From the NCBI GenBank assembly GCA_030426125.1, contig JAUHZB010000001.1, positions 94,583 through 158,582 on the forward strand: a stretch of 64,000 bases of DNA, written 5' to 3'. The position numbers were made by a program, and so were the translations under genes. Below the pieces are notes generated by a model. The model worked only from the letters and a program-made list of their open reading frames with translations. It was not told where the DNA came from and searched no databases. The DNA is from a bacterium. Its GTDB lineage: Bacteria > Patescibacteriota > Saccharimonadia > Saccharimonadales > AWTP1-31. Positions 1 through 64,000 of the stretch are shown in pieces (position 1 is the stretch's first letter; each line of letters starts with the position of its first letter).

Positions 1-276
1 TGTTTTCCACAGCCTAATTAACAACATCGTGATTTTATGTAGCAATATGCTCAAACAGGAGTCGACTTATACACATACAACATTAACTCCTCTCAATCTG
101 TGGAAAGTACTTGATTGTTGGTGGATAACTTGCTAGTATTAGTGGGTTAAATATTGTTAATTTCACCTTTATGAGAATTCAAAAATATATTTTGTAGTAA
201 GGGTGATCTGCTAGAAAAAATAAGCACTTATAACCTAAGTTTTGATTTAGCAGTAATTAAAGATAAAGTATTAGAT
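1..276. other. Putative oriC segment: DnaA-box-like cluster plus AT-rich stretch upstream of rpmH
   Basis: Four 9-mers lie close to TTATCCACA/TGTGGATAA: TTTTCCACA 3-11, TTATACACA 67-75, TGTGGAAAG 99-107 (2 mismatches) and GGTGGATAA 120-128. An AT-rich tract follows at 130-276. The region adjoins the rpmH-rnpA-yidC-jag cluster that classically flanks dnaA/oriC. It is probably truncated by the window start. Confidence 0.45.
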
Positions 277-414
277 ATGCCAAAAAGAACTTATCAACCA
301 AAAAAACGACATCGTTCCCGTGTTCACGGCTTTATGAAGCGGATGGCTTCAAAGGCTGGCCGGAATGTACTTCGCTCACGCCGTAATAAGGGTCGAGCTC
401 GTCTTTCGCACTAA
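277..414 (+). CDS. rpmH: 50S ribosomal protein bL34
   Basis: I read a 45-aa ORF directly from the sequence; it is below the ORF-track length cut-off. [45 protein letters not shown] is near-consensus L34. TAA stop at 412-414. Confidence 0.95.
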
Positions 415-438
415 AAGCAAGTAATAACCTTAAGCTGA

Positions 439-468
439 TTGACAACTGTTATAGCTATTGAGTACTAT
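439..468 (+). promoter_or_regulatory. Sigma70-like promoter candidate for the 498-2825 surface protein
   Basis: TTGACA (439-444), an 18-nt spacer, then TACTAT (463-468), about 30 nt upstream of the GTG start. Confidence 0.4.
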
Positions 469-497
469 GGTTATGTAATAACTATAGGTAGTTTTCG

Positions 498-2825
498 GTG
501 CACCTAATTAAACAGAAATCAGAGAAAAGACAGAACATCTTAAGGGGGGTTGTATACACCCCTTTAAGTGTGTTTGTGGCCACCTTCCTCTTTCTACTAC
601 TTTCCTCCACTCCAGCCCACGCAGCCCCAGCTACCTTTACAGTAACTAATACCAATGACTCAGGAGCTGGTAGTCTAAGGCAAGCCATAAATGACGCCAA
701 TGCCAATGATAATGATGCCGATTTAGACACTATCGAGTTCGATATACCCGGTAGCGAGGTGCATACCATAGTACTAGGTTCTTCATTGCCGACAATTACC
801 GAGCAGGTTGTTATTGACGGCTATACGCAGTCAGGAGCCCAAGAAAACACAGCTATAGCACCAGAACCACTAAATGGAACAATCAAGATAGAGTTAGACT
901 TCAGTGCCGTTAGTGATGATGGTATAGAGTTTCAAGCGGATAACTCAATAATAAAAGGGTTAGCTATGTTCTCCACTACAGATTCGGAGCGGGTAGTAAG
1001 CGTTAATGCGAATAACGTAGAATTTACTGGTAATTATGGAAACCTACGTGCTGATGGAATGACTATGGTGGATAATCAGAATGAAGATCAGTCTAATCTT
1101 GTCACTTTTGGCAGTGCCTATAGTGGTTTTCAGTTTGGGGGGCTATTGCCCGAAGAGAGGAATGTTATTGCGGTTACAGTCGGTTCGTTGACTAGTGGCG
1201 CGATATCTATTAATGGCAGTAGTGTAACGGTTCAAGGAAACTATATAGGGTTAGCAAAAGACGGCCTAACAGATATTGGTGGAGGTGTTATTGGCGATGT
1301 GTTACAGGGTGCAAATGGGTTGAGTATAGGTAGTGGTTCCGGTGTCGTCATTGGTGGTACAGATGAAGGGGCAATTAATGTAATTTCAGGATCATCAATA
1401 GTCCAATTAAATGCTGGTACTGGTGGGTCTGTCATCCAAGGTAATTACATCGGCACAGACTATAAGGGTGAAGCAAATGAGGGCATAGACAATGGTGTTG
1501 GCATATCTAACGCATCAGGTAATTTAATTGGAGGAGCTGGTGCTGGGGAGGGCAATTTGTTCGCAGGCTTGTCGGGTTCTGCAGTAACAATCAACTCAGT
1601 ATATATTCAGCAATTTGATTTTAGTAATGTTCCTCAAAATGTAGCTATACTAGGTAATTCAATTAAGGACGTTGAGGTATTAGATTATGCCAATTTCGGC
1701 ACCTCCAATCTAGCTATAGACCTATTCCGTCAGGAGAATACAGACGATGTATTTGCTGGAACCTTTGACTTTTTCGATCGTGGCCCCACCCCCAACGACG
1801 TAGGTGATGGTGATGACGGCCCTAATGGCTTTATTAATACCCCAGTACTCAAATCTGCACAACAAGTTGGCAATCAACTAACCATCACCTATGACCTTGA
1901 CGCAGCTGACTCACCTAGTGATGAATACAGAATAGAGTTCTTTGCCAATGACGAGAGTAGTATCTTTGGCTATGGTCCTGGTGAAACCTTCCTAGGTTCT
2001 GACACTGTCTCTCCTGGTACAGACATAGAAACAGTACTGACTGTCAGTGGAGACCAAACTAACAAAGCTTTGTCTAGCACTACCACTGCAGTTGACGGAG
2101 ATACTGACTCTGGCTTTGGCTCCACCAGTGAGTTCTCTCGCAACATCTCCATTGGTAGTTCTTCAGACTTTGACAGTGATGGAGCTAGCACTGCCATGGA
2201 GAACTCTGCACCAAACTCTGGAGACGGTAACAATGACGGTATCCTAGATAGTATCCAACCTACAGTAACTTCCTTTGAGATAGATAGTACTGGAGTATAC
2301 GCTACTCTAGTTACTACCGGATGTTCTGAGAACGGTACTGTCTCTAGCGTTGACGTGTCTACACTAAACAAAACCGACAATGGCTATGACTATCCATATG
2401 GCCTTACAGACTTTAGTCTAAACTGCAGTCGTGGAGACACAGTCAACGTAGAGCTATACATCCATACAGTAGATAACCCAGATCAGTACATACCTAGGAA
2501 GTATAACCCTACTACTGAAACCTTCACTGACATTCCAGACTCTACCCTAACCACAGCAACCCTAGGAGACTCTACAGCCCTAAAACTAAGCTACTCTGTG
2601 ACTGATGGAGGAGAATTAGATGATGACGGAGAAGAAAACGGTATTATTGTAGACCCTGTAGGACTAGCTACAGAAAGTAGTACCACCATAAACCTAGCTG
2701 ACAGTAATGATGGTAGTTTGGCGGAGACGGGAGATAGCATTAACTACATAGCGATTATTGTAATTGTATTTTCAGTTTCAATGATAAGCAGACAATTACA
2801 AGAAAAGGGTAATTATAAAGAATAA
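498..2825 (+). CDS. Secreted, wall-anchored parallel beta-helix surface protein (GSLRQAI/CSLREA-type N-terminus, Ca-binding D-rich repeat, choice-of-anchor-like C-terminal domain, LAETG sorting signal)
   Basis: Signal peptide ending in AHA followed by APATFTVTN. The N-terminal module reads TNDSGAGSLRQAINDANANDNDADLDTIEFDIPG. G/N/I-rich beta-helix rungs are present (VIQGNYIG, VTVQGNYIG). An FDSDGAS...GDGNNDGILD segment resembles a thrombospondin-type-3 repeat. VTDGGELDDDGEENGIIVDPVG follows. The C-terminus has LAETG (2718-2732), a hydrophobic span and a basic tail. Confidence 0.85.
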   Translation: MHLIKQKSEKRQNILRGVVYTPLSVFVATFLFLLLSSTPAHAAPATFTVTNTNDSGAGSLRQAINDANANDNDADLDTIEFDIPGSEVHTIVLGSSLPTITEQVVIDGYTQSGAQENTAIAPEPLNGTIKIELDFSAVSDDGIEFQADNSIIKGLAMFSTTDSERVVSVNANNVEFTGNYGNLRADGMTMVDNQNEDQSNLVTFGSAYSGFQFGGLLPEERNVIAVTVGSLTSGAISINGSSVTVQGNYIGLAKDGLTDIGGGVIGDVLQGANGLSIGSGSGVVIGGTDEGAINVISGSSIVQLNAGTGGSVIQGNYIGTDYKGEANEGIDNGVGISNASGNLIGGAGAGEGNLFAGLSGSAVTINSVYIQQFDFSNVPQNVAILGNSIKDVEVLDYANFGTSNLAIDLFRQENTDDVFAGTFDFFDRGPTPNDVGDGDDGPNGFINTPVLKSAQQVGNQLTITYDLDAADSPSDEYRIEFFANDESSIFGYGPGETFLGSDTVSPGTDIETVLTVSGDQTNKALSSTTTAVDGDTDSGFGSTSEFSRNISIGSSSDFDSDGASTAMENSAPNSGDGNNDGILDSIQPTVTSFEIDSTGVYATLVTTGCSENGTVSSVDVSTLNKTDNGYDYPYGLTDFSLNCSRGDTVNVELYIHTVDNPDQYIPRKYNPTTETFTDIPDSTLTTATLGDSTALKLSYSVTDGGELDDDGEENGIIVDPVGLATESSTTINLADSNDGSLAETGDSINYIAIIVIVFSVSMISRQLQEKGNYKE

Positions 2826-2854
2826 TTGACAAAAAAGCATAAACGTGATAGCAT
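2826..2854 (+). promoter_or_regulatory. Sigma70-like promoter candidate for 2925-3326
   Basis: TTGACA (2826-2831), a 17-nt spacer, then TAGCAT (2849-2854). The spacer contains the recurrent 10-mer AAGCATAAAC (2835-2844). Confidence 0.4.
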
Positions 2855-2924
2855 TATTTCCAAGACTGATAAACAAAAAATATTAAACAAAATATATAAA
2901 TATCAATAAAAAGGAAAAAGAAAA

Positions 2925-3326
2925 ATGTCACAAACTGTAGATGTAGAAACAAAAGAAGGACCAAGTACGTTTGAACTAGCGCCACAAACAAATGAAGGAC
3001 GGCGAAAAGGAGATATAGCAGGTAAAGCAACTAGCTTAGCTGTTGAACAAGTTCCAATCGGAACAGATGAAGATTTTAGAAAATTTATCGCCAAAGGCGA
3101 AAAAAATGACAACGAGGTAAAACCTAGAGGTCAAACTGATGCGGCTATTCATAACGCCGGAAATGATGAGCTAGCAATCGGTCGTTATCCATCGCCAGAT
3201 AAGGATCTTGATGAGAACTACATACCTGAAGAAACTGCCCGACAAGAAGCACTAGCTACTAAACAGCAAGGAGAAGCGCTCGCTGACTTAGCTGCCTATG
3301 AGGCTAATCCTGATCCAAATAAGTAA
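2925..3326 (+). CDS. Acidic, probably disordered hypothetical protein (133 aa), no signal peptide
   Basis: ORF with an A/G-rich leader (aaaaggaaaaag) upstream. E/D/K/A-rich, with no motif I recognise. It lies between rpmH and rnpA. Confidence 0.55.
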   Translation: MSQTVDVETKEGPSTFELAPQTNEGRRKGDIAGKATSLAVEQVPIGTDEDFRKFIAKGEKNDNEVKPRGQTDAAIHNAGNDELAIGRYPSPDKDLDENYIPEETARQEALATKQQGEALADLAAYEANPDPNK

Positions 3327-3333
3327 ACAGCAT

Positions 3334-3390
3334 AGGGCTAAGAACTACAGTCGGTGTTTGTTTAATAATTGTCTAAAGTAGTTCAGCCCT
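3334..3390 (+). terminator. Large-loop hairpin between the orphan ORF and rnpA (terminator or attenuator candidate)
   Basis: AGGGCTAAGAACTAC (3334-3348) pairs with GTAGTTCAGCCCT (3378-3390) with one bulge and a 29-nt loop. A T-rich TTATTATTATCTT follows. Confidence 0.3.
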
Positions 3391-3403
3391 TTATTATTAT
3401 CTT

Positions 3404-3766
3404 ATGATAGGTCAAAAGAACCGCTTTCATGGCCATAATAGCTTGAGTTATGTATATAGCAAAGGTCGGACCCTTAGGGGGTCCGGTTTTGCTGTTAAGT
3501 ACGCCAATAATCCGAGGCGAAAAACTTATCGCTGTGCGGTGGTAGTTAGTAAGAAGGTGAGTAAATCGGCGGTTACTAGGAACCGGATTAGACGAAGAGT
3601 TTATGAAATAGTTCGTGATGTGGAGGATCAGCTTGTAGGGTCACCAGATATTGTGGTGACTGTGTATGCTGAGAATATTGCAACCATTGGATTTGAGGAG
3701 TTAAAAAAGAGCTTTTTGCAGGTTATGCTCCAATCTGAAATGCTCGGAAAAAGAGAGGGAGCTTAA
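3404..3766 (+). CDS. rnpA: Ribonuclease P protein component
   Basis: Its position after rpmH fits the classic arrangement. The basic RNR motif region reads VVSKKVSKSAVTRNRIRRRVYEIVR, and the 120-aa size is typical. Confidence 0.9.
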   Translation: MIGQKNRFHGHNSLSYVYSKGRTLRGSGFAVKYANNPRRKTYRCAVVVSKKVSKSAVTRNRIRRRVYEIVRDVEDQLVGSPDIVVTVYAENIATIGFEELKKSFLQVMLQSEMLGKREGA

Positions 3767-4222
3767 ATGGCTAAAGATAGATTTAAAATTATACCGGCGG
3801 TTTACTTGTTGCTTAGAAAAGATGACCAGGTGCTACTGTTAAGACGCTATAATACTGGCTATCAGGATGGGAAGTATGGTTTAGTAGCTGGACACCTTGA
3901 TGGCGATGAGTTAGCTCGAGATGCGATGGTTAGAGAAGCCAAAGAGGAGGCCTGGATCACTGTTAATGCTGATGACTTAGATTTCGTGCATGTTGTGCAT
4001 CGACTTAGTAGAGGTGAGTCGGGTCAGGAAAGAGTCGATCTATTCTATGAAGCCAGCAAATGGCAGGGCGAAATAACAAATATGGAACCACACAAGTGTG
4101 ATGATTTATCCTGGTTTCCGATAAATGATTTACCGGATAATATTTTGCCATTGGTAGGAAGAGTAATTAAAGACATTTCCAAAGGCATCAATTACTCGGA
4201 GTACACTGAAGAGCCAGTGTAA
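3767..4222 (+). CDS. NUDIX hydrolase
   Basis: Perfect Nudix box GX5EX7REXXEEXG in GHLDGDELARDAMVREAKEEAWI. The ATG immediately follows the rnpA stop, with no intergenic nucleotide. Confidence 0.85.
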   Translation: MAKDRFKIIPAVYLLLRKDDQVLLLRRYNTGYQDGKYGLVAGHLDGDELARDAMVREAKEEAWITVNADDLDFVHVVHRLSRGESGQERVDLFYEASKWQGEITNMEPHKCDDLSWFPINDLPDNILPLVGRVIKDISKGINYSEYTEEPV

Positions 4223-4372
4223 AAATACTTCCGGCTGGTTTATGCAAATTAATTACTAGTGATACTGCTGGCGTGTTAGAATGGAGGCTAGACACTAAAT
4301 ATTTTGTCTTGGTTGATTATCTTCATGCTAACCTATGATTTGATCAACTACACCTAAGAAGAAGGAGAACCG

Positions 4373-5353
4373 ATGTTTACAACCCTTATAGTTCAGCCCA
4401 TTTTTAACCTACTAGTTCTTATTTATGCCCTAATTCCAGGCCATAACTTTGGACTAAGTATTATATTATTTACCATTTTAGTTCGCTTGCTAATGTGGCC
4501 GTTAGTTAAGAAGCAGCTGCATCAAGCTAAAGCGATGCGTGAGTTACAGCCTGAACTAAAACGCATTAAAAAAGCCGCTGCTGGCAATCGTCAGAAAGAA
4601 TCAATGCTGATGATGGAGCTGTATAAGGAAAGGGAGATTAATCCTTTCGGAAGTATTGGCCTATTGATCGTTCAAATACCAATATTCATTGGTTTATATA
4701 GCGGATTAAATAGGATAGTTAATGACCCTAATGAAATAGTAAGCTTTTCCTATTCTTTCATAGCTAACTTGCCGTGGATTCAAACACTAGCTAGTGATAT
4801 ATCTCAGCTAGACAGCACTCTATTTGGTCTAGTTGATTTAACTAAAGCAGCATTGCCTTCTGGTGGTGGCATCTACTGGCCGGCCATGATAATCGTGGCT
4901 GCTAGTGCCATAGTTCAGTTTTTCCAAGCTAAACAGCTTATGCCTCAGAAAGATAAGAAGAAAAGCCTAAGACAAATCTTAGGTGATGCCAATAAAGGCA
5001 AGCAAGCTGATTCTAGCGAGATAAGCGCGGCGGTTGGTAGTAGCACCCAGTACATCCTACCTTTCTTTATCTTCATCGTTACCGTAAACATCGCTTCAGC
5101 CTTATCCTTGTACTGGTTAACAAGTGGTATTGTAGCTTTTATTCAGCAAGCTAGAGTACTAGGCCAAGATAAAGATGAAATGGCTACTACAACGGCAACC
5201 ACTAGTTCTAATTCGACCAGTAAATCCAAAGGCAAGGGTGGTAAAGAAGTTATTGAGGCGGAGATAATTCCACCTAAGGAAAAGAAAGCTAATAAGTCAA
5301 ATAAGAAAAACAAATCCAAGAAAAACTCTACTCGTAAAAAAAGAAGGAGTTAA
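4373..5353 (+). CDS. yidC: Membrane protein insertase YidC (short, Gram-positive-like form with Lys-rich C-terminal tail)
   Basis: AAGGAG RBS upstream. Multi-TM protein with LMWPLVKKQ, LQPELKRIKK and KELYKEREINPF motifs typical of the YidC/Oxa1 core. The tail is highly basic (KKANKSNKKNKSKKNSTRKKRRS). Confidence 0.9.
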   Translation: MFTTLIVQPIFNLLVLIYALIPGHNFGLSIILFTILVRLLMWPLVKKQLHQAKAMRELQPELKRIKKAAAGNRQKESMLMMELYKEREINPFGSIGLLIVQIPIFIGLYSGLNRIVNDPNEIVSFSYSFIANLPWIQTLASDISQLDSTLFGLVDLTKAALPSGGGIYWPAMIIVAASAIVQFFQAKQLMPQKDKKKSLRQILGDANKGKQADSSEISAAVGSSTQYILPFFIFIVTVNIASALSLYWLTSGIVAFIQQARVLGQDKDEMATTTATTSSNSTSKSKGKGGKEVIEAEIIPPKEKKANKSNKKNKSKKNSTRKKRRS

Positions 5354-5355
5354 TT

Positions 5356-5859
5356 ATGGAAGAATCAATTACATATGCCAAGAAATATCTAGAGGATATT
5401 TTATCTTTCTTCGGTCTGAATACCGATGTATATGCTACTAATAGCGATGATGAGGTTATAGAGCTTAATGTACCTTCAACCCATATGAACGGATTTTTAA
5501 TAGGTCATAACGGCGAAACCTTACGAGCCTTTCAGTATATGGTGTCAACCGCTTTAAAGAATAACGACTATGAAATTACCAGAGTTAACGTCGATATTGC
5601 AGACTACAAAAAGGCCAGAGCTGATCGTCTAGCTGAGGCGGCAACCGACTGGGTAAAAGAAGTCAAGGAAAAAGGAAAAGAAAAACACCTAGATCCGATG
5701 AATCCAGCAGATAGGCGGACTGTTCATAAGGTAGCTAGTGAGTATGGACTAGAGACCGAATCTATTGGTTATGGTCGAGAGCGCCATATAGTACTGAAGC
5801 CAAGTTTTGATGACCCGAAAAAAGAAGAAGAAAAACAGGAACAGGACGAAGCAAAATAA
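5356..5859 (+). CDS. jag: Jag/KhpB-type RNA-binding protein (KH + R3H)
   Basis: It follows yidC as in the canonical cluster. The R3H region reads MNPADRRTVHKVASEYGLETESIGYGRERHIVL. Confidence 0.85.
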   Translation: MEESITYAKKYLEDILSFFGLNTDVYATNSDDEVIELNVPSTHMNGFLIGHNGETLRAFQYMVSTALKNNDYEITRVNVDIADYKKARADRLAEAATDWVKEVKEKGKEKHLDPMNPADRRTVHKVASEYGLETESIGYGRERHIVLKPSFDDPKKEEEKQEQDEAK

Positions 5860-5860
5860 T

Positions 5861-5876
5861 AGCTACTTTAGTAGCT
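5861..5876. terminator. Short hairpin between convergent jag and the GT4 gene
   Basis: AGCTAC-TTTA-GTAGCT, a 6-bp stem with a 4-nt loop, overlapping the stop of the minus-strand gene. The stem is weak and AT-rich. Confidence 0.2.
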
Positions 5877-6954
5877 GATTATATATCTCTAGGGTTTCTT
5901 TTGCAGTTTTCTGCCAAGAGTATTTAGATAGTTGTTTATGACCGTTTTCTATTAGCTGTTTTCGGTACTCTTTATCGTTTAATACCCGTTCAATTTTTAG
6001 CGCTATATCTTCCGGGTCTCTAGGGTTAAAGTATAGTGCTGCATCACCATAAATTTCTGGTAGGCAGCTAGCGTTGCTACTAATCACTGGCGCGCTGTGA
6101 GCCATGGCTTCAAGGCCTGGCAAACCAAAACCTTCACTGAGACTAGGGAAAACATAGGCCAGAGCTTTTGAATATAGCCAGTTTAGTTCATGGTCGCTTA
6201 CAAAACCAGTGAAATGGATATTTAGAATATTTCGTTTAGCAACATAGTCTTTTAGCTCTTGGTAGTTTCTGTCTCCACCAACTAACACTAGATTCAATTT
6301 TGGGTGATCTAGCTGAAGAAGTCGAAAACTTTCTACCAAGTTTCGAAGGTTTTTGTGAACTGCAGCTCTACCGACGTAGATAATATATTTTTTATTTTGC
6401 ATTGGCCTGTATATCGTCTTTTTGGAGCTAGCCTTAATTCCGGCCTCATACGTAACAGTTGTTTTATTTTTCGCTTTTCTGGTTAGCTTAATAAGATCTG
6501 TTTTTACAAATTTAGATGGTGTTAATATTTTCTTAGAGCTAAGAATCGCCATTTTGACCATTATCCAGTACAGGTTTTTCTTGAATTGGTAGCTGAAACT
6601 ATTTAATCCTCGGCTTTTAAAACGCAGTGGAGTCAAATCGTGAATGGTAGTAACTTTATTGCCAAAGTATAGAAGTGGTTGCTGAACAAAACTGAAGTGG
6701 ACTAGGTCGGGCTTTAATTTTTTTAATAAACCTAGTAATTGGAATTGTTCCGCGTAGCTAAACTGTGCAAATGGAGCTAGTACTTTTTGGAAGTTTTGAT
6801 TACTTGGTTGGTAGCTGTCAAAATCTTTTTCACTCAGCAGTATAGAATAGCGATTTTCTTTATCTAATTCTTCTAGTTTTACTAATAGCTCACGAATATA
6901 TCGACCGGAAGTAGTTGAATATTGTCGGGCATCTATAACGATATGGCGCATCAT
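5863..6954 (-). CDS. Glycosyltransferase, GT4/GT-B family
   Basis: C-terminal EX7E region: PSLSEGFGLPGLEAMAHSAPVISSNASCLPEIYGDAALYF. Confidence 0.85.
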   Translation of the reverse strand: MMRHIVIDARQYSTTSGRYIRELLVKLEELDKENRYSILLSEKDFDSYQPSNQNFQKVLAPFAQFSYAEQFQLLGLLKKLKPDLVHFSFVQQPLLYFGNKVTTIHDLTPLRFKSRGLNSFSYQFKKNLYWIMVKMAILSSKKILTPSKFVKTDLIKLTRKAKNKTTVTYEAGIKASSKKTIYRPMQNKKYIIYVGRAAVHKNLRNLVESFRLLQLDHPKLNLVLVGGDRNYQELKDYVAKRNILNIHFTGFVSDHELNWLYSKALAYVFPSLSEGFGLPGLEAMAHSAPVISSNASCLPEIYGDAALYFNPRDPEDIALKIERVLNDKEYRKQLIENGHKQLSKYSWQKTAKETLEIYNQLLK

Positions 6955-6970
6955 ACCCTATAATTATAAA

Positions 6971-8257
6971 GTGACATTGATAAGAAAACTAATATTTACT
7001 CTGAGTTTAATCTTACTGGTTCTTCTGCCGTTCCAGACATTGTTTACGGTTTGGCTGGCTAGTAATTTCAGCTACCTGTATTTTTGGAGCGCCTGGAAAG
7101 AAGTTCTTGTCGCTATAATTGGAGTGCTAAGTGTAATACTGTTGGTGCTAGACAAGAGCCTACGAACGCGTTTCTTTGCTAAGGTATACAACCAAATTGC
7201 CGTAGCTTACTTGGTGCTCGGATTAGTTTATTTGGTAGTGCAGGCTTTTTCGCTAAACTCATTGATTGGTTTTGCAATAGATTTCCGGTTTATTGTTATT
7301 TTTCTAAGTCTCCAGCTAGTAGAAATACCAAAAGTAAGATTAACAAAAAGTCTCCTTATTATTGGTAGCATCCTTGGAATATTCTCACTTATTCAGATAT
7401 TCGTATTAAATCCAGATTTTCTAACTTTTTTTGGCTATGACGTTGCTGGAGTAAACACTGCGGGTATTCCGCCCGCTAGTCACACTGTAGCTTCCGGCAG
7501 TGAGTTGTATCGAGCCCAGGCAACGCTAAGAGGTCCTAATGAGCTGGGTGCCTACCTTATACTTCCGCTACTTATTGCTGTGTTTGGCTATTTAAAAACA
7601 AAGACCAAGTCGCTTCTAGTGTTAGCTGGAATTTGTTTTATTGGACTACTACTTAGTTACTCCCGTAGTGCATTACTTGGTTTGATCACCGGTATAGTTA
7701 TCTATGCTGCAATTAGTCGAATAAAGTTGCTGAAAAAAATACCAATTTATGCCTATTTGTTTGGGGTAACCCTATTAGTGATAGCAAGTGTACTAACTTG
7801 GAATAGTTCTACTTTTCAGACGGTGGTGCTACATAATAACCCAGATATACAGAAGGTGCAGTCCAACGAAGGTCATCTGCAAATTTCAAAAGAGGCGGCG
7901 CTGGATATCCTCGACCAACCACAAGGCTATGGTTTAGGTGAGGCTGGCCCAAGTTCAGCACTAGATGATCCCGAACAAGCAAAGATATCCGAAAACTTCT
8001 TTCTACAAATCGGTCTTGAGCTAGGAATAATTGGCATGGCCTTATTTATTGCGCTTCATTATTTTGTTTTAGTGGCTCTGCATAAGCTAAGATCTCAGCC
8101 ATTAGGCTATCCAATATTGCTAACATTTATAGCCCTTATACTGACAAACCTACTACTTCACACCTGGGCTGATGAGGCTATTTCAATAACTATTTGGGCT
8201 CTGGTTGCTACCCAACTTTCTTTGGTTGGTGGTCAGAAGAAAAAGGTAGCTAGATAA
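6971..8257 (+). CDS. O-antigen ligase/polymerase-like (Wzy_C family) polytopic membrane protein
   Basis: About 10-12 TM segments. SYSRSALLGL and a periplasmic-loop-type region followed by NFFLQIGLELGIIGMALF are typical of Wzy_C/O-antigen ligase domains. GTG start. Confidence 0.75.
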   Translation: MTLIRKLIFTLSLILLVLLPFQTLFTVWLASNFSYLYFWSAWKEVLVAIIGVLSVILLVLDKSLRTRFFAKVYNQIAVAYLVLGLVYLVVQAFSLNSLIGFAIDFRFIVIFLSLQLVEIPKVRLTKSLLIIGSILGIFSLIQIFVLNPDFLTFFGYDVAGVNTAGIPPASHTVASGSELYRAQATLRGPNELGAYLILPLLIAVFGYLKTKTKSLLVLAGICFIGLLLSYSRSALLGLITGIVIYAAISRIKLLKKIPIYAYLFGVTLLVIASVLTWNSSTFQTVVLHNNPDIQKVQSNEGHLQISKEAALDILDQPQGYGLGEAGPSSALDDPEQAKISENFFLQIGLELGIIGMALFIALHYFVLVALHKLRSQPLGYPILLTFIALILTNLLLHTWADEAISITIWALVATQLSLVGGQKKKVAR

Positions 8258-8276
8258 ACTAATAAAAAGAAAACGC

Positions 8277-9248
8277 TTAGATTTTTTTAATGATCGGAGG
8301 TATTCTTTTCTCGATCAGTTTATTGACCTTAAGCACAGATATTTTTCTGGTTTTTTGTATTTGGCGTCTCTCCTTTAATTTTTTCGGCAGTAAGCTGAGT
8401 GCTTTAAATAGGGATCTAAAGAAGATTAGTGGATTTTTATTTTTTATGGTTGTGGTAGCCAGAATTCGTAGTGATTGAAGGAGTAAGAAAGGCGAGTAAA
8501 TTATTAATAACTGCCAGGGTAAGTTCTTCATAATGATAAAGTAGAAATTTTTAATAGTATGGTAGCGACTAAAATCACCTAATTTTGAGCTAGTTCCGCC
8601 AACATGGTGGTAGGCTAGGGCCGATGGTTGGTAATATACTTTCCATCCAGCTAACTGTGCCCTGAAGCTAATATCTACATCTTCATAGTAGGCAAAAAAG
8701 TCTTCATCAAAAATTCCAATTTCTTTAAACATTTCTGTGCTGTACAGTGACGCCCCGCCAGTAGCTCCAAAAACTGGTTCAATGTTGTCTCTCTGACCAC
8801 TATCAATCTCATTGCGGTCTCTGGGGTAGGGCATTCCCCATATGGTATAGAAATCTCCAGTGCTATCGATATGTTTTTTGTCGATGCGCATAAATTTTCC
8901 GGTAATTATTCCAGCATTAGGCTTTTCATCAGCGACTGCTACTAATTTTTCTAACCACTTGCTATCGGCTACCGCATCGTTGTTTAGAAGAGCAATATAC
9001 TTATATTGTTCTAGTGATGGTTTGATTCCTCTATTTACCCCGCCGGCAAATCCAGCGTTATCTGAGAATTCTAGTAGCTCTACTCTAGGGTGGTTGTCCT
9101 TAATTATTTTGACAGAGTTATCGACAGAGTTGTTGTCTACTACTAGAATATCTGGCTTTAAAGTTTGCTTTTCGAGTGACTGCAAACAATCGGAAATATA
9201 ATCTTCACCATTCCAATTGGGTATTACTACAACAACTTTAGTTTTCAT
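8277..9248 (-). CDS. Glycosyltransferase family 2 (rhamnosyltransferase-like)
   Basis: VVVIPNWNGEDYISDCLQSLEKQT, VVDNNSVDNS, NAGFAGGVNRGI and the FDEDFFAYYEDVDISFR (DXD/ED) region. Confidence 0.85.
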   Translation of the reverse strand: MKTKVVVVIPNWNGEDYISDCLQSLEKQTLKPDILVVDNNSVDNSVKIIKDNHPRVELLEFSDNAGFAGGVNRGIKPSLEQYKYIALLNNDAVADSKWLEKLVAVADEKPNAGIITGKFMRIDKKHIDSTGDFYTIWGMPYPRDRNEIDSGQRDNIEPVFGATGGASLYSTEMFKEIGIFDEDFFAYYEDVDISFRAQLAGWKVYYQPSALAYHHVGGTSSKLGDFSRYHTIKNFYFIIMKNLPWQLLIIYSPFLLLQSLRILATTTIKNKNPLIFFRSLFKALSLLPKKLKERRQIQKTRKISVLKVNKLIEKRIPPIIKKI

Positions 9249-9289
9249 ACTTATGCTATCTACTCTATAATATATAGACGATTATTGCT

Positions 9290-10090
9290 ATGAAACATAT
9301 ATTCTCAAAGAAGAACCGTGCATTATTGGCGGAGTTGGTTAGAACGGATTTTAAGCTCCGTTACCAGGGTTCGGTGCTGGGCTATGCTTGGTCGCTTCTT
9401 AAGCCACTTCTAATGTTCGGAATATTGTACGTTGTGTTTGTGAAGTTTATTAGGCTAGGTGGAGATATTCCAAACTTCCCCATATATCTACTGTTCGGTA
9501 TTGTTACCTGGAACTTTTTCTCAGAAATTACCACCCTAGGACTAATGTCTGTTGTAGGTAGAGGCGACTTAATTCGCAAAATTAGGATACCTAGATGGAT
9601 AATTATTCTTTCCAGTAGCATTACCGGCTTAATTAACTTGGGGTTAAATTTGATGGTTGTTTTAGTATTTGTATTGTTTGCGAATATAGACTTACTGAAA
9701 ACTAGTATATACGTGCCTTTCTATCTGCTCGAGATATACATATTCGCATTAGGTGTGTCGTTGATTCTATCGGCTGCTTACGTTAAGTACCGTGATATTA
9801 GCTATATCTGGGAGGTCTTAATGCAAGCTGGTTTTTACCTGACACCAATTTTGTACCCACTTAGTCTAATTGCAAATGAAAATATCCAAAAATTGGTATT
9901 AATAAATCCGATTGCACAGGCTATGCAGGATGCTAGATATGCCTTAGTTACACCAGCTACGACTACACTTAAGAGTTTATTTGGGGGTCCGGTTATATAT
10001 TTGGTTCCAATAGGTATTGTAACTTTAACCTTAGTCGGCGGTGTTTTATACTTTAAGAAAGAGGCTAAGTACTTTGCGGAGAATTTGTAA
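9290..10090 (+). CDS. ABC-2 type polysaccharide/teichoic-acid export permease (Wzm/TagG-like)
   Basis: Six-TM ABC-2 architecture with an N-terminal TDFKLRYQGSVLGYAWSLLKPLL signature. It is coupled to the downstream ATPase by a TAATG overlap. Confidence 0.85.
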   Translation: MKHIFSKKNRALLAELVRTDFKLRYQGSVLGYAWSLLKPLLMFGILYVVFVKFIRLGGDIPNFPIYLLFGIVTWNFFSEITTLGLMSVVGRGDLIRKIRIPRWIIILSSSITGLINLGLNLMVVLVFVLFANIDLLKTSIYVPFYLLEIYIFALGVSLILSAAYVKYRDISYIWEVLMQAGFYLTPILYPLSLIANENIQKLVLINPIAQAMQDARYALVTPATTTLKSLFGGPVIYLVPIGIVTLTLVGGVLYFKKEAKYFAENL

Positions 10091-11316
10091 TGAGTAAAGA
10101 TACTGATGTAGCTATTAGAGTTAGTAACGTTTTTAAGTCTTTTAAATTACCACATGAAAAACAATCTACCGTTAAGGGTCTTTTCTTAAATGCCTTTAAC
10201 GGAAAAAGAACTTATGAAAAACAAGAAGTACTTAAAGGGGTTAACTTAGAGATAAAAAAGGGTGAATTTGTTGGTATAGTCGGACGCAACGGTAGTGGAA
10301 AGAGTACTTTATTGAAGTTGATGGCGGGTATATATAGCCCGGACGCAGGAAGCGTGGAGGTTGAAGGCCAACTTACACCGTTTATCGAGCTAGGTGTTGG
10401 ATTTAGCCCCGATTTAACTGGTAGGGAAAATGTATTTCTAAATGGGGCATTATTAGGATTCAATAGGGATGAGATGAATAAAATGTATGATGGAATCGTC
10501 GAATTTGCAGAATTATCTAATTTCATGGATCAAAAACTAAAGAATTATTCATCTGGGATGCAGGTTAGGCTAGCATTTTCTATTGCTATTCGGGCCCGTA
10601 GTGACATTTTGGTATTAGATGAGGTGCTGGCAGTCGGGGACTCTGCTTTCCAGCAAAAATGTTATGACTATTTTGGGAGTCTGAAGCAGAAAAACGTAAC
10701 AGTAGTACTTGTAACCCATGATATGAGTGCGGTTGAAAAATTCTGCGAGAAGGCAATTCTAATTGAGAGTGGCAAGGTTGTAAAAACTGGAAACAGCTTA
10801 GAGGTTGCTGATGCCTACAGGGCCTTATTTAATGATCAGATAGAAGCCCAGAATCGGCTAGATAATGACAGAAAGAAACAAGATAAGAATGATTCAGAAA
10901 GCTTAATTAATCTGAATTCAATAAAGCTTAGTCAGAATAACCGAACAACTACATTGATTAAAGCTTTAAAGCCGTTTAGTGTGGAGTTATCTTTTGATTC
11001 CAGTGAGGAAATCGAGAATGCTGTAATAGGTTTAAATATTGTGAATTCGCAAAATTTAATTTTAGTGGTTACTAGTATTGGTGCTAAGGGCGATAATTAT
11101 CGAATAAAAAAAGGTAAAAATACTGTAAAGATAAATATTGAAGAAAATATCTATAATGATGATAGCTACTATATTAATCTAGCTATTGCTAAAAAAGAGA
11201 ACGCTAACGAGAAGCTACTTTACAAACAGCAACAAATTCATAAATTTTCAATAAAGGGAATTAACAAACATAAGCACAGTATTACTCACCCTAAGTATAG
11301 TGTTGAGATTGAGTAG
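10090..11316 (+). CDS. ABC exporter ATPase with extra C-terminal domain (Wzt/TagH-like)
   Basis: Walker A GRNGSGKST, signature YSSGMQVRLAF and Walker B ILVLDE. An additional ~150-aa C-terminal beta-rich domain sits where the Wzt glycan-cap-binding domain is found. Confidence 0.85.
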   Translation: MSKDTDVAIRVSNVFKSFKLPHEKQSTVKGLFLNAFNGKRTYEKQEVLKGVNLEIKKGEFVGIVGRNGSGKSTLLKLMAGIYSPDAGSVEVEGQLTPFIELGVGFSPDLTGRENVFLNGALLGFNRDEMNKMYDGIVEFAELSNFMDQKLKNYSSGMQVRLAFSIAIRARSDILVLDEVLAVGDSAFQQKCYDYFGSLKQKNVTVVLVTHDMSAVEKFCEKAILIESGKVVKTGNSLEVADAYRALFNDQIEAQNRLDNDRKKQDKNDSESLINLNSIKLSQNNRTTTLIKALKPFSVELSFDSSEEIENAVIGLNIVNSQNLILVVTSIGAKGDNYRIKKGKNTVKINIEENIYNDDSYYINLAIAKKENANEKLLYKQQQIHKFSIKGINKHKHSITHPKYSVEIE

Positions 11317-11318
11317 TA

Positions 11319-12767
11319 ATGCTAAAAAAGCTACTGAAGAGTTTATTTAGCAGACTATATAATTCAAGTAATTTTCATATCTATTGTTTGATGTCTCGAT
11401 TTATTCATTTAAGAAAAAATTTTTCACTAAATGGTTTTCGCTATAAATACCAATGTTTTGATTCTATTAACTCTCATGTAGACACTAATATTCCCAAACT
11501 TGCCTGGGTGGCAGAATTAATGGATGGAAAGGCGAATTTTACACTAGGTTCTGAGGTAGAGAGATCCAATGCTATGATTTTTGAAGGAGTATGGTATGGC
11601 GATTACAGAGACTCCAGCCCTACTGATAGTGACGTAGTCTTTGGTAGTGGAGCTGAGATTGTTAACGGAAGATTGATTTTTGTGACTCCTAAACATAACC
11701 TAGAGAGCTTATTTGTGCTAGTAAATAATAAAACTGGTCACTCCTATGTTTCAAATTCTTTTAACTACCTTTTTGTTAGGGCGGGAATTAATACTTCCAG
11801 TAAATTCTTTAAGGCTTTTTCCACTATTATTCAAGATTCTGCTTCAGCTTCCGCTGAAATAGGAGTTGATAGGTATGAAAGAATAATACATCGGGATGAA
11901 CACTGGACTATGTATAGAATGACATATTATAACTTCTCTGTATCTAGAAATGGTTTGATTAAATCTCATTGGCAAAAACCTCGATATGAATATCGAGATT
12001 ATGAAAGTTACAAACAATATTTGGAGTCTACGATACAATCTATTGCTGCCAATGCGCAGAGCCCTCATAGAAAAAAACAAAAATATAAGCTACTGTCTTC
12101 AATTTCGAAGGGTTATGATTCACCAGCAGTTTCCGTACTTGCAAAGAGCGCCGGCCTCAAGCAGTCAGTTACTTTAGATATAGCAGTATATGATTTTAAT
12201 GATAGTGGGCAGCAGATAGCAAAAAAACTAGGCTTGGAAGTGAATAAATGTGAACATATCCTAAGCAACAATATCAACAACCTTAATACTGAATTTGATG
12301 TTAGACTAAAGAAAAAGGCTTACGAGTTTATTGCTTGTGATGGAATAGGGGATGACGTTGCTTTCTTGGGGTTTGAAAAATATCTAAAATCTAAGTTGTA
12401 CTGTTCCGGTACATATGGAGATGTAGTATGGTCAAAGAAACGAAATATTCGCCCAGCATTTAGTAAGCAAGTATTCGAGAAAAGCTTGACCGAATTTAGG
12501 CTTAGAGTGGGTTTTGTGAACATGCCGGTAATAGCAATTGGTGCTAGATTTGGTTCAGCTCTTGGTAGGATTTCTGTATCTGAAGAGATGAATCATTATT
12601 CTATAGGTGGCGATTACGATCGGCCAATACCCCGAAGGTTAGTAGAGACTGCTGGTGTCCCCAGAGACTATTTTGGTATGCAGAAGAGTGCTTCTTCACC
12701 GATGATATTAAATAATAGAGAATTATTTAGTGAGGCGTGTGAGTATGTTATGCAACGCTACCTATAA
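11319..12767 (+). CDS. Hypothetical cytoplasmic protein with asparagine-synthetase-like layout and degenerate PP-loop (SKGYDS)
   Basis: No signal peptide or TM segment. SSISKGYDSPAVSVLAKSAG (SKGYDS at 12105-12122) resembles the SGGxDS PP-loop of AsnB/adenine-nucleotide alpha-hydrolases. It lies immediately downstream of wzt. Confidence 0.5.
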   Translation: MLKKLLKSLFSRLYNSSNFHIYCLMSRFIHLRKNFSLNGFRYKYQCFDSINSHVDTNIPKLAWVAELMDGKANFTLGSEVERSNAMIFEGVWYGDYRDSSPTDSDVVFGSGAEIVNGRLIFVTPKHNLESLFVLVNNKTGHSYVSNSFNYLFVRAGINTSSKFFKAFSTIIQDSASASAEIGVDRYERIIHRDEHWTMYRMTYYNFSVSRNGLIKSHWQKPRYEYRDYESYKQYLESTIQSIAANAQSPHRKKQKYKLLSSISKGYDSPAVSVLAKSAGLKQSVTLDIAVYDFNDSGQQIAKKLGLEVNKCEHILSNNINNLNTEFDVRLKKKAYEFIACDGIGDDVAFLGFEKYLKSKLYCSGTYGDVVWSKKRNIRPAFSKQVFEKSLTEFRLRVGFVNMPVIAIGARFGSALGRISVSEEMNHYSIGGDYDRPIPRRLVETAGVPRDYFGMQKSASSPMILNNRELFSEACEYVMQRYL

Positions 12768-12818
12768 ATTACTGTATTAAAGTCAGCTATTTAACTATAA
12801 TGGGGGCATAGAGGATCT

Positions 12819-14045
12819 ATGGTAAATAGCTATAATAATCAGAAAATATTAATTACCCAGAGTGAGTTGGTTAAATATGCTGGCTCGGAAATAGTTACCT
12901 TAGAGTTGGCCGAGTATTTTACAAGCCAGGGCGCTAAAGTAGATATATTAACTAATTTTATCGACTATCCAATTAAAAAAGAATTCGATAAGATAAATAA
13001 TCTTAAAGTTGAAATTGATTACATTAAATTAGATGCAAGTAAATATGACCTGATATGGATACATCATCAACTAATTCCATATAAATTATTGGAGCAAATC
13101 AAACAAAATAAAAATAAAGCAAAGATTGTGTTCCATCACATGTCGCCCTATCACGGCTTGGAATTTCCGTGCTTTGCATCTATAGAGCAGTCAATAGCCG
13201 ACAAAGTTTTGTATAATTCTGCGGAGACCAAAAAGTCCATAGAAGATAGACTAGGGCAGATTAAACTAAGTGGAGAAGTATTTAGTAACCCATCTCCAGA
13301 TGCTTTTTACTCGGAGGCTGTAGATCATAAGAATACAGAATTAAAGAACCTATTAGTTGTCTCTAGTCATATACCAGAAGAGCTGAATGAAGCAATTAGC
13401 TTACTTCAAAAAAATCATATTGATGTGAAAGTATTCGGCGAAGAAAAAGGGAACTCATTCAAGAGAATCACTCCTGAAGAAATAAATTGGGCCGATACGG
13501 TCTTAAGTATCGGCAAAACAGTACAATACAGCATTGTAAATGGTACGCCAGTGTACTGTTATGATCATTTTGGTGGTCCTGGGTACTTGAAAAGTTCAAA
13601 CATTAACAAAGTATCAGAGCTAAATTTCTCAGGAAGAGGATTTGGTAAAAAAGAGGCCCAACAAATATATAAAGAGTTAATCGATGGCTATGCTGAAGCC
13701 AATAACTTTGCTAAGCAACTTAGAGAAAAAGATTCACAAAAATATTTACTCTCAAGTAAAATGAGTGAATTATTTAACGAATTATCTTCGCAAAACGGAA
13801 AATCCAAGTCACCTAAACAGAGTGACCTTGAAATGTATTATGCGCTTAGCAAGCACCTTTGGGATGTACATGGAAAAATGAACGTTAGCTTGCAAACAAT
13901 TGAACATAACCAAAAACGTCATGCTTCAGAAATTCAACAGTTGTTGAACGATAAGCAAACTATTCTTGAGTCCAATTCATGGAAACTAACTTGGCCATTG
14001 AGAAAGATAAATGATACCCTAAAGTCTATACTGAATAAAACATGA
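12819..14045 (+). CDS. GT-B-fold-like protein with long C-terminal coiled coil ending in SNSWKLTWPLRKI
   Basis: The N-terminus KILITQSELVKYAGSEIVTLELAEYFTSQGAKVDILT resembles a GT4 N-domain. The last ~110 aa are heptad-like, followed by an SxSW(K/R)xTxPLR-type motif. The TGA stop overlaps the next ATG (ATGA at 14042). Confidence 0.55.
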   Translation: MVNSYNNQKILITQSELVKYAGSEIVTLELAEYFTSQGAKVDILTNFIDYPIKKEFDKINNLKVEIDYIKLDASKYDLIWIHHQLIPYKLLEQIKQNKNKAKIVFHHMSPYHGLEFPCFASIEQSIADKVLYNSAETKKSIEDRLGQIKLSGEVFSNPSPDAFYSEAVDHKNTELKNLLVVSSHIPEELNEAISLLQKNHIDVKVFGEEKGNSFKRITPEEINWADTVLSIGKTVQYSIVNGTPVYCYDHFGGPGYLKSSNINKVSELNFSGRGFGKKEAQQIYKELIDGYAEANNFAKQLREKDSQKYLLSSKMSELFNELSSQNGKSKSPKQSDLEMYYALSKHLWDVHGKMNVSLQTIEHNQKRHASEIQQLLNDKQTILESNSWKLTWPLRKINDTLKSILNKT

Positions 14046-15961
14046 ATAAAGCACTCATAAAGCGAAAAACAAAGAGAATTCTAGCTCCACTCACAGGGCC
14101 AATATTAAGAGTCGCTTATGTAAGTGTTTTTGGTAAACATATTTTTATAAATAAATATGTTAAGCGAGTTCCAGTAGCAAATAGGGTTGTTGCTATTATT
14201 GAAGATAAAGCTGCTTTAGCCCATACAGCTAATAGTAGAAATATTGAATATAGGCAGTGGGTTCGGAAGAATTATCCCAAGAAAAAAGAACTCGTATTGC
14301 AACAGAAGCATATAAAAGAATTTAAACACAAACCGCTAATAAGTGTAGTTATGCCGACATACAACACTAATCCTACTTTATTGAAGCAGTGTTTAGACTC
14401 GGTTATTAAACAGTCTTATACAAACTGGGAGTTGTGTATAGCTGATGATGCATCAACTAATAAAGAAGTAGTTGAAATTCTTGAAGATTACGCGAAAAAA
14501 CACACTAACATTAAATATATGGTTCGTGACCAGAACGGACATATCTGTAAAGCTAGTAACTCGGCTTTAAAATTAGCTAAAGGTGAATTTGTTTCACTAC
14601 TTGATCACGATGACGTACTTTGGCCTAATGCCTTATACGAGGTTGTAAAAGTCATCAATAATAAACCAAAAACAGACTTTATATATTCCGATGAAGATAA
14701 AATAGATGAAGCAGGTAAAAAACATAGCAATCCATTTTTTAAACCAGATTGGAGTCCTGAATATCTTCGTTCAGTTAACTACATAACCCACTTCTCGACC
14801 ATTAGAAAGAAACTAATCGATAAGGTTGGTGGCTTCAGGCCTGGTTATGAGGGTGCCCAAGATTGGGATCTATTCTTGCGAATAAGTCGTATTACTGACA
14901 AGATAGAGCACATTCCAAGCATAATTTACAGCTGGAGAATGACTGAAACATCAACAGCTCAGGACCCCTCAGCTAAAGAATACGCCTATAAGAACCAAAA
15001 GAAAGCTTTACTGGACGATGTTAAAGAGCGGGGTATGAAGGCAAGGATTGATTGGCAGATTCCATATTCTATGTGGCGGATTGGTTATGAGGTTAAAGAT
15101 AACCCGTTGGTCTCGATAATTATTCCTACTAAGGATCAATATGATTATATAAAGCGTTGCCTAGATTCAATCAAAGAGAAGACTAAATATGAAAACTTTG
15201 AAATCGTTCTTATGGATACTGGATCAACTGACGAAAGAGTTTGGCAATTATATGAAGAACATAAGACTCTTAGTAAATCTTTTAGATTAGTTAAATGGAC
15301 TAAGAAATTTAACTTTGCTGCAGTATGTGATGAGGGCGCAAAAAAGGCTAAGGGAAAGTACTATCTATTTCTAAATAATGACACAGAAGTCATTACTGAG
15401 AGTTGGATTGAAGACATGCTTGGATACGCCCAGCAGAAAGATATTGGCGCAGTCGGCTGTAAGCTGTATTACCCAGATGGAAAATTACAGCACGGAGGAA
15501 TAATCCTCGGTGTTGGTGGCTTGCACGGAACTCCTGGCATCGCTGGACATTTTTTCCCAGCCTTTAAAGATAAGCCAACTGTACAAGATCTAGCTCAGTC
15601 TCTATATGTGGGAGGAACTAGAAACTTCACTGCTGTAACAGCCGCGGTATTAATGGTGGAGAATAAGAAATTCTGGGCAGTTGACGGCTTTGATCCTAAA
15701 TATCGAATAGCTTTTAATGATGTTGATTTCTGCCTAAAGCTGTATGACTCAAACTTGCGAAATGTATATTTACCCCACGTTGAATTATTCCATCATGAGT
15801 CTATTTCTGTGGGTCAACCAGGCTCCAAGGTTCGCGATGTAGCTGAGTTCGACAAAGAAATACAAATGATGTTGAAAAGTTGGAAAAGCTTAATTGAAAA
15901 TGATCCTTACTACCATCCTGAATTTAGGAGGGATGTGGCTAGTGCAAGACTGCGTGATTAG
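14042..15961 (+). CDS. Dual-domain family-2 glycosyltransferase (polymerising type)
   Basis: Two GT2 modules are present. One reads LISVVMPTYNTNPTLLKQCLDSVIKQSY...ADDAS...DHDD. The other reads LVSIIIPTKDQYDYIKRCLDSIKEKT...DTGSTD...LNNDTE. Confidence 0.85.
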   Translation: MNKALIKRKTKRILAPLTGPILRVAYVSVFGKHIFINKYVKRVPVANRVVAIIEDKAALAHTANSRNIEYRQWVRKNYPKKKELVLQQKHIKEFKHKPLISVVMPTYNTNPTLLKQCLDSVIKQSYTNWELCIADDASTNKEVVEILEDYAKKHTNIKYMVRDQNGHICKASNSALKLAKGEFVSLLDHDDVLWPNALYEVVKVINNKPKTDFIYSDEDKIDEAGKKHSNPFFKPDWSPEYLRSVNYITHFSTIRKKLIDKVGGFRPGYEGAQDWDLFLRISRITDKIEHIPSIIYSWRMTETSTAQDPSAKEYAYKNQKKALLDDVKERGMKARIDWQIPYSMWRIGYEVKDNPLVSIIIPTKDQYDYIKRCLDSIKEKTKYENFEIVLMDTGSTDERVWQLYEEHKTLSKSFRLVKWTKKFNFAAVCDEGAKKAKGKYYLFLNNDTEVITESWIEDMLGYAQQKDIGAVGCKLYYPDGKLQHGGIILGVGGLHGTPGIAGHFFPAFKDKPTVQDLAQSLYVGGTRNFTAVTAAVLMVENKKFWAVDGFDPKYRIAFNDVDFCLKLYDSNLRNVYLPHVELFHHESISVGQPGSKVRDVAEFDKEIQMMLKSWKSLIENDPYYHPEFRRDVASARLRD

Positions 15962-15978
15962 CTAGTAGTTGCGTTTAC

Positions 15979-17316
15979 TTATGCACCCAACATATAGTAG
16001 GCTATACCTTCGTATCTCCAGGCATCTTGTGCATCGACACGGTCGCGTTCTCTTGTTGATGTGGTCCATAGGTGTCCGCCTGTCACTGAGTTAAATAGTC
16101 TATAGACGGGTAGTTTATTGGGGTTGGATGAGCGTTTTGTAAGGCCAATAAATGAAGTTCCTTCAAGTCGATAGTTATGGTTGTTGACTAGATTGTTTCG
16201 CTCATTAATATCCATGGTCCAGAACCATTTTTTCCCCTTCTTTAGCCGGTATACTCCTAATCTGTCTGACTCAGTTGATTCTGGTTGCTTAAAGGCTACA
16301 CCCTCTAATTTATAGCTAGTTTTACTGTCTAGAGAGTTGGCTTCACAGATGAATGTAGTGTAGTAGTGCCGAGCTTTCTTGGTGCTAAACAGCCTATATA
16401 CCTCTCTGCCTGGAGTAGCATTATTGGAGCAGTTTGCAACAGTGCTGCCGAACCAATCATTATATATTCTCCAGAAATTTCGGTTACCATATGCGCTACA
16501 ATTATTTCCAGTACCGTACAAGTTATTTAAGGCGGCATTATTTGGTTGGTAAGGGGTATAGTTGTACAGAGCTGCAGTTGCTGAGTTCTGAATGTAGACG
16601 TTTGAACCTCCACATGAACCATTAGGATTGTATTGAACATAGCTAGTTTTTTTAGAGCGGTAGTTGAATAGTTCAGGTTGTTTTTCATAACGACGAAGCT
16701 GTCTAGCAGCGTTATACACTTGGTTAAAGAATCCATAGTAGTCGGTATCACAGGGTGCTGTGTCAGGACAGCCATAACCGGTAGCACTGCGGTATTGAAT
16801 GGCCCAAGGCCAATCATCGGTAATTAAGCTTTGTTCTTTTTGAATTAGCACGATCAGTGCTTTTTGACTTACGCTACAGGCTTTAGCAACGTCATTTATT
16901 ATCTGATAGGATGTTTTGTTTCCACCGCTGTAGTTCTTTGTACAGAAACTATCGGCGCTCTTTGAAGGGGTGTTTTGAGTGTAGCCTTTTAGGCACTTAT
17001 ATGGTGGAGGGTTACCGTTTAAGTTACCCCATTCGGCTCTGGTGTAGTACCTGTTTCCAGCGTTATACCAGTGGTTGGAATTCTTGGCGCCGTAGGTGTC
17101 ACATTTAGAAACCTTGGACTTTAGGAAGTTTTGGATTTGTGAGGCGCTCATTGCATCACCTCTATAGAACAGGCTACTGTCGATAATGTTTCCAGCTTTA
17201 AATGAGCTACCACTTAGTGCATCAGCATTACTTGGACTAGCTACTGTAATAGTGCTAACCATTAACCCGGCGACTATAATTAGTTTTAGTGCTAATAATG
17301 ATATGTTTTTAACCAT
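15979..17316 (-). CDS. Secreted Cys-rich protein with three C-terminal VYRL...EG(V/I)A(F/Y) lectin-like repeats
   Basis: Signal peptide (…TVASPSNADA). The central conserved block is ALIVLIQKEQSLITDDWPWAIQYRSATGYGCPDTAPCDTDYYGFFNQVYNAARQLR. Three ~45-aa repeats follow: VYRLFSTKKARHYYTT…YKLEGVAF, VYRLKKGKKWFWTM…YRLEGTSF and VYRLFNSVTGGHLWTT…WRYEGIAY. Confidence 0.7.
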   Translation of the reverse strand: MVKNISLLALKLIIVAGLMVSTITVASPSNADALSGSSFKAGNIIDSSLFYRGDAMSASQIQNFLKSKVSKCDTYGAKNSNHWYNAGNRYYTRAEWGNLNGNPPPYKCLKGYTQNTPSKSADSFCTKNYSGGNKTSYQIINDVAKACSVSQKALIVLIQKEQSLITDDWPWAIQYRSATGYGCPDTAPCDTDYYGFFNQVYNAARQLRRYEKQPELFNYRSKKTSYVQYNPNGSCGGSNVYIQNSATAALYNYTPYQPNNAALNNLYGTGNNCSAYGNRNFWRIYNDWFGSTVANCSNNATPGREVYRLFSTKKARHYYTTFICEANSLDSKTSYKLEGVAFKQPESTESDRLGVYRLKKGKKWFWTMDINERNNLVNNHNYRLEGTSFIGLTKRSSNPNKLPVYRLFNSVTGGHLWTTSTRERDRVDAQDAWRYEGIAYYMLGA

Positions 17317-17319
17317 AAA

Positions 17320-17964
17320 TTATATCTCCAACTGCTCAGGCGCAGAACTACCTGTTGCTTTATTTGATTCGTATTTGAGTGTCACCTTCCAGGTTCCACT
17401 AGAAAGGTAATTACTAGGAATTTCGATCGGGGCGCATTGAGTATAGCTAACGTTAGTAAAACCTGTTGATGTTAGTGTGCGTTTTGAGGATCCTTTGACG
17501 AAAACAGCGCTACATTTACCACCCTCTTCAAAGACACCATTAATATATCCAGAAACTGATTCTGCTGATACATTGGTAATAACTGGGGTTACTGTTTTTT
17601 TGCTACTACTGTTTTGGTTTGATTCCGACGTTTCTTCTTGAGGGTTATTGGCTTCTTCTTTGCTTTGGAGATCTTTGATCTTATCTGCTGCTTTCTTTTC
17701 TTGCTCTGTGGCAGGAGAGTAGTTTATATCATCGCTCTGTTTATTACTATTCTCAGATGTGGCACCAGACTGATTGTTTTGATTGTTATCTTTGTACATA
17801 AAGAACCACAGACCAGCGACTAAACCAACTAGTAATACAGTAATAGCCATCAAGATTGCTAATTTATTTTTAGCTTTTTTGCTATTCTTATACTTATATT
17901 TACTGTATTTTTTATTTTTGTACATAATCACTAGCACTATAGCATTGTTTTTATATGGGGTCAA
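17320..17964 (-). CDS. Membrane-anchored hypothetical protein (N-in single TM, low-complexity linker, small 2-Cys C-terminal domain)
   Basis: Lys-rich N-terminus, TM segment LAILMAITVLLVGLVAGLWFFMY and a Q/N/S/E-rich linker. There is a 3-nt gap to the downstream secreted protein. M14 (17925) is an alternative start. Confidence 0.6.
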   Translation of the reverse strand: MTPYKNNAIVLVIMYKNKKYSKYKYKNSKKAKNKLAILMAITVLLVGLVAGLWFFMYKDNNQNNQSGATSENSNKQSDDINYSPATEQEKKAADKIKDLQSKEEANNPQEETSESNQNSSSKKTVTPVITNVSAESVSGYINGVFEEGGKCSAVFVKGSSKRTLTSTGFTNVSYTQCAPIEIPSNYLSSGTWKVTLKYESNKATGSSAPEQLEI

Positions 17965-18036
17965 TAGCTCGAAAGGTCTAAGTATACATTTATTGAAAAT
18001 GTATTTAAAACTCAGGTTGGTTTATAATTATTAGTA

Positions 18037-19425
18037 ATGAAATCTGCACTGAAAAATGCAGCCTCCAGACTACTAGAGGCACTTAGTTCAAATAAGTTCT
18101 TAACTGTCATTTATGTATGGTTTCTAATACAGACAATCTATATTGTAATTAACGTTAAAGTTGGCATTCCTCCTGACGAGAATTGGCATCTGGGGCTAAT
18201 ACAACTATATACCAGAGATGGTTTAGATCCTGCAATCCAAGATCAGACTGGCTTTTTCTATCTTGGGGAAGTGACTAGGGGAGTCGGCTATTACTATCAC
18301 TATCTGCTAAGCATAGTTACAAGACCACTTGATGCTATGTTCTCTTACGAAACAGTTGTATCAATTCTTAGAATGATCAATGTTTTCATGGGGCTTGGAA
18401 CTTTGATAATTGTTTCTAACCTGACCACAATGCTGAAGTTCTCTAAATTGGTTCGAAATATTGTTGTGTTTTGTTTGGCGAACACTGCAATGTTCGTCTT
18501 TTTAAGCGGTTCAGTCAACTATGATAACTTACTAATTTTGGTTAGTGTATTTAGTGTCTATAGTCTAATGAAATTAATCGATAGATTTAGCATTAACAAT
18601 CTACTAATCTTCTTAGCTGCTGTATTGTTTGGGTTACAAGTAAAGTTTGCCTATGCGCCGTTAGCTTTATTCTTAGTTCTGGTATTATTTTTTGAACTCG
18701 CTAAGAATTATAAAGTTTACTTAAAAGAAGTAAGTAGAACTATCAAAAAAGCAGAGCGCTCTAGTATCGCTTTTGCTACATTAGTGGTGGTTTTATTAGT
18801 AACTTTTGCATTCTCCTATGGTAGAAATATTGTTGAGTATCAAACGGTTGCTCCGAAATGTACCAAAGTGCACAGTCTGGATAATTGTTTGCAGTCTGAA
18901 GTTTTTGCAAGGAATCAGAAGTTTAAAGCAGAACCGCTGTCTGGTCCACTAATGACTAAAGAAGTGTTCTCTTATCGGTGGTTTGAGACCATGCAGGAGA
19001 GGTTGTTCGGCGTTTTCGCCCATAAAAGTTACAAACCCTCAGTAAGAGTGGTACAGGCGATTAATGTTGTCATGTTACTTGGCTTAGTTTGTTTTGTTCG
19101 TTTATATAAACACAGAGATAATAAGCATTTGTATATATTGCTCTTAGCACTTTTCTATACCGCCATACTTCTTATGACCAATTGGGGAACGTATAGTCGG
19201 TCTGGTCGTTTTGGGGTAGCACTTCAGGGTCGATACATTCTTCCAGTGCTTCCACTCATATATATGGTGCTAGTCGGCTATATATTTAAAATGTTTAATA
19301 GCCGCATAGTATATAAATTATTAATATCATTAATTATATGTGCACTTTTCTTTTTATCTTCCGCTCCCGCTTTTATATCTAATACTGATGAAGGCTGGTT
19401 TAAATCTTCATCTATTACAAAATAG
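18037..19425 (+). CDS. Polytopic GT-C-like (DUF2142-style) putative polyprenyl-phosphate-sugar-dependent glycosyltransferase, paralogue 1
   Basis: At least 10 TM segments. The first-loop acidic motif is PPDENWH (18172-18189). It shares VNYDNLLIL, YGRNIVEYQT…C…C and QGRYILPVLPL blocks with the 35465-36973 product. Confidence 0.6.
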   Translation: MKSALKNAASRLLEALSSNKFLTVIYVWFLIQTIYIVINVKVGIPPDENWHLGLIQLYTRDGLDPAIQDQTGFFYLGEVTRGVGYYYHYLLSIVTRPLDAMFSYETVVSILRMINVFMGLGTLIIVSNLTTMLKFSKLVRNIVVFCLANTAMFVFLSGSVNYDNLLILVSVFSVYSLMKLIDRFSINNLLIFLAAVLFGLQVKFAYAPLALFLVLVLFFELAKNYKVYLKEVSRTIKKAERSSIAFATLVVVLLVTFAFSYGRNIVEYQTVAPKCTKVHSLDNCLQSEVFARNQKFKAEPLSGPLMTKEVFSYRWFETMQERLFGVFAHKSYKPSVRVVQAINVVMLLGLVCFVRLYKHRDNKHLYILLLALFYTAILLMTNWGTYSRSGRFGVALQGRYILPVLPLIYMVLVGYIFKMFNSRIVYKLLISLIICALFFLSSAPAFISNTDEGWFKSSSITK

Positions 19426-19504
19426 ATTTATTCGCATATTTCGATATTTATGCTATCTACAGTCTAGATATAAATTGCTATAATACATTTCGAAAGATGA
19501 GTAT

Positions 19505-20596
19505 ATGATACATTTTGTTATTGGTACAAGAGCACAGCTTTTTAAGATGGCGCCTATTATGCGTGAGTGCGACAAGCGTGGTCTAGATTGGCGTTGGGTT
19601 TACACCGTTCAACATAAGGAGACCATAGACAACACCCTAAAAGTTTTTGAGTTAAAAGATCCTGATTACACTCTTTTTGATTGGGACAGTGAAGCAAAAT
19701 CTATGTCCAAGATTTGGTATTGGTTAATTCGGGCTATGCTAGCCTTATTTAAAGGACGAAAGATCTTAGATAAAAAGACTGGTAAGAAAAATATTGTATT
19801 AACTCATGGAGACACGCTAACAACTTGGTGGGGTGCCTTGCTTGGTAGGCTCTATGGTTGCAAGGTCATGCACGTTGAGTCGGGCTTAAGAAGCTTTAAT
19901 ATTTTCAAACCTTTCCCTGAGGAGATTGATAGATTAATTACTTTTCGTTTAGCAAACATTTATGCTTGTCCGGGTGATTGGGCGGTCAATAATTTAAAGA
20001 AGTATAAGGGTGAAAAGATAAATACAGAGGAGAATACCCAGATAGATGTGCTACGCTTTGGATTAGAACACTGCGATAAAGCGACTATAAAAATACCAAA
20101 AGTTAAGTATGTTGTTGCTAGTATTCATAGATACGAGAATATATTTAATCAGGATAGATTTGAAGAGGTTATTGATCGAACATTAGATATATCTAATAAG
20201 TTTAAAGTCTTCTGGGTACAGCATCCTGCAACTAAGCTACAACTTGAGAAGAACCCTAAAATATTAAAGAAACTGAAGGATAATAAGCAAATTAGTTTAC
20301 TGCCCAGGCTTGAGTATCTAGAGTTTATTAAACTAGTAAAGCACTCGGAGTTTGTTATTACAGACGGTGGCGGTAATCAAGAAGAGCTATATCACCTAGG
20401 TAAGCCAACCTTAATATTCCGGAATGAATCTGAAAGGCTAGAGGGATTAAATGATACAGCGATTATATCTAAACTAGATCCCGAAATAATTAGTGAATTT
20501 ATTGCAAACTATAAGAAATATGCAAAACCAGCTTTTAGAAAGAAGGCAGAACCCTCCAAGATGATAGCCGATAGACTAGTAGAATTTAGCAACTAG
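19505..20596 (+). CDS. UDP-N-acetylglucosamine 2-epimerase family protein (WecB-like, divergent)
   Basis: N-terminal VIGTRAQLFKMAPIM, plus HGDTLTT…HVESGLRSFNIFKPFPEEIDR matching the HVEAGLR…PEExNR core of Epimerase_2. Confidence 0.7.
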   Translation: MIHFVIGTRAQLFKMAPIMRECDKRGLDWRWVYTVQHKETIDNTLKVFELKDPDYTLFDWDSEAKSMSKIWYWLIRAMLALFKGRKILDKKTGKKNIVLTHGDTLTTWWGALLGRLYGCKVMHVESGLRSFNIFKPFPEEIDRLITFRLANIYACPGDWAVNNLKKYKGEKINTEENTQIDVLRFGLEHCDKATIKIPKVKYVVASIHRYENIFNQDRFEEVIDRTLDISNKFKVFWVQHPATKLQLEKNPKILKKLKDNKQISLLPRLEYLEFIKLVKHSEFVITDGGGNQEELYHLGKPTLIFRNESERLEGLNDTAIISKLDPEIISEFIANYKKYAKPAFRKKAEPSKMIADRLVEFSN

Positions 20597-21879
20597 TTGC
20601 TAATACTCAGGTAGGTTATATTATTCTTTTCGAACTCTTCGCGTTTATCATCAAAACTACTTTTTCCATCGAAGAAAATACTACTAGGCTTTAGTTGTGC
20701 AGGGTTGATGTCTAGAAATTGTTTGTGATTGGTAGCGAGAATAACGATATCTCTGTTTTTTAATGCACTTTCTAGGTCTTTTTCACTAGATTTATCTATA
20801 AATGGGTCGTAGGTCGCAACATCAGCCCCTAGAGACTCTAACTGCTCAATAATGGAATAAGAAGGACTCATGCGATCGTCTGCAACGTTGGGCTTATATG
20901 ATAAGCCCAATACCGCAATGGATTTTCCTTCTAGTGAGCCGGAATCGCCTTTTTCAGTTAATGAATCAATAATATTATCTACTACAAATTTTGGCATTCC
21001 TTCGTTTATTGATCTGGCAAGTTTAAGAAATTCATGGTTGAATCCCTTACCTTTAGCGTATTCAATTAAATAGTAGGGGTCGACTGGTATACAGTGACCA
21101 CCAACCCCAATTCCGGGGTAGTGGGCTAAGAAAGCAAATGGTTTAGTAGCCGCACCATCGATAACATTATTGATGTTTATACCTAGTTTATTGAAGGACA
21201 TCGCTAACTCATTTACGAATGCTATATTTATATCCCTAAATGAATTCTCGACGATTTTAACAGCCTCAGCTTCCTTAAGACTACCCATTTTCATAACTTC
21301 AGCATCAACCAGATTTGAATAGAATTGGTGAGCCAGCTTTAGTCCTTCGTCAGTACTTGCACCAACAACACGATTAATATTGCTTACATTCCATTTAGGA
21401 TCGCCAGGGTTTATTCTTTCTGGGCAATGAGCCAGGTATATTGATTTTCCTACCTGGTGATCAGTTTCATTTTCAATGAGCGGAATAATAACTTCATCGC
21501 AAACACCAGGATTAATGGTTGACTCAATCACTAGCAAGCTACCATCTTTCATTAAAGGTGTAGTTGACTTAACAGCATTGATGACTGGCTGAAGATCAGG
21601 AGTTTTATTCTCATCTACAGGTGTGGGAACGCAAATGACAACCGCATCAGCGTCTTTAACTTGATCAAATTTATTAGTGAATAATATATTGCTGTCATTT
21701 AATTGCTCGGTTATTAGTGGTTCGTCAATTGAAGTGTTTTTATTGTTCAGGTTTTCTATTTTATTTGTGTCGAGGTCAATCCCAGTAACTGAAAAACCTT
21801 TTTTCTCAGCCAATAATGATAAGGGTAAACCTACATATCCCAGCCCAATTACTGCGATTCTTTTTATACTATTCATCAA
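20593..21879 (-). CDS. Nucleotide-sugar 6-dehydrogenase (UDP-ManNAc/UDP-GlcNAc dehydrogenase class, WecC/Cap5O-like)
   Basis: Rossmann motif IAVIGLGYVGLP and catalytic Cys region GIGVGGHCIPVDPYY. It converges on the epimerase gene with a 4-nt overlap. Confidence 0.85.
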   Translation of the reverse strand: MMNSIKRIAVIGLGYVGLPLSLLAEKKGFSVTGIDLDTNKIENLNNKNTSIDEPLITEQLNDSNILFTNKFDQVKDADAVVICVPTPVDENKTPDLQPVINAVKSTTPLMKDGSLLVIESTINPGVCDEVIIPLIENETDHQVGKSIYLAHCPERINPGDPKWNVSNINRVVGASTDEGLKLAHQFYSNLVDAEVMKMGSLKEAEAVKIVENSFRDINIAFVNELAMSFNKLGININNVIDGAATKPFAFLAHYPGIGVGGHCIPVDPYYLIEYAKGKGFNHEFLKLARSINEGMPKFVVDNIIDSLTEKGDSGSLEGKSIAVLGLSYKPNVADDRMSPSYSIIEQLESLGADVATYDPFIDKSSEKDLESALKNRDIVILATNHKQFLDINPAQLKPSSIFFDGKSSFDDKREEFEKNNITYLSISN

Positions 21880-21926
21880 ATTTAGTATAAACTAAATACA
21901 GATAATGAGCTAAAAAAAGAGGTTAA

Positions 21927-22895
21927 ATGAAGTTAGTAATATTTACAATCTGTAAAGATGAATCTAGTACATTGAAAGAATTACTAGACCGCATGCCGAG
22001 CAAAATTGCTGGTGTTTCAAAAATTGAAACCTTAGTCATAAGTGATGGTAGTACTGATAATACGGCGCAAGTTGCTAGAGATAATGGAGCAACAAAAGTT
22101 ATTGAGGGCGTAACACAGAAACGTCTAGCTTACCGTTTCCAGCAAGCAATAGATACTGTCTTGGAAATGGGTGCTGATTTAGCGGTAAATATTGACGGCG
22201 ATCTACAGTTTGCGCCGGAAGATATTCCTAAACTACTAGAGCCTGTAGTTACTAAAGATTATGACTTCGTAGCCGCTGACAGATTTACTGATCCTAAAAC
22301 GAATATGCGACGTAGGCCGGATAACATGCCCAAGACGAAATATTGGGCTAATAGGTTAGGGGCTAAGATTGTAGGTAGCTTATCCGGCCAAAACTTTCGA
22401 GACGTTACCTGTGGGTTTAGAGCATACAACAAGAAAGCGATGCTGGCTATCAATATAAACAGCAACTATACCTACACCCAAGAGTCATTTCAGGTATTGG
22501 CTATCAAGAAGATGAATATCACATCAGTTCCAATTTTAGTTAAATATTATCCTGGTCGAAAATCGCGGGTGGTGCGTAGTTTTTGGCAGTTCTTGTTTGG
22601 AAGCGCTCTGAATATTTTGCGGGCTTACCGTGATTATGCACCCTTAAAATTTTTTGGTATAGCTAGCGCGCTGTGTCTAATGCCAGGTGTGATTATTGGT
22701 GGCTTTGTGGCTTGGCACTGGGCTACAACCGGTGCAATTAGCCCTTATATCGCTTTTGGGATTATTGCTTTGTTCTTAGTTAGCGTAGGCATCTTGCTTG
22801 GTATATTAGGCCTAGTCGCTGATATGTTTGATAGGATGTTAAATAACCAAGAAAAGATTATTGAACAAAACAAACGACAGAGATACGATAGTTAA
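21927..22895 (+). CDS. GT2 polyprenyl-phosphate glycosyltransferase (GtrB/DPM1/CsbB-like) with two C-terminal TM helices
   Basis: ISDGSTDNT, NIDGDLQF and AADRF motifs, followed by two C-terminal TM helices (FFGIASALCLMPGVIIGGFVAW and IAFGIIALFLVSVGILLGILGLV). Confidence 0.8.
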   Translation: MKLVIFTICKDESSTLKELLDRMPSKIAGVSKIETLVISDGSTDNTAQVARDNGATKVIEGVTQKRLAYRFQQAIDTVLEMGADLAVNIDGDLQFAPEDIPKLLEPVVTKDYDFVAADRFTDPKTNMRRRPDNMPKTKYWANRLGAKIVGSLSGQNFRDVTCGFRAYNKKAMLAININSNYTYTQESFQVLAIKKMNITSVPILVKYYPGRKSRVVRSFWQFLFGSALNILRAYRDYAPLKFFGIASALCLMPGVIIGGFVAWHWATTGAISPYIAFGIIALFLVSVGILLGILGLVADMFDRMLNNQEKIIEQNKRQRYDS

Positions 22896-23809
22896 TTAAA
22901 TTCCGACCAGGGGGATCGTTTTTTTGTGAGCTTAGTTAGTAGCTTAACGTCAGGTTTATAATGTTTTACTATTTGTTTGTATAATTTCGTGGTACTGTCT
23001 AATTTTGTGTTGTCTGGTTTTGCATTCCAACTATTAATATTAACCTCTATAATTTTTCGGAGCTTATAGGGTAGTATTGTGCGGTAGGTTTGTCGGAGAA
23101 GTGGTATTTTATAAGTATATTTTTGAGTAAGCAGTGGTATTTTTGGTTTCATGCCTCCTGGGTTAGCCTTTTGATCGTATTTCAAGTTCACATCTGCACT
23201 GGCCCCAATGAATTTTAGTAGCTCTTTAACCACCTTTTCTGGGTTCTTAACTAGATCTTCAAAAAACAGAACTTTGATGTTTCTTGCATCAAAATTTTGG
23301 TAGTAGGGTTTAAGTAGCTTGCCATATTCACTGCCAAATAATGGTAGGGTTTTATAGTCCCAATTATTGTTTCTTAATTTCTCAACATTTTTGCTAGATA
23401 TTAAATTAGTCATATGCTCATCGAATGATTCGGTTATGCCATATCTTCTAACGCCGGATTTGTAGTGAGAGAATGCTCTTTTTATAGGGTGGCGCATTAT
23501 TACAATTAGTTTAACTTTAGGATTATGTTTCTTGATCTGTTTGGCGGTGTTGTTAATAGAATGACCACCGCGGTAGTACATATATTGTGGTGTTACAGTA
23601 CCCCAGAGATTTTGCTCTTCTGATTGGTTAAAGTGTTGAGATAAGTACCAGTCTGAACCTTTTTCCAGCAGTTTGTCGTCATTAAAAAAGGGAACTTCCT
23701 TAGCTTTAGGTAGAGATATATTGGGATGATCCTTTAATATCTCATGAAGTGATGTTGTGCCTGACTTGGCAGCTCCTATTACAATAAAATCTAACTTATT
23801 TTTAGCCAT
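22892..23809 (-). CDS. PAPS-dependent sulfotransferase (cytoplasmic)
   Basis: 5'-PSB loop FIVIGAAKSGTTSL and 3'-PB motif VIMRHPIKRAFSHY. No TM segment or signal peptide. Its start overlaps the end of the upstream flippase gene by 19 nt. Confidence 0.85.
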   Translation of the reverse strand: MAKNKLDFIVIGAAKSGTTSLHEILKDHPNISLPKAKEVPFFNDDKLLEKGSDWYLSQHFNQSEEQNLWGTVTPQYMYYRGGHSINNTAKQIKKHNPKVKLIVIMRHPIKRAFSHYKSGVRRYGITESFDEHMTNLISSKNVEKLRNNNWDYKTLPLFGSEYGKLLKPYYQNFDARNIKVLFFEDLVKNPEKVVKELLKFIGASADVNLKYDQKANPGGMKPKIPLLTQKYTYKIPLLRQTYRTILPYKLRKIIEVNINSWNAKPDNTKLDSTTKLYKQIVKHYKPDVKLLTKLTKKRSPWSEFN

Positions 23810-25134
23810 TTTGCTGTTGCCTTAAATGGTAGTGACCATATTCCTAAATTTTTCTTAACTAAGTATAACAAAGCAATGTTTTTAACGGCAATCGTTGTTG
23901 TGACAGCAATGCCTGCTCCAAGCACACCTAGTATTGGAACCAGGGTAAAGGTTAGGATGGCATTTAATAACAGAACAGTAAGGCCAATCGTTACTGCTAA
24001 GGATTTTTCATAGCCAGTCATAGCTAATAGATAACTCACTGAACCAACGCCAAGGTTTACAACTTGAGCAATAACTAAAATCCTAAGTACTGAAGCTCCA
24101 TCTGTGAAGTCCGACCCAAATAAGCCAAGCACTAGATCAGGGAAGATCAGCATGAATAGGATAAGAGGGGTTGCTAGAAGAAGCGCAAGAGCTGCGGTTT
24201 TGCTGGCCATTGTCTCTAGCTTCTTTCGGTACTTAATATCCTGAAGCTCAGCTATTTTAGTGGTTGCTATAGCATTAATACCAGTTAGAATTACAGATAG
24301 AAGCATTGAGACTTTGAGGGCAATATTAAACACACCAACTGCTTCAGCGTCTAGAACAATTCCCAGCACCGCAATATTAAGCTGTCCTGTCATCTGATTA
24401 GAAAATTCTACAAATAACAATGGTGCTGCAATTAATAGCAAAGTTTTTTTGTTGAAAAGTTTTGGGGTACTGTTTCTTGGGATATATTTTCTTAGTAAGA
24501 AATACCCAAATAAAGAACTTAATAATACACCAATAGTAAAACCTATTACTGCACCGCTTAGGCCAAACCTAGAGCCTAAAACTAATATTGAAAAAGCCCC
24601 AAGTATGTATACGATGACTCTTTCAAGGAATACTGATTCTCGAATCTTTTTTAGGCCTCTTAAGAATCCAGCCTGAACGAAAATAGTAGACATGGCTGGA
24701 ATTGCTATAGCGAACCATCGTAAGTACTGTTGAAGCTGGGGTTGTTTGAATACTTTATCAGCTATTAATGGAGCACTTACAAAGACTAGTATCCCGAGAG
24801 ATGTTGAGATAATAGTAGTAAGCTTGAAAGCTGTTTTTTCTAATCCATGTAGACTTGCGTGGTCTTTGTCTTTAACAAGCTTAGGTATGTACTTAACAAC
24901 TGCTCGGTTAAAACCAAGTCTGCCCACCAGGGCTAGAACAGCAAGAACTGAGAAGGCAAGATAGAATAGTCCTGCTCCTTCAGCTCCGAAATTCCTGGCT
25001 AGTAGCAAGTCAAAAATGAATTGAGCACCGGCTGCTAGGCCAAACATTATTAGTGCCCAGGCAGAGTGTTTTAGGATTTCACCGAAATCTTTATCACCGG
25101 TTTTTAGTTGTTTTGGTAGGTATTTCATCATCAT
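23791..25134 (-). CDS. MOP-superfamily polysaccharide flippase (Wzx-like)
   Basis: 447 aa with about 12-14 TM segments, the typical polysaccharide-biosynthesis-protein layout. Confidence 0.8.
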   Translation of the reverse strand: MMMKYLPKQLKTGDKDFGEILKHSAWALIMFGLAAGAQFIFDLLLARNFGAEGAGLFYLAFSVLAVLALVGRLGFNRAVVKYIPKLVKDKDHASLHGLEKTAFKLTTIISTSLGILVFVSAPLIADKVFKQPQLQQYLRWFAIAIPAMSTIFVQAGFLRGLKKIRESVFLERVIVYILGAFSILVLGSRFGLSGAVIGFTIGVLLSSLFGYFLLRKYIPRNSTPKLFNKKTLLLIAAPLLFVEFSNQMTGQLNIAVLGIVLDAEAVGVFNIALKVSMLLSVILTGINAIATTKIAELQDIKYRKKLETMASKTAALALLLATPLILFMLIFPDLVLGLFGSDFTDGASVLRILVIAQVVNLGVGSVSYLLAMTGYEKSLAVTIGLTVLLLNAILTFTLVPILGVLGAGIAVTTTIAVKNIALLYLVKKNLGIWSLPFKATAKWLKIS

Positions 25135-25139
25135 TATTA

Positions 25140-25844
25140 TTAATTGTTGTCACTGAATGTATCATCAAGCGACAGATGGTCTTCTATGAATGCCTCAGCA
25201 GCGTATAGGTCGGGTTTAAATGTTATTTTAAATAACCATGGGCTTCCTTCAACATGGCGCACTTTATGACCTAGAAGCCTAATGGTTTCTGGTATGTGTA
25301 TGTATTTATCGCCAAATTTATGTAAGGCCTCTTGAAGTGTGTCAGTATGGAATCCTTGTGGTGTTTGAATCTCACGGTACTTATCTCTATCAGGGGTTGA
25401 TTGTAGATAGCCATCATCGTCCACCACCAGTGAGTTTTTTATAGAAAGGACCGGATAGGCACATTTGTAATCATGTAATTCGTCGATAATATCAGAGGTT
25501 ATTTCTTTATTTAAAAATGGCCTACTTGCATCGTGTAGTAAAACAAATTTAGTATCAATATTATCAATTACATTTACCAGTGACTTTGACCTTGAGTTAC
25601 TTGCTTTAACTAACTGAATATTAGGAAACTTTTCCTTTAAGAACGTAGCATCTTCAATTTCTGTAACAATAACTATGATATTGCTGAAAAGCGGGTAGGT
25701 GGTTTCCAGTGAATATTCAATTACTTTCTTACCTCTTATATCTAGATACTGTTTAGGGGTATTCATGCCAGTGCGTTTACCACGACCACCAGCTAGCAGT
25801 ATTAGTGTTGCATTATCGAAATTTGAGGTATTTTGTTTATTCAT
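25140..25844 (-). CDS. IspD/TarI-family cytidylyltransferase (CDP-polyol/CDP-sugar-phosphate synthase)
   Basis: N-terminal LILLAGGRGKRTGMNTPKQYL signature. There is a 4-nt overlap with the upstream TagF-like gene. Confidence 0.8.
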   Translation of the reverse strand: MNKQNTSNFDNATLILLAGGRGKRTGMNTPKQYLDIRGKKVIEYSLETTYPLFSNIIVIVTEIEDATFLKEKFPNIQLVKASNSRSKSLVNVIDNIDTKFVLLHDASRPFLNKEITSDIIDELHDYKCAYPVLSIKNSLVVDDDGYLQSTPDRDKYREIQTPQGFHTDTLQEALHKFGDKYIHIPETIRLLGHKVRHVEGSPWLFKITFKPDLYAAEAFIEDHLSLDDTFSDNN

Positions 25845-27040
25845 CTAATAATTTCTTTTATTGTCTCAAAGTATCTTGCTGAGCTCTTACCATCTAGTGT
25901 ATCACCCCAGACTTTTTTTCGAACCCGATCCATTTCTTTGTTGTATTTTTTTAAGTACTTAGCTGGGTTGGATAGAGATTCGGATAACTGTTTATTGAAA
26001 GCAGTAAAATCTTCGGTTTTAGCACCAGCTCTATCGGCTGGCGTCAGGGTGTAGCCATAAAAAGTTGGCTTAGTATCGATGAATATCACTGGCTTATTAG
26101 TTTTCATTGCAATAAAATCGGTATAGATGGATGACCAGTCGGTGATAAGTACATCTACTAAATGAAGTAGTGGTTTGATGTCCATATCCCCTTTGCTAGA
26201 TACTATTCTTAATCCTGGAAGATTTTCTGGTAATTTGAAGGTGCTGTTTAAATGGGGTAGTAATAGTATTAAGCTATTTTGCTTGAGGGCAATATTATTT
26301 AGTTCCTCTAAGAACTTCTCACCAGGCATATCGAACGAAGAAAACAGCTCTTGATTCTTGCTGTTCCAGGTCGGGGCGTACAGAACAATCTTTTTCTTTT
26401 TGTTAATGTCTTTAAGTCCGAATGTTTCACGAATATTTTGTAGCTCCTTCTGGTTTGGGGCTTTTGTGAGTGAGTCTACCTGTGAATATCCAGTAACGAA
26501 TAATTGCTTTTCGCTGTAACCCCAGCCTTTATGGAATTTTTTAAATTCTGGCGAGGAGACAAACACTGCATCATAAAATAATCGTGGAATAGTTTCTTCT
26601 TTGGTGCGGTTTTTGAATCCGGCTCCATGCCAAAATTCAACAAATAATGGGCGTCTTTTACTGTTTTTCCATGGACCCAAGAAAGCTGGACCATGGGATG
26701 TGCAAATTACTTGTGATGTTGCTAGTCTCTTTAAGTGATTTAAATTTTGCAATGAGTATGTGGACATGGTGTTATCAGTATTCTTGAGTCGTTTATAGTG
26801 AGCAGGGTCATCAGTGAAAAAATCTACTTGGTATTCATTTTGGTTAGCAATTAACCACTCGCCAAAAGACTTTAAGTTGCCGTTGAGTCGATGACCAACT
26901 AAAGAAATACGTTTTTGTTTTTTAAGGTGTAGAGTTAGGAATGCTAGTTTAGCGATGTGGGCAAATACAACTCCAGCTATATATTTTTTTATAACAACAG
27001 GTAATGGGTGTTTCTTTTTTCCAATACGAATACTAATCAT
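25841..27040 (-). CDS. CDP-glycerol/ribitol glycerophosphotransferase family protein (TagF/TagB/TarL-like)
   Basis: VLYAPTWN and LITDWSSIYTDFIAMKTNKPVIFI match the Glyphos_transf catalytic region. Confidence 0.8.
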   Translation of the reverse strand: MISIRIGKKKHPLPVVIKKYIAGVVFAHIAKLAFLTLHLKKQKRISLVGHRLNGNLKSFGEWLIANQNEYQVDFFTDDPAHYKRLKNTDNTMSTYSLQNLNHLKRLATSQVICTSHGPAFLGPWKNSKRRPLFVEFWHGAGFKNRTKEETIPRLFYDAVFVSSPEFKKFHKGWGYSEKQLFVTGYSQVDSLTKAPNQKELQNIRETFGLKDINKKKKIVLYAPTWNSKNQELFSSFDMPGEKFLEELNNIALKQNSLILLLPHLNSTFKLPENLPGLRIVSSKGDMDIKPLLHLVDVLITDWSSIYTDFIAMKTNKPVIFIDTKPTFYGYTLTPADRAGAKTEDFTAFNKQLSESLSNPAKYLKKYNKEMDRVRKKVWGDTLDGKSSARYFETIKEIIR

Positions 27041-27203
27041 TTCTCTAATAAAATACTACAATTGTCCGAGTAAGTATAATTTTATTAGTTCGGTGATTTT
27101 ACAACACCGACAACTGTTGCGCACAATAGCTCAAGGAAGTAACATATACAGTGCACGGTTAGAATAAACCAAAACATTATTGCTTGTCTAGAGAGGGTTA
27201 CTA

Positions 27204-28928
27204 ATGACAAAGAGGCAGAAGAAAACAGCGGGTGAACTAGTCGATTTAATAGTCGATCACAAAGAGTCAGAAAAGATAAAGAAACAAGCTAGAAACTACA
27301 AGAGTTGGGATCTATCGCCAAGGCAGATATGTGATGTCGAAATGATAATTAACGGCGCCTTTTCTCCGCTGACAGGTTTCCTGAATAAAAAAGACTATCT
27401 TTCTGTCTGCAAAGATATGCGTTTGGCTAATGGATCATTATGGCCAATGCCAATTACCCTAGATGTAGATAAAGAGTTTGGCTCTCCCCTTAAAAAGGGT
27501 GAAAAGATAGCACTCAGAGACCAGGAAGGCGTAATCTTAGCAATTCTTGAAGTTGGAGACGTTTGGAAACCAGACAAAAGCAAAGAAGCAGAGCAAGTAT
27601 TTGGCTTGGATGATCAAGCACACCCGGCAGTAAATTATCTTCATAATATTGCCGGCGAGTATTACGTAGGCGGAAAGTTAACTGGACTTGAATTACCATC
27701 CTATTACGATTTTAAAGAACTCAGGCTTACCCCAGCAGAACTAAGGGCTCGTTTTGATAAACTTGGTTGGACAAAGGTAGTTGCTTTCCAGACCAGGAAT
27801 CCGATGCACCGAGCTCATGTGGAGTTAACTTTAAGGGCTGCAAAGAAAACTGAAGCAAACTTATTGATTCACCCCGTAGTAGGAATGACAAAGCCTGGCG
27901 ACATTGATCATTATACTAGAGTTAGAATCTACAAGAAGCTTAAGGACAGATATCCATCATCAACTGCTATGATTTCACTCCTACCATTAGCTATGAGAAT
28001 GGGTGGACCTAGAGAAGCCGTCTGGCACGCCATTATTCGTAAAAACTACGGAGTAACGCACTTTATTGTTGGCCGTGACCATGCTGGTCCTGGTAAAAAC
28101 TCTAAAGGTGAAGATTTCTATGGACCGTATGATGCTCAGGATTTAATAGAAAAATACAAGGATGAAATTGGAGTGGAAATTGTTCCATTCCAGATGATGG
28201 TATATGTACCAAGTAAAGATGACTATATGGCCATTGATGAGGTTCCAAAAAGCGAAGAATTTGCCAGTATCTCAGGAACAGAGCAACGTGAACGTTTGTC
28301 TAAAGGTAAGGAATTACCAGAATGGTTTACTTACCCAGAAGTAGAGCAAGAACTTCGCAGAACTACTAAGCCTTTGCACCAAAGAGGTTTTACTATATTA
28401 TTCACCGGTTTATCTGGTTCCGGAAAGTCAACAATTGCTAATGCACTTAGAATAAAGTTGCTAGAGCAGGGAGATAAAACGGTTTCATTGCTGGATGGAG
28501 ATATTGTTAGGAAAAACTTATCCTCCGAGCTAGGATTTAGCAAAGAACATAGAGATCTAAACGTTCTTAGGATTGGCTACGTTGCATCAGAAATTGCGAA
28601 ACATGGTGGAGTGGCTATTTGTGCGCCAATTGCTCCATACGACAAAACCCGTAAACAAGTAAAAGATATGGTTGAACAAGCCGGCGGTAAGTTTGTGCTT
28701 GTTCATGTCGCCACACCTCTTGAAGTCTGTGAAAAAAGAGATCGAAAAGGCCTTTACGCAGCTGCCAGAGCTGGAAAAATTAAAGAGTTTACCGGGATCT
28801 CAGATCCATATGAAGCGCCAGACGATGCTGACTTGGTATTAAATACGGTAGACACCACACCAGAAGCATTAGCCCAAGAAGTCTTGTTGCATCTAGAAAA
28901 AGAAGGCTTATTAAGCGATGATGCGTAG
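27204..28928 (+). CDS. sat/cysC: Bifunctional sulfate adenylyltransferase / adenylylsulfate kinase (PAPS synthase, Sat-CysC fusion)
   Basis: ATP-sulfurylase motifs [11 protein letters not shown] and VGRDHAGPG. The C-terminal APS-kinase P-loop is [13 protein letters not shown], with LDGDIVR. Confidence 0.92.
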
Positions 28929-28970
28929 TTCATCAACTGTAATTGTTGGCTACAGCTATAGGTTTAATTA

Positions 28971-29777
28971 ATGAAGGATGCTGATTTAATTAAATTACTT
29001 CCAGTTATTGAACAAATTGCTGTGAATGCTGGTGAACGTATATTAGATATATATAATTCTGATGATTTTGAAGTACAGATTAAAGCAGATAGCTATAACT
29101 CCCCACTCACTAAAGCAGACAAGATTTCTAACGATGAAATAACAGCAGAATTAGGGGAAGTATCAGATTACCAGGTTGTTTCCGAAGAAAATAACGTTGA
29201 AGCAGATAAAACCAAACCTTTTTGGTTAATAGACCCGCTTGATGGAACAAAAGAATTCGTCAAACGAAACGGAGAATTCACTGTGAATATTGCATTAATC
29301 GTTGACGCCAAACCAGTACTCGGCGTTGTTTATGCGCCTGTTCTAAGCACTACTTATAGTGGTGCCAGTGATAAGGCGTATAAAATTGTCGAAGGTAAAA
29401 AAAATGCCATCAGATCAGTAGCGAACGATAAGATTCCAACAATAGTAACAAGCAGATCGCATAAGGATGAAATAACTCAGAAACTTCTGGATAGGATAGG
29501 GGAATATAATGAAATATGCATGGGGTCTTCTTTGAAACTTTGTTTAGTAGCTGAAGGAAAGGCTATGCTATATCCAAGACTAGCCCCGACGTATCCTTGG
29601 GATACAGCGGCTGCAGATGCTGTAGTCAGGTCCGCTGGAGGTAGAGTGACCAACACAGAAGGCAATGACCTAGACTATGGTGTTGATAGGAACATCAAGA
29701 ACCCGTTTTTTATTGTAGCTAGCAAAAACGCTATTAACTGGCAGGAGTTATTGAGCTCAATCCTACCGAAAAGCTAG
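28971..29777 (+). CDS. cysQ: 3'(2'),5'-bisphosphate nucleotidase (PAP phosphatase)
   Basis: Inositol-monophosphatase-fold motifs SEE, WLIDPLDGTKEF and WDTAA. It lies directly downstream of the PAPS synthase. Confidence 0.85.
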   Translation: MKDADLIKLLPVIEQIAVNAGERILDIYNSDDFEVQIKADSYNSPLTKADKISNDEITAELGEVSDYQVVSEENNVEADKTKPFWLIDPLDGTKEFVKRNGEFTVNIALIVDAKPVLGVVYAPVLSTTYSGASDKAYKIVEGKKNAIRSVANDKIPTIVTSRSHKDEITQKLLDRIGEYNEICMGSSLKLCLVAEGKAMLYPRLAPTYPWDTAAADAVVRSAGGRVTNTEGNDLDYGVDRNIKNPFFIVASKNAINWQELLSSILPKS

Positions 29778-29784
29778 TTTTTAT

Positions 29785-30642
29785 TTAACTTATATTAGTT
29801 AGGTACTTACCATAGCCGCTTTTCACAAGTGGCTCAGCTAATGCCTGTAATTGATCTTTACTAATGAAGCCCTCACGGTAAGCGACTTCCTCCGGGCATC
29901 CAATCTTAAGTCCGGTTCTTTTCTCGATAACTCGGATGTACTCAGAAGCATCACTCATTGAACTAAATGTTCCAGTATCTAGCCATGCAGTTCCTCGGTC
30001 AAGTAAAGAAACCTTTAGCTTACCTTTTTGCAAGTAGGCATCAAGGACTGAGGTGATTTCTACTTCTCCACGTTCACTAGGCTGAACATTTTTTGCAATT
30101 TCAACAACCTCATTATCGCAAAAATAAAGGCCAGCATTAGCAAAATTAGACTTTGGATTTTTGGGTTTCTCTTCAATCGATAGAACGTTCATATTTCGAT
30201 CAAATTCATAAACACCATAGCGCTCCGGATCAACTACCTGAGCGGCAAATCCTATGGCGCCATCAACATTTGTGTATCTTTTTAGCTGTGCGTCCATATT
30301 TGTTCCATGAAATAGATTGTCACCTAAAATCATTGCAACCTTGTCTTTACCAATGAAATCTTCACCAATGATGAAAGCTTGGGCAAGTCCTTCTGGTTTG
30401 GGCTGTACGGCATACTGTAAGTTGATGCCCCAGTCTGAACCATCACCAAGTAGTCGTTTGAATTGATCCTGATCATGGGGAGTAGTAATAATTAATATGT
30501 CTTTAATCCCAGCTAACATAAGGGTGCTAAGTGGGTAATAGATCATCGGCTTATCGTAAATTGGGATTAACTGCTTAGATACGCCTTTGGTTATTGGATA
30601 TAATCTAGTGCCTGATCCACCGGCTAGTATGATGCCTTTCAT
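29785..30642 (-). CDS. rfbA: Glucose-1-phosphate thymidylyltransferase
   Basis: [18 protein letters not shown] and the 285-aa RmlA layout. Confidence 0.93.
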
Positions 30643-31490
30643 TGCCTCTCCTTTTTAATGTATTTTACTAGATCTTCCTTCCAGTCGTTAGGCCGGAAGC
30701 CAGTCTGCTTAATCTTGCTTAAATTTAGACTACTAAATTTAGGGCGAGGTGCTATACCTTCTTTATCTTTGTAGTAATCTTCAGTAGAAATATCGGTAAC
30801 CTTGTTGCCTAAATCGGCGGATTTGTATATTTCCCTAGTCACATCAGCCCAGCTAACCGCCTGACCATCATTGGTTACATTATATGTTCCAAACTCAAGT
30901 TGGTTTGTTAGTAAATGGTCGATTGCCCGAACTAATTCGTCTGTAAAGGTAAGTCTACCAATTTGGTCATTGACTACACTTGGATCGATACCTTTTTCAG
31001 CTACGCTAAGCATGGTACGAACAAAGTTTTTACCCTCACCGATAACCCAACTAGTGCGTAGGATATAGTGGCTCGGGAGCGATTGGACTAGTAGATCACC
31101 AGCTGCTTTACTTGCCCCATATACACTGAGTGGTGAAAATTCTTCGTCTTCAGTGTGATTATCTTGACTGCCGTCAAAAACATAATCCGATGAGATATGG
31201 ACTAGAGTGATGTTTTTTTCTCGGCAAACTTGGCTAAGATTTCCAATAGCCGTGGCGTTTACTTTCCAGGCTGAGACACGACCTTCATTAGTTTCAGCTC
31301 CATCTACATTGGTATAAGCAGCTGCATTAATAATGGTTTTGATGTTTGACCAGTCGTAATCCTTTACTGATTTTGGGTCAGTAATATCCAACTCTGCTAT
31401 ATCGGCAAACTTAGCGTCAGGATACTTTGCTCGGAGTGCGGTACCTAGCTGACCGTTGGCACCTGTAATAAAAATCTGTTTACTGTTCAC
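30639..31490 (-). CDS. rfbD: dTDP-4-dehydrorhamnose reductase
   Basis: ITGANGQLG Rossmann motif, SSDYVFDG and YGASK (YxxxK). It lies inside the rfb operon with 4-nt overlaps. Confidence 0.9.
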
Positions 31491-32050
31491 TACTTTAGAA
31501 CCTCTTTTAGCGGTGGGTTATTTCGATCTTTGTCGGAGATTATCATGCCGGAACCTTCTTTGATCGGCCAATCTATATTCAGATCTGGGTCTAGTGGGTT
31601 GCAGGCTACACCAGGCATGTCTGGTTTCCATTCTTTCTCAAAGTAATAGAGATAGGTAGAGGGTTCATCACTAATTGACTGGAAAGAATTACCCAGGCCA
31701 CTGGAAACGAATAAGCCTTGGCCACGATTGAGTTCAAAACCTTGCCATTTACCAGCGGTTGGTGATTCTTTTCGAAGATCAACTATAACGGCGTAGATTT
31801 TACCACTTGCTACAGAGACCAGCTTATGGGCGAATTCAGCATGGATACCTCTCAATGCACCTTTTACGGTGCTAGGAGCATTGACTTGGGGTCGGTCTCC
31901 AAGCGAGGGTAGTCCACTGGCAAGGAAGTCTGACTCTCTATAAAACTCCATTACTGAACCACGGTCATCAAAGAATTGTTTAAAAGTAACAGTGTATAGT
32001 CCTTTTATTGATGTTTCATTTACTAGGAGCTTGCTTTGATTATCTGTCAT
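31490..32050 (-). CDS. rfbC: dTDP-4-dehydrorhamnose 3,5-epimerase
   Basis: FFDDRGSVMEFYR, LRGIHAE and cupin-fold size (186 aa). Confidence 0.9.
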   Translation of the reverse strand: MTDNQSKLLVNETSIKGLYTVTFKQFFDDRGSVMEFYRESDFLASGLPSLGDRPQVNAPSTVKGALRGIHAEFAHKLVSVASGKIYAVIVDLRKESPTAGKWQGFELNRGQGLFVSSGLGNSFQSISDEPSTYLYYFEKEWKPDMPGVACNPLDPDLNIDWPIKEGSGMIISDKDRNNPPLKEVLK

Positions 32051-32558
32051 TTAATCTCTCGATAAGTTTATTAACGGCTTGTTTTGCTTCCTGACTGCCT
32101 ATTTTATCCATTGGTATTTTATCAATATTGAACCACTTTACCGAATCTACATCATCCATAGATTGTATTTGAGTGTTATTTTGCAGTGTTGCTGTAAAGA
32201 TTATGGATATAACCGGAATCTCTTCTTCTTTATAGGGGTACAAGCCATAGGTAGATGTAAGGTAACAAAGGTTCGTGTATTGTTCGCTGTTAAGGTTTAG
32301 TTCTTCTTTTATTTCACGTCTTATGCATTCTTCAGCTGACTCATTGGGGTCAATAAAACCACCCGGAGTATCAAGCATTCCTTTGAAAGGTTCTAGTCCG
32401 CGAACTGCTAGGAGCACTCTGTTATTATCTGGATTAAGAAACAAGATTCCAGTAGCTGGAACTGGATTTTCGAAAATGGGGTGGGAGTTTTGGCAAACGA
32501 AGTGAGAAGCTTCTTTTATTAGTGATTCACCACAACGTCGGCAATATTTTATGATCAC
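32040..32558 (-). CDS. NUDIX hydrolase with N-terminal Zn-ribbon, embedded in the rfb operon
   Basis: CRRCGESL…FVCQNSH is a Cys/His ribbon. The Nudix box is GGFIDPNESAEECIRREIKEELNL. It overlaps rfbC by 11 nt. Confidence 0.85.
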   Translation of the reverse strand: MIIKYCRRCGESLIKEASHFVCQNSHPIFENPVPATGILFLNPDNNRVLLAVRGLEPFKGMLDTPGGFIDPNESAEECIRREIKEELNLNSEQYTNLCYLTSTYGLYPYKEEEIPVISIIFTATLQNNTQIQSMDDVDSVKWFNIDKIPMDKIGSQEAKQAVNKLIERLNDR

Positions 32559-32573
32559 AACACTGGCCTGTAT

Positions 32574-34947
<2,374 letters not shown>

Positions 34948-35028
34948 TCCGGCCCCTTTCAGACTTAAGTTTAACGACTAACCGATGTTATGTAAATCTG
35001 TAACAGATGGTATATAATTAATGTAATT

Positions 35029-35454
35029 ATGGTTCTTTCAATAAAGCATAAAATAAACAAGCTTCGAACCCCTTCAAAAAAAACAGGTGGGTTACCGGTA
35101 AGCCTCAGAACTTACGCTGATGAGCTAGAATATGCCGTAAAGAAAAAGACTCAGCAACTGAAATCATTCTTAGAAGAAGAGGCTATTCAAGAATGGAAGC
35201 ACTGGGCTTTAATCGAAAATGCTTTTCCTTATAGTAGCGTCTTTAAGGTTAATCATATGCTAATACCGAAAAGGGAAGTAGATAAAGCAGGGCTGAATAG
35301 AAAAGAGTGGAGCGAACTAGAGTTAATCTTAGAAGAACTAAGCGATATCTACGATTGCCACCTAACTAATTTTCCTGGTAAACAATCTCGAAAAAATCAC
35401 TTTCATATCCATATGTTAATTTACAAAGATAAACGTAGCGAAATACGTATTTAG
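35029..35454 (+). CDS. HIT-superfamily-like small protein
   Basis: C-terminal histidine triad HFHIHMLIY (H-phi-H-phi-H-phi-phi). It lies 10 nt upstream of GT-C paralogue 2. Confidence 0.55.
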   Translation: MVLSIKHKINKLRTPSKKTGGLPVSLRTYADELEYAVKKKTQQLKSFLEEEAIQEWKHWALIENAFPYSSVFKVNHMLIPKREVDKAGLNRKEWSELELILEELSDIYDCHLTNFPGKQSRKNHFHIHMLIYKDKRSEIRI

Positions 35455-35464
35455 TCCAACAAAC

Positions 35465-36973
35465 GTGAGTATAAAAAAATCTCTCTCTGCCTTATCTGAT
35501 TTTGTTTACCGATTCGTTGGCAGTGATAAGTTTTTCTATCTGGTAATTGCCTTTCTTATTATTAACTCAGCATGGTTAATATTTAGTGCAGTTTATCCAA
35601 TGCCTTTTGATGAATTTGCTCATGTAGGCGCTATTCAGATTTATTCAGAGCAATTTTCACCAGTTGTAACAGAACAGAGCATAAATACTGGCATAATTGG
35701 TGATATTACTAGAAATCCATCATTTCTATACTACTGGTTGATGAGTTTCCCATTTAGAGCTGTAGATAGTTTCTTGAGTTTTAATCAGGCAGTTATGTTT
35801 ATTAGGTTACTAAACCTTGCAATGGTTGTAGGCGGTGTATATATCTTCCGAAAGCTACTACTGGAATGGAAGTTGTCGAGTAGAGTAGTTAATGTTGTTT
35901 TGTTGGCATTTATAGCTACTCCAATAGTGCCGTTTTTAAGTGCTCACGTTAATTACGATAATTTTATGTTCTTATTAACTCCGGTTGTCCTGCTGTATGC
36001 TTCACGTTTAATTGCTAGCAATAAAAACCTGATACTTAATCTTTTAGCGTTATATTTTTTTGGTTTGACGGCCACTATAGCTAAACAAACCTTCCTTCCA
36101 ATACTTCTATTAATTGTCGGTTATGTTTCAGTGGTGGTTATTGCTAGGAACTGGAAGCAGTGGAGCGCTTATAGGTATCAGTGGCAAAAGACTTCAAAGA
36201 ACTTTATTTTCTACCTGTTGTTAACCGCTTCTTTAGTTGTTAGTGTTCTGGCAGTAGAACGGTATGGTCGAAATTTTGTGGATTATGGGACCTATCGTCC
36301 TGGCTGTCAGGAGGTTCAATCAGTTGAATTTTGTGAGCAGTTTGGTCCATGGTATCGAAATAAAGTTTTCAATGTTGAGAATCGACCAGATCAACCACCA
36401 TATGGAAATCCTATTAGTTATAGTCAATACTGGGCAACTCGAATGGCTAGAGGATATTTTGCTATATTCCACCACAACCCTAGTGAGGTCGTTTCAGAGA
36501 GAGAACCTTACGGACCAATTCAAACTAAACCGCTATTGCCCATACCAATAAATATTGCTGTGATGTTTATGTTAGCGGGTGTCTTAGCTTGCGTAGTGGC
36601 TGGTAGGCGGGTATGGCAAAATAGGTATTTGAGATTTGGTTTAATAATAACCGTCGGTTATATTATTATTCTTTGGTTTTTTAATTATTCCAGTTATTTA
36701 CGTTTATGGAAGGCTGAAGCAATACAAGCACGCTACACCTTGCCATTATTAATATTGCTATTTGCTTTTATTGGGCAAACTCTTAACTTGGCAATTTCCA
36801 GCAAAGGAAAAAAGGTTGCACTGGTAGTTATTTTGATTGCTTTCTATGTTTATGGTGGTGGAAGTGCTGGATGGTTACTTAGAGCGGAGGATGGTTGGTA
36901 TTGGCAGACCCAAATAAATAGGACTGTTAATGACCGCGTTAGGACATTCTTAAGTAGAGCAGTGGTTCATTAG
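35465..36973 (+). CDS. Polytopic GT-C-like (DUF2142-style) putative glycosyltransferase, paralogue 2
   Basis: GTG start. The first-loop motif is PFDEFAH (35606-35623). It shares VNYDNFMFL, YGRNFVDYGT…C…C and QARYTLPLLIL blocks with the 18037-19425 product. Confidence 0.6.
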   Translation: MSIKKSLSALSDFVYRFVGSDKFFYLVIAFLIINSAWLIFSAVYPMPFDEFAHVGAIQIYSEQFSPVVTEQSINTGIIGDITRNPSFLYYWLMSFPFRAVDSFLSFNQAVMFIRLLNLAMVVGGVYIFRKLLLEWKLSSRVVNVVLLAFIATPIVPFLSAHVNYDNFMFLLTPVVLLYASRLIASNKNLILNLLALYFFGLTATIAKQTFLPILLLIVGYVSVVVIARNWKQWSAYRYQWQKTSKNFIFYLLLTASLVVSVLAVERYGRNFVDYGTYRPGCQEVQSVEFCEQFGPWYRNKVFNVENRPDQPPYGNPISYSQYWATRMARGYFAIFHHNPSEVVSEREPYGPIQTKPLLPIPINIAVMFMLAGVLACVVAGRRVWQNRYLRFGLIITVGYIIILWFFNYSSYLRLWKAEAIQARYTLPLLILLFAFIGQTLNLAISSKGKKVALVVILIAFYVYGGGSAGWLLRAEDGWYWQTQINRTVNDRVRTFLSRAVVH

Positions 36974-36986
36974 GGTCTATGTTTAG

Positions 36987-38102
36987 TTATAACTCAGACA
37001 TTTTTCTACTGAATTCTTGAGAGGAAAACTGTTTAGCGCTTTGTCTTATTGTATTTTTATCCCAGCTGAGTTTATTGAACTGCTTAATTGCGTAGCTTAA
37101 GCTCTGAACTGTCTGTTTTTCGAATAACAGGCCATTTTCTTTTGGTTTAATAAAGTCTAGCGCCCCACCAGCGGCGTAGGCTATTACAGGAATTCCTGAT
37201 GCTAGCGCTTCAACCGGAGCTATGCCAAAGTCTTCCTCGGCAGCAAAAATAAAGGCCTTGGAATTCGCTAGTAGTTCATTTACTTGTTGATCGCTAACAT
37301 TATCTAAAACCTCAACACTACTAGTTGGTTCATTAGCCATTTGTTTTAGTTTTGTGTGTTCAGGTCCTCCGCCAATCACTTTGAGTTTAATATTCAGTTG
37401 TTGGCAAGTTTGCACTATTAGATCAGTCTTTTTGTAGGCCGTTTGTCGACCAACTGTTATGAAGTATTCTGTTTTGTTTTTGTCCTTATCTTTTGTTTGA
37501 TTCGAATTAGCCTGGCTAAAGCGCTCGATGTTTACTGGTGGGTGGATAATAACTGAATCTCTATTGTAATACTTTCTAATGTCGGATTGGATATGGCTAG
37601 ATATGGCTATAAATTGATCAGGCCTTTGAGCTGCTCGGTAGTCTAGTGCTCTAAGTGGTTTTACTAGTACCATAAGACCAAGCCGAGCTAGGGGGTTAAA
37701 TAGCCCAAAGCCTGGATTGTCTAGGTAGGTCTGGTAATGACGCCAGTAGAAGTGAGTAGGGGTGAAGCAATAACATATATGTTTAGTATGCATAGCTACT
37801 TTTATATGCTTAGCTTCACCATTGCCAGTGCAGCTAATGACAGTATCGAAGTCATTAAGACGCAGTGATCTATAGTAAAAAATTCGGAGTGGGCCAATAT
37901 ATTTGCGTAGTGCGGAAAAAGGCCAGTGCTGCAACCAACCAGTTACAACTTTATTGTCTAGTTTATTCCGCCACTCTTCAGTGCAGTAGGAGGCGTATAT
38001 TGGAGCTTCTGGATACAACTCATGAAGCTGTTCAACAACTCGTTCGGCACCCCCACCAATTATCCAGTCGGCAACTATTGCTATATTTTTCTGATTCTTC
38101 AT
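36987..38102 (-). CDS. Glycosyltransferase, GT4/GT-B family
   Basis: WIIGGGAERV N-domain and C-terminal AAEEDFGIAPVEALASGIPVIAYAAGGALDFI. Confidence 0.85.
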   Translation of the reverse strand: MKNQKNIAIVADWIIGGGAERVVEQLHELYPEAPIYASYCTEEWRNKLDNKVVTGWLQHWPFSALRKYIGPLRIFYYRSLRLNDFDTVISCTGNGEAKHIKVAMHTKHICYCFTPTHFYWRHYQTYLDNPGFGLFNPLARLGLMVLVKPLRALDYRAAQRPDQFIAISSHIQSDIRKYYNRDSVIIHPPVNIERFSQANSNQTKDKDKNKTEYFITVGRQTAYKKTDLIVQTCQQLNIKLKVIGGGPEHTKLKQMANEPTSSVEVLDNVSDQQVNELLANSKAFIFAAEEDFGIAPVEALASGIPVIAYAAGGALDFIKPKENGLLFEKQTVQSLSYAIKQFNKLSWDKNTIRQSAKQFSSQEFSRKMSEL

Positions 38103-38148
38103 AGGTCTGTTTTTAAGTATAACCTATAAGTGTTAGACTATCTTGAGA

Positions 38149-38790
38149 TTATTGAACTGTGAAATTTATACTGTCTGTTCCAGATATTAGCCTGAAATCT
38201 TTAAGTGAAAGATTTTCAACAGTATAGAATAGTGCTGCATCTACAGTTTCACCTGGTTGGATGGTCTGATTCGTCAGTTTGTTGTAGCCACTTGGGATAT
38301 CGCTTGTTGGGACTTGTGTAGTCGGCTTGTAAGTACGGTTACCCGAGTCTTTTATTAGTATTGAATCTGTAATGACATATAATTCTTTATCACTATTATT
38401 AGTAATTTTCATCCGTACAGCTACACCTTCATCTGGTGTATTTATTGCTCCAGCAATATTGAATCGAGCTGAGTCGGTGAGACTTATATCTAACTTAGCT
38501 TTATTGTCTGAGGCTTCTTCATTTGACTCATTTGAATCGCTGGATTCTTTAAGCTCATCATAGCTAGCCTGAAGTGCTTTAAGTGATTCGTTTAGTTCGT
38601 TGGTTTGTTGCTCCAGATCTGATACACGGTTATTTGCGGCATTTAACTGATCGTTTTGCCATTTATATATTCCATAAAAACCCCCAGCGATTAGTAATAT
38701 GGCAACTAAGGCTACTAGGATTTTTTTAGATTTGTTATTTGATTTATTTGGTTGCTGAACTTCTGCTTTAGGTTTAGCTGATTCTTCCAT
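38149..38790 (-). CDS. Membrane-anchored extracytoplasmic protein with coiled coil and DUF4352-like beta-sandwich
   Basis: TM segment ILVALVAILLIAGGFYGIY, then a coiled coil (NNRVSDLEQQTNELNESLKALQASYDELK). The C-terminal region MKITNNSDKELYV…IQPGETVDAALFY is typical of DUF4352. Confidence 0.6.
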   Translation of the reverse strand: MEESAKPKAEVQQPNKSNNKSKKILVALVAILLIAGGFYGIYKWQNDQLNAANNRVSDLEQQTNELNESLKALQASYDELKESSDSNESNEEASDNKAKLDISLTDSARFNIAGAINTPDEGVAVRMKITNNSDKELYVITDSILIKDSGNRTYKPTTQVPTSDIPSGYNKLTNQTIQPGETVDAALFYTVENLSLKDFRLISGTDSINFTVQ

Positions 38791-38852
38791 TGCTAGTAGT
38801 ATATTAAAATGCTAATGTTATTGTAAAGTTCAAATTGGATGTAAGTTTCGAC

Positions 38853-40286
38853 TTAGGATTCAAATATTCCATCAACAACAGTTCTTAGTGTTTTAAACAG
38901 AATGGTGACGTCAAGCCAGAAGCTCCAGTTTTGTACATAGTAAGTGTCTAAGCGACGACGCTCTTCAAAGCTAATATTACGCCTTCCAGATATCTGAGCT
39001 AGTCCGGTTAAGCCAGATTTTACACTTAAAATGGTATGTTTTTTATCGTAGGCGTCTAATTCGCTAGGCACCAAGGCTCTTGGGCCAACAAGACTGAGAT
39101 CGCCTTTAAAAACGTTAAATAACTGTGGCAGTTCATCTAGGCTAGTTCTTCTAATAAACTTACCGACAGTCGTAACCCGAAAGTCATCTTCCAGTTTATC
39201 GCCATTTTTCCGATATTCTTCTAGTAGTTCTGGCTTGCCGATCATCTTAAAGACTTCTTCATCAGTTTTGCCATCGAACTTAGCGTAGTGTGATCGAAAT
39301 TTATATACTTTAATTACTTGATTAAATCTAGTCAGTCTTTTTTGAGCGTTTCCTTTCATTAGAATCGGACCTTTCCGGTCGCCAAGTTTAACAGCAATGG
39401 CTGTTAGCAACATTAGGGGGCTAAAGATAACTATTAAGATTATCGAAGAAAATATGTCAAAAATTCTTTTAGCGATTCGGCCCCAACCAATTAATGCTGT
39501 TTGGTGAACCGCAATAACTGGTATTGAGCCACTAAATAAATCTACTTCAATATTACCGACGAATAGATCGCTATTTCCCGGTACAAAGCGGTATGCCGCG
39601 TGATTGGTTTGAGCAAAGCGTAGGACTTGATCGTTTTTATGCCTATCTTTGTATAGCTCTGTTTGGATAATGCTTTGAATAGGGTGGCCAATTTTCTGCA
39701 ACGCTGTTTTGAAGTCTTTGTATGTTTTGTAATCTTTGGTGTTAGAGCCAACAATACCTAGTACTCTCTGACCGCTAATTTTACTGTCTTTGATTCCATC
39801 AGCAATTTCTATAGATCTTTTAGTGTCTCCAACAATTAGAACATTACTAACTCCAATTCCGTAGGAATAAAGGAATGTCTTAATTTTTCTAGCTAAGGTT
39901 CGGAACAGGAGCAGGAAAACAAAACCCAATATAAATCCATAAACTGGGACAAGGCGGGCAGGGAATAAACTACCATCGGTAACAAAGTCATAGCCAATTA
40001 CCACTAATATTCCCAGGAAGCTACCAATTATTAAGCGACCTAGTTCTTTGAAGCGTTTGTCATAAATTTTCTGAGAGTAGAGATCGATCAGGGCATGCAC
40101 TCCAATCCAGAGTGGTAGAACACTAAACATAGCAATGAAGTAATCTTTGGCAGCTATTGGTTCGATTAATGAACGGGTGTCTACTTTAACGCGTAGAATG
40201 TAGGCTAGACTAAAAGCAAGAAGTAAGGTTAAAAAGTCGCCGATAACTAAAATTACAGCGTAACCTATGGCGGCGTTATTTTTCAT
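38853..40286 (-). CDS. Polyprenyl-phosphate hexose-1-phosphate transferase (WbaP/CpsE-type initiating sugar transferase)
   Basis: Four or five N-terminal TM segments and a C-terminal Bac_transf core: KRIFDIFSS…DELPQLFNVFKGDLSLVGPRA. Confidence 0.88.
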   Translation of the reverse strand: MKNNAAIGYAVILVIGDFLTLLLAFSLAYILRVKVDTRSLIEPIAAKDYFIAMFSVLPLWIGVHALIDLYSQKIYDKRFKELGRLIIGSFLGILVVIGYDFVTDGSLFPARLVPVYGFILGFVFLLLFRTLARKIKTFLYSYGIGVSNVLIVGDTKRSIEIADGIKDSKISGQRVLGIVGSNTKDYKTYKDFKTALQKIGHPIQSIIQTELYKDRHKNDQVLRFAQTNHAAYRFVPGNSDLFVGNIEVDLFSGSIPVIAVHQTALIGWGRIAKRIFDIFSSIILIVIFSPLMLLTAIAVKLGDRKGPILMKGNAQKRLTRFNQVIKVYKFRSHYAKFDGKTDEEVFKMIGKPELLEEYRKNGDKLEDDFRVTTVGKFIRRTSLDELPQLFNVFKGDLSLVGPRALVPSELDAYDKKHTILSVKSGLTGLAQISGRRNISFEERRRLDTYYVQNWSFWLDVTILFKTLRTVVDGIFES

Positions 40287-40393
40287 AACCCTATTCTAAC
40301 ACCTATTAGTCCCCAACTACTTAGATAATTCGATACTTATTAAAACATAGAAGATAGTATGTGTTACAATTTGTAGCAATCTAAGGAGGGGCT

Positions 40394-41875
40394 ATGGCAG
40401 GCTTAGATAGAGATATATTCTTTGATCCAGAATTTCGTCGAGGCGAAATGCTAACTTACGGCGATATATCCATTTACCCAGGGTTAAGTGACTTCGATAA
40501 AGGTGATGTTGACATTGCTGGCAAGTTTTCTAGAGAACTACCTCTAAATGTTCCAATGGTGAGCGCTGCGATGGATACGGTAACTACTGCTCCGATGGCA
40601 ATTGCTATGGCTAAACTGGGTGGTTTGGGGGTTATTCATGCTGCTATGGGGGTGGATGAGCAGTATAAGGAGGTGAGAGCCGTAAAATTACAGTTAAGCT
40701 CCAAGATAGAGAAACCGATAACCGTTAATGAAGATAGTACAGTTGGTGATGTGTTACAGATGTGCGATGAAAGAGGCTTTTCATTCAGGACCTTCCCGGT
40801 AGTTGATGATAATGGGGTTTTTCAAGGTTTACTAGGCCAGAAGGATTTCGATTTTGCACTTGGCCAGCATGATGCCTTGGTATCCGAGGTGATGCTGGGT
40901 GCAAAAGATGTAGTTAAGGGTAAAGTTGACACCGACAGCCAACAAGCCTTTGAGCTCATGAAGCCAGAAAAGGTGAAGACATTGCCACTTATTAATGATC
41001 AAGGCAGACCAACTGCCATGTATATGCTATCTGATGTGGTTCGAGAATTATCTGGAAATCCAGATCAATATAATCTTGATGCTGATGGTAGGCTTCGGGT
41101 TGCTGCAGCCGTTTCAACCAGCTCCTCGATGCTTGAAAGGGTAGAACGGCTTCACTCGGTGGTCGATGCAATTGTTATTGATACTGCACAGGGTGATGGC
41201 CCATATGCTCGGGCTGCCTTCGATGAGTTTAGAAGCACGTTCCCAAACATTCAACTAGTTATTGGGAATATTTCTAATGGTGATTCAGCCAAATATTTTG
41301 CTGATCGTGGTGCAGATGGTATTAAGGTGGGTCAGGGTCCTGGTTCAATATGTACAACGAGAGATGAGACAGGTATGGGTGTAACCCAAGCTACTGCAGT
41401 TTATGAATGCGAGAAAGCGGTACGGGGTTCAGGTATTCCTATATGTGCCGACGGGGGAATTGTAAAGCCTGGGGATGTCTCAAAAGCTATTGCTCTAGGG
41501 GCGTCTTCGGTGATGATGGGCAGAATGCTCGGTGGCTCAAAAGAGGCGCCAGGTGAGCCAGAACTGGAAAAAGACGGCCGTATGGTTAAATACTTCAGAG
41601 GTATGGGGTCAGCGGCTGCCATGCGAGATAGTGAAGCAGCCAGAACGCGGTACGGTGGTGATGATTCTAGTAATAGTCCAGTACCGGAGGGTGTAGAGAG
41701 CCGAATCCCCTACACTGGTCCAGTCCAAGATATTATCCATCATTTAGTTGGTTCGCTAAAGCGGGGTTTCAGTTATGTTGGTTCAGGAGATCTGGAAACC
41801 CATCGTACTAAGACAAAATTTGGGAAAATGACTTCAGAGGGTAGTCGAGAGTCTAGTCCTCACGATATTTACTAG
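40394..41875 (+). CDS. guaB: IMP dehydrogenase (with CBS pair)
   Basis: AAGGAGG RBS upstream. VSAAMDTVT, catalytic loop GIKVGQGPGSICTTR and GGIVKPGD. Confidence 0.93.
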   Translation: MAGLDRDIFFDPEFRRGEMLTYGDISIYPGLSDFDKGDVDIAGKFSRELPLNVPMVSAAMDTVTTAPMAIAMAKLGGLGVIHAAMGVDEQYKEVRAVKLQLSSKIEKPITVNEDSTVGDVLQMCDERGFSFRTFPVVDDNGVFQGLLGQKDFDFALGQHDALVSEVMLGAKDVVKGKVDTDSQQAFELMKPEKVKTLPLINDQGRPTAMYMLSDVVRELSGNPDQYNLDADGRLRVAAAVSTSSSMLERVERLHSVVDAIVIDTAQGDGPYARAAFDEFRSTFPNIQLVIGNISNGDSAKYFADRGADGIKVGQGPGSICTTRDETGMGVTQATAVYECEKAVRGSGIPICADGGIVKPGDVSKAIALGASSVMMGRMLGGSKEAPGEPELEKDGRMVKYFRGMGSAAAMRDSEAARTRYGGDDSSNSPVPEGVESRIPYTGPVQDIIHHLVGSLKRGFSYVGSGDLETHRTKTKFGKMTSEGSRESSPHDIY

Positions 41876-41889
41876 TCTTTTAAATTCAC

Positions 41890-43188
41890 TTATTTGTTAC
41901 GGATAATTACTTCGTCGCGACCTGGTCCAACGCCGATCATAGTGATTGGGGTCTCTGTTTCACTTTCAATAAATTCAATGTAATCTTTAGCTTTAGTTGG
42001 AAGATCGTCAAACTCTCTTATTCCAGACACGTCTTCTTCCCAAGTCGGAAGTTGTTCATATATTGGCTTCGATTGCTCAATCTTATACGCGGCATCTGGG
42101 CTGACTTCTAGAACTTTGCCTTTACGTAGGTATCCTGTACATATCAATATTTGCTCACCGAATCTAGGAACCCAGTCTAGTTTAGTTAAAGCCATTTCAG
42201 TAGTTCCATTTACCATTTGAGCTCTCTTTATTGCCGCTAGGTCTAAGTGTCCTAGTCGACGTTCACGTCCGGTAGTTGTACCAACTTCTGAATCAACATT
42301 GGTTTTTGATCCATGTAGTCTGTCTAGTAATTCTGGGTCATCTATTTCAGTAGCGAAAGGGCCACCACCAACATGGGACTGGACAGCTTTAGATACTCCA
42401 ACCACTCTATTTAGATGGTGGTAGGGCACACCAAGCCCGGTAAAAATACCGCCAGTGGTGGTTGTTGACGATGTTGTTGCTGGGTACATGCCGTGGTCTA
42501 CATCGAGTAAATAGGCTTGTGCACCTTCGGCTAGAACTGAAGCTCCATCTTTGAGCCTAGTGTTTAGGTAATACGAAGTATCGGTTGTGTACTTGGATAG
42601 CTCCAATGCTTTGGACATAAATTCAATTGCTAAATTATTTAGATTGATTGGACCAAGACCTAGTTCTGATCGTTTTTTGCTGGCATCTTCCAAGCCGGAT
42701 ACCACGGCTCTCACGAGACCATCTGGATCGTTTTCGATCGACTCCATTCGGTATCCTTGTCGCATGGCTTTATCAGCATATACGGGTGCTATACCAGATT
42801 TTGTAGTGCCCTGAGCTGAGCTAGAGCCTTCTCGTAGCTCATCTATAGATATGTGATGTGGCAGAATTAGGTGAGCGGCTGAACTAATTAGTAAATTTTC
42901 TTCAGATATTTCAATGCCTTCATTTCGAATATCTTCGATTTCTTGCACTAACTTAATAGGATCAATTACTGCACCGTTTCCAATAACATTCATTTTGTCA
43001 GGATAGGCTACACCGGATGGTATGCCGTGAAGAGCCAAGTCTCGTCCATCTGGGAGAACGACTGTATGTCCTGCGTTCGGACCACCACCGAAACGGGCCA
43101 CAATTTCATGGTCTTCGGTAAGCATGTCGGCAAATCTTCCTTTACCTTCATCTCCTCTTTGTTCTCCTAATACGGCAGTTATTGGCAT
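41890..43188 (-). CDS. purA: Adenylosuccinate synthetase
   Basis: N-terminal GEQRGDEGKG P-loop, GPNAGHT and TTGRERR (the GTTGRGRR-type motif). Confidence 0.93.
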   Translation of the reverse strand: MPITAVLGEQRGDEGKGRFADMLTEDHEIVARFGGGPNAGHTVVLPDGRDLALHGIPSGVAYPDKMNVIGNGAVIDPIKLVQEIEDIRNEGIEISEENLLISSAAHLILPHHISIDELREGSSSAQGTTKSGIAPVYADKAMRQGYRMESIENDPDGLVRAVVSGLEDASKKRSELGLGPINLNNLAIEFMSKALELSKYTTDTSYYLNTRLKDGASVLAEGAQAYLLDVDHGMYPATTSSTTTTGGIFTGLGVPYHHLNRVVGVSKAVQSHVGGGPFATEIDDPELLDRLHGSKTNVDSEVGTTTGRERRLGHLDLAAIKRAQMVNGTTEMALTKLDWVPRFGEQILICTGYLRKGKVLEVSPDAAYKIEQSKPIYEQLPTWEEDVSGIREFDDLPTKAKDYIEFIESETETPITMIGVGPGRDEVIIRNK

Positions 43189-43243
43189 GACTAGCTAATA
43201 TTAAGCTATAGGTACCCCTGAAGCAAGCTTAAGTGATTTACTT

Positions 43244-43702
43244 TTATTTTTTTCGCTTTTTTTTCTTAAGTTTGGAAGTGTTTTCCGGAAAGACCCATAG
43301 TTTGTACCAGAAATAGTTCCAGACGGTAAATAACCCAGAAGCCACAAACTGACCAATGTAAGGAGTTAAGCCGTTATTCTTTAGGAAGTTTACAATTAGA
43401 TAATCCAACCCAAAGTTAACCAGAGTTATAAAGATATAGCGGCCAGTTACTTTAGTTTTATACTTTGATAGTTGTTTGTTATTAAATACCCAGTAGCGCT
43501 GAAGAAGGTAATTTACCGTCCAGCCAATAATGTTGGCTAGGAGCTTGGCCCAGAACAGATTCAGGCCAATTAACTGGTCACAGATGAAAAAGACTATATA
43601 ACCACTCCAAAAGTAAGCCCCACCACTTACTAGGTACTCAGCAATTCTTAGCAATTCACTTTTTTTACTATTTCTACTAGCTTGTTTTTTAACCATTACC
43701 AA
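43244..43702 (-). CDS. GtrA-family small membrane protein (putative polyprenyl-phosphate-sugar translocation)
   Basis: Four-TM 152-aa protein with the GtrA-like signature WTVNYLLQRYWVF and a basic C-terminal tail. Confidence 0.75.
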   Translation of the reverse strand: MVMVKKQASRNSKKSELLRIAEYLVSGGAYFWSGYIVFFICDQLIGLNLFWAKLLANIIGWTVNYLLQRYWVFNNKQLSKYKTKVTGRYIFITLVNFGLDYLIVNFLKNNGLTPYIGQFVASGLFTVWNYFWYKLWVFPENTSKLKKKKRKK

Positions 43703-43873
43703 TTAGTATATATGAAAATACGATGTTTTTTCATTCAGTAATATTTCAGGATTAATTGACTATAGTGTTAGTAGGTATTCATTTAAAACGTAATAATTAA
43801 CGTCACGAATGGTATATTTATTTTAACAATTTAATCTGTTGATGGATGCTAATTATGCTATAATTCTCTAGAT

Positions 43874-45574
43874 ATGCCTCAATTTAGTCGTCCCAAAAAA
43901 CGTCGCACCAGTCGCTCCGTCGACGGTATGCTAACAAAAAGAACAAAAAAGATTGGCACCCCTGAATACTATAGTGGAGGAAGCCCGCTAAGTAGTTCAC
44001 CAAGACGTTCATTAGGGGCCAGGACAACTAAGCCGAAATCAGATATTGAAGCTCCAGATGAGCCAGTGACGCAAAAGAAACTTGGTGACTTTAATAGGCC
44101 AGAATCTTCACCATTTCAAAGCACTAATCAAAGAAGGAAAAAATCAGAGACTGAAGATATGTCAAAAAAAGCAAAAGGCAAGAAGTCTAAAAAAGAACCA
44201 GGCAAAATTAGGCGCTGGTGGAATAAACGAAGCCGTAGGACCAAGATTTTTATAATTATCGGGGTAATACTATTGGTCTTAGGTGGATTGTTTGGTTACC
44301 GAATATATAACTTCTTAAACTCAGTATTTGGTAGAGACGTTGGTAATAGTAGTTCAGCAGCCCTAAACGATGAAGTTCGACCGGAAGATCTAAATACCGA
44401 AGGTGATGGCCGCCTTAATGTGTTGCTTCTAGGAAGAGGCGGTGCTGAAAACGTAGCTCCAAACCTAACCGACACCATGATAATTGCTAGTGTAGACTTT
44501 AAGACCCAAAAAGCATCACTACTTAGTATCCCCAGAGATTTCTGGGTGGAAGTAAATGGTTCGGCGATGAAGATTAATGCGGCTTATGAGATGTCTCGAG
44601 AAGCGGCCCTATACGAGGGTAAGAAAGAAGAACAGGCTGAGAAGGTTGCCATTAGAACCACCATAGACACTGTTCGTGATATTGCTGGTGTTCCAATTCA
44701 TAAATACGTATTAACTGACTACAAGGCCTTTAGAGACATTGTAAATGCTCTAGGAGGAGTTGATGTTAATGTACCGGAAGATATTTATGATGGCTTTGCT
44801 GGTTGGCAATTTAAAGCTGGTGAACAAACCTTTAACGGCGAAAAAGCTCTGCAATACGCTCGGACTAGGCATGGTTCCTCTAGGGGTGACTTTGACCGTA
44901 ACGAGAACCAACGTCGACTACTACTAGCTATGCGGGCTAAGGCAACCTCCACCGGAATAATTGCTAACCCAGTAAAAATTAATAGCATTGCTAACGCCGT
45001 CCAGAAAAACATTCAAACTGATCTAACACTAGACGAAGCTAGAAAAGTTTTTGAGCGAACCAAAGATCTTACTGACAATAATATTGTTAATCTAGACCTA
45101 GCCAAGGAAAAAGATCCACTGGTAGAAACTGGCAATGCTGGAGGGTTATCGATAGTCCGCCCAGTCAAAGGACTGGTAGATTATAGCGATATTCGTAGTT
45201 ATGCTAGGCGCAATATGCGAGATCCTTATCTAATGCAGGAAAATCCAACGGTTACTATTTATAACGGTACCGGTCGAGATGGCGTAGCTCAGTTTGTCTC
45301 AGATGTAATGTCAGCCTATGGCTATAAAGTTTTAGTTAAAGAAACTGCTAAAGAGAATCAGCCAAAAACTTTGGTGTATAAAGCCAATGACCGGGAAATG
45401 CCTTTCACGGAGAGGTTCCTGTATAAGCGCTTTGGTGTAGTTTATACCAAAGACTTGCCTGGCAACGTTTTACCGAAAGTTAAAGAAGGTGAGACCACTC
45501 CACCTAAAGGAGATTTCGTGATAGTTCTAGGTTCTGACTTCGATAAGAATGGTGATAGTGGGCCAACTTGGTAG
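43874..45574 (+). CDS. LytR-CpsA-Psr (LCP) wall-glycopolymer ligase with long basic N-terminal tail and LytR_C-like C-terminus
   Basis: A single TM segment, then the LCP core: NVLLLGRGG…TDTMIIASVD…SIPRD…KINAAY…ALQYARTRH…DFDRNENQRRLL. Confidence 0.88.
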   Translation: MPQFSRPKKRRTSRSVDGMLTKRTKKIGTPEYYSGGSPLSSSPRRSLGARTTKPKSDIEAPDEPVTQKKLGDFNRPESSPFQSTNQRRKKSETEDMSKKAKGKKSKKEPGKIRRWWNKRSRRTKIFIIIGVILLVLGGLFGYRIYNFLNSVFGRDVGNSSSAALNDEVRPEDLNTEGDGRLNVLLLGRGGAENVAPNLTDTMIIASVDFKTQKASLLSIPRDFWVEVNGSAMKINAAYEMSREAALYEGKKEEQAEKVAIRTTIDTVRDIAGVPIHKYVLTDYKAFRDIVNALGGVDVNVPEDIYDGFAGWQFKAGEQTFNGEKALQYARTRHGSSRGDFDRNENQRRLLLAMRAKATSTGIIANPVKINSIANAVQKNIQTDLTLDEARKVFERTKDLTDNNIVNLDLAKEKDPLVETGNAGGLSIVRPVKGLVDYSDIRSYARRNMRDPYLMQENPTVTIYNGTGRDGVAQFVSDVMSAYGYKVLVKETAKENQPKTLVYKANDREMPFTERFLYKRFGVVYTKDLPGNVLPKVKEGETTPPKGDFVIVLGSDFDKNGDSGPTW

Positions 45575-45626
45575 TTAGCGTATAATATCAGTAGAAAACA
45601 ATAGAACTATTACTACCGGGGGTGCT

Positions 45627-46100
45627 ATGAACAAAGATACCAAAGAGAAGCCAAAAAAAGACAGTGTTCGGCCAACCAAGAAACAAAAAGCACTGCTAGA
45701 TTTCATAGCCACCTTTATTGCCGAGCATGGCTATAGTCCTAGTTACCGTGAAATAATGAAAAGTTTAAACTATACTTCGGTTTCGACTGTGGCCCTTCAC
45801 GTTTCTAATCTAATCAAACGAGGTCACCTGGTAAAACGTGATTACTCAGCTCGATCGCTCGAAGTAGTAAATCAAAAAGATGACGACATTACTGTCAGTG
45901 GACCAGTTAGCGCAGCTGAGGAAAAATGGTTGGTTAAGAATATAGACAACCGCTTTAAGCAAGTTGAAGACTCAGCTAAAGCTGATCAGTCTGAGGTTGA
46001 TGATCTTTATGTGTTGGTTGGAGCTCTGAAAGTCCTAGGGTTAGAAGGTGCCGCTCATTCTTTCATTGCTAGGCTTTCTAAGTTGAAGGTAGTTAAATAA
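45627..46100 (+). CDS. LexA-type winged-helix DNA-binding protein lacking the S24 peptidase domain
   Basis: TKKQKALLDFIATFIAEHGYSPSYREIMKSLNYTSVSTVALHVSNLIKRGHLVKRD matches the LexA N-terminal domain. The C-terminal 80 aa have no Ser-Lys dyad motifs. The stop overlaps the uppP start (TAATG). Confidence 0.7.
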   Translation: MNKDTKEKPKKDSVRPTKKQKALLDFIATFIAEHGYSPSYREIMKSLNYTSVSTVALHVSNLIKRGHLVKRDYSARSLEVVNQKDDDITVSGPVSAAEEKWLVKNIDNRFKQVEDSAKADQSEVDDLYVLVGALKVLGLEGAAHSFIARLSKLKVVK

Positions 46101-46909
46101 TGGTAGAAATTCTTCAGGCTATAATACTGGGAATAATTGAAGGATTAACCGAGTTTTTACCGATATCTAGTACCGGACATTTGTATCTTAGTGGCCGTTT
46201 AATGGGCTATAAAGACACCGCTTCGATATTTACGGTTGTGATTCAATTTGGCGCAATACTAGCCGTTGTTTGGTTTTATCGGGCGGATTTACTAGCAAAG
46301 GTTCAGGGGCTATTTACCGCTGATAAAAAAATAGCCAAGTTTTGGATAAATTGGATTGTCGCTACCATTCCCGCTGGGATTGTTGGCCTACTTCTAGTGA
46401 ATAGCTTGGATCAATTTAATTCTAACCTTATTATTGCTAGCTCGCTTATTCTGGGAGGACTAGCGATGCTAGCTATAGAGACCTATCACAAAGCACCAAA
46501 AGCTAAGCAACAACCACAACTAGATAAATTAACTATCAGGCAATCTTTAGCCATCGGATTGTATCAGGTTATAGCTATCATACCGGGTGTTTCAAGGTCA
46601 GGAGCGACTATCATGGGAGGGTTGCTAAGTGGGTTGGATCGGGTTACGGCTACAAGTTTTTCGTTTTATTTAAGTATCCCAGTCATAGTGCTAGCTAGTG
46701 GCTATCAGTTGATCGATGGTCGCGACCAGTTATCTACTGTAGCTGGCGGAGGGCTGGCACTGCTACTAGGTACAATTGCGGCTTTCTTTACGGCGCTGTT
46801 AGCTGTTGGTTGGTTGCTTAGATATATTTCCAACAACGATTTCAAGCCTTTTGCTTATTACCGAATTGTTCTGGGACTAGTCATTTTTATAGCCATTGCA
46901 GTTGGCTAA
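46100..46909 (+). CDS. uppP: Undecaprenyl-diphosphatase
   Basis: EGLTEFLPISSTGH N-terminal signature and PGVSRSGATI motif, with 8 TM segments. Confidence 0.92.
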   Translation: MVEILQAIILGIIEGLTEFLPISSTGHLYLSGRLMGYKDTASIFTVVIQFGAILAVVWFYRADLLAKVQGLFTADKKIAKFWINWIVATIPAGIVGLLLVNSLDQFNSNLIIASSLILGGLAMLAIETYHKAPKAKQQPQLDKLTIRQSLAIGLYQVIAIIPGVSRSGATIMGGLLSGLDRVTATSFSFYLSIPVIVLASGYQLIDGRDQLSTVAGGGLALLLGTIAAFFTALLAVGWLLRYISNNDFKPFAYYRIVLGLVIFIAIAVG

Positions 46910-46932
46910 GAAATTAAAGTAATAAACCAAGA

Positions 46933-47967
46933 CTAATCTTTTTCAGTTAACCAGCTTAGTAGGCTTGAAGATTTAACGGCTCCTGATATATCTTTAGCTT
47001 TAGCTCTAAGGAAAGCTTCTAGTTGATCTCTAGAACGTAGCTGGTAGGCATGGATTCCCGAAAGATTCTGGTACTCATCGGCGGCCCAGATGCCAATATC
47101 TAAACAATCTTCCTCACTTTTTACGTCGGTTAGTTCACCAACTGTAGAGCTGTAGCTATGATCATCGTCTAGATAACAGGCTACTGGCAGTGTGAGATTT
47201 CTAGGGTTGGCTAATAGTCTTGCAGTTCCGCTATGGATTGGGGTTTGGCATTCAACTATTGTATTGCGGTAGCTTTTTCGAATATTTGTTGCTCCGCCAG
47301 TGGCTAGAGCTAATATTTTTCCACCTTGGTTCAAATGGTTCCACATCTGGGTTAATGATCGTCTATTGAACTCATCGCGTAACTGGGTGGCAAATTTATC
47401 TCCAGAACGGCTATGTGGCAAAGTGAAGACGGTATGACCGATCATTTTAGCTAGCTCAGGCACTGGTGAGCCTAGGAAGTCGTACCAGGCTAGAGACTTG
47501 GCGAAAATCTCGAAGCGATCATTAGGCTGGTCATAGTCATACTTCATTTTTAATCCCATGCCTAGTTGACCCAAGGGAAGCGCTAAGTCGTGGACTTGAG
47601 CGTGGGTTGGTATTCCAATAGCAACATTGTATCCCTCACGGAGAGCATCAAAAACATCGTCTATTTGTTGTTCGTTTCTTTGCAGATAGCTATCAGATTG
47701 TTCAGAAATCCCAGGAGATAATAGATCTCCAAATTCAACTACTTCTGCTATTGGTTTGCCTTCAGCTGGCACCATTTGGCAGTCTACATCTTGCAAGGGG
47801 TACTGCACTGTATCGGTGCTAAGACCACCAAATAATTTTTCTGGTCCAGTATGTTTATCTGCTGCCTTCTCACAGCTGTCATACATTTTTTCAGTTTCTA
47901 CTGGGTAGAGTTCAGCTAGACTTACCTCAGGGGTAGTTGATGGATTTACTGTTTGCATATGGTGCAA
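46933..47967 (-). CDS. Hypothetical protein with HX4D acyltransferase-like motif
   Basis: GIPTHAQVHDLALP contains HAQVHD (47587-47604). A later ALATGGATNIRKS and TLPVACYL loosely mirror PlsC-family blocks III/IV. The track start is a TTG at 47967; the ATG at 47958 (MQTVNPS) is more likely. Confidence 0.45.
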   Translation of the reverse strand: MHHMQTVNPSTTPEVSLAELYPVETEKMYDSCEKAADKHTGPEKLFGGLSTDTVQYPLQDVDCQMVPAEGKPIAEVVEFGDLLSPGISEQSDSYLQRNEQQIDDVFDALREGYNVAIGIPTHAQVHDLALPLGQLGMGLKMKYDYDQPNDRFEIFAKSLAWYDFLGSPVPELAKMIGHTVFTLPHSRSGDKFATQLRDEFNRRSLTQMWNHLNQGGKILALATGGATNIRKSYRNTIVECQTPIHSGTARLLANPRNLTLPVACYLDDDHSYSSTVGELTDVKSEEDCLDIGIWAADEYQNLSGIHAYQLRSRDQLEAFLRAKAKDISGAVKSSSLLSWLTEKD

Positions 47968-48197
47968 ATTCTACAGCGCAATTGCTATATATACAAAAGC
48001 TTTTTGGTGTAAAATATTATTACTTAACAATCGCAATAGTGGAATCACGTGAGAATCGTGGGCTGTGCCGCAACTGTATGGGTAGGCTAGAAACTTGGTT
48101 TTTAGCACCACCTGAGCCAGACACACTACTAAAGACTTCCGAGCAGAAGCAAGCTTATTAGTGGCCCTCTTGCTCGGTTCGTCAGCAACGAGGGAAC

Positions 48198-49751
48198 GTG
48201 TTAGAGATATTAGAAAATCCAGAAGTAGTAATTGAGGCAGATGTAGGACAAGTGTCTACTGAACCGCTTTTTGATATCACACAATTGCCAGTTATTGTCT
48301 CTGCCGATAGTATCGATTGGTTACGCGAAAGTCGTAATCAAGCTCGCCAAGAGGGTCGTGAAACAATTGAGTTTAATAGAGTATTACGCCAAGCTGGCGA
48401 GCAGACAGAAGTTCCTAGGTTTGTTGATCCACTAAGTACTGCCCATCAGGTTCTGGAGCATCAGGAAGGAAGCGAGCAGTATAACTCCTGTCTAGAGGCG
48501 CTTCGCCTAGATACGCACCGTTTGTTAAGCGAAGCCTATCGCCGGCTAAACTGGGAGTGGTTTCCGAAAAGTCGGCAAGATTACGATAGTGAAACAGGTG
48601 ATTTTTTCTCTAATAATGAGATAAATATAGGCGAATTAACTTTTAACGGATTAACTCCTAATGGACATAGCGAAGAGGAGGAGCGGAGAGTTGAGGAGTG
48701 GGTTGAAGAGGCTGGCACCTACCGTAAAATCGGGGCTTTTATAGCTGCAGAAGCGGTGGATGTAGATTTGTTGCCCATAGATCAACAGATAGATCAACCT
48801 ATAGATCAGGATCAAAGCGTAATTAACACTACTCGGATATCTTTATGTCCGGATTGGGCGATAGAGGAGTATCAATCTGCTCCAGACCAAACAAATAGTT
48901 ACGGTGGGTATGTGCCAGAAAAAGAAAAGTTCATGATTCGCAGTCTAGCTTTTGACAGCAAAACCAACAGTCGTTATGAGAGTCAATTAGCTATATCTGG
49001 TGAATATATAGATACCGAGACCATTGCCACTGCTATTAGTATTTTTGATGAAACTATTTCTAGTGATAGTTCCAAGAAAGAAGTAAATAATAGCTTATTA
49101 CTTACTAGTTCAGAAGTCGATGAGTGGGATTGGATCGAGCTATTAGATGAGTTAGCAAGCCAGAAACATAACATCGAAATCTTTATGGGTGAAGTACTAC
49201 CCGAAGGGCAGGAGAAGAATTACCAAGAAGCTAAACGTAGTTCAGAGGATCGCTATCAGGCGCTAGAGGATCACGCCGATCAGTTAACTTCAGATATCTT
49301 GATGCTAGCGAAAAGCGGTGTTGATTCTGAGGTAGCCGGTGGCATTATTGAAGCTAAGGTTAAGGGGTTGATGGTTGAAGATTGTAGCGCTAGGCCAGCC
49401 ATGGCTAGAGAAATGTTTAATGAGCAGACAGCTCTTGGCTTCCAGCGAGCTTTGAGCCTTGAACAACTAGGAGATATTACCGGAGCTAACTTGTTAAGGA
49501 TCGATGTAGCCGAGCAGGCACCTGCTGCTAGTTTCTGTGGGGCTGGTTCTTGTGGTCTAGAGAATGTAGATAAGTCTACACTAAATAGTGATAGTAATTT
49601 AGGAGACTTAATCGAGTCTGGTGATATAGTACTTAAAGACACTGAGCGACCTTGTTCTTGTGGTAAGAAGGGTATAATTTACGTTTTTAACGAGAAAAAG
49701 GTAACAAAATATTGCTCGGAGTGTGAAAGGCAAGAGACTAAAAGGGGATAG
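48198..49751 (+). CDS. Acidic hypothetical protein (517 aa) with C-terminal Cys-rich Zn-ribbon
   Basis: Long uninterrupted ORF with a GTG start. D/E-rich, with an internal IDQQ-IDQP-IDQD repeat. The C-terminus is FCGAGSCG…CSCGKKG…YCSECER. I recognise no family. Confidence 0.6.
   Translation: MLEILENPEVVIEADVGQVSTEPLFDITQLPVIVSADSIDWLRESRNQARQEGRETIEFNRVLRQAGEQTEVPRFVDPLSTAHQVLEHQEGSEQYNSCLEALRLDTHRLLSEAYRRLNWEWFPKSRQDYDSETGDFFSNNEINIGELTFNGLTPNGHSEEEERRVEEWVEEAGTYRKIGAFIAAEAVDVDLLPIDQQIDQPIDQDQSVINTTRISLCPDWAIEEYQSAPDQTNSYGGYVPEKEKFMIRSLAFDSKTNSRYESQLAISGEYIDTETIATAISIFDETISSDSSKKEVNNSLLLTSSEVDEWDWIELLDELASQKHNIEIFMGEVLPEGQEKNYQEAKRSSEDRYQALEDHADQLTSDILMLAKSGVDSEVAGGIIEAKVKGLMVEDCSARPAMAREMFNEQTALGFQRALSLEQLGDITGANLLRIDVAEQAPAASFCGAGSCGLENVDKSTLNSDSNLGDLIESGDIVLKDTERPCSCGKKGIIYVFNEKKVTKYCSECERQETKRG
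48777..48812 (+). repeat. In-frame 3 x 12-nt tandem repeat (ATAGATCAACAG/ATAGATCAACCT/ATAGATCAGGAT)
   Basis: Read directly from the sequence. It encodes IDQQ IDQP IDQD inside the 517-aa ORF. Confidence 0.8.
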
Positions 49752-49756
49752 CAACA

Positions 49757-49924
49757 GTGGATGATAAAGATGAGATTTATCAGGAACTAGTAGATAAAAG
49801 AAGTCCGGAATTCTTCTGCGATTATTGTGGTCACTATCCAATAGAGCCAGTTCATGGACACTTCATGTGCCCAGAGTGTCGGATGCCGACCAAGTGCTGT
49901 GAAGGTATACCAGCCGATGGCTAG
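49757..49924 (+). CDS. Mini Zn-ribbon protein (55 aa), unannotated in the ORF track
   Basis: GTG start 6 nt after the upstream stop. VDDKDEIYQELVDKRSPEFFCDYCGHYPIEPVHGHFMCPECRMPTKCCEGIPADG contains a CxxC…CxxC pair. Its TAG at 49922-49924 overlaps the nadD ATG (49917) by 8 nt. Confidence 0.45.
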   Translation: MDDKDEIYQELVDKRSPEFFCDYCGHYPIEPVHGHFMCPECRMPTKCCEGIPADG

Positions 49925-50510
49925 GATCGGTATTTTTAGTGGCAGCTTTGACCCTATACATAAAGGACATATTGCATTTGCCATGCAAGCCTTGGATCGA
50001 GCTAATCTAGATAAAGTATATATTTGTCCAGAGCGAAAACCACCTCGTAAGCCAGGTATTACTCATGCTCATCATCGCTTTGAAATGGTTAAATTAGCTA
50101 CTCGGGCGCACACTAATATTGAGCTACTGGAATTGTTAGGTAATAACTTTACGCCGGCTAAAACGCTTACTCGGTTGAAGCGTAAATTCCCAAAAGATAC
50201 GTTAATCTTGCTTATGGGATCGGATCTATTCGAGCATATGCATAGCTGGAAGAATGTCGATATTTTACTCCGTAACGTTGGCTTGGTTATCGGTGCTCGA
50301 GGTAATTACGAGGTTACCGAGTCGCTGGCAGTTGCCCATAAACTGCCAAGACAGCCAAGAGAACTTACAATACTGGACAGCATTGAACGAGATATCTCAT
50401 CAAAACAGATACGTACTCAGCTAAAAGGGTACCACAGCTCCAAAGCAGTCCTAGCTAGTGTTTCTAGGTATGCCAAAGACCATTGGTTGTATGAGAAAAT
50501 TAAAGAATAG
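49917..50510 (+). CDS. nadD: Nicotinate-nucleotide adenylyltransferase
   Basis: MARIGIFSGSFDPIHKGH carries the GxFxPxHxGH motif at the N-terminus. The longer track ORF (from 49854) adds a non-homologous Cys-rich extension read from the Zn-ribbon gene in another frame. Confidence 0.85.
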   Translation: MARIGIFSGSFDPIHKGHIAFAMQALDRANLDKVYICPERKPPRKPGITHAHHRFEMVKLATRAHTNIELLELLGNNFTPAKTLTRLKRKFPKDTLILLMGSDLFEHMHSWKNVDILLRNVGLVIGARGNYEVTESLAVAHKLPRQPRELTILDSIERDISSKQIRTQLKGYHSSKAVLASVSRYAKDHWLYEKIKE

Positions 50511-50551
50511 TCAGCTAATCACAAATTTCTTTGTGTTACAATTATCCAAGT

Positions 50552-51202
50552 ATGAATAAACAATTTGTAGCCATAGTAGTAGTCGTTTTAGTAGGTCTGT
50601 TCGGAATATTTTACTTTAATAAAGATAGCGCCAATGCACCAGCTAGTGGTGATGATAGTTCAAATTCACAAACTACCGGTAGTAATCACACTTTAGGTAA
50701 AAATACCAAAAACGTTACCTTAGTCGAATATGGCGATTTCCAGTGCCCAGCTTGTGCTGCTTATGAGCCAGTAGTTCAGGAGATTAGAGAAAAGTACCAA
50801 GAAGAAATTTCTTTCCAGTTCAGACACTTCCCATTGCAACAAATTCATCCTAACGCCAGGGCTGCATCTAGAGCTGCTGAAGCGGCCGGGCTTCAAGATA
50901 AGTTCTGGGAAATGCACGATTTACTATACGAACAGCAACAGGTCTGGAGCTCTAGCACTACCGTCAATAGTATTTTCGAAGGTTATGCTCAGCAGTTGGA
51001 CCTAGACATTGAGCAGTACAAGCAAGACTTTGCTTCTGAGTCTGTTAACGATGTAATTAATGCAGATTTTTCACAAGGAACTCAAGACGGTGTAAATTCG
51101 ACCCCTTCATTTGTGTTACAGGGCGAATTAATAAACGATCCGCCACAAGACATTGAAGGCTTTAGTGAGCTAATAGATAAAGCTATTGCTGAAAATAACT
51201 AA
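50552..51202 (+). CDS. Membrane-anchored DsbA-family thiol:disulfide oxidoreductase
   Basis: N-terminal TM segment and CPAC active site in VEYGDFQCPACAAY. ATG at 50552 is preferred over the TTG at 50531. Confidence 0.85.
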   Translation: MNKQFVAIVVVVLVGLFGIFYFNKDSANAPASGDDSSNSQTTGSNHTLGKNTKNVTLVEYGDFQCPACAAYEPVVQEIREKYQEEISFQFRHFPLQQIHPNARAASRAAEAAGLQDKFWEMHDLLYEQQQVWSSSTTVNSIFEGYAQQLDLDIEQYKQDFASESVNDVINADFSQGTQDGVNSTPSFVLQGELINDPPQDIEGFSELIDKAIAENN

Positions 51203-51233
51203 TAGATAAGTTATAAGTTTGTTAGGTTGGCGT

Positions 51234-52937
51234 TTAGCTATTAACTTTAGCTAGCTCTTCAGCTTCAAAGTTGTGCTGTAGTTGACCTAGATGTTTGTCT
51301 TTGAATTTACGGTACTCGGTTTTCTTAAAGCCATTGCGTTTAATGAAGGCGCTAATTTTTTCGCTACCAATGTAGTGCGGTAACATCACATAACTAGCTC
51401 CAAGACCGTAGAGTTCGGCTGCTTCATGGGCTGTGTTGGCGTGACAGATTATTACTACGTTTTGGTTTTTCTGAGTTACGAACTCGACTATCTGACGATT
51501 GCTATCAAAGTCGCCGATATGTGAGATGACTAGTTTTGTTTTAGAAATATTTAGTTCTTCAAGAAGTTCTGGGTCGGTTGCATCACCATAGATGTATGGG
51601 ATTTGCTTTCGATCTAATTCTTCAATAGCCTCCGGATCATAGTCAATTACTAGATTTTTCTTGGTTAAAGATTTTAGCACCTTAACGAAGCCACTACCGC
51701 CTTTCCGATAGCCGACTAGGATTGCTTCGTAAGAAGTGTTGGTTTCGAATTCGCTGCGGATTTTTTTACGTTCAAATATAGTTAAGTATTTTTCTAAACG
51801 TTTATATAGGCCATCGGAGTATGTGATCATATAGGAAGAAATTGCGATGGTTGCAATTGCTACGAAGGTTATTAAGGAGACTACTTCTTCACTTATCTGG
51901 CCATTTTTTAGACCGAGCAGGATGAATATTAGTGAGAATTCGCTGATTTGAGCTACGGCTAGTCCTGCTTTGAACCCGGTCTTTTTGGTGAAACCAAGCA
52001 TGCCCATAATGCTTATAACAATAATTGGATTTCCGATAAGAACTAGCGTTGAAAAACCAATGGTTTGTAGGAATATAGAGCTGACACCATCGAAATTAAG
52101 CTTTGATCCGAGAGCTATAAAGAAAACTACAATAAAGAAATCTCTAAGTGGTCTGAGGCGTGAACTTATTTCCTGCGCATAATTCATAGTTGCAAGAGAT
52201 ACACCTGCGACTAGTGCACCTACCTCTAAACTGAATCCGGCTGCATGAAACAGTGAAGCAACTCCAAACCCCCAAGCGATGGCAAATAAAAATAGCATCT
52301 CTTGTGATTTGGATAAAAAATTGCCCATTGGTTTTAAGACAAAATGCGAGAACAGTAGAGTTAAACCAATTAAGCCAATTCCTCTGACTAGTAGTATGGC
52401 TATTGAGGCCGGGTCGATAGATTCTGCGCCAGATGCCGAAGCTATCAGGAGGGCGATAGTAGCGACAACATCCTGGACTAATAGAAAGCCGATAGATATT
52501 TTTCCATATAGTTTATTATGTTCTTTTTTATCGGTCAGTAACTTAAGGATTATAATTGTGCTAGAAAAGGCCAAAGCAACTGATATATACAGAGATGGGA
52601 TAAGTGGATAACCGAATAATTTAGATACCGCCAGGCCGGCAAGAGTGGTGAATATTATCTGACCGACTCCAGTTAGCACTGAAACTTTACCAACCTCTTT
52701 TATGATTCGTGGGTTTAAACCAAGACCAACTAGAAAAAGCAGCAGGGCAATACCAAAACTACCAAGAAGTTCAATAGTCTCACCAGATTTAATTAAACTA
52801 AAAACTGCAGGACCTAATAATATACCGCTAATAATATGACCAATTATTAAAGGTTGTTTAAGGCGCTTCATGAGCATTGCTACAACTGTAGCAAACACAA
52901 TAACTAAACTAATTTCAGTAAATATATTTATGGCCAT
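51234..52937 (-). CDS. CPA2-family cation:proton antiporter with C-terminal RCK/TrkA-N domain (KefB-like)
   Basis: About 12 TM segments of Na_H_exchanger type (GHIISGILLGP). A cytoplasmic Rossmann-like domain follows (ILVGYRKGGSG…GDATDPELL). Confidence 0.85.
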   Translation of the reverse strand: MAINIFTEISLVIVFATVVAMLMKRLKQPLIIGHIISGILLGPAVFSLIKSGETIELLGSFGIALLLFLVGLGLNPRIIKEVGKVSVLTGVGQIIFTTLAGLAVSKLFGYPLIPSLYISVALAFSSTIIILKLLTDKKEHNKLYGKISIGFLLVQDVVATIALLIASASGAESIDPASIAILLVRGIGLIGLTLLFSHFVLKPMGNFLSKSQEMLFLFAIAWGFGVASLFHAAGFSLEVGALVAGVSLATMNYAQEISSRLRPLRDFFIVVFFIALGSKLNFDGVSSIFLQTIGFSTLVLIGNPIIVISIMGMLGFTKKTGFKAGLAVAQISEFSLIFILLGLKNGQISEEVVSLITFVAIATIAISSYMITYSDGLYKRLEKYLTIFERKKIRSEFETNTSYEAILVGYRKGGSGFVKVLKSLTKKNLVIDYDPEAIEELDRKQIPYIYGDATDPELLEELNISKTKLVISHIGDFDSNRQIVEFVTQKNQNVVIICHANTAHEAAELYGLGASYVMLPHYIGSEKISAFIKRNGFKKTEYRKFKDKHLGQLQHNFEAEELAKVNS

Positions 52938-52990
52938 TATTTAATGTTTATCTTTATTTTTTTTGTTTAATCCTTTAATGGAGTTAATTA

Positions 52991-53230
52991 TTATTTCTTA
53001 GTTGGTCGGATAGCAAGCCCTAGAACAACACCGCCAAGAACTAACAGGGCGGCACCAAAGCCGATCAGAAGAAGTTGGATGTTTTCATATTCCTGAAGAT
53101 TTCCTAGAAGGATTACACAAGCTCCGGCAAATAGAATTCCGGTTGCGGCAAAAATGATGCCCCCGTCATCTACGCGGTTTTTGTTTGTTCTCTTGGTTCT
53201 AGATACTTTTTTCTTGGTTGTTTTAGCCAT
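52991..53230 (-). CDS. Small two-TM membrane protein with basic N-terminus
   Basis: MAKTTKKKVSRTKRTNKNR followed by two hydrophobic helices. I recognise no family. Confidence 0.5.
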   Translation of the reverse strand: MAKTTKKKVSRTKRTNKNRVDDGGIIFAATGILFAGACVILLGNLQEYENIQLLLIGFGAALLVLGGVVLGLAIRPTKK

Positions 53231-53342
53231 TTTTATTACCTTTCGCTTGGATTGCTGATTTTAGTATACAAAATATAAAGCATAACTACAATTAGGTACA
53301 GAAATATGCATGGTAAGTGTAGTTACGATACATATTTAGTAC

Positions 53343-53432
53343 TTAGTACTGAAGGTATTTTTGCCAACTTGGTCGTTTTACTTTTACTTCCACTTTTTGT
53401 CCTCTACTTATTGTTTTTATTTTAATACCCAT
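53343..53432 (-). CDS. Candidate 29-aa basic micro-protein
   Basis: I read MGIKIKTISRGQKVEVKVKRPSWQKYLQY from the minus strand. A GAGGT Shine-Dalgarno lies 5 nt upstream of the ATG (53432) and the TAA stop is at 53345-53343. It sits inside an otherwise empty 364-bp gap. Confidence 0.35.
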   Translation of the reverse strand: MGIKIKTISRGQKVEVKVKRPSWQKYLQY

Positions 53433-53543
53433 ACTTACCTCACTTAATACAAAAAATCCCGTCTCAAAAAGATTATTTGTTTGTTAATATTTTTTTGTTT
53501 TTCCCGGCTAGACTCTCGCTTGCCTTGTCGAAGAATGCTATCC

Positions 53544-53572
53544 ATTATTACTTAACTAAATGCTTATGTCAA
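53544..53572 (-). promoter_or_regulatory. Sigma70-like promoter candidate in the 53231-53594 gap
   Basis: Minus strand: TTGACA (53572-53567), a 16/17-nt spacer, then TAATAAT (53550-53544). The spacer begins with an AAGCAT motif variant. Confidence 0.35.
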
Positions 53573-53594
53573 GTAATTATTCGTAGTATTAGGT

Positions 53595-55133
53595 CTATTG
53601 TTTTGAGTACTTATTAATCTTGAACAGGATAGATGCGGTAGATAATGCCATAACTATAAATAACAAACTGTTATAAGCCCTAGATCCGGTATCAGCTAGG
53701 TTGCCTTGTCCTGAAGTTGTTTCAGGGTCTAGTGTTGTTGTAGCATCTCCAAGCACTGTCTGATAAGCTCCAACGTCCCAATGATTAGCATCACGAGCTA
53801 CACCCCGAGCATCTGTAGAAATACCAAGTACTGCGCTTCCCGCACCAATTGCTGGTGAACCTGACAGTAATTCCATAGTTGGCACCATGCCTCCATTGTT
53901 TTGCAGGGGCCCGAGTGTTGACAAGATATTATTGACGTTCTGTTGGTCTCCAGGCTGGTTAAAGTCTTCACAGCTATCGTCATCAGAGATGTTGTAGCCT
54001 GCTGAAACTATATTCGGTATTCCTTGTCCACTTCCGCCAAATATAGAGGTAAAGTCTCCCTCTGCACAGTTGCTTGAAACACTACTAGAGGTGTTATTAG
54101 CCATAAGGCTGTTTGATACTGTCATATTTACTGTACCTACTTCCTCGGCCGCGGCGCCCGAGCCAACCGCGTAAAACGCCCCAGATTTAATTCCAGCAAG
54201 AGGACCAGTTCCATTTGCACCGTGGGTGTTAGTTATTGTTATGTTATCAATATCCATATCAACAGTTGAATCGCCATCATTATTCGTGAAAGCTACCCCG
54301 TTGAACGGTGCTGTCAATGCCTCGCCAGTTATGTTAGTAATGGTGGTATTCGAAATGTTAGCGTTTATTGTTCCGGAGCTTCCACCAAATGTGCCCACAT
54401 GCATAGCTAAGCCATTTATACCCTCAGATCCAGTTGAATGAATATTATATAAAGTAGTATTTGTAACTGTGGCTTCGGTATGACCCTGTTCCGATAATGC
54501 AACCAGGAAAGCGTTGATGTATTTTCCAATAGTAGTAATGCTGTGAATATACACATTACTTGAGTTTAACTCGTGACTTTCCCCGTCACTATTGAAGTGC
54601 GCGATCCCAAATATTTGGCCACTACTGTCGGCATTTGTTCCATCAACTTCAATATTGTCTAATTCTAGATCAGAACTTACGATATATATTGCAGCGATAT
54701 TATAAGCTGTAATTGATAAGTCTTTGATTGAAACAGATGACACTCCAGTAACGTAGAAGCCGCTGTATTGGCCGTTATCTCCATCAATAATTGTATCTCC
54801 CATGCCTGCACCCTGAATTACAGCGGGATTCGTTAACTCCAATATGTCTTCCGATAACGTAATAGTCCCTGCTGGTATTGATATAGTGTCGGTACTGCCA
54901 TCGCCCGCCAAACAATCTGGGTAGGTCTGAGCTTGATCGTTGATGTTGCCAATAGCTTCACTTAATGCACAAGATCCATTAGTAGTAGTTTCATCCGTTC
55001 CTGTGGCAACATTTAAGGTTGCGGCATGAGCATTACCGCTGGCTATTATTATTGTTGCAAGCAGTGCAACGAAAAAGAGTATGAATTGATATTTTTTGGC
55101 TATTTGTTGTATTGCTGGGTTGAAGGATAACAT
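53595..55133 (-). CDS. Wall-anchored beta-helix surface protein, CSLREA-type N-terminus + choice-of-anchor-Q-like C-terminal module + LADTG signal (paralogue B)
   Basis: Signal peptide ending in AHA followed by ATLNVATGTD. GSCALSEAIGNINDQAQ is present. Beta-helix rungs include ISNTTITNITG and IDNITITNTHG. The C-terminal module is LSTLGPLQNNGGMVPTMELLSGSPAIGAG…TDARGVAR…WDVGAYQ. LADTG (53685-53699), a hydrophobic span and KINKYSKQ end the protein. Confidence 0.85.
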   Translation of the reverse strand: MLSFNPAIQQIAKKYQFILFFVALLATIIIASGNAHAATLNVATGTDETTTNGSCALSEAIGNINDQAQTYPDCLAGDGSTDTISIPAGTITLSEDILELTNPAVIQGAGMGDTIIDGDNGQYSGFYVTGVSSVSIKDLSITAYNIAAIYIVSSDLELDNIEVDGTNADSSGQIFGIAHFNSDGESHELNSSNVYIHSITTIGKYINAFLVALSEQGHTEATVTNTTLYNIHSTGSEGINGLAMHVGTFGGSSGTINANISNTTITNITGEALTAPFNGVAFTNNDGDSTVDMDIDNITITNTHGANGTGPLAGIKSGAFYAVGSGAAAEEVGTVNMTVSNSLMANNTSSSVSSNCAEGDFTSIFGGSGQGIPNIVSAGYNISDDDSCEDFNQPGDQQNVNNILSTLGPLQNNGGMVPTMELLSGSPAIGAGSAVLGISTDARGVARDANHWDVGAYQTVLGDATTTLDPETTSGQGNLADTGSRAYNSLLFIVMALSTASILFKINKYSKQ

Positions 55134-55157
55134 TATATTTTCCTATTCGTTGGTGAT

Positions 55158-55186
55158 TATTATACCTAGGCATTAATGCTTATGCA
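55158..55186 (-). promoter_or_regulatory. Sigma70-like promoter for paralogue B
   Basis: Minus strand: TTGCAT (55186-55181), a 17-nt spacer, then TATAAT (55163-55158). An AGGAAA RBS lies 8 nt before the ATG. Confidence 0.5.
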
Positions 55187-55266
55187 AAGATTACCTCAAT
55201 TCTTTCTAGTTTGGGTGCTAGAGTTAAACACTCGACAGATAATCAAATAAACCGTAATCTATATGT

Positions 55267-56313
55267 ATGATTAAGCTTTTGGCCATTATTCTTTTGACCC
55301 TACTTACTATTGGCAGTGTTTCTCTGCAAAAGACTTACTCAAAATATAGTCGTAAAGAACTAAAAAGACGAGCTAATAAAGGTGACGAATTGGCCGAAGC
55401 GCTGTGGCGAGCAGTTTCTTTTGGTCTAAGCCTAGACGTCTTGCTGTGGGGATTAATAGGATTTAGTGCAGCAGTATTATTCGTGCTACTTTCTACCACT
55501 TTACCCGGTTGGATGGCTATTCTGGGTTGTGCATCAATACTGTGGTTGGCTTTTGCATGGTTGCCGAATGTTCGAGTTTCACAACTTAGTGAAAGAATTG
55601 CTCGGGCGGTAGCTCCATGGCTGGCTAAGGTAATGCAGAAGCTGTATCCACTACTAAATAGAATTGCTAAGCTAGTCAGCAAGCACAGTAAAATACATTT
55701 CCATAGTGGACTGTATGAAAAAGAAGACTTAATTGAGCTTTTAGAATCCCAGCGCAAACAACCAGATAACCGAATGAGCGATTCAGAGATTAATATTATT
55801 AAACACGCCCTTAGTTTTAGCGATGAATTAATCCGTGATGTTATGACTCCTAAGCGAGTTATTAAATCGGTTAAAGCTTCAGATAGTTTAGGACCCATAC
55901 TGATGGCTGAACTACATGATAGTGGTTTCTCTCGCTTTCCAGTGGTTGGCGACGATGAACATATAGTCGGGACCCTTTATCTACGAGACCTAGTCCAGGC
56001 CAAAGCTAGTGGTGAAGTAAAGAAGCTAATGAGCAATAAGGTTTACTACGTTAACGAAGATAAACAACTGGGCCACGCTTTGCAGGCGTTTTTAAAGACT
56101 AAGCACCATCTATTTATCGTGGTTAATGGTTTTGAAGAGGTAGTTGGCCTGATTACCATCGAAGATGTTCTGGAGAGAATCGTTGGTAAGCAAATTGTTG
56201 ATGAGTTCGATAAATACGAAGACCTTAGAGCAGTTGCCGCCCTAGAGGCAAAAAAAGACGCCAAGAAGCATCAACATGTTAAGTCGGCACATGCTGAGTC
56301 TAGTGATAAATAA
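55267..56313 (+). CDS. CNNM/HlyC-CorC-family membrane protein (DUF21 + CBS pair, no CorC_HlyC C-domain)
   Basis: Three or four N-terminal TM segments. A CBS pair follows (IRDVMTPKRVI…GFSRFPVVGDD…HLFIVVNGFEEVVGLITIEDVLERIVG). Confidence 0.8.
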   Translation: MIKLLAIILLTLLTIGSVSLQKTYSKYSRKELKRRANKGDELAEALWRAVSFGLSLDVLLWGLIGFSAAVLFVLLSTTLPGWMAILGCASILWLAFAWLPNVRVSQLSERIARAVAPWLAKVMQKLYPLLNRIAKLVSKHSKIHFHSGLYEKEDLIELLESQRKQPDNRMSDSEINIIKHALSFSDELIRDVMTPKRVIKSVKASDSLGPILMAELHDSGFSRFPVVGDDEHIVGTLYLRDLVQAKASGEVKKLMSNKVYYVNEDKQLGHALQAFLKTKHHLFIVVNGFEEVVGLITIEDVLERIVGKQIVDEFDKYEDLRAVAALEAKKDAKKHQHVKSAHAESSDK

Positions 56314-56418
56314 TCCGGAGCTTTTTTACCAAGCAGTTGCTACCTAGTATAAGAAGGTGACTACCTATCGATTATCTGTTATGATTACATCTGTAAAACA
56401 GCTAAATAAAAGGGAAGA

Positions 56419-57732
56419 ATGGTGAGAACTTTAGCCAGAGATATAGCTAAACATATAGACAAGTCAGTTACTGTTTGTGGCTGGATACATAAAAAGCGTT
56501 TACTTGGTGGGCTGAACTTTATAAATATCCGCGATAGAAGTGGGCTAGTACAGGTATTGGTTGAAGACAAGGACGAAGTTGAAAAACTACGTGGTATGCA
56601 GATTGGTACAGTAGTTTCTATCACTGGAAATGTAGTTAAAGACGATCGGTCTCCCGGTGGAGCTGAGATTCATGAACCTAGCGTAGAGGTATTAGTCCCA
56701 GTAACTGATGAACCGCCAATTGAGATAGATAAACCAATTAGTCATAAAAGCGAACACTTAGACACCCTACTAGATAACAGAGTTATTGGCCTGCGTAACC
56801 TGCAAGAACAGAAGATCTTTAAGCTTCGAGCTGATCTAAACCGCTATATCCGCGAATACCTAAACGAAAAAGAATTTGTTGAAATTCAAACCCCTAAGCT
56901 GTTAGCTGAAGCAACCGAAGGTGGTGCAGAAGTCTTTAAGCTACCTTACTTCGGCAAAGAAGCAACCCTTGCCCAAAGTCCACAATTCTATAAGCAGATG
57001 ATGGTTGGGGTGTTTGAGCGAGTTTACGAAATTGGTCCGGCCTTTAGGGCTGAGCCTAGCGCCACTACTAGGCATATGAGTGAACTCACAATGCTAGATA
57101 TTGAAATGGGCTTCGTAGATGATCATGATCAGGTCCTTGATTTAGTCGGAGATATGACTATATCTGTTCTGAAACGGGCCTACCAAGAACATGAAGCTGA
57201 TCTTAAGAGTTTAAATGCACCTGAACTGAAGCTAGGCGACAGTGTTCCTAAATTTAGTGTTGCCGAGATTCATGAACTTTATTCTAAGGCCAATAACGTA
57301 GATACAACCCAGGAAAAAGATCTTATACCAGATGAAGAACGTTGGATATGTGAATATGCTAAGAAAAAACATGGCTCAGAGTTAGTTTATGCAACCAACT
57401 TCCCAGTAGAAGCTATGAAGTTTTACCATCAAGTAAATCCGGAAGATTCGAAAACTGTATTATGGGCCGACCTGTTGTTTAGGGGTCTGGAAATAGCGAC
57501 AGTGCCACTGCGCGAACACCGCTATGATATTTTGGTTAAACAGATGAAAAAAGCCGGACTTGATGTAGATCATCCAGGCTTTAAATATTACTTACAAGCC
57601 TTTAAGTATGGATTACCTCAGCATGGTGGTTGTGGCTTTGGAATTGATAGATTAGTTGAAAAAACAGTTGGACTAAACAACGTTAAAGAAGCTACTCTCT
57701 TCCCAAGAGATATTAATCGCTTAGCTCCTTAG
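56419..57732 (+). CDS. aspS: Aspartate--tRNA ligase, archaeal/eukaryal type (no GAD insertion)
   Basis: 437 aa. OB-fold N-terminus VCGWIHKKRLLGGLNFINIRDRSG and class II motifs FRAEPS…TRHMSE, GGCGFGIDRL. It is too short for a bacterial-type AspRS. Confidence 0.88.
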   Translation: MVRTLARDIAKHIDKSVTVCGWIHKKRLLGGLNFINIRDRSGLVQVLVEDKDEVEKLRGMQIGTVVSITGNVVKDDRSPGGAEIHEPSVEVLVPVTDEPPIEIDKPISHKSEHLDTLLDNRVIGLRNLQEQKIFKLRADLNRYIREYLNEKEFVEIQTPKLLAEATEGGAEVFKLPYFGKEATLAQSPQFYKQMMVGVFERVYEIGPAFRAEPSATTRHMSELTMLDIEMGFVDDHDQVLDLVGDMTISVLKRAYQEHEADLKSLNAPELKLGDSVPKFSVAEIHELYSKANNVDTTQEKDLIPDEERWICEYAKKKHGSELVYATNFPVEAMKFYHQVNPEDSKTVLWADLLFRGLEIATVPLREHRYDILVKQMKKAGLDVDHPGFKYYLQAFKYGLPQHGGCGFGIDRLVEKTVGLNNVKEATLFPRDINRLAP

Positions 57733-57878
57733 TCGTCTCTATCTGTTAAATATTCTTGTTATAAGTTTGTTGTTTGGTGATTTCTGGATTCTGGATTCAG
57801 CTTAAGGATAATGTTAGGTGTGTTGTTTATGTGATAAAATATCTCTAATAAGTAAGCATAAACAAGAATTCTAAATAT

Positions 57879-59423
57879 ATGCATTTATCTATAATCTCAA
57901 TGAGCTGGAAGTACAAGATTATTTTATTTGGCTTCCTACTTGTGACAGCATTGTTATTCAGTGGTAATCAGGCAAGCGCAGCTACTTTCAACGTAGCTTC
58001 TGGCACTGATCAAGTGTCGGTAGATAGTTCATGCTCACTCAGTGAGGCTATAGAAAATATTAATGATCAAGCACAAACTAATGCTGATTGTGCTGCTGGC
58101 GATGGTCTAGAGGACGCTATAAATATTCCAGCTGGAACTCTTACTTTAAGTGCAGACATACCAACAATTACTGAGTCAGTTGTAATAAACGGGGCGGGCA
58201 TTGATCAGACTATAGTTAATGGAGACAGTGGTCAGTATAAAGGATTTGAGGTAGAGGCGGATGTCGATTTTGAGATACATCATATGATGATCACGGCCTA
58301 TAAACACTATGCAGTTAACGCTGACGCTCAAACAATTGTTGTTACTAATATTGAGGTTGATGGAACGGACTCAACTATCGAGGATGGTGAGCTCGCCGGT
58401 GTAATAGCCTTAGGGCGAGAAAATATAGATAGCTCTATAAATATTCAAAATGTAGACATTCATGATCTAGAGGCTTCATCAACAATTATCCATGGTATAG
58501 GGCTTGGTAACAGGGCAACTGGCAGTAGTACAGAGATAGAATTATCTAATGTGACTGTTGCCAGATTGACCAACAATAGTGCCAGCGGAAGTATTAATGC
58601 CTTTCTTTTTTCTATAGGGGCATTTGGCTTAAACGGTGGCGGTGGATCTATTGAGGCTACCGTTTCAAATGTTACTATAACTGAGGTTGTCGCCAACGGT
58701 GCTGGTGGGTCTGCATCAGGGTTCGGTGGTTTTGGTATGGCATCCTCTGGAAACACTGACATCGTTATTGACGCTAGGAATGTCACTGTAACCGGAATTC
58801 GTGGCAATACTAGCGCTTATGGTGACACCGCAGTATTCTTTTCGGCTGGTGCAGGAATTGGCGTTGGTGATGTGGCTAGTACTACTCTTAATGCTACCAA
58901 CAGTCTTCTGGCAGATAATTTAAATAACGGTGCTTCTTCTAATTGTAAAACTCTAGATGTTAGTGGTGTGTTTGCCGGTAGTGGAAGTGCCGATGTAGAG
59001 ATTAATTCTTTAGGCCATAATTTATCTGATGATAATACCTGCACATCATTTATTGCTGAAGGAGATATGCAGAATATGGCCAATATATTAAGTACACTAG
59101 GTCCACTACAAGACAACGGTGGCCCAGTCCAAACAAGGGCGCTTCTGCCTGGTTCACCAGCTATCGGGGCTGGAGGGGTAGTTTTAGGTATAACTACAGA
59201 TGCAAGAGGTGTCGCAAGGAACCCATCTAGTTGGGATGTTGGAGCATATCAGTCTGTACTAGGGGATTCAACAGATGATTCAGAGCCTGTATCCGCAACT
59301 TACGATAAGGGTAATCTAGCTGACACTGGGCAGGATACTAGTTTGTCTTTCTGGTTTGGAATTAGTTTGATCGTTTCTGTAGCAGGATTGTTTCTCCGTA
59401 GACTAGCTTTTAATTTACAGTAA
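57879..59423 (+). CDS. Wall-anchored beta-helix surface protein, CSLREA + choice-of-anchor-Q-like + LADTG (paralogue C)
   Basis: Signal peptide ending in ASA followed by ATFNVASGTD. SSCSLSEAIENINDQAQ is present. Rungs include LSNVTVARLTNN, VSNVTITEVVANG and ARNVTVTGIRGN. The C-terminal module is LSTLGPLQDNGGPVQTRALLPGSPAIGAG…TDARGVAR…WDVGAYQ. LADTG lies at 59316-59330. M8 (57900) is an alternative start. Confidence 0.85.
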   Translation: MHLSIISMSWKYKIILFGFLLVTALLFSGNQASAATFNVASGTDQVSVDSSCSLSEAIENINDQAQTNADCAAGDGLEDAINIPAGTLTLSADIPTITESVVINGAGIDQTIVNGDSGQYKGFEVEADVDFEIHHMMITAYKHYAVNADAQTIVVTNIEVDGTDSTIEDGELAGVIALGRENIDSSINIQNVDIHDLEASSTIIHGIGLGNRATGSSTEIELSNVTVARLTNNSASGSINAFLFSIGAFGLNGGGGSIEATVSNVTITEVVANGAGGSASGFGGFGMASSGNTDIVIDARNVTVTGIRGNTSAYGDTAVFFSAGAGIGVGDVASTTLNATNSLLADNLNNGASSNCKTLDVSGVFAGSGSADVEINSLGHNLSDDNTCTSFIAEGDMQNMANILSTLGPLQDNGGPVQTRALLPGSPAIGAGGVVLGITTDARGVARNPSSWDVGAYQSVLGDSTDDSEPVSATYDKGNLADTGQDTSLSFWFGISLIVSVAGLFLRRLAFNLQ

Positions 59424-59498
59424 TATATAATGAAAGTGCTTAACTGAAATATAAAAATATAAACCAAAGTAAAATAAAAAGCCAAAAGAATACAGACA

Positions 59499-59771
59499 AT
59501 GAGTTTACTGCTCGATCAACTGAATCTAGATTATGAAATTTATGCTGATGACCCTATTAAGAGAGGCATTGAATTAGGGCACTCCGTAATTGGCCGTATA
59601 TCCTCTGATATATATAATTTTGCCCATCAAACAAATAGTGAAGACGAATTAACTAGTGATTTTCAGCAACCTAAGATGCTGAGCGTTTATAGAAGAAGAG
59701 AGTATCAGTCTAGACCTCTACAGCATTTATACAGTAGAAGAGTTATTGGCTATGTTTCACGCTCAATTTAG
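59499..59771 (+). CDS. Doubtful 90-aa ORF between two convergent surface-protein genes
   Basis: ORF only. No RBS and no recognisable motif. It overlaps the 3' end of the minus-strand gene by 9 nt. Confidence 0.2.
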   Translation: MSLLLDQLNLDYEIYADDPIKRGIELGHSVIGRISSDIYNFAHQTNSEDELTSDFQQPKMLSVYRRREYQSRPLQHLYSRRVIGYVSRSI

Positions 59772-61556
59772 AAGTCTTCTGCGATAACCTGCTATCCCAA
59801 TACATATAGTAAGTATTGATAGTACGATAGCAATTACGATTGAGATATCTTGTCCAGTGTCAGCCAAAGCCGAGTCGGAGTCGTTTGAGGAAGTTTCAAT
59901 TGAATCTCCTAGTACTGTCTGATAAGCGCCAACATCCGGATTGCTGGGCCTAGGAACGCCTCTTGCATCAGTGCTTATTCCTAGAACTTGTCCACCAGCA
60001 CCAATAGCCGGAGAACCAGGTAGCAGTGCTATTGTTGGGACGAAGCCCCCATTATCTTTTAATGTATCTAGAGTAGATAAAACATTCGGTTTTAGTTGAT
60101 AACCGGTGCAATGACTATCATCAGATATATTACTTCCTTGATTTGTCGGTGTTAAATCAGTAAGAGCAGAAGGTATCCCGAATACGGCAGAATCAATCAT
60201 CCCGCAGGTACCAATTATGCCATTTCTTTTATTGCCTGCCGATATCGAATTAATGGATGTTGAAGCTATTGATGTAGTGAAATCTGAAATATTTATTTTT
60301 AAAACGTAAAATGCCACATTATTTCCGGTGGTTATGCCGGTTTCGTATATACTTTCATCGGTCTGGGTAACTAAATTGTTGACTATTGTAGCGTTATAGA
60401 TTGTCATATCTGACCCTTCAGAATTGAGCACCCCTTGGAAGCCTGACATCGTTGGCTGATCATCAAATAGGTTCGTAGCGGTATTGTTTGCAACAGTTAC
60501 ATTTTTCAAATTCTGTACATCGGCTAATTTCCCGTTTACACTCATGCCAGTAGTGTATGGCTGGGAATTAAAATACCCGCCAACGACTGGATTAGAGCTG
60601 GTGGCCGTTACCGAATTACCTGCTATTGTTACGCTATCTACGTCTAATTCCATCGGCACTGTCGCTGAAGGACCACCATCCTGAAAAACTGATAGTATTG
60701 CATTTCCAGTCGCAGAGTTATCTAATACTGAAGTATTAGATATTGTGTTTACTACTTTAGAAACATCATCACCACCAACGCTAGTAAGGTTGATAATATC
60801 AACACCGGTTTTATGAGCTGAATTATTCGATGAGGTTACGTTAGACATGGTTAATGTAGGTATGTCTGTTGTAGCTATAGGAAAGGTAATTACTGATACG
60901 CCTGCAAAGCTTGAAGGATGATATGGACTTACAGAGCTTAAATCATAGGAGCTGGTATTATTTTGGAAATCGCTATTGGTGACAGTTACTGTTATTCCTG
61001 ACAGTATGGCTCCGGATACTGAATCTTCAACTAATACATTAGATAAGTTTATCGACGATGGTTGAGTAAATATAAATCCAGCAAAATCTGCACCTGTAAT
61101 TGTGAAGTTACTAAATCTATAATCATATAGCCCAGTGTCGCTTGAACTAAAATCTGCATTAAAGCCTAAATTACCATCAGCATCGATTGTAGTTGTTGTT
61201 TTTCCGGCACCTTCAACAATTAATGGCTCAGTTAGCTCTGGTAAATCATTGCTTAAAGTAACTGTGCCACTAGGCAAGATGATAGTATCGTTAGCTCCAT
61301 CTCCGGCACTACAGTCACTATTTGATTGAGCTTGATCGTTAATATTTTCAATAGCTTCGCTTAATCTACATTGGCCATCTGCGCTGATTGCATCACTACC
61401 AGAAACTACTGGTATAGTAGCTGCTTCAGCTTGTTGAGTCCCTAGTATATTGCTCATACCAATACATAAAGCTGTAAAGACTATTAGGATAAATGCTTTT
61501 TTATTTGTTTTAAATTGAATCATGGCAAGAATGTTTATGCTTAGATTATAACTCAT
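59763..61556 (-). CDS. Wall-anchored beta-helix surface protein, CSLREA + choice-of-anchor-Q-like + LADTG (paralogue D)
   Basis: GQCRLSEAIENINDQAQ is present. Rungs include MSNVTSSNNSAH, LKNVTVANNTATN and IYNATIVNNLVTQ. The C-terminal module is LSTLDTLKDNGGFVPTIALLPGSPAIGAG…TDARGVPR…PDVGAYQ. LADTG lies at 59853-59867. The likelier start is MIQFKTNKK at 61523, which gives a normal signal peptide. Confidence 0.85.
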   Translation of the reverse strand: MSYNLSINILAMIQFKTNKKAFILIVFTALCIGMSNILGTQQAEAATIPVVSGSDAISADGQCRLSEAIENINDQAQSNSDCSAGDGANDTIILPSGTVTLSNDLPELTEPLIVEGAGKTTTTIDADGNLGFNADFSSSDTGLYDYRFSNFTITGADFAGFIFTQPSSINLSNVLVEDSVSGAILSGITVTVTNSDFQNNTSSYDLSSVSPYHPSSFAGVSVITFPIATTDIPTLTMSNVTSSNNSAHKTGVDIINLTSVGGDDVSKVVNTISNTSVLDNSATGNAILSVFQDGGPSATVPMELDVDSVTIAGNSVTATSSNPVVGGYFNSQPYTTGMSVNGKLADVQNLKNVTVANNTATNLFDDQPTMSGFQGVLNSEGSDMTIYNATIVNNLVTQTDESIYETGITTGNNVAFYVLKINISDFTTSIASTSINSISAGNKRNGIIGTCGMIDSAVFGIPSALTDLTPTNQGSNISDDSHCTGYQLKPNVLSTLDTLKDNGGFVPTIALLPGSPAIGAGGQVLGISTDARGVPRPSNPDVGAYQTVLGDSIETSSNDSDSALADTGQDISIVIAIVLSILTICIGIAGYRRRLLN

Positions 61557-61662
61557 TAATATGATTATTGTAATATTTATGCTTTTCGTTTACGAACCTT
61601 TCTTTGGATGGTTAACTAAGTGTTAGGGTGGCTAGTAGAAATATTATTAAGAGGGTCTTGAT

Positions 61663-62355
61663 TTGGGTAAGCGAGATATAGATCCAACAGCTGGGGGATA
61701 TCCAGCAGAGCAATACAGGCTGGTTGATCCAGATTATCGAATTGATACGCCAGTAGATAGCCGTGGATTAGTTGATATTCACAGGCATATAGACCTAGTA
61801 AAACAGACTTTATCGGATGAGATTGACTGGAGTGGGCAAGAAGTCAACACGCATCATTTTTACTGGCCCTCGACAGATTATCCGAGTATATTTTCAGGTA
61901 ATAGAGAACTAGAGTTAAAATTTAGAAGCCTGCCTATTCATTTGGGTGCTATGCCGGTTAAATTTCATAACTGGTTACATAAAATCAGTGAACCGCCAGT
62001 TAAGCCAAGAAATGAAGTAATGGAGCAGCAAGTCCAGTCATGGGAAGTAGCTGCTAGTGTGTTTAATACAGTTAGCGATTATAAGCGCCGAGCCAGACGT
62101 TATTTAGAAGTTGTCTTAGGTGATTTGGATCGGTCATATATTGGAGCGTTAACCGACATGGAACTTGAGGTAATTAATGATATTTATGATGACTTTTTTG
62201 ATAAGTTATCTAATGTTCATCAAGAGTTGTATCGAGTTCCTGAGGAGTTTAGATTAGTCGACCCTGATCTACCATTTGATACCCTAACTAGAACTGTCGG
62301 TAAAATTGTCGGTGCTAAGGCTCTTTATTTTACTAGGACGGTTCAGCTATCATAG
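61663..62355 (+). CDS. Hypothetical protein with HH…N…HNWLH histidine-rich core
   Basis: TTG start with an AGAGGG RBS 7 nt upstream. NTHHFYWP…FRSLPIHLGAMPVKFHNWLH. I recognise no family. Confidence 0.5.
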   Translation: MGKRDIDPTAGGYPAEQYRLVDPDYRIDTPVDSRGLVDIHRHIDLVKQTLSDEIDWSGQEVNTHHFYWPSTDYPSIFSGNRELELKFRSLPIHLGAMPVKFHNWLHKISEPPVKPRNEVMEQQVQSWEVAASVFNTVSDYKRRARRYLEVVLGDLDRSYIGALTDMELEVINDIYDDFFDKLSNVHQELYRVPEEFRLVDPDLPFDTLTRTVGKIVGAKALYFTRTVQLS

Positions 62356-62359
62356 GAAT

Positions 62360-62608
62360 ATGATAATCGATGTTCGTGAACAAGATGAGTATGACAGTGG
62401 CCACGTCGACGGAGCTATTAATATTCCACTTAGTGAATTAGGTAGTAGTACAACAAAGCTGGATGAGCTGGATAAAGATCAGCAAGTGATTCTCTATTGT
62501 CGTAGTGGTGCCCGGGCTGGTTCTGCGGTGCAACTATTTAAGAGCCTAGGCTTTAAAGACGTTGTTAATGGTATTAACCAACAAACTGTTGAACAACAGT
62601 ACCTATAG
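62360..62608 (+). CDS. Single-domain rhodanese (sulfurtransferase)
   Basis: MIIDVREQDEYDSGHVDGAINIPL and active-site loop YCRSGARAG. ATG at 62360 with an AGGAA RBS is preferred over the overlapping track start at 62306. Confidence 0.85.
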   Translation: MIIDVREQDEYDSGHVDGAINIPLSELGSSTTKLDELDKDQQVILYCRSGARAGSAVQLFKSLGFKDVVNGINQQTVEQQYL

Positions 62609-62661
62609 TTTATTTGTTATTACTGTCCTGAAATTGGTATTTCTATATTAATTCTATATGT

Positions 62662-63996
62662 TTAATACGGCTTAGTAGCAACCAAAGATATATTTAAGGT
62701 TATAGCCTTTTTGCTAGTCGAGGATAGTTGTTTTTCTAGACGTTGCTTGTCTTGGTTATTAAATTCAATACTGTCGTTTACTAGTAGTAGGGCAGTGGCA
62801 GTAGCTTTTTTGTCGCTGTTTTCTTCCAGTTCTAGGGACACAACACTATTTACACCGTTTATGCCCCGCAGTGATTTTCTGATTGAAGCCAACAAATCTT
62901 CACGCTCCTGATTAGCACCAATTATCTTACTATCCAATACTTCCATAGATATAGTTACATCACGTCCAACCAACTTACCGATTTTTTCTTCAATTGCAGT
63001 TATGTCTTCGGTATTAATATCTAGTTCCGATGTTGATCTAATGCTAGCACCAATATTCCAACCAGCTTGGCTGTCTAGCTGAGCATTGACGCTATTTATG
63101 CGAATAGTGGAATCTAGTTCTGCAATTTGTTCATTGAAGCTTTCTTCAACAATTTTACGCTCGCCAATTTCTTGTAGCTCTTTTTCAGTAACCGGCTGGA
63201 TTGAGTCTTGCTGAACAAGTTGTAGATCTATTTGCTTACCTAGTTTATTGGTTAGCTCATCAATTATTTCTTTTTCTTGTTCGAAGCTAATAGTTCTAGT
63301 TGGTGGCAGTAGTAGTAGCGCTTTTATGGAAACTTTATTGCCATCAGGAGATAGCTTGATCTGGTAGTTCTGGATTTCAGTGTTTGGCACAAACTCCTCG
63401 ACTTTTTTATCAATCGTTGTTTTGGCCGAGTTACTAATGGCTGAGCTAGCAATGGAGCTTTCTAGTTGCCAATAAAGCGGGAAAGAGATAATAACTAGGG
63501 CGCCAATAATTAGGGCTACTTGTTTGGTTTCAAGTTTAGAAAAATCTCGGCCATTTATAAAGACCGAGAAGATTAAGGTTGAAACCAGCATTATGGTTAA
63601 AGCGTTGGTTAAGAAAAGCAAAAAACCACCGTAGAGGACCTCGAAGTTAAAGTAGGCTAGTCCGATTCCACTTACACAAAGTGGAGGCACCAAAGAAGTT
63701 GCAACTGCTACACCAGCCACCGAATCGCTAATCTTTGGAATTGCAACTGCCAGGGCGGCTATAACTGCGGCTGCTAGGGCTATGAAAATCTCCAGAGAAG
63801 TTGGGGAGGTTCTCAGCAACATCTCTGAAGTTATTTCTTTATATGGTGTTAATAGAGCAACTAGCGTTGCGCCGGCGAATATAGCTATGGTGGAGATTAC
63901 TAGGATAATGAAGGGGTTAATAGATATTTTTGTTTTCTTGGTAACCAATTTGTAGGAAACATTAAGGATCGGCCACATCAAAGGAGCGATGATCAT
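62662..63996 (-). CDS. DUF389-like integral membrane protein with soluble C-terminal half (probably 5'-truncated by the window end)
   Basis: TM core …AVATSLVPPLCVSGIGLAYFNFEVLYGGFLLFLTNALTIML… is typical of the TIGR00341/DUF389 hydrophobic domain. The reading frame is still open at 63997-63999. Confidence 0.6.
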   Translation of the reverse strand: MIIAPLMWPILNVSYKLVTKKTKISINPFIILVISTIAIFAGATLVALLTPYKEITSEMLLRTSPTSLEIFIALAAAVIAALAVAIPKISDSVAGVAVATSLVPPLCVSGIGLAYFNFEVLYGGFLLFLTNALTIMLVSTLIFSVFINGRDFSKLETKQVALIIGALVIISFPLYWQLESSIASSAISNSAKTTIDKKVEEFVPNTEIQNYQIKLSPDGNKVSIKALLLLPPTRTISFEQEKEIIDELTNKLGKQIDLQLVQQDSIQPVTEKELQEIGERKIVEESFNEQIAELDSTIRINSVNAQLDSQAGWNIGASIRSTSELDINTEDITAIEEKIGKLVGRDVTISMEVLDSKIIGANQEREDLLASIRKSLRGINGVNSVVSLELEENSDKKATATALLLVNDSIEFNNQDKQRLEKQLSSTSKKAITLNISLVATKPY

Positions 63997-64000
63997 ACCA

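What the first reader, a model, noticed from the sequence alone, without database searches (positions are those of the whole stretch)
22892..29777. Dedicated PAPS supply line wired to a TagF/TarI/Wzx/sulfotransferase operon predicts a sulfated teichoic-acid-like wall polymer
Seen in the sequence: a 574-aa Sat-CysC fusion carries [18 protein letters not shown] and GLSGSGKST. It is followed by CysQ (WLIDPLDGTKEF). These two genes are transcribed divergently, across a 163-bp gap, from a four-gene minus-strand operon with overlapping gene ends. The operon encodes a TagF-like glycerophosphotransferase, a TarI/IspD-like cytidylyltransferase, a MOP flippase and a soluble sulfotransferase with both PAPS-binding motifs (GAAKSGTTS 5'-PSB, RHPIKRAFSHY 3'-PB). 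Established knowledge: Sat plus CysC makes PAPS, CysQ removes the inhibitory PAP by-product, and sulfotransferases of this fold use PAPS. Inference: the window has no cysH, cysI/J or cysK, so the module looks like a sulfuryl-donor factory for glycan modification rather than sulfur assimilation. Sulfation would occur on the cytoplasmic face, before Wzx flipping and LCP ligation. Sulfated envelope glycans are known in a few bacteria, such as mycobacterial sulfolipids and rhizobial LPS/Nod factors. To my knowledge none is described for wall polymers of a reduced-genome monoderm/CPR-type organism. A permanently anionic, phosphate-sparing surface could matter for an epibiotic lifestyle.
Basis: partly seen in the sequence, partly recalled or inferred. 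Interest (0 to 1): 0.8.

Follow-up and report, generated by a model that had tools for sequence, protein, structure and literature searches.

The report
Sulfated surface-glycan gene module in Saccharibacteria
A tiny-genome Saccharibacteria-type bacterium keeps a complete factory for the sulfate donor PAPS next to a sugar-type sulfotransferase and lipid-linked-glycan genes, so it most likely makes a sulfated (and here also polyol-phosphate-bearing) cell-surface glycan, which has been described in other bacteria and archaea but not in this group.

Summary
All six genes lie at the stated coordinates and pass profile searches. They are a Sat-CysC fusion, CysQ, a TagF-like transferase, an IspD-family cytidylyltransferase, a Wzx flippase and a soluble sulfotransferase (ST). 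The ST has intact PAPS-binding motifs and a heparan-sulfate-type fold.

The "dedicated PAPS supply" idea is strongly supported. ST, Sat-CysC and CysQ are syntenic across Saccharibacteria MAGs. All four Sat-CysC loci sampled in the reverse direction also carry a sulfotransferase nearby. Some relatives add an SLC13-type putative sulfate permease to the module.

The "teichoic-acid-like wall polymer" part is only partly supported. TagF plus a cytidylyltransferase is an accessory cassette, present in 8 of 17 loci, and it co-varies with Wzx. The conserved core is instead ST, a flippase (Wzx or MprF-like), an AglJ/GtrB-like GT2, a UDP-sugar dehydrogenase, GT4 and GT-C.

The final carrier is therefore unresolved. 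It could be a Wzx/Wzy/LCP wall polymer, or a short polyprenyl-phosphate-linked glycan moved by GT-C onto a protein or polymer.

Close analogues are already known: the Cobetia marina capsule (Rha2S with Man6PGro) and the Haloferax sulfated dolichol-phosphate glycan. I rate this a new member of a known kind, of moderate interest.

The parts
27204..28928 (+). Bifunctional ATP sulfurylase / APS kinase (Sat-CysC); makes PAPS from sulfate and ATP
   Evidence: NF004040 922 bits against a cutoff of 669. PUA_2, ATP-sulfurylase and APS_kinase domains are all present. The kinase P-loop GLSGSGKST is intact. 64-84% identical to Saccharibacteria proteins.
28971..29777 (+). CysQ 3'(2'),5'-bisphosphate nucleotidase; removes the PAP by-product
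   Evidence: TIGR01331 246 bits against a cutoff of 229; Inositol_P 9e-47. Lies 42 bp after Sat-CysC. Syntenic with Sat-CysC in 12 of 17 loci.
27041..27203 (.). 163-bp divergent intergenic region between the PAPS genes and the TagF-IspD-Wzx-ST operon
   Evidence: Length confirmed. It contains promoter-like hexamers on both strands, but the count is no higher than in shuffled sequence.
25841..27040 (-). TagF-like CDP-alditol:glycan alditol-phosphotransferase (short, single domain, with one N-terminal hydrophobic helix)
   Evidence: Glyphos_transf 5e-27. Only weak hits to TarF, TarB and TarL. Matches PDB 8qoy Cps3D at 4e-9. The WHGAGFK, YAPTW and ITDWSS motifs are present. Clusters with the other IspD-partnered TagF-likes.
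25140..25844 (-). IspD/TarI-family cytidylyltransferase; presumed CDP-alditol supplier for the TagF-like enzyme
   Evidence: Pfam IspD 1e-38. Below both NCBIfam cutoffs: TIGR00453 ispD 158 against 181, and NF001183 ribitol-5-P cytidylyltransferase 88 against 166. Similar PDB matches to IspD, human ISPD and TarI. Overlaps the TagF gene by 4 bp. An IspD-family gene is immediately adjacent to TagF in L002, L082 and L085 as well.
23791..25134 (-). Wzx/MOP-family flippase for a lipid-linked glycan
   Evidence: Polysacc_synt 3e-25 with about 9 or more TM segments. A Wzx gene lies immediately upstream of the ST on the same strand in 18 of 81 ST loci, from many phyla including archaea.
22892..23809 (-). 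Soluble PAPS-dependent carbohydrate-type sulfotransferase
   Evidence: Sulfotransfer_1 and Sulfotransfer_3 hits. K15, T18, T19, E38, R106 and S114 are invariant. Profile hits to 3rnl (4e-42), NDST1 and 3-OSTs. AF2 model pLDDT 89.6; Foldseek TM 0.72-0.78 to HS sulfotransferases. No TM segment.
21927..22895 (+). GT2 polyprenyl-phosphate glycosyltransferase-like enzyme (AglJ/GtrB/ArnC/PpgS-like) with two C-terminal TM helices; part of the conserved core
   Evidence: Glycos_transf_2 1e-13; best NCBIfam hit is AglJ at 98 bits, below its cutoff. Two TM segments. Present near the ST in 14 of 17 loci.
20593..21879 (-). UDP-sugar 6-dehydrogenase (UDP-ManNAc/GlcNAc dehydrogenase-like); supplies a uronic acid; part of the conserved core
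   Evidence: TIGR03026 403 bits. Present near the ST in 14 of 17 loci.
19505..20596 (+). UDP-GlcNAc 2-epimerase (WecB-like)
   Evidence: Epimerase_2 5e-47; TIGR00236 195 bits, just below its cutoff of 210. Also lies next to the ST in L084.
18037..19425 (+). Multi-pass membrane protein, paralogue of the GT-C-like enzyme at 35465-36973
   Evidence: 25% identical to the 35465-36973 protein and shares the invariant DE..H motif. Weak PMT hit at 0.0027.
29785..33575 (-). dTDP-L-rhamnose operon: rmlA, rmlD, rmlC, an embedded NUDIX gene, and rmlB
   Evidence: ORFs. Precomputed Pfam hits on the identical locus L001: NTP_transferase, RmlD_sub_bind, dTDP_sugar_isom, NUDIX and GDP_Man_Dehyd. NUDIX confirmed directly. 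rml genes flank the module in L003, L009, L087 and L089.
35465..36973 (+). GT-C-fold glycosyltransferase candidate (DUF2142-like); an extracytoplasmic transferase that would use a polyprenyl-phosphate-linked donor
   Evidence: AF2 model pLDDT 88.6, pTM 0.90. The top 20 Foldseek PDB hits are all GT-C enzymes, at TM 0.4-0.5. D49, E50 and H53 are invariant. Homologues lie 2-9 kb from the ST in 9 of 17 loci.
38853..40286 (-). Initiating polyprenyl-phosphate glycosylphosphotransferase (WbaP/EPS type); context for a Wzx/Wzy route
   Evidence: TIGR03025 319.6 bits against a cutoff of 295.6; Bac_transf 2e-55.
6971..8257 (+). Wzy_C/O-antigen-ligase-family membrane protein (candidate polymerase); context
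   Evidence: PF04932 9e-16.
43244..43702 (-). GtrA-family small flippase; context for polyprenyl-P-sugar dependent glycosylation
   Evidence: GtrA_DPMS_TM 1e-18.
43874..45574 (+). LCP (LytR-CpsA-Psr) ligase candidate for attaching a glycopolymer to peptidoglycan; context
   Evidence: LytR_cpsA_psr 5e-40 and LytR_C.

Best explanation
The six genes belong to a surface-glycan sulfation module that is conserved in part of the Saccharibacteria.

Proposed steps:
1. Sat-CysC converts sulfate and ATP to PAPS.
2. The soluble, heparan-sulfate-type sulfotransferase transfers the sulfuryl group to a sugar hydroxyl of a polyprenyl-(pyro)phosphate-linked glycan precursor on the cytoplasmic face of the membrane.
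3. CysQ hydrolyses the inhibitory by-product PAP.
4. In this genome the same precursor also receives an alditol phosphate. The donor is a CDP-alditol made by the IspD-family cytidylyltransferase, and the TagF-like enzyme transfers it. The alditol itself is unknown; ribitol-type is a guess.
5. The co-transcribed Wzx flips the doubly anionic unit outward.
6. The unit is then built into the envelope by one of two routes that remain unresolved: Wzy polymerisation followed by LCP ligation to peptidoglycan, or GT-C-mediated transfer onto a polymer or protein.

Shown here: gene identities, intact catalytic and cofactor motifs, the ST fold, and conserved synteny.
Inferred: the acceptor, the order of steps and the final destination.
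For: - Enzyme identities exceed curated cutoffs for Sat-CysC and CysQ.
- The ST has invariant PAPS-binding residues and a Glu aligned with the catalytic Glu of NDST1 and 3-OST. Its confident model matches PAP/PAPS-bound HS sulfotransferases at TM 0.72-0.78, against about 0.4 for cytosolic SULTs.
- The ST has no TM segment.
- Synteny over 17 loci: Sat-CysC 12, CysQ 12, GT2 14, UDP-sugar DH 14, and a flippase in all 17.
- An SLC13/Na-sulfate-symporter-type permease sits inside the module in L006, L010 and L086.
- The window contains no assimilatory genes. A published survey found PAPS synthase but no sulfur-reduction genes in groundwater CPR (PMC12114108).
- Evidence that TagF, the cytidylyltransferase, Wzx and the ST act on one substrate: the four genes form a tight operon here and recur as a cassette, in a different order, in L082 and in an Actinomycetota MAG, L002. 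All 7 Wzx-type loci carry TagF plus a cytidylyltransferase, against 1 of 10 MprF-like-flippase loci.
- TagF subfamilies track the partner type, IspD or TagD.
- The ST subclade containing the window is entirely TagF-associated.
- Precedents: the Cobetia marina capsule with Rha2S and Man6PGro, whose cluster holds cysNC/cysD/cysQ, a permease and an ST (PMC11766843); and Haloferax DolP-linked hexose, which is sulfated before Wzx-like flipping (PMC3892788).
Against: - There is no biochemical evidence, and the acceptor is unknown.
- TagF plus a cytidylyltransferase is absent from 9 of 17 loci, so alditol phosphate is not intrinsic to the sulfated glycan.
- No sulfate transporter is recognisable in the window.
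- Absence of cysH/sir/cysK was checked only in 64 kb, not in the whole genome.
- In L082, L084, L085 and L002 no Sat-CysC lies within 10 kb of the ST, so the linkage is frequent but not obligatory.
- The co-occurrence statistics are not corrected for shared ancestry.
- The cytidylyltransferase's substrate cannot be assigned, and no TarJ-type reductase is nearby.
- The promoter and terminator scans gave nothing above chance, so the operon structure rests on gene spacing alone.
Confidence: 0.65

Rival explanations
1. The product is a teichoic-acid-like wall polymer. A WbaP-type transferase starts a repeat unit on undecaprenyl phosphate, and GTs add Rha and ManNAcA. The TagF-like enzyme inserts alditol phosphate and the ST sulfates the unit. 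Wzx then flips it, Wzy polymerises it, and LCP ligates the polymer to peptidoglycan.
For: All the required gene classes are present in the window: a PGT (TIGR03025 above its cutoff), Wzy_C, Wzx, LCP and rml genes. TagF, IspD, Wzx and the ST form a tight operon. Wzx and TagF co-vary across loci.
Against: WbaP, Wzy and LCP lie 15-20 kb away. Across loci WbaP occurs in only 5 of 17 and Wzy in 2 of 17 within 10 kb of the ST. The conserved neighbours are instead the GT2, a flippase, GT4 and GT-C. The TagF-like protein is 399 aa and single-domain, so nothing shows that it polymerises. No TagO/TagA/TagB/TagGH or TarJ was found in the window. Most Saccharibacteria loci with the PAPS module and an ST have no TagF at all.
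Confidence: 0.3
2. A short sulfated glycan is assembled on polyprenyl monophosphate. The AglJ/GtrB-like GT2 adds the first sugar, GT4 and a uronic acid from the UDP-sugar dehydrogenase extend it, and it carries sulfate with or without alditol phosphate. Wzx or an MprF-like protein flips it. A GT-C enzyme then transfers it outside the cell onto a surface protein or an existing polysaccharide. This would be a bacterial counterpart of the Haloferax/Halobacterium sulfated dolichol-phosphate glycans, or of Gram-positive three-component glycosylation.
For: The conserved core across loci is the ST, a flippase (17/17), GT2 (14/17), UDP-sugar DH (14/17) and GT-C-like (9/17), with GT4 commonly adjacent. 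The GT2 has two C-terminal TM helices and AglJ as its best hit. The 35465-36973 protein models as GT-C with an invariant DE..H motif. GtrA is present. Haloferax provides the precedent, with sulfation at the DolP-sugar stage and a Wzx-like flippase.
Against: All GT2 hits to characterised families are below their cutoffs. The GT-C structural matches are weak (TM 0.4-0.5, E 3e-3 or worse). Wzx flippases usually handle pyrophosphate-linked units. I know of no bacterial example of a sulfated polyprenyl-monophosphate sugar. The GT2/GT-C genes could serve a separate decoration system that merely shares the locus.
Confidence: 0.3
3. The Sat-CysC/CysQ genes serve ordinary sulfur assimilation through a PAPS reductase encoded elsewhere, and their adjacency to the sulfotransferase operon is incidental.
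For: Only 64 kb of the genome was examined. Sat, CysC and CysQ are the first steps of assimilation in many bacteria (established knowledge).
Against: Sat-CysC/CysQ are linked to a sulfotransferase in 12 of 17 loci and in 4 of 4 reciprocal samples. The window has no cysH/I/J/K. A survey of CPR genomes reports PAPS synthase without sulfur-reduction genes. Saccharibacteria generally lack amino-acid biosynthesis (my own knowledge, not tested here).
Confidence: 0.04
4. The sulfotransferase acts on a non-glycan acceptor, such as a small metabolite, a membrane lipid or a protein tyrosine. The neighbouring glycan genes are then unrelated to it.
For: Acceptor specificity cannot be read from sequence. 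The family's closest solved bacterial member, 3rnl, has no known substrate.
Against: The nearest characterised relatives by both profile and fold are polysaccharide sulfotransferases, while TPST and cytosolic SULTs match far worse. The ST is translationally coupled to Wzx through a 19-bp overlap. A flippase is adjacent in 17 of 17 loci, and a Wzx-ST pair occurs in 18 of 81 loci across phyla.
Confidence: 0.06

Closest known systems
Cobetia marina KMM 1449 sulfated capsular polysaccharide cluster (PMC11766843)
   Same: The surface glycan carries both a sulfate ester (Rha2S) and a glycerol phosphate (Man6PGro). The cluster combines dTDP-Rha synthesis, PAPS synthesis, cysQ, a sulfate permease and a sulfotransferase. 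This is functionally the nearest analogue to what is predicted here.
   Different: It is a Gram-negative group-III capsule exported by the KpsMT ABC transporter. It uses CysN/C and CysD rather than a Sat-CysC fusion, and the GroP is proposed to come from an LtaS-like WcbQ rather than a TagF-like enzyme with a CDP-alditol donor. No Wzx-ST pair is described.
Haloferax volcanii Agl5-Agl15 'low-salt' N-glycan pathway (PMC3892788)
   Same: The glycan (sulfated hexose, two hexoses, rhamnose) is assembled on a polyprenol phosphate. Sulfation happens at the lipid-linked stage on the cytosolic face, a Wzx-like flippase (Agl15) flips it, and dTDP-rhamnose genes lie in the cluster. Homologues of the window's ST, with Wzx adjacent, occur in Thermoplasmatota archaea.
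   Different: It is an archaeal dolichol carrier and the acceptor is an S-layer glycoprotein Asn. I did not compare the sequence of the sulfation enzyme Agl7 with this ST. There is no linked PAPS module and no alditol phosphate.
Classical wall teichoic acid pathway (TagO/TagA/TagB/TagD/TagF/TagGH; TarI/TarJ/TarL)
   Same: A Glyphos_transf (TagF-family) enzyme is paired with a cytidylyltransferase that would make a CDP-alditol donor. An LCP ligase is present in the window.
   Different: The flippase here is Wzx, not the TagGH ABC exporter. No TagO/TagA/TagB or TarJ is present in the window. The TagF-like protein scores far below the TarF, TarB and TarL equivalog cutoffs, and the cytidylyltransferase is below the TarI cutoff. 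As far as my literature searches show, sulfation is not a known teichoic acid modification.
Heparan sulfate sulfotransferases (NDST1 sulfotransferase domain; 3-OST-1/3/5)
   Same: The fold is the same, as are the 5'-PSB and 3'-PB PAPS-binding motifs. The invariant Glu38 in KEVPFF aligns with the catalytic Glu in EEIQFF and QEIHFF.
   Different: Identity is only 17-20%. The animal enzymes are Golgi enzymes acting on a finished polymer. The acceptor-binding regions are not conserved, so this enzyme works like one of them but is not a member of the animal families.
Predicted or known bacterial sulfated EPS clusters: Actinoplanes missouriensis wps-1 (PMC13390465) and Synechocystis synechan (cited there)
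   Same: The Actinoplanes wps-1 cluster, as read, is a Wzx/Wzy-type polysaccharide cluster that contains an HS-type sulfotransferase.
   Different: The passages I read mention no adjacent PAPS module and no TagF/cytidylyltransferase cassette. The organisms are free-living and have full sulfur assimilation (my own knowledge). The Actinoplanes product is itself unverified.
Rhizobial NodH/LpsS/KpsS and mycobacterial Stf0 glycolipid sulfotransferases (PMC11625862)
   Same: They are PAPS-dependent sulfation of envelope glycoconjugates in bacteria.
   Different: They belong to different ST subfamilies and act on other acceptors (Nod factor, LPS/KPS, trehalose). They are not coupled to a flippase and are not in reduced genomes.

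Membership tests
PAPS-dependent sulfotransferase (Sulfotransfer_1 / HS-sulfotransferase-like fold) | Profile match above the curated cutoff | tested here: met
   PF00685 64.8 bits (cutoff 22) and PF13469 60.4 bits (cutoff 27).
PAPS-dependent sulfotransferase (Sulfotransfer_1 / HS-sulfotransferase-like fold) | 5'-PSB loop (Lys and Thr) and 3'-PB motif (Arg and Ser) conserved | tested here: met
   K15, T18, T19, R106 and S114 are invariant in 21 orthologues and align with the corresponding loops of NDST1 and 3-OST5.
PAPS-dependent sulfotransferase (Sulfotransfer_1 / HS-sulfotransferase-like fold) | Three-dimensional fold matches PAP/PAPS-bound sulfotransferases | tested here: met
   AF2 model pLDDT 89.6. 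Foldseek prob 1.0 and TM 0.72-0.78 to 3-OST-1/3/5 and NDST1.
PAPS-dependent sulfotransferase (Sulfotransfer_1 / HS-sulfotransferase-like fold) | Catalytic base at the position of NDST1 Glu642 / 3-OST-1 Glu90 | tested here: met
   The invariant E38 (KEVPFF) aligns with EEIQFF of 1nst and QEIHFF of 3bd9. The residue numbers in the animal enzymes are from memory.
PAPS-dependent sulfotransferase (Sulfotransfer_1 / HS-sulfotransferase-like fold) | Sulfuryl transfer from PAPS to a glycan acceptor | not testable with these tools
   This needs an enzyme assay.
Bifunctional sulfate adenylyltransferase / adenylylsulfate kinase (NF004040) | Equivalog score above the cutoff, with both catalytic domains intact | tested here: met
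   922 bits against 669. The ATP-sulfurylase motifs [10 protein letters not shown] and GRDHAGPG and the kinase P-loop GLSGSGKST are all present.
CysQ 3'(2'),5'-bisphosphate nucleotidase (TIGR01331) | Equivalog score above the cutoff | tested here: met
   246.4 bits against 228.8. The metal-binding motif WLIDPLDGT is present.
TagF-family CDP-alditol phosphotransferase (Glyphos_transf) | Pfam domain above the gathering score, with conserved family motifs | tested here: met
   PF04464 95.3 bits against 22.1. WHGAGFK, YAPTW and ITDWSS are present. The assignment of the His to catalysis is from memory.
TagF-family CDP-alditol phosphotransferase (Glyphos_transf) | Polymerase as opposed to a single-addition (primase or decorating) enzyme | tested here: inconclusive
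   399 aa and single-domain. Scores for TarF (48.6), TarB (33.8) and TarL (24.2) are far below their cutoffs of 500-1000. The best PDB hit is the capsule polymerase Cps3D, at only 4e-9.
Classical wall teichoic acid system | TagO/TagA linkage-unit enzymes and a TagGH ABC exporter associated with TagF | tested here: not met
   No PF00953 or PF03808 protein was found among the ORFs of at least 120 aa. The operon's exporter is a Wzx. A Wzm/Wzt pair exists at 9290-11316, but it is 15 kb away and lies in another gene block.
TarI ribitol-5-phosphate cytidylyltransferase | Score above the NF001183 cutoff, with a TarJ reductase partner | tested here: not met
   88.4 bits against 166. It also falls below the ispD cutoff, 158 against 181. 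No TarJ-type dehydrogenase is in the window or next to the IspD-like genes of L002, L082 and L085. It belongs to the IspD family, but its substrate is unassigned.
Wzx/Wzy-dependent glycan assembly with LCP attachment | PGT, Wzx, Wzy and LCP genes present | tested here: met
   TIGR03025 319.6 bits against 295.6; Polysacc_synt; Wzy_C; LytR_cpsA_psr. Presence only: whether they work together was not tested. Wzy and WbaP are rarely near the ST in relatives.
Three-component polyprenyl-P-sugar glycosylation (GtrB-like GT2 + flippase + GT-C) | GT2 with C-terminal TM helices, a small or MOP flippase, and a GT-C fold enzyme | tested here: inconclusive
   The GT2 has two TM segments and AglJ/ArnC/PpgS-like hits, all below their cutoffs. 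GtrA is present. The GT-C fold is supported only at TM 0.4-0.5, although the top 20 hits are all GT-C.

The most novel reading that the evidence does not exclude
A sizeable part of the Saccharibacteria, and perhaps other CPR, keep PAPS synthesis only to build a sulfated, glycosaminoglycan-like glycan on polyprenyl monophosphate. A GT-C enzyme then transfers it onto surface proteins or polysaccharides. That would be a bacterial counterpart of the haloarchaeal sulfated dolichol-phosphate glycans. The decoration (sulfate with or without alditol phosphate) would dictate which flippase is used, Wzx or MprF-like, and the anionic coat would mediate attachment to, or protection from, the actinobacterial host. 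An Actinomycetota MAG carrying the same four-gene cassette hints at exchange between epibiont and host lineages.
Probability: 0.2. Interest if true: 0.75.

Novelty: new member of a known kind. Interest (0 to 1): 0.5.

Why it matters
Saccharibacteria are obligate epibionts with genomes of about 1 Mb or less, and they have discarded most biosynthesis. If they keep a three-enzyme PAPS pathway plus a sulfotransferase purely for envelope decoration, the sulfated glycan is probably important for their surface biology, for example host recognition, phage or immune evasion, or charge balance.

The module gives a concrete and testable prediction about CPR envelope chemistry, which is almost entirely unknown. 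It also offers a compact set of candidate genes for genetics in the cultivable strains. More widely, it adds to evidence that sulfated surface glycans in prokaryotes are more common than the few chemically characterised cases suggest.

Tried and rejected
- **Promoter/terminator scan of 21800-29900:** 21 promoter-like sites found against 22.4 expected, and 4 terminator-like against 5.8. This gives no information on operon boundaries.
- **Source organism:** exact look-ups returned only an unnamed NCBI contig of 289,771 bp and a Logan assembly. Taxonomy therefore rests on the nearest relatives.
- **Second sulfotransferase in the window:** hhalign of the ST profile against the unannotated ORF 11319-12767 gave nothing. 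Lenient Pfam and NCBIfam scans of the unannotated ORFs also found none.
- **Sulfate permease, MprF-like flippase or TagD in the window:** tblastn with the relatives' proteins found no hits.
- **GT-C assignment by sequence:** a profile search against the PDB found nothing meaningful, and Pfam gave only weak DUF2142 and PMT hits. It was redone with database homologues.
- **Substrate of the cytidylyltransferase:** PDB matches to IspD, human ISPD and TarI are all similar, so it cannot be assigned.
- **Recent horizontal transfer of the cassette:** rejected on composition. The window cassette is 37% GC against 39% for the window, and the L002 cassette is 65% against 67-68% for its flanks.
- **Literature:** searches on Saccharibacteria, Patescibacteria or CPR with sulfotransferase, sulfate adenylyltransferase or phosphoadenosine gave only incidental co-mentions. 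The one relevant remark was that CPR carry PAPS synthase without sulfur-reduction genes.

Full report
**1. Observation**

| Gene | Coordinates | Length |
|---|---|---|
| Sulfotransferase (ST) | 22892-23809 (-) | 305 aa |
| Wzx | 23791-25134 (-) | 447 aa |
| IspD-family cytidylyltransferase | 25140-25844 (-) | 234 aa |
| TagF-like | 25841-27040 (-) | 399 aa |
| Sat-CysC fusion | 27204-28928 (+) | 574 aa |
| CysQ | 28971-29777 (+) | 268 aa |

Profile searches confirm each assignment:
- Sulfotransfer_1 and Sulfotransfer_3 at 1e-17 and 4e-16.
- Polysacc_synt at 3e-25.
- IspD at 1e-38.
- Glyphos_transf at 5e-27.
- NF004040 bifunctional Sat/CysC at 922 bits, against a cutoff of 669.
- TIGR01331 CysQ at 246 bits, against a cutoff of 229.

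The divergent gap is 163 bp. The gene ends are tight. TagF and IspD overlap by 4 bp and Wzx and the ST by 19 bp, while IspD and Wzx are 5 bp apart rather than overlapping. The ST stop also overlaps the stop of a convergent GT2 gene.

Consensus promoter and terminator scans were no better than shuffled sequence. The operon structure therefore rests on spacing alone.

**2. Setting**

Pfam and NCBIfam scans of all ORFs of at least 120 aa show that the module sits in a large envelope-glycan region of about 40 kb. Going upstream from the ST, the neighbours are:
- an AglJ/GtrB/ArnC-like GT2 with two C-terminal TM helices (21927-22895);
- a UDP-sugar 6-dehydrogenase (20593-21879);
- WecB (19505-20596);
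- a multi-pass membrane protein (18037-19425).

Downstream of CysQ lie rmlA-rmlD-rmlC-NUDIX-rmlB, a phosphomannomutase, a second multi-pass membrane protein (35465-36973), a GT4 and a WbaP/EPS-type initiating transferase, which passes its cutoff. GtrA, an LCP protein and UppP follow.

Further upstream are a Wzy_C-family protein, a Wzm/Wzt pair and more glycosyltransferases.

No cysH, cysI/J, sir, cysK or recognisable sulfate transporter occurs in the 64 kb.

The window opens with rnpA-yidC-jag. GC content is even across it, at about 39%.

The nearest relatives of several genes are Candidatus Saccharibacteria MAGs. Sat-CysC is up to 84% identical to a named Saccharibacteria protein, and RmlA and RmlB are 70% and 74% identical.

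**3. The sulfotransferase**

About 33 orthologues at 39-55% identity exist. In an alignment of 21 of them, K15, T18 and T19 (5'-PSB), R106 and S114 (3'-PB) and E38 are invariant.

A profile of the family hits a bacterial sulfotransferase of unknown substrate (3rnl, 4e-42). It then hits the heparan-sulfate NDST1 sulfotransferase domain and 3-OST-1/3/5, at 1e-20 to 4e-23. In those alignments E38 of KEVPFF aligns with the Glu of EEIQFF and QEIHFF.

The AlphaFold model is confident, with pLDDT 89.6 and pTM 0.87. It superposes on PAP/PAPS-bound HS sulfotransferases at TM 0.72-0.78. Tyrosylprotein and cytosolic sulfotransferases reach only about 0.4.

The protein has no TM segment or signal-like N-terminus. 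It is therefore a cytoplasmic, PAPS-dependent, carbohydrate-type sulfotransferase. It works like the HS enzymes but is not a member of the animal families.

**4. Is the PAPS module dedicated?**

I tested this through synteny in both directions.

Starting from the ST, a genome-collection scan returned 80 loci. The eight closest after an actinobacterial one are Saccharibacteria-type. tblastn and ORF mapping show Sat-CysC and CysQ 1-8 kb from the ST.

Starting from Sat-CysC, more than 120 protein clusters are at least 66% identical, and many are named Saccharibacteria or Saccharimonadales. All four carry a Sulfotransfer_1/3 gene, CysQ and a flippase-like gene next to Sat-CysC.

In L006, L010 and L086 a 585-aa permease with CitMHS, TrkA_C and Na_sulph_symp domains sits inside the module. 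It is a plausible sulfate importer.

A summary over 17 loci is:

| Gene near the ST | Loci (of 17) |
|---|---|
| Sat-CysC | 12 |
| CysQ | 12 |
| GT2 | 14 |
| UDP-sugar DH | 14 |
| GT-C-like | 9 |
| WbaP | 5 |
| Wzy | 2 |

A published groundwater CPR survey adds that these genomes contain PAPS synthase but no sulfur-reduction genes (PMC12114108).

One caveat remains: the rest of this particular genome could not be scanned.

**5. What is sulfated?**

Three patterns bear on the acceptor.

First, every one of the 17 loci has exactly one flippase-type gene within 5 kb of the ST. It is either Wzx (7 loci) or a roughly 320-aa LPG_synthase_TM (MprF-flippase-like) protein (10 loci). Across all 81 ST loci, a Wzx lies immediately upstream on the same strand in 18, drawn from many phyla including archaea. 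The acceptor is therefore very probably a lipid-linked glycan that is flipped after modification.

Second, TagF plus a cytidylyltransferase is an accessory cassette, present in 8 of 17 loci. The partner is IspD-type in four (window, L002, L082, L085) and TagD-type in four (L004, L007, L010, L084).
- The TagF-like proteins cluster by partner. Identity is 34-55% among the IspD-partnered proteins and 32-73% among the TagD-partnered ones, but only 26-31% between the two groups. This is consistent with two CDP-alditol donor specificities.
- All 7 Wzx loci have the cassette, against 1 of 10 MprF-like loci. Uncorrected, the probability is about 4e-4.
- The ST subclade that contains the window is entirely TagF-associated (an NJ tree without bootstrap support).
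- The same four genes recur as one cassette, in a different order, in L082 and in L002, a 67%-GC Actinomycetota MAG.

They also show that alditol phosphate is an add-on and not the essence of the sulfated glycan.

Third, the conserved neighbours are the GT2, the UDP-sugar dehydrogenase, a GT4 and a multi-pass membrane protein. The window copy of that membrane protein (35465-36973) models confidently, with pLDDT 88.6. Its 20 best structural matches are all GT-C glycosyltransferases: EmbA/B, PglB, ArnT, AftA, ALG12/9/3, PimE, Pmt4 and STT3. TM scores are only 0.4-0.5. It also has an invariant N-terminal DE..H motif.

By contrast, WbaP, Wzy and LCP are seldom near the ST in relatives.

**6. Mechanism**

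- Shown: the enzymes needed to make PAPS, use it and recycle PAP are intact and genetically linked to a glycan-type ST and a flippase.
- Inferred: the ST O-sulfates a polyprenyl-(pyro)phosphate-linked glycan on the cytoplasmic face. Here that glycan also receives an alditol phosphate from the TagF-like enzyme, using a CDP-alditol made by the IspD-family enzyme. Wzx then flips it.

The alditol cannot be named. The cytidylyltransferase scores below both the IspD and the TarI cutoffs. It resembles IspD, human ISPD and TarI about equally. No TarJ-type reductase is adjacent in any of the four loci.

Two routes for the final step are about equally plausible:
- (b) a short glycan started on polyprenyl monophosphate by the AglJ/GtrB-like GT2 and delivered by GT-C to a protein or polysaccharide.

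The conserved synteny favours (b). The presence in the window of a PGT, Wzy, Wzx and LCP keeps (a) alive.

**7. Comparison with known systems**

The nearest chemical analogue is the Cobetia marina KMM 1449 capsule, ->4)-alpha-L-Rhap2S-(1->3)-beta-D-Manp6PGro-(1->. Its cluster combines rml genes, cysNC/cysD/cysQ, a sulfate permease and a sulfotransferase (PMC11766843).

The nearest mechanistic analogue is the Haloferax volcanii low-salt N-glycan. Its sulfated hexose, two hexoses and rhamnose are assembled on dolichol phosphate. Sulfation happens on the lipid-linked sugar, possibly as a requirement for translocation. The flippase Agl15 is Wzx-like, and Agl11-14 make dTDP-rhamnose (PMC3892788).

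Predicted sulfated EPS clusters with HS-type sulfotransferases have been reported for Actinoplanes (PMC13390465). A recent review counts only a handful of bacterial genera with sulfated polysaccharides (PMC11625862).

The locus is not a classical wall teichoic acid system. TagO/TagA/TagB/TagGH and TarJ are absent from the window, and the TagF-like and cytidylyltransferase proteins fall well below the equivalog cutoffs.

**8. Novelty and verdict**

I found nothing in the searchable literature that links Saccharibacteria or CPR to sulfotransferases or sulfated glycans. Earlier work only predicted glycerol teichoic acid capability for TM7 from metabolic models (PMC6609349).

The mechanism is not new in kind, so I rate this a new member of a known kind. 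Two points make it moderately interesting (0.5):
- An organism with a drastically reduced genome keeps PAPS synthesis apparently for surface decoration alone, and the module is widespread in its phylum.
- It gives a sharp, testable prediction about CPR envelope chemistry.

Its interpretation is partly supported: the dedicated PAPS-to-glycan link and cytoplasmic sulfation hold up, while the specific "teichoic-acid-like, LCP-ligated wall polymer" is only one of two live options.

Noticed in passing
window 47988-48147 (+) and 48198-49751 (+): A cobalamin riboswitch (RF00174, 31.9 bits, just above the gathering score of 31.5) lies directly upstream of a 517-aa ORF that has no Pfam or NCBIfam match. 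This is an unexplained B12-regulated gene in a Saccharibacteria-type genome.
   Followed up: partly
L002:8634-12805 (Actinomycetota MAG, 67% GC): The same four genes form one co-directional cassette, Wzx-ST-TagF-IspD, in a high-GC actinobacterial contig. Its ST nests among the Saccharibacteria-type, TagF-associated STs in an unbootstrapped NJ tree. Actinomycetota are the known hosts of Saccharibacteria, which hints at old exchange between host and epibiont lineages. Composition shows no recent transfer.
   Followed up: partly
L006:3616-5373, L010:4248-6005, L086:14270-16030: A 585-aa SLC13/DASS-type permease (CitMHS, two TrkA_C, Na_sulph_symp) is embedded between GT2 or UDP-DH and CysQ in relatives. 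It is a candidate sulfate importer for the module. The window has no homologue.
   Followed up: partly
L086:6206-7243, L087:8009-8914, L089:8048-8947: The sulfotransferases next to Sat-CysC in these Saccharibacteria/CPR loci are divergent from the window's ST family in the NJ tree. The phylum's PAPS module therefore appears to serve several sulfotransferase subfamilies.
   Followed up: partly
window 32040-32558 (-): A NUDIX hydrolase gene is embedded between rmlB and rmlC. A homologous NUDIX gene also sits beside the module in L006, and one sits next to rmlB in L087.
   Followed up: no
window 15979-17316 (-) and 17320-17964 (-): A DUF5648-domain protein is paired with a small membrane protein. 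The pair is syntenic with the ST block in L003, L006, L007, L008 and L010; L089 shows a DUF5648 gene beside a 185-aa ORF, but the latter's homology was not tested. It may be a surface protein functionally tied to the glycan.
   Followed up: no
window 53595-55133 (-), 57879-59423 (+), 59763-61556 (-), 498-2825 (+): Three paralogous proteins carry a 'choice-of-anchor Q' domain and one carries a 'choice-of-anchor U' domain. They have no other annotation and are predicted secreted or surface proteins.
   Followed up: no
window 35029-35454 (+): A 141-aa ORF with no family hit carries HFHIHMLIY near its C-terminus, which resembles a histidine-triad (HxHxHxx) nucleotide-binding motif. It lies between the phosphomannomutase and the GT-C gene.
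   Followed up: no
L086:12133-13353: Two toxin-antitoxin pairs (YafQ-type and ParE-type, each with an RHH partner) are inserted between Sat-CysC and CysQ in the closest named Saccharibacteria relative.
   Followed up: no
L009 (729-kb Saccharibacteria contig): WbaP, UDP-sugar DH, CysQ, PMM, RmlA and RmlB each appear split into two or three ORFs, and the ST ORF is fused to upstream sequence. This is either a decaying locus or indel errors in a long-read assembly.
   Followed up: no
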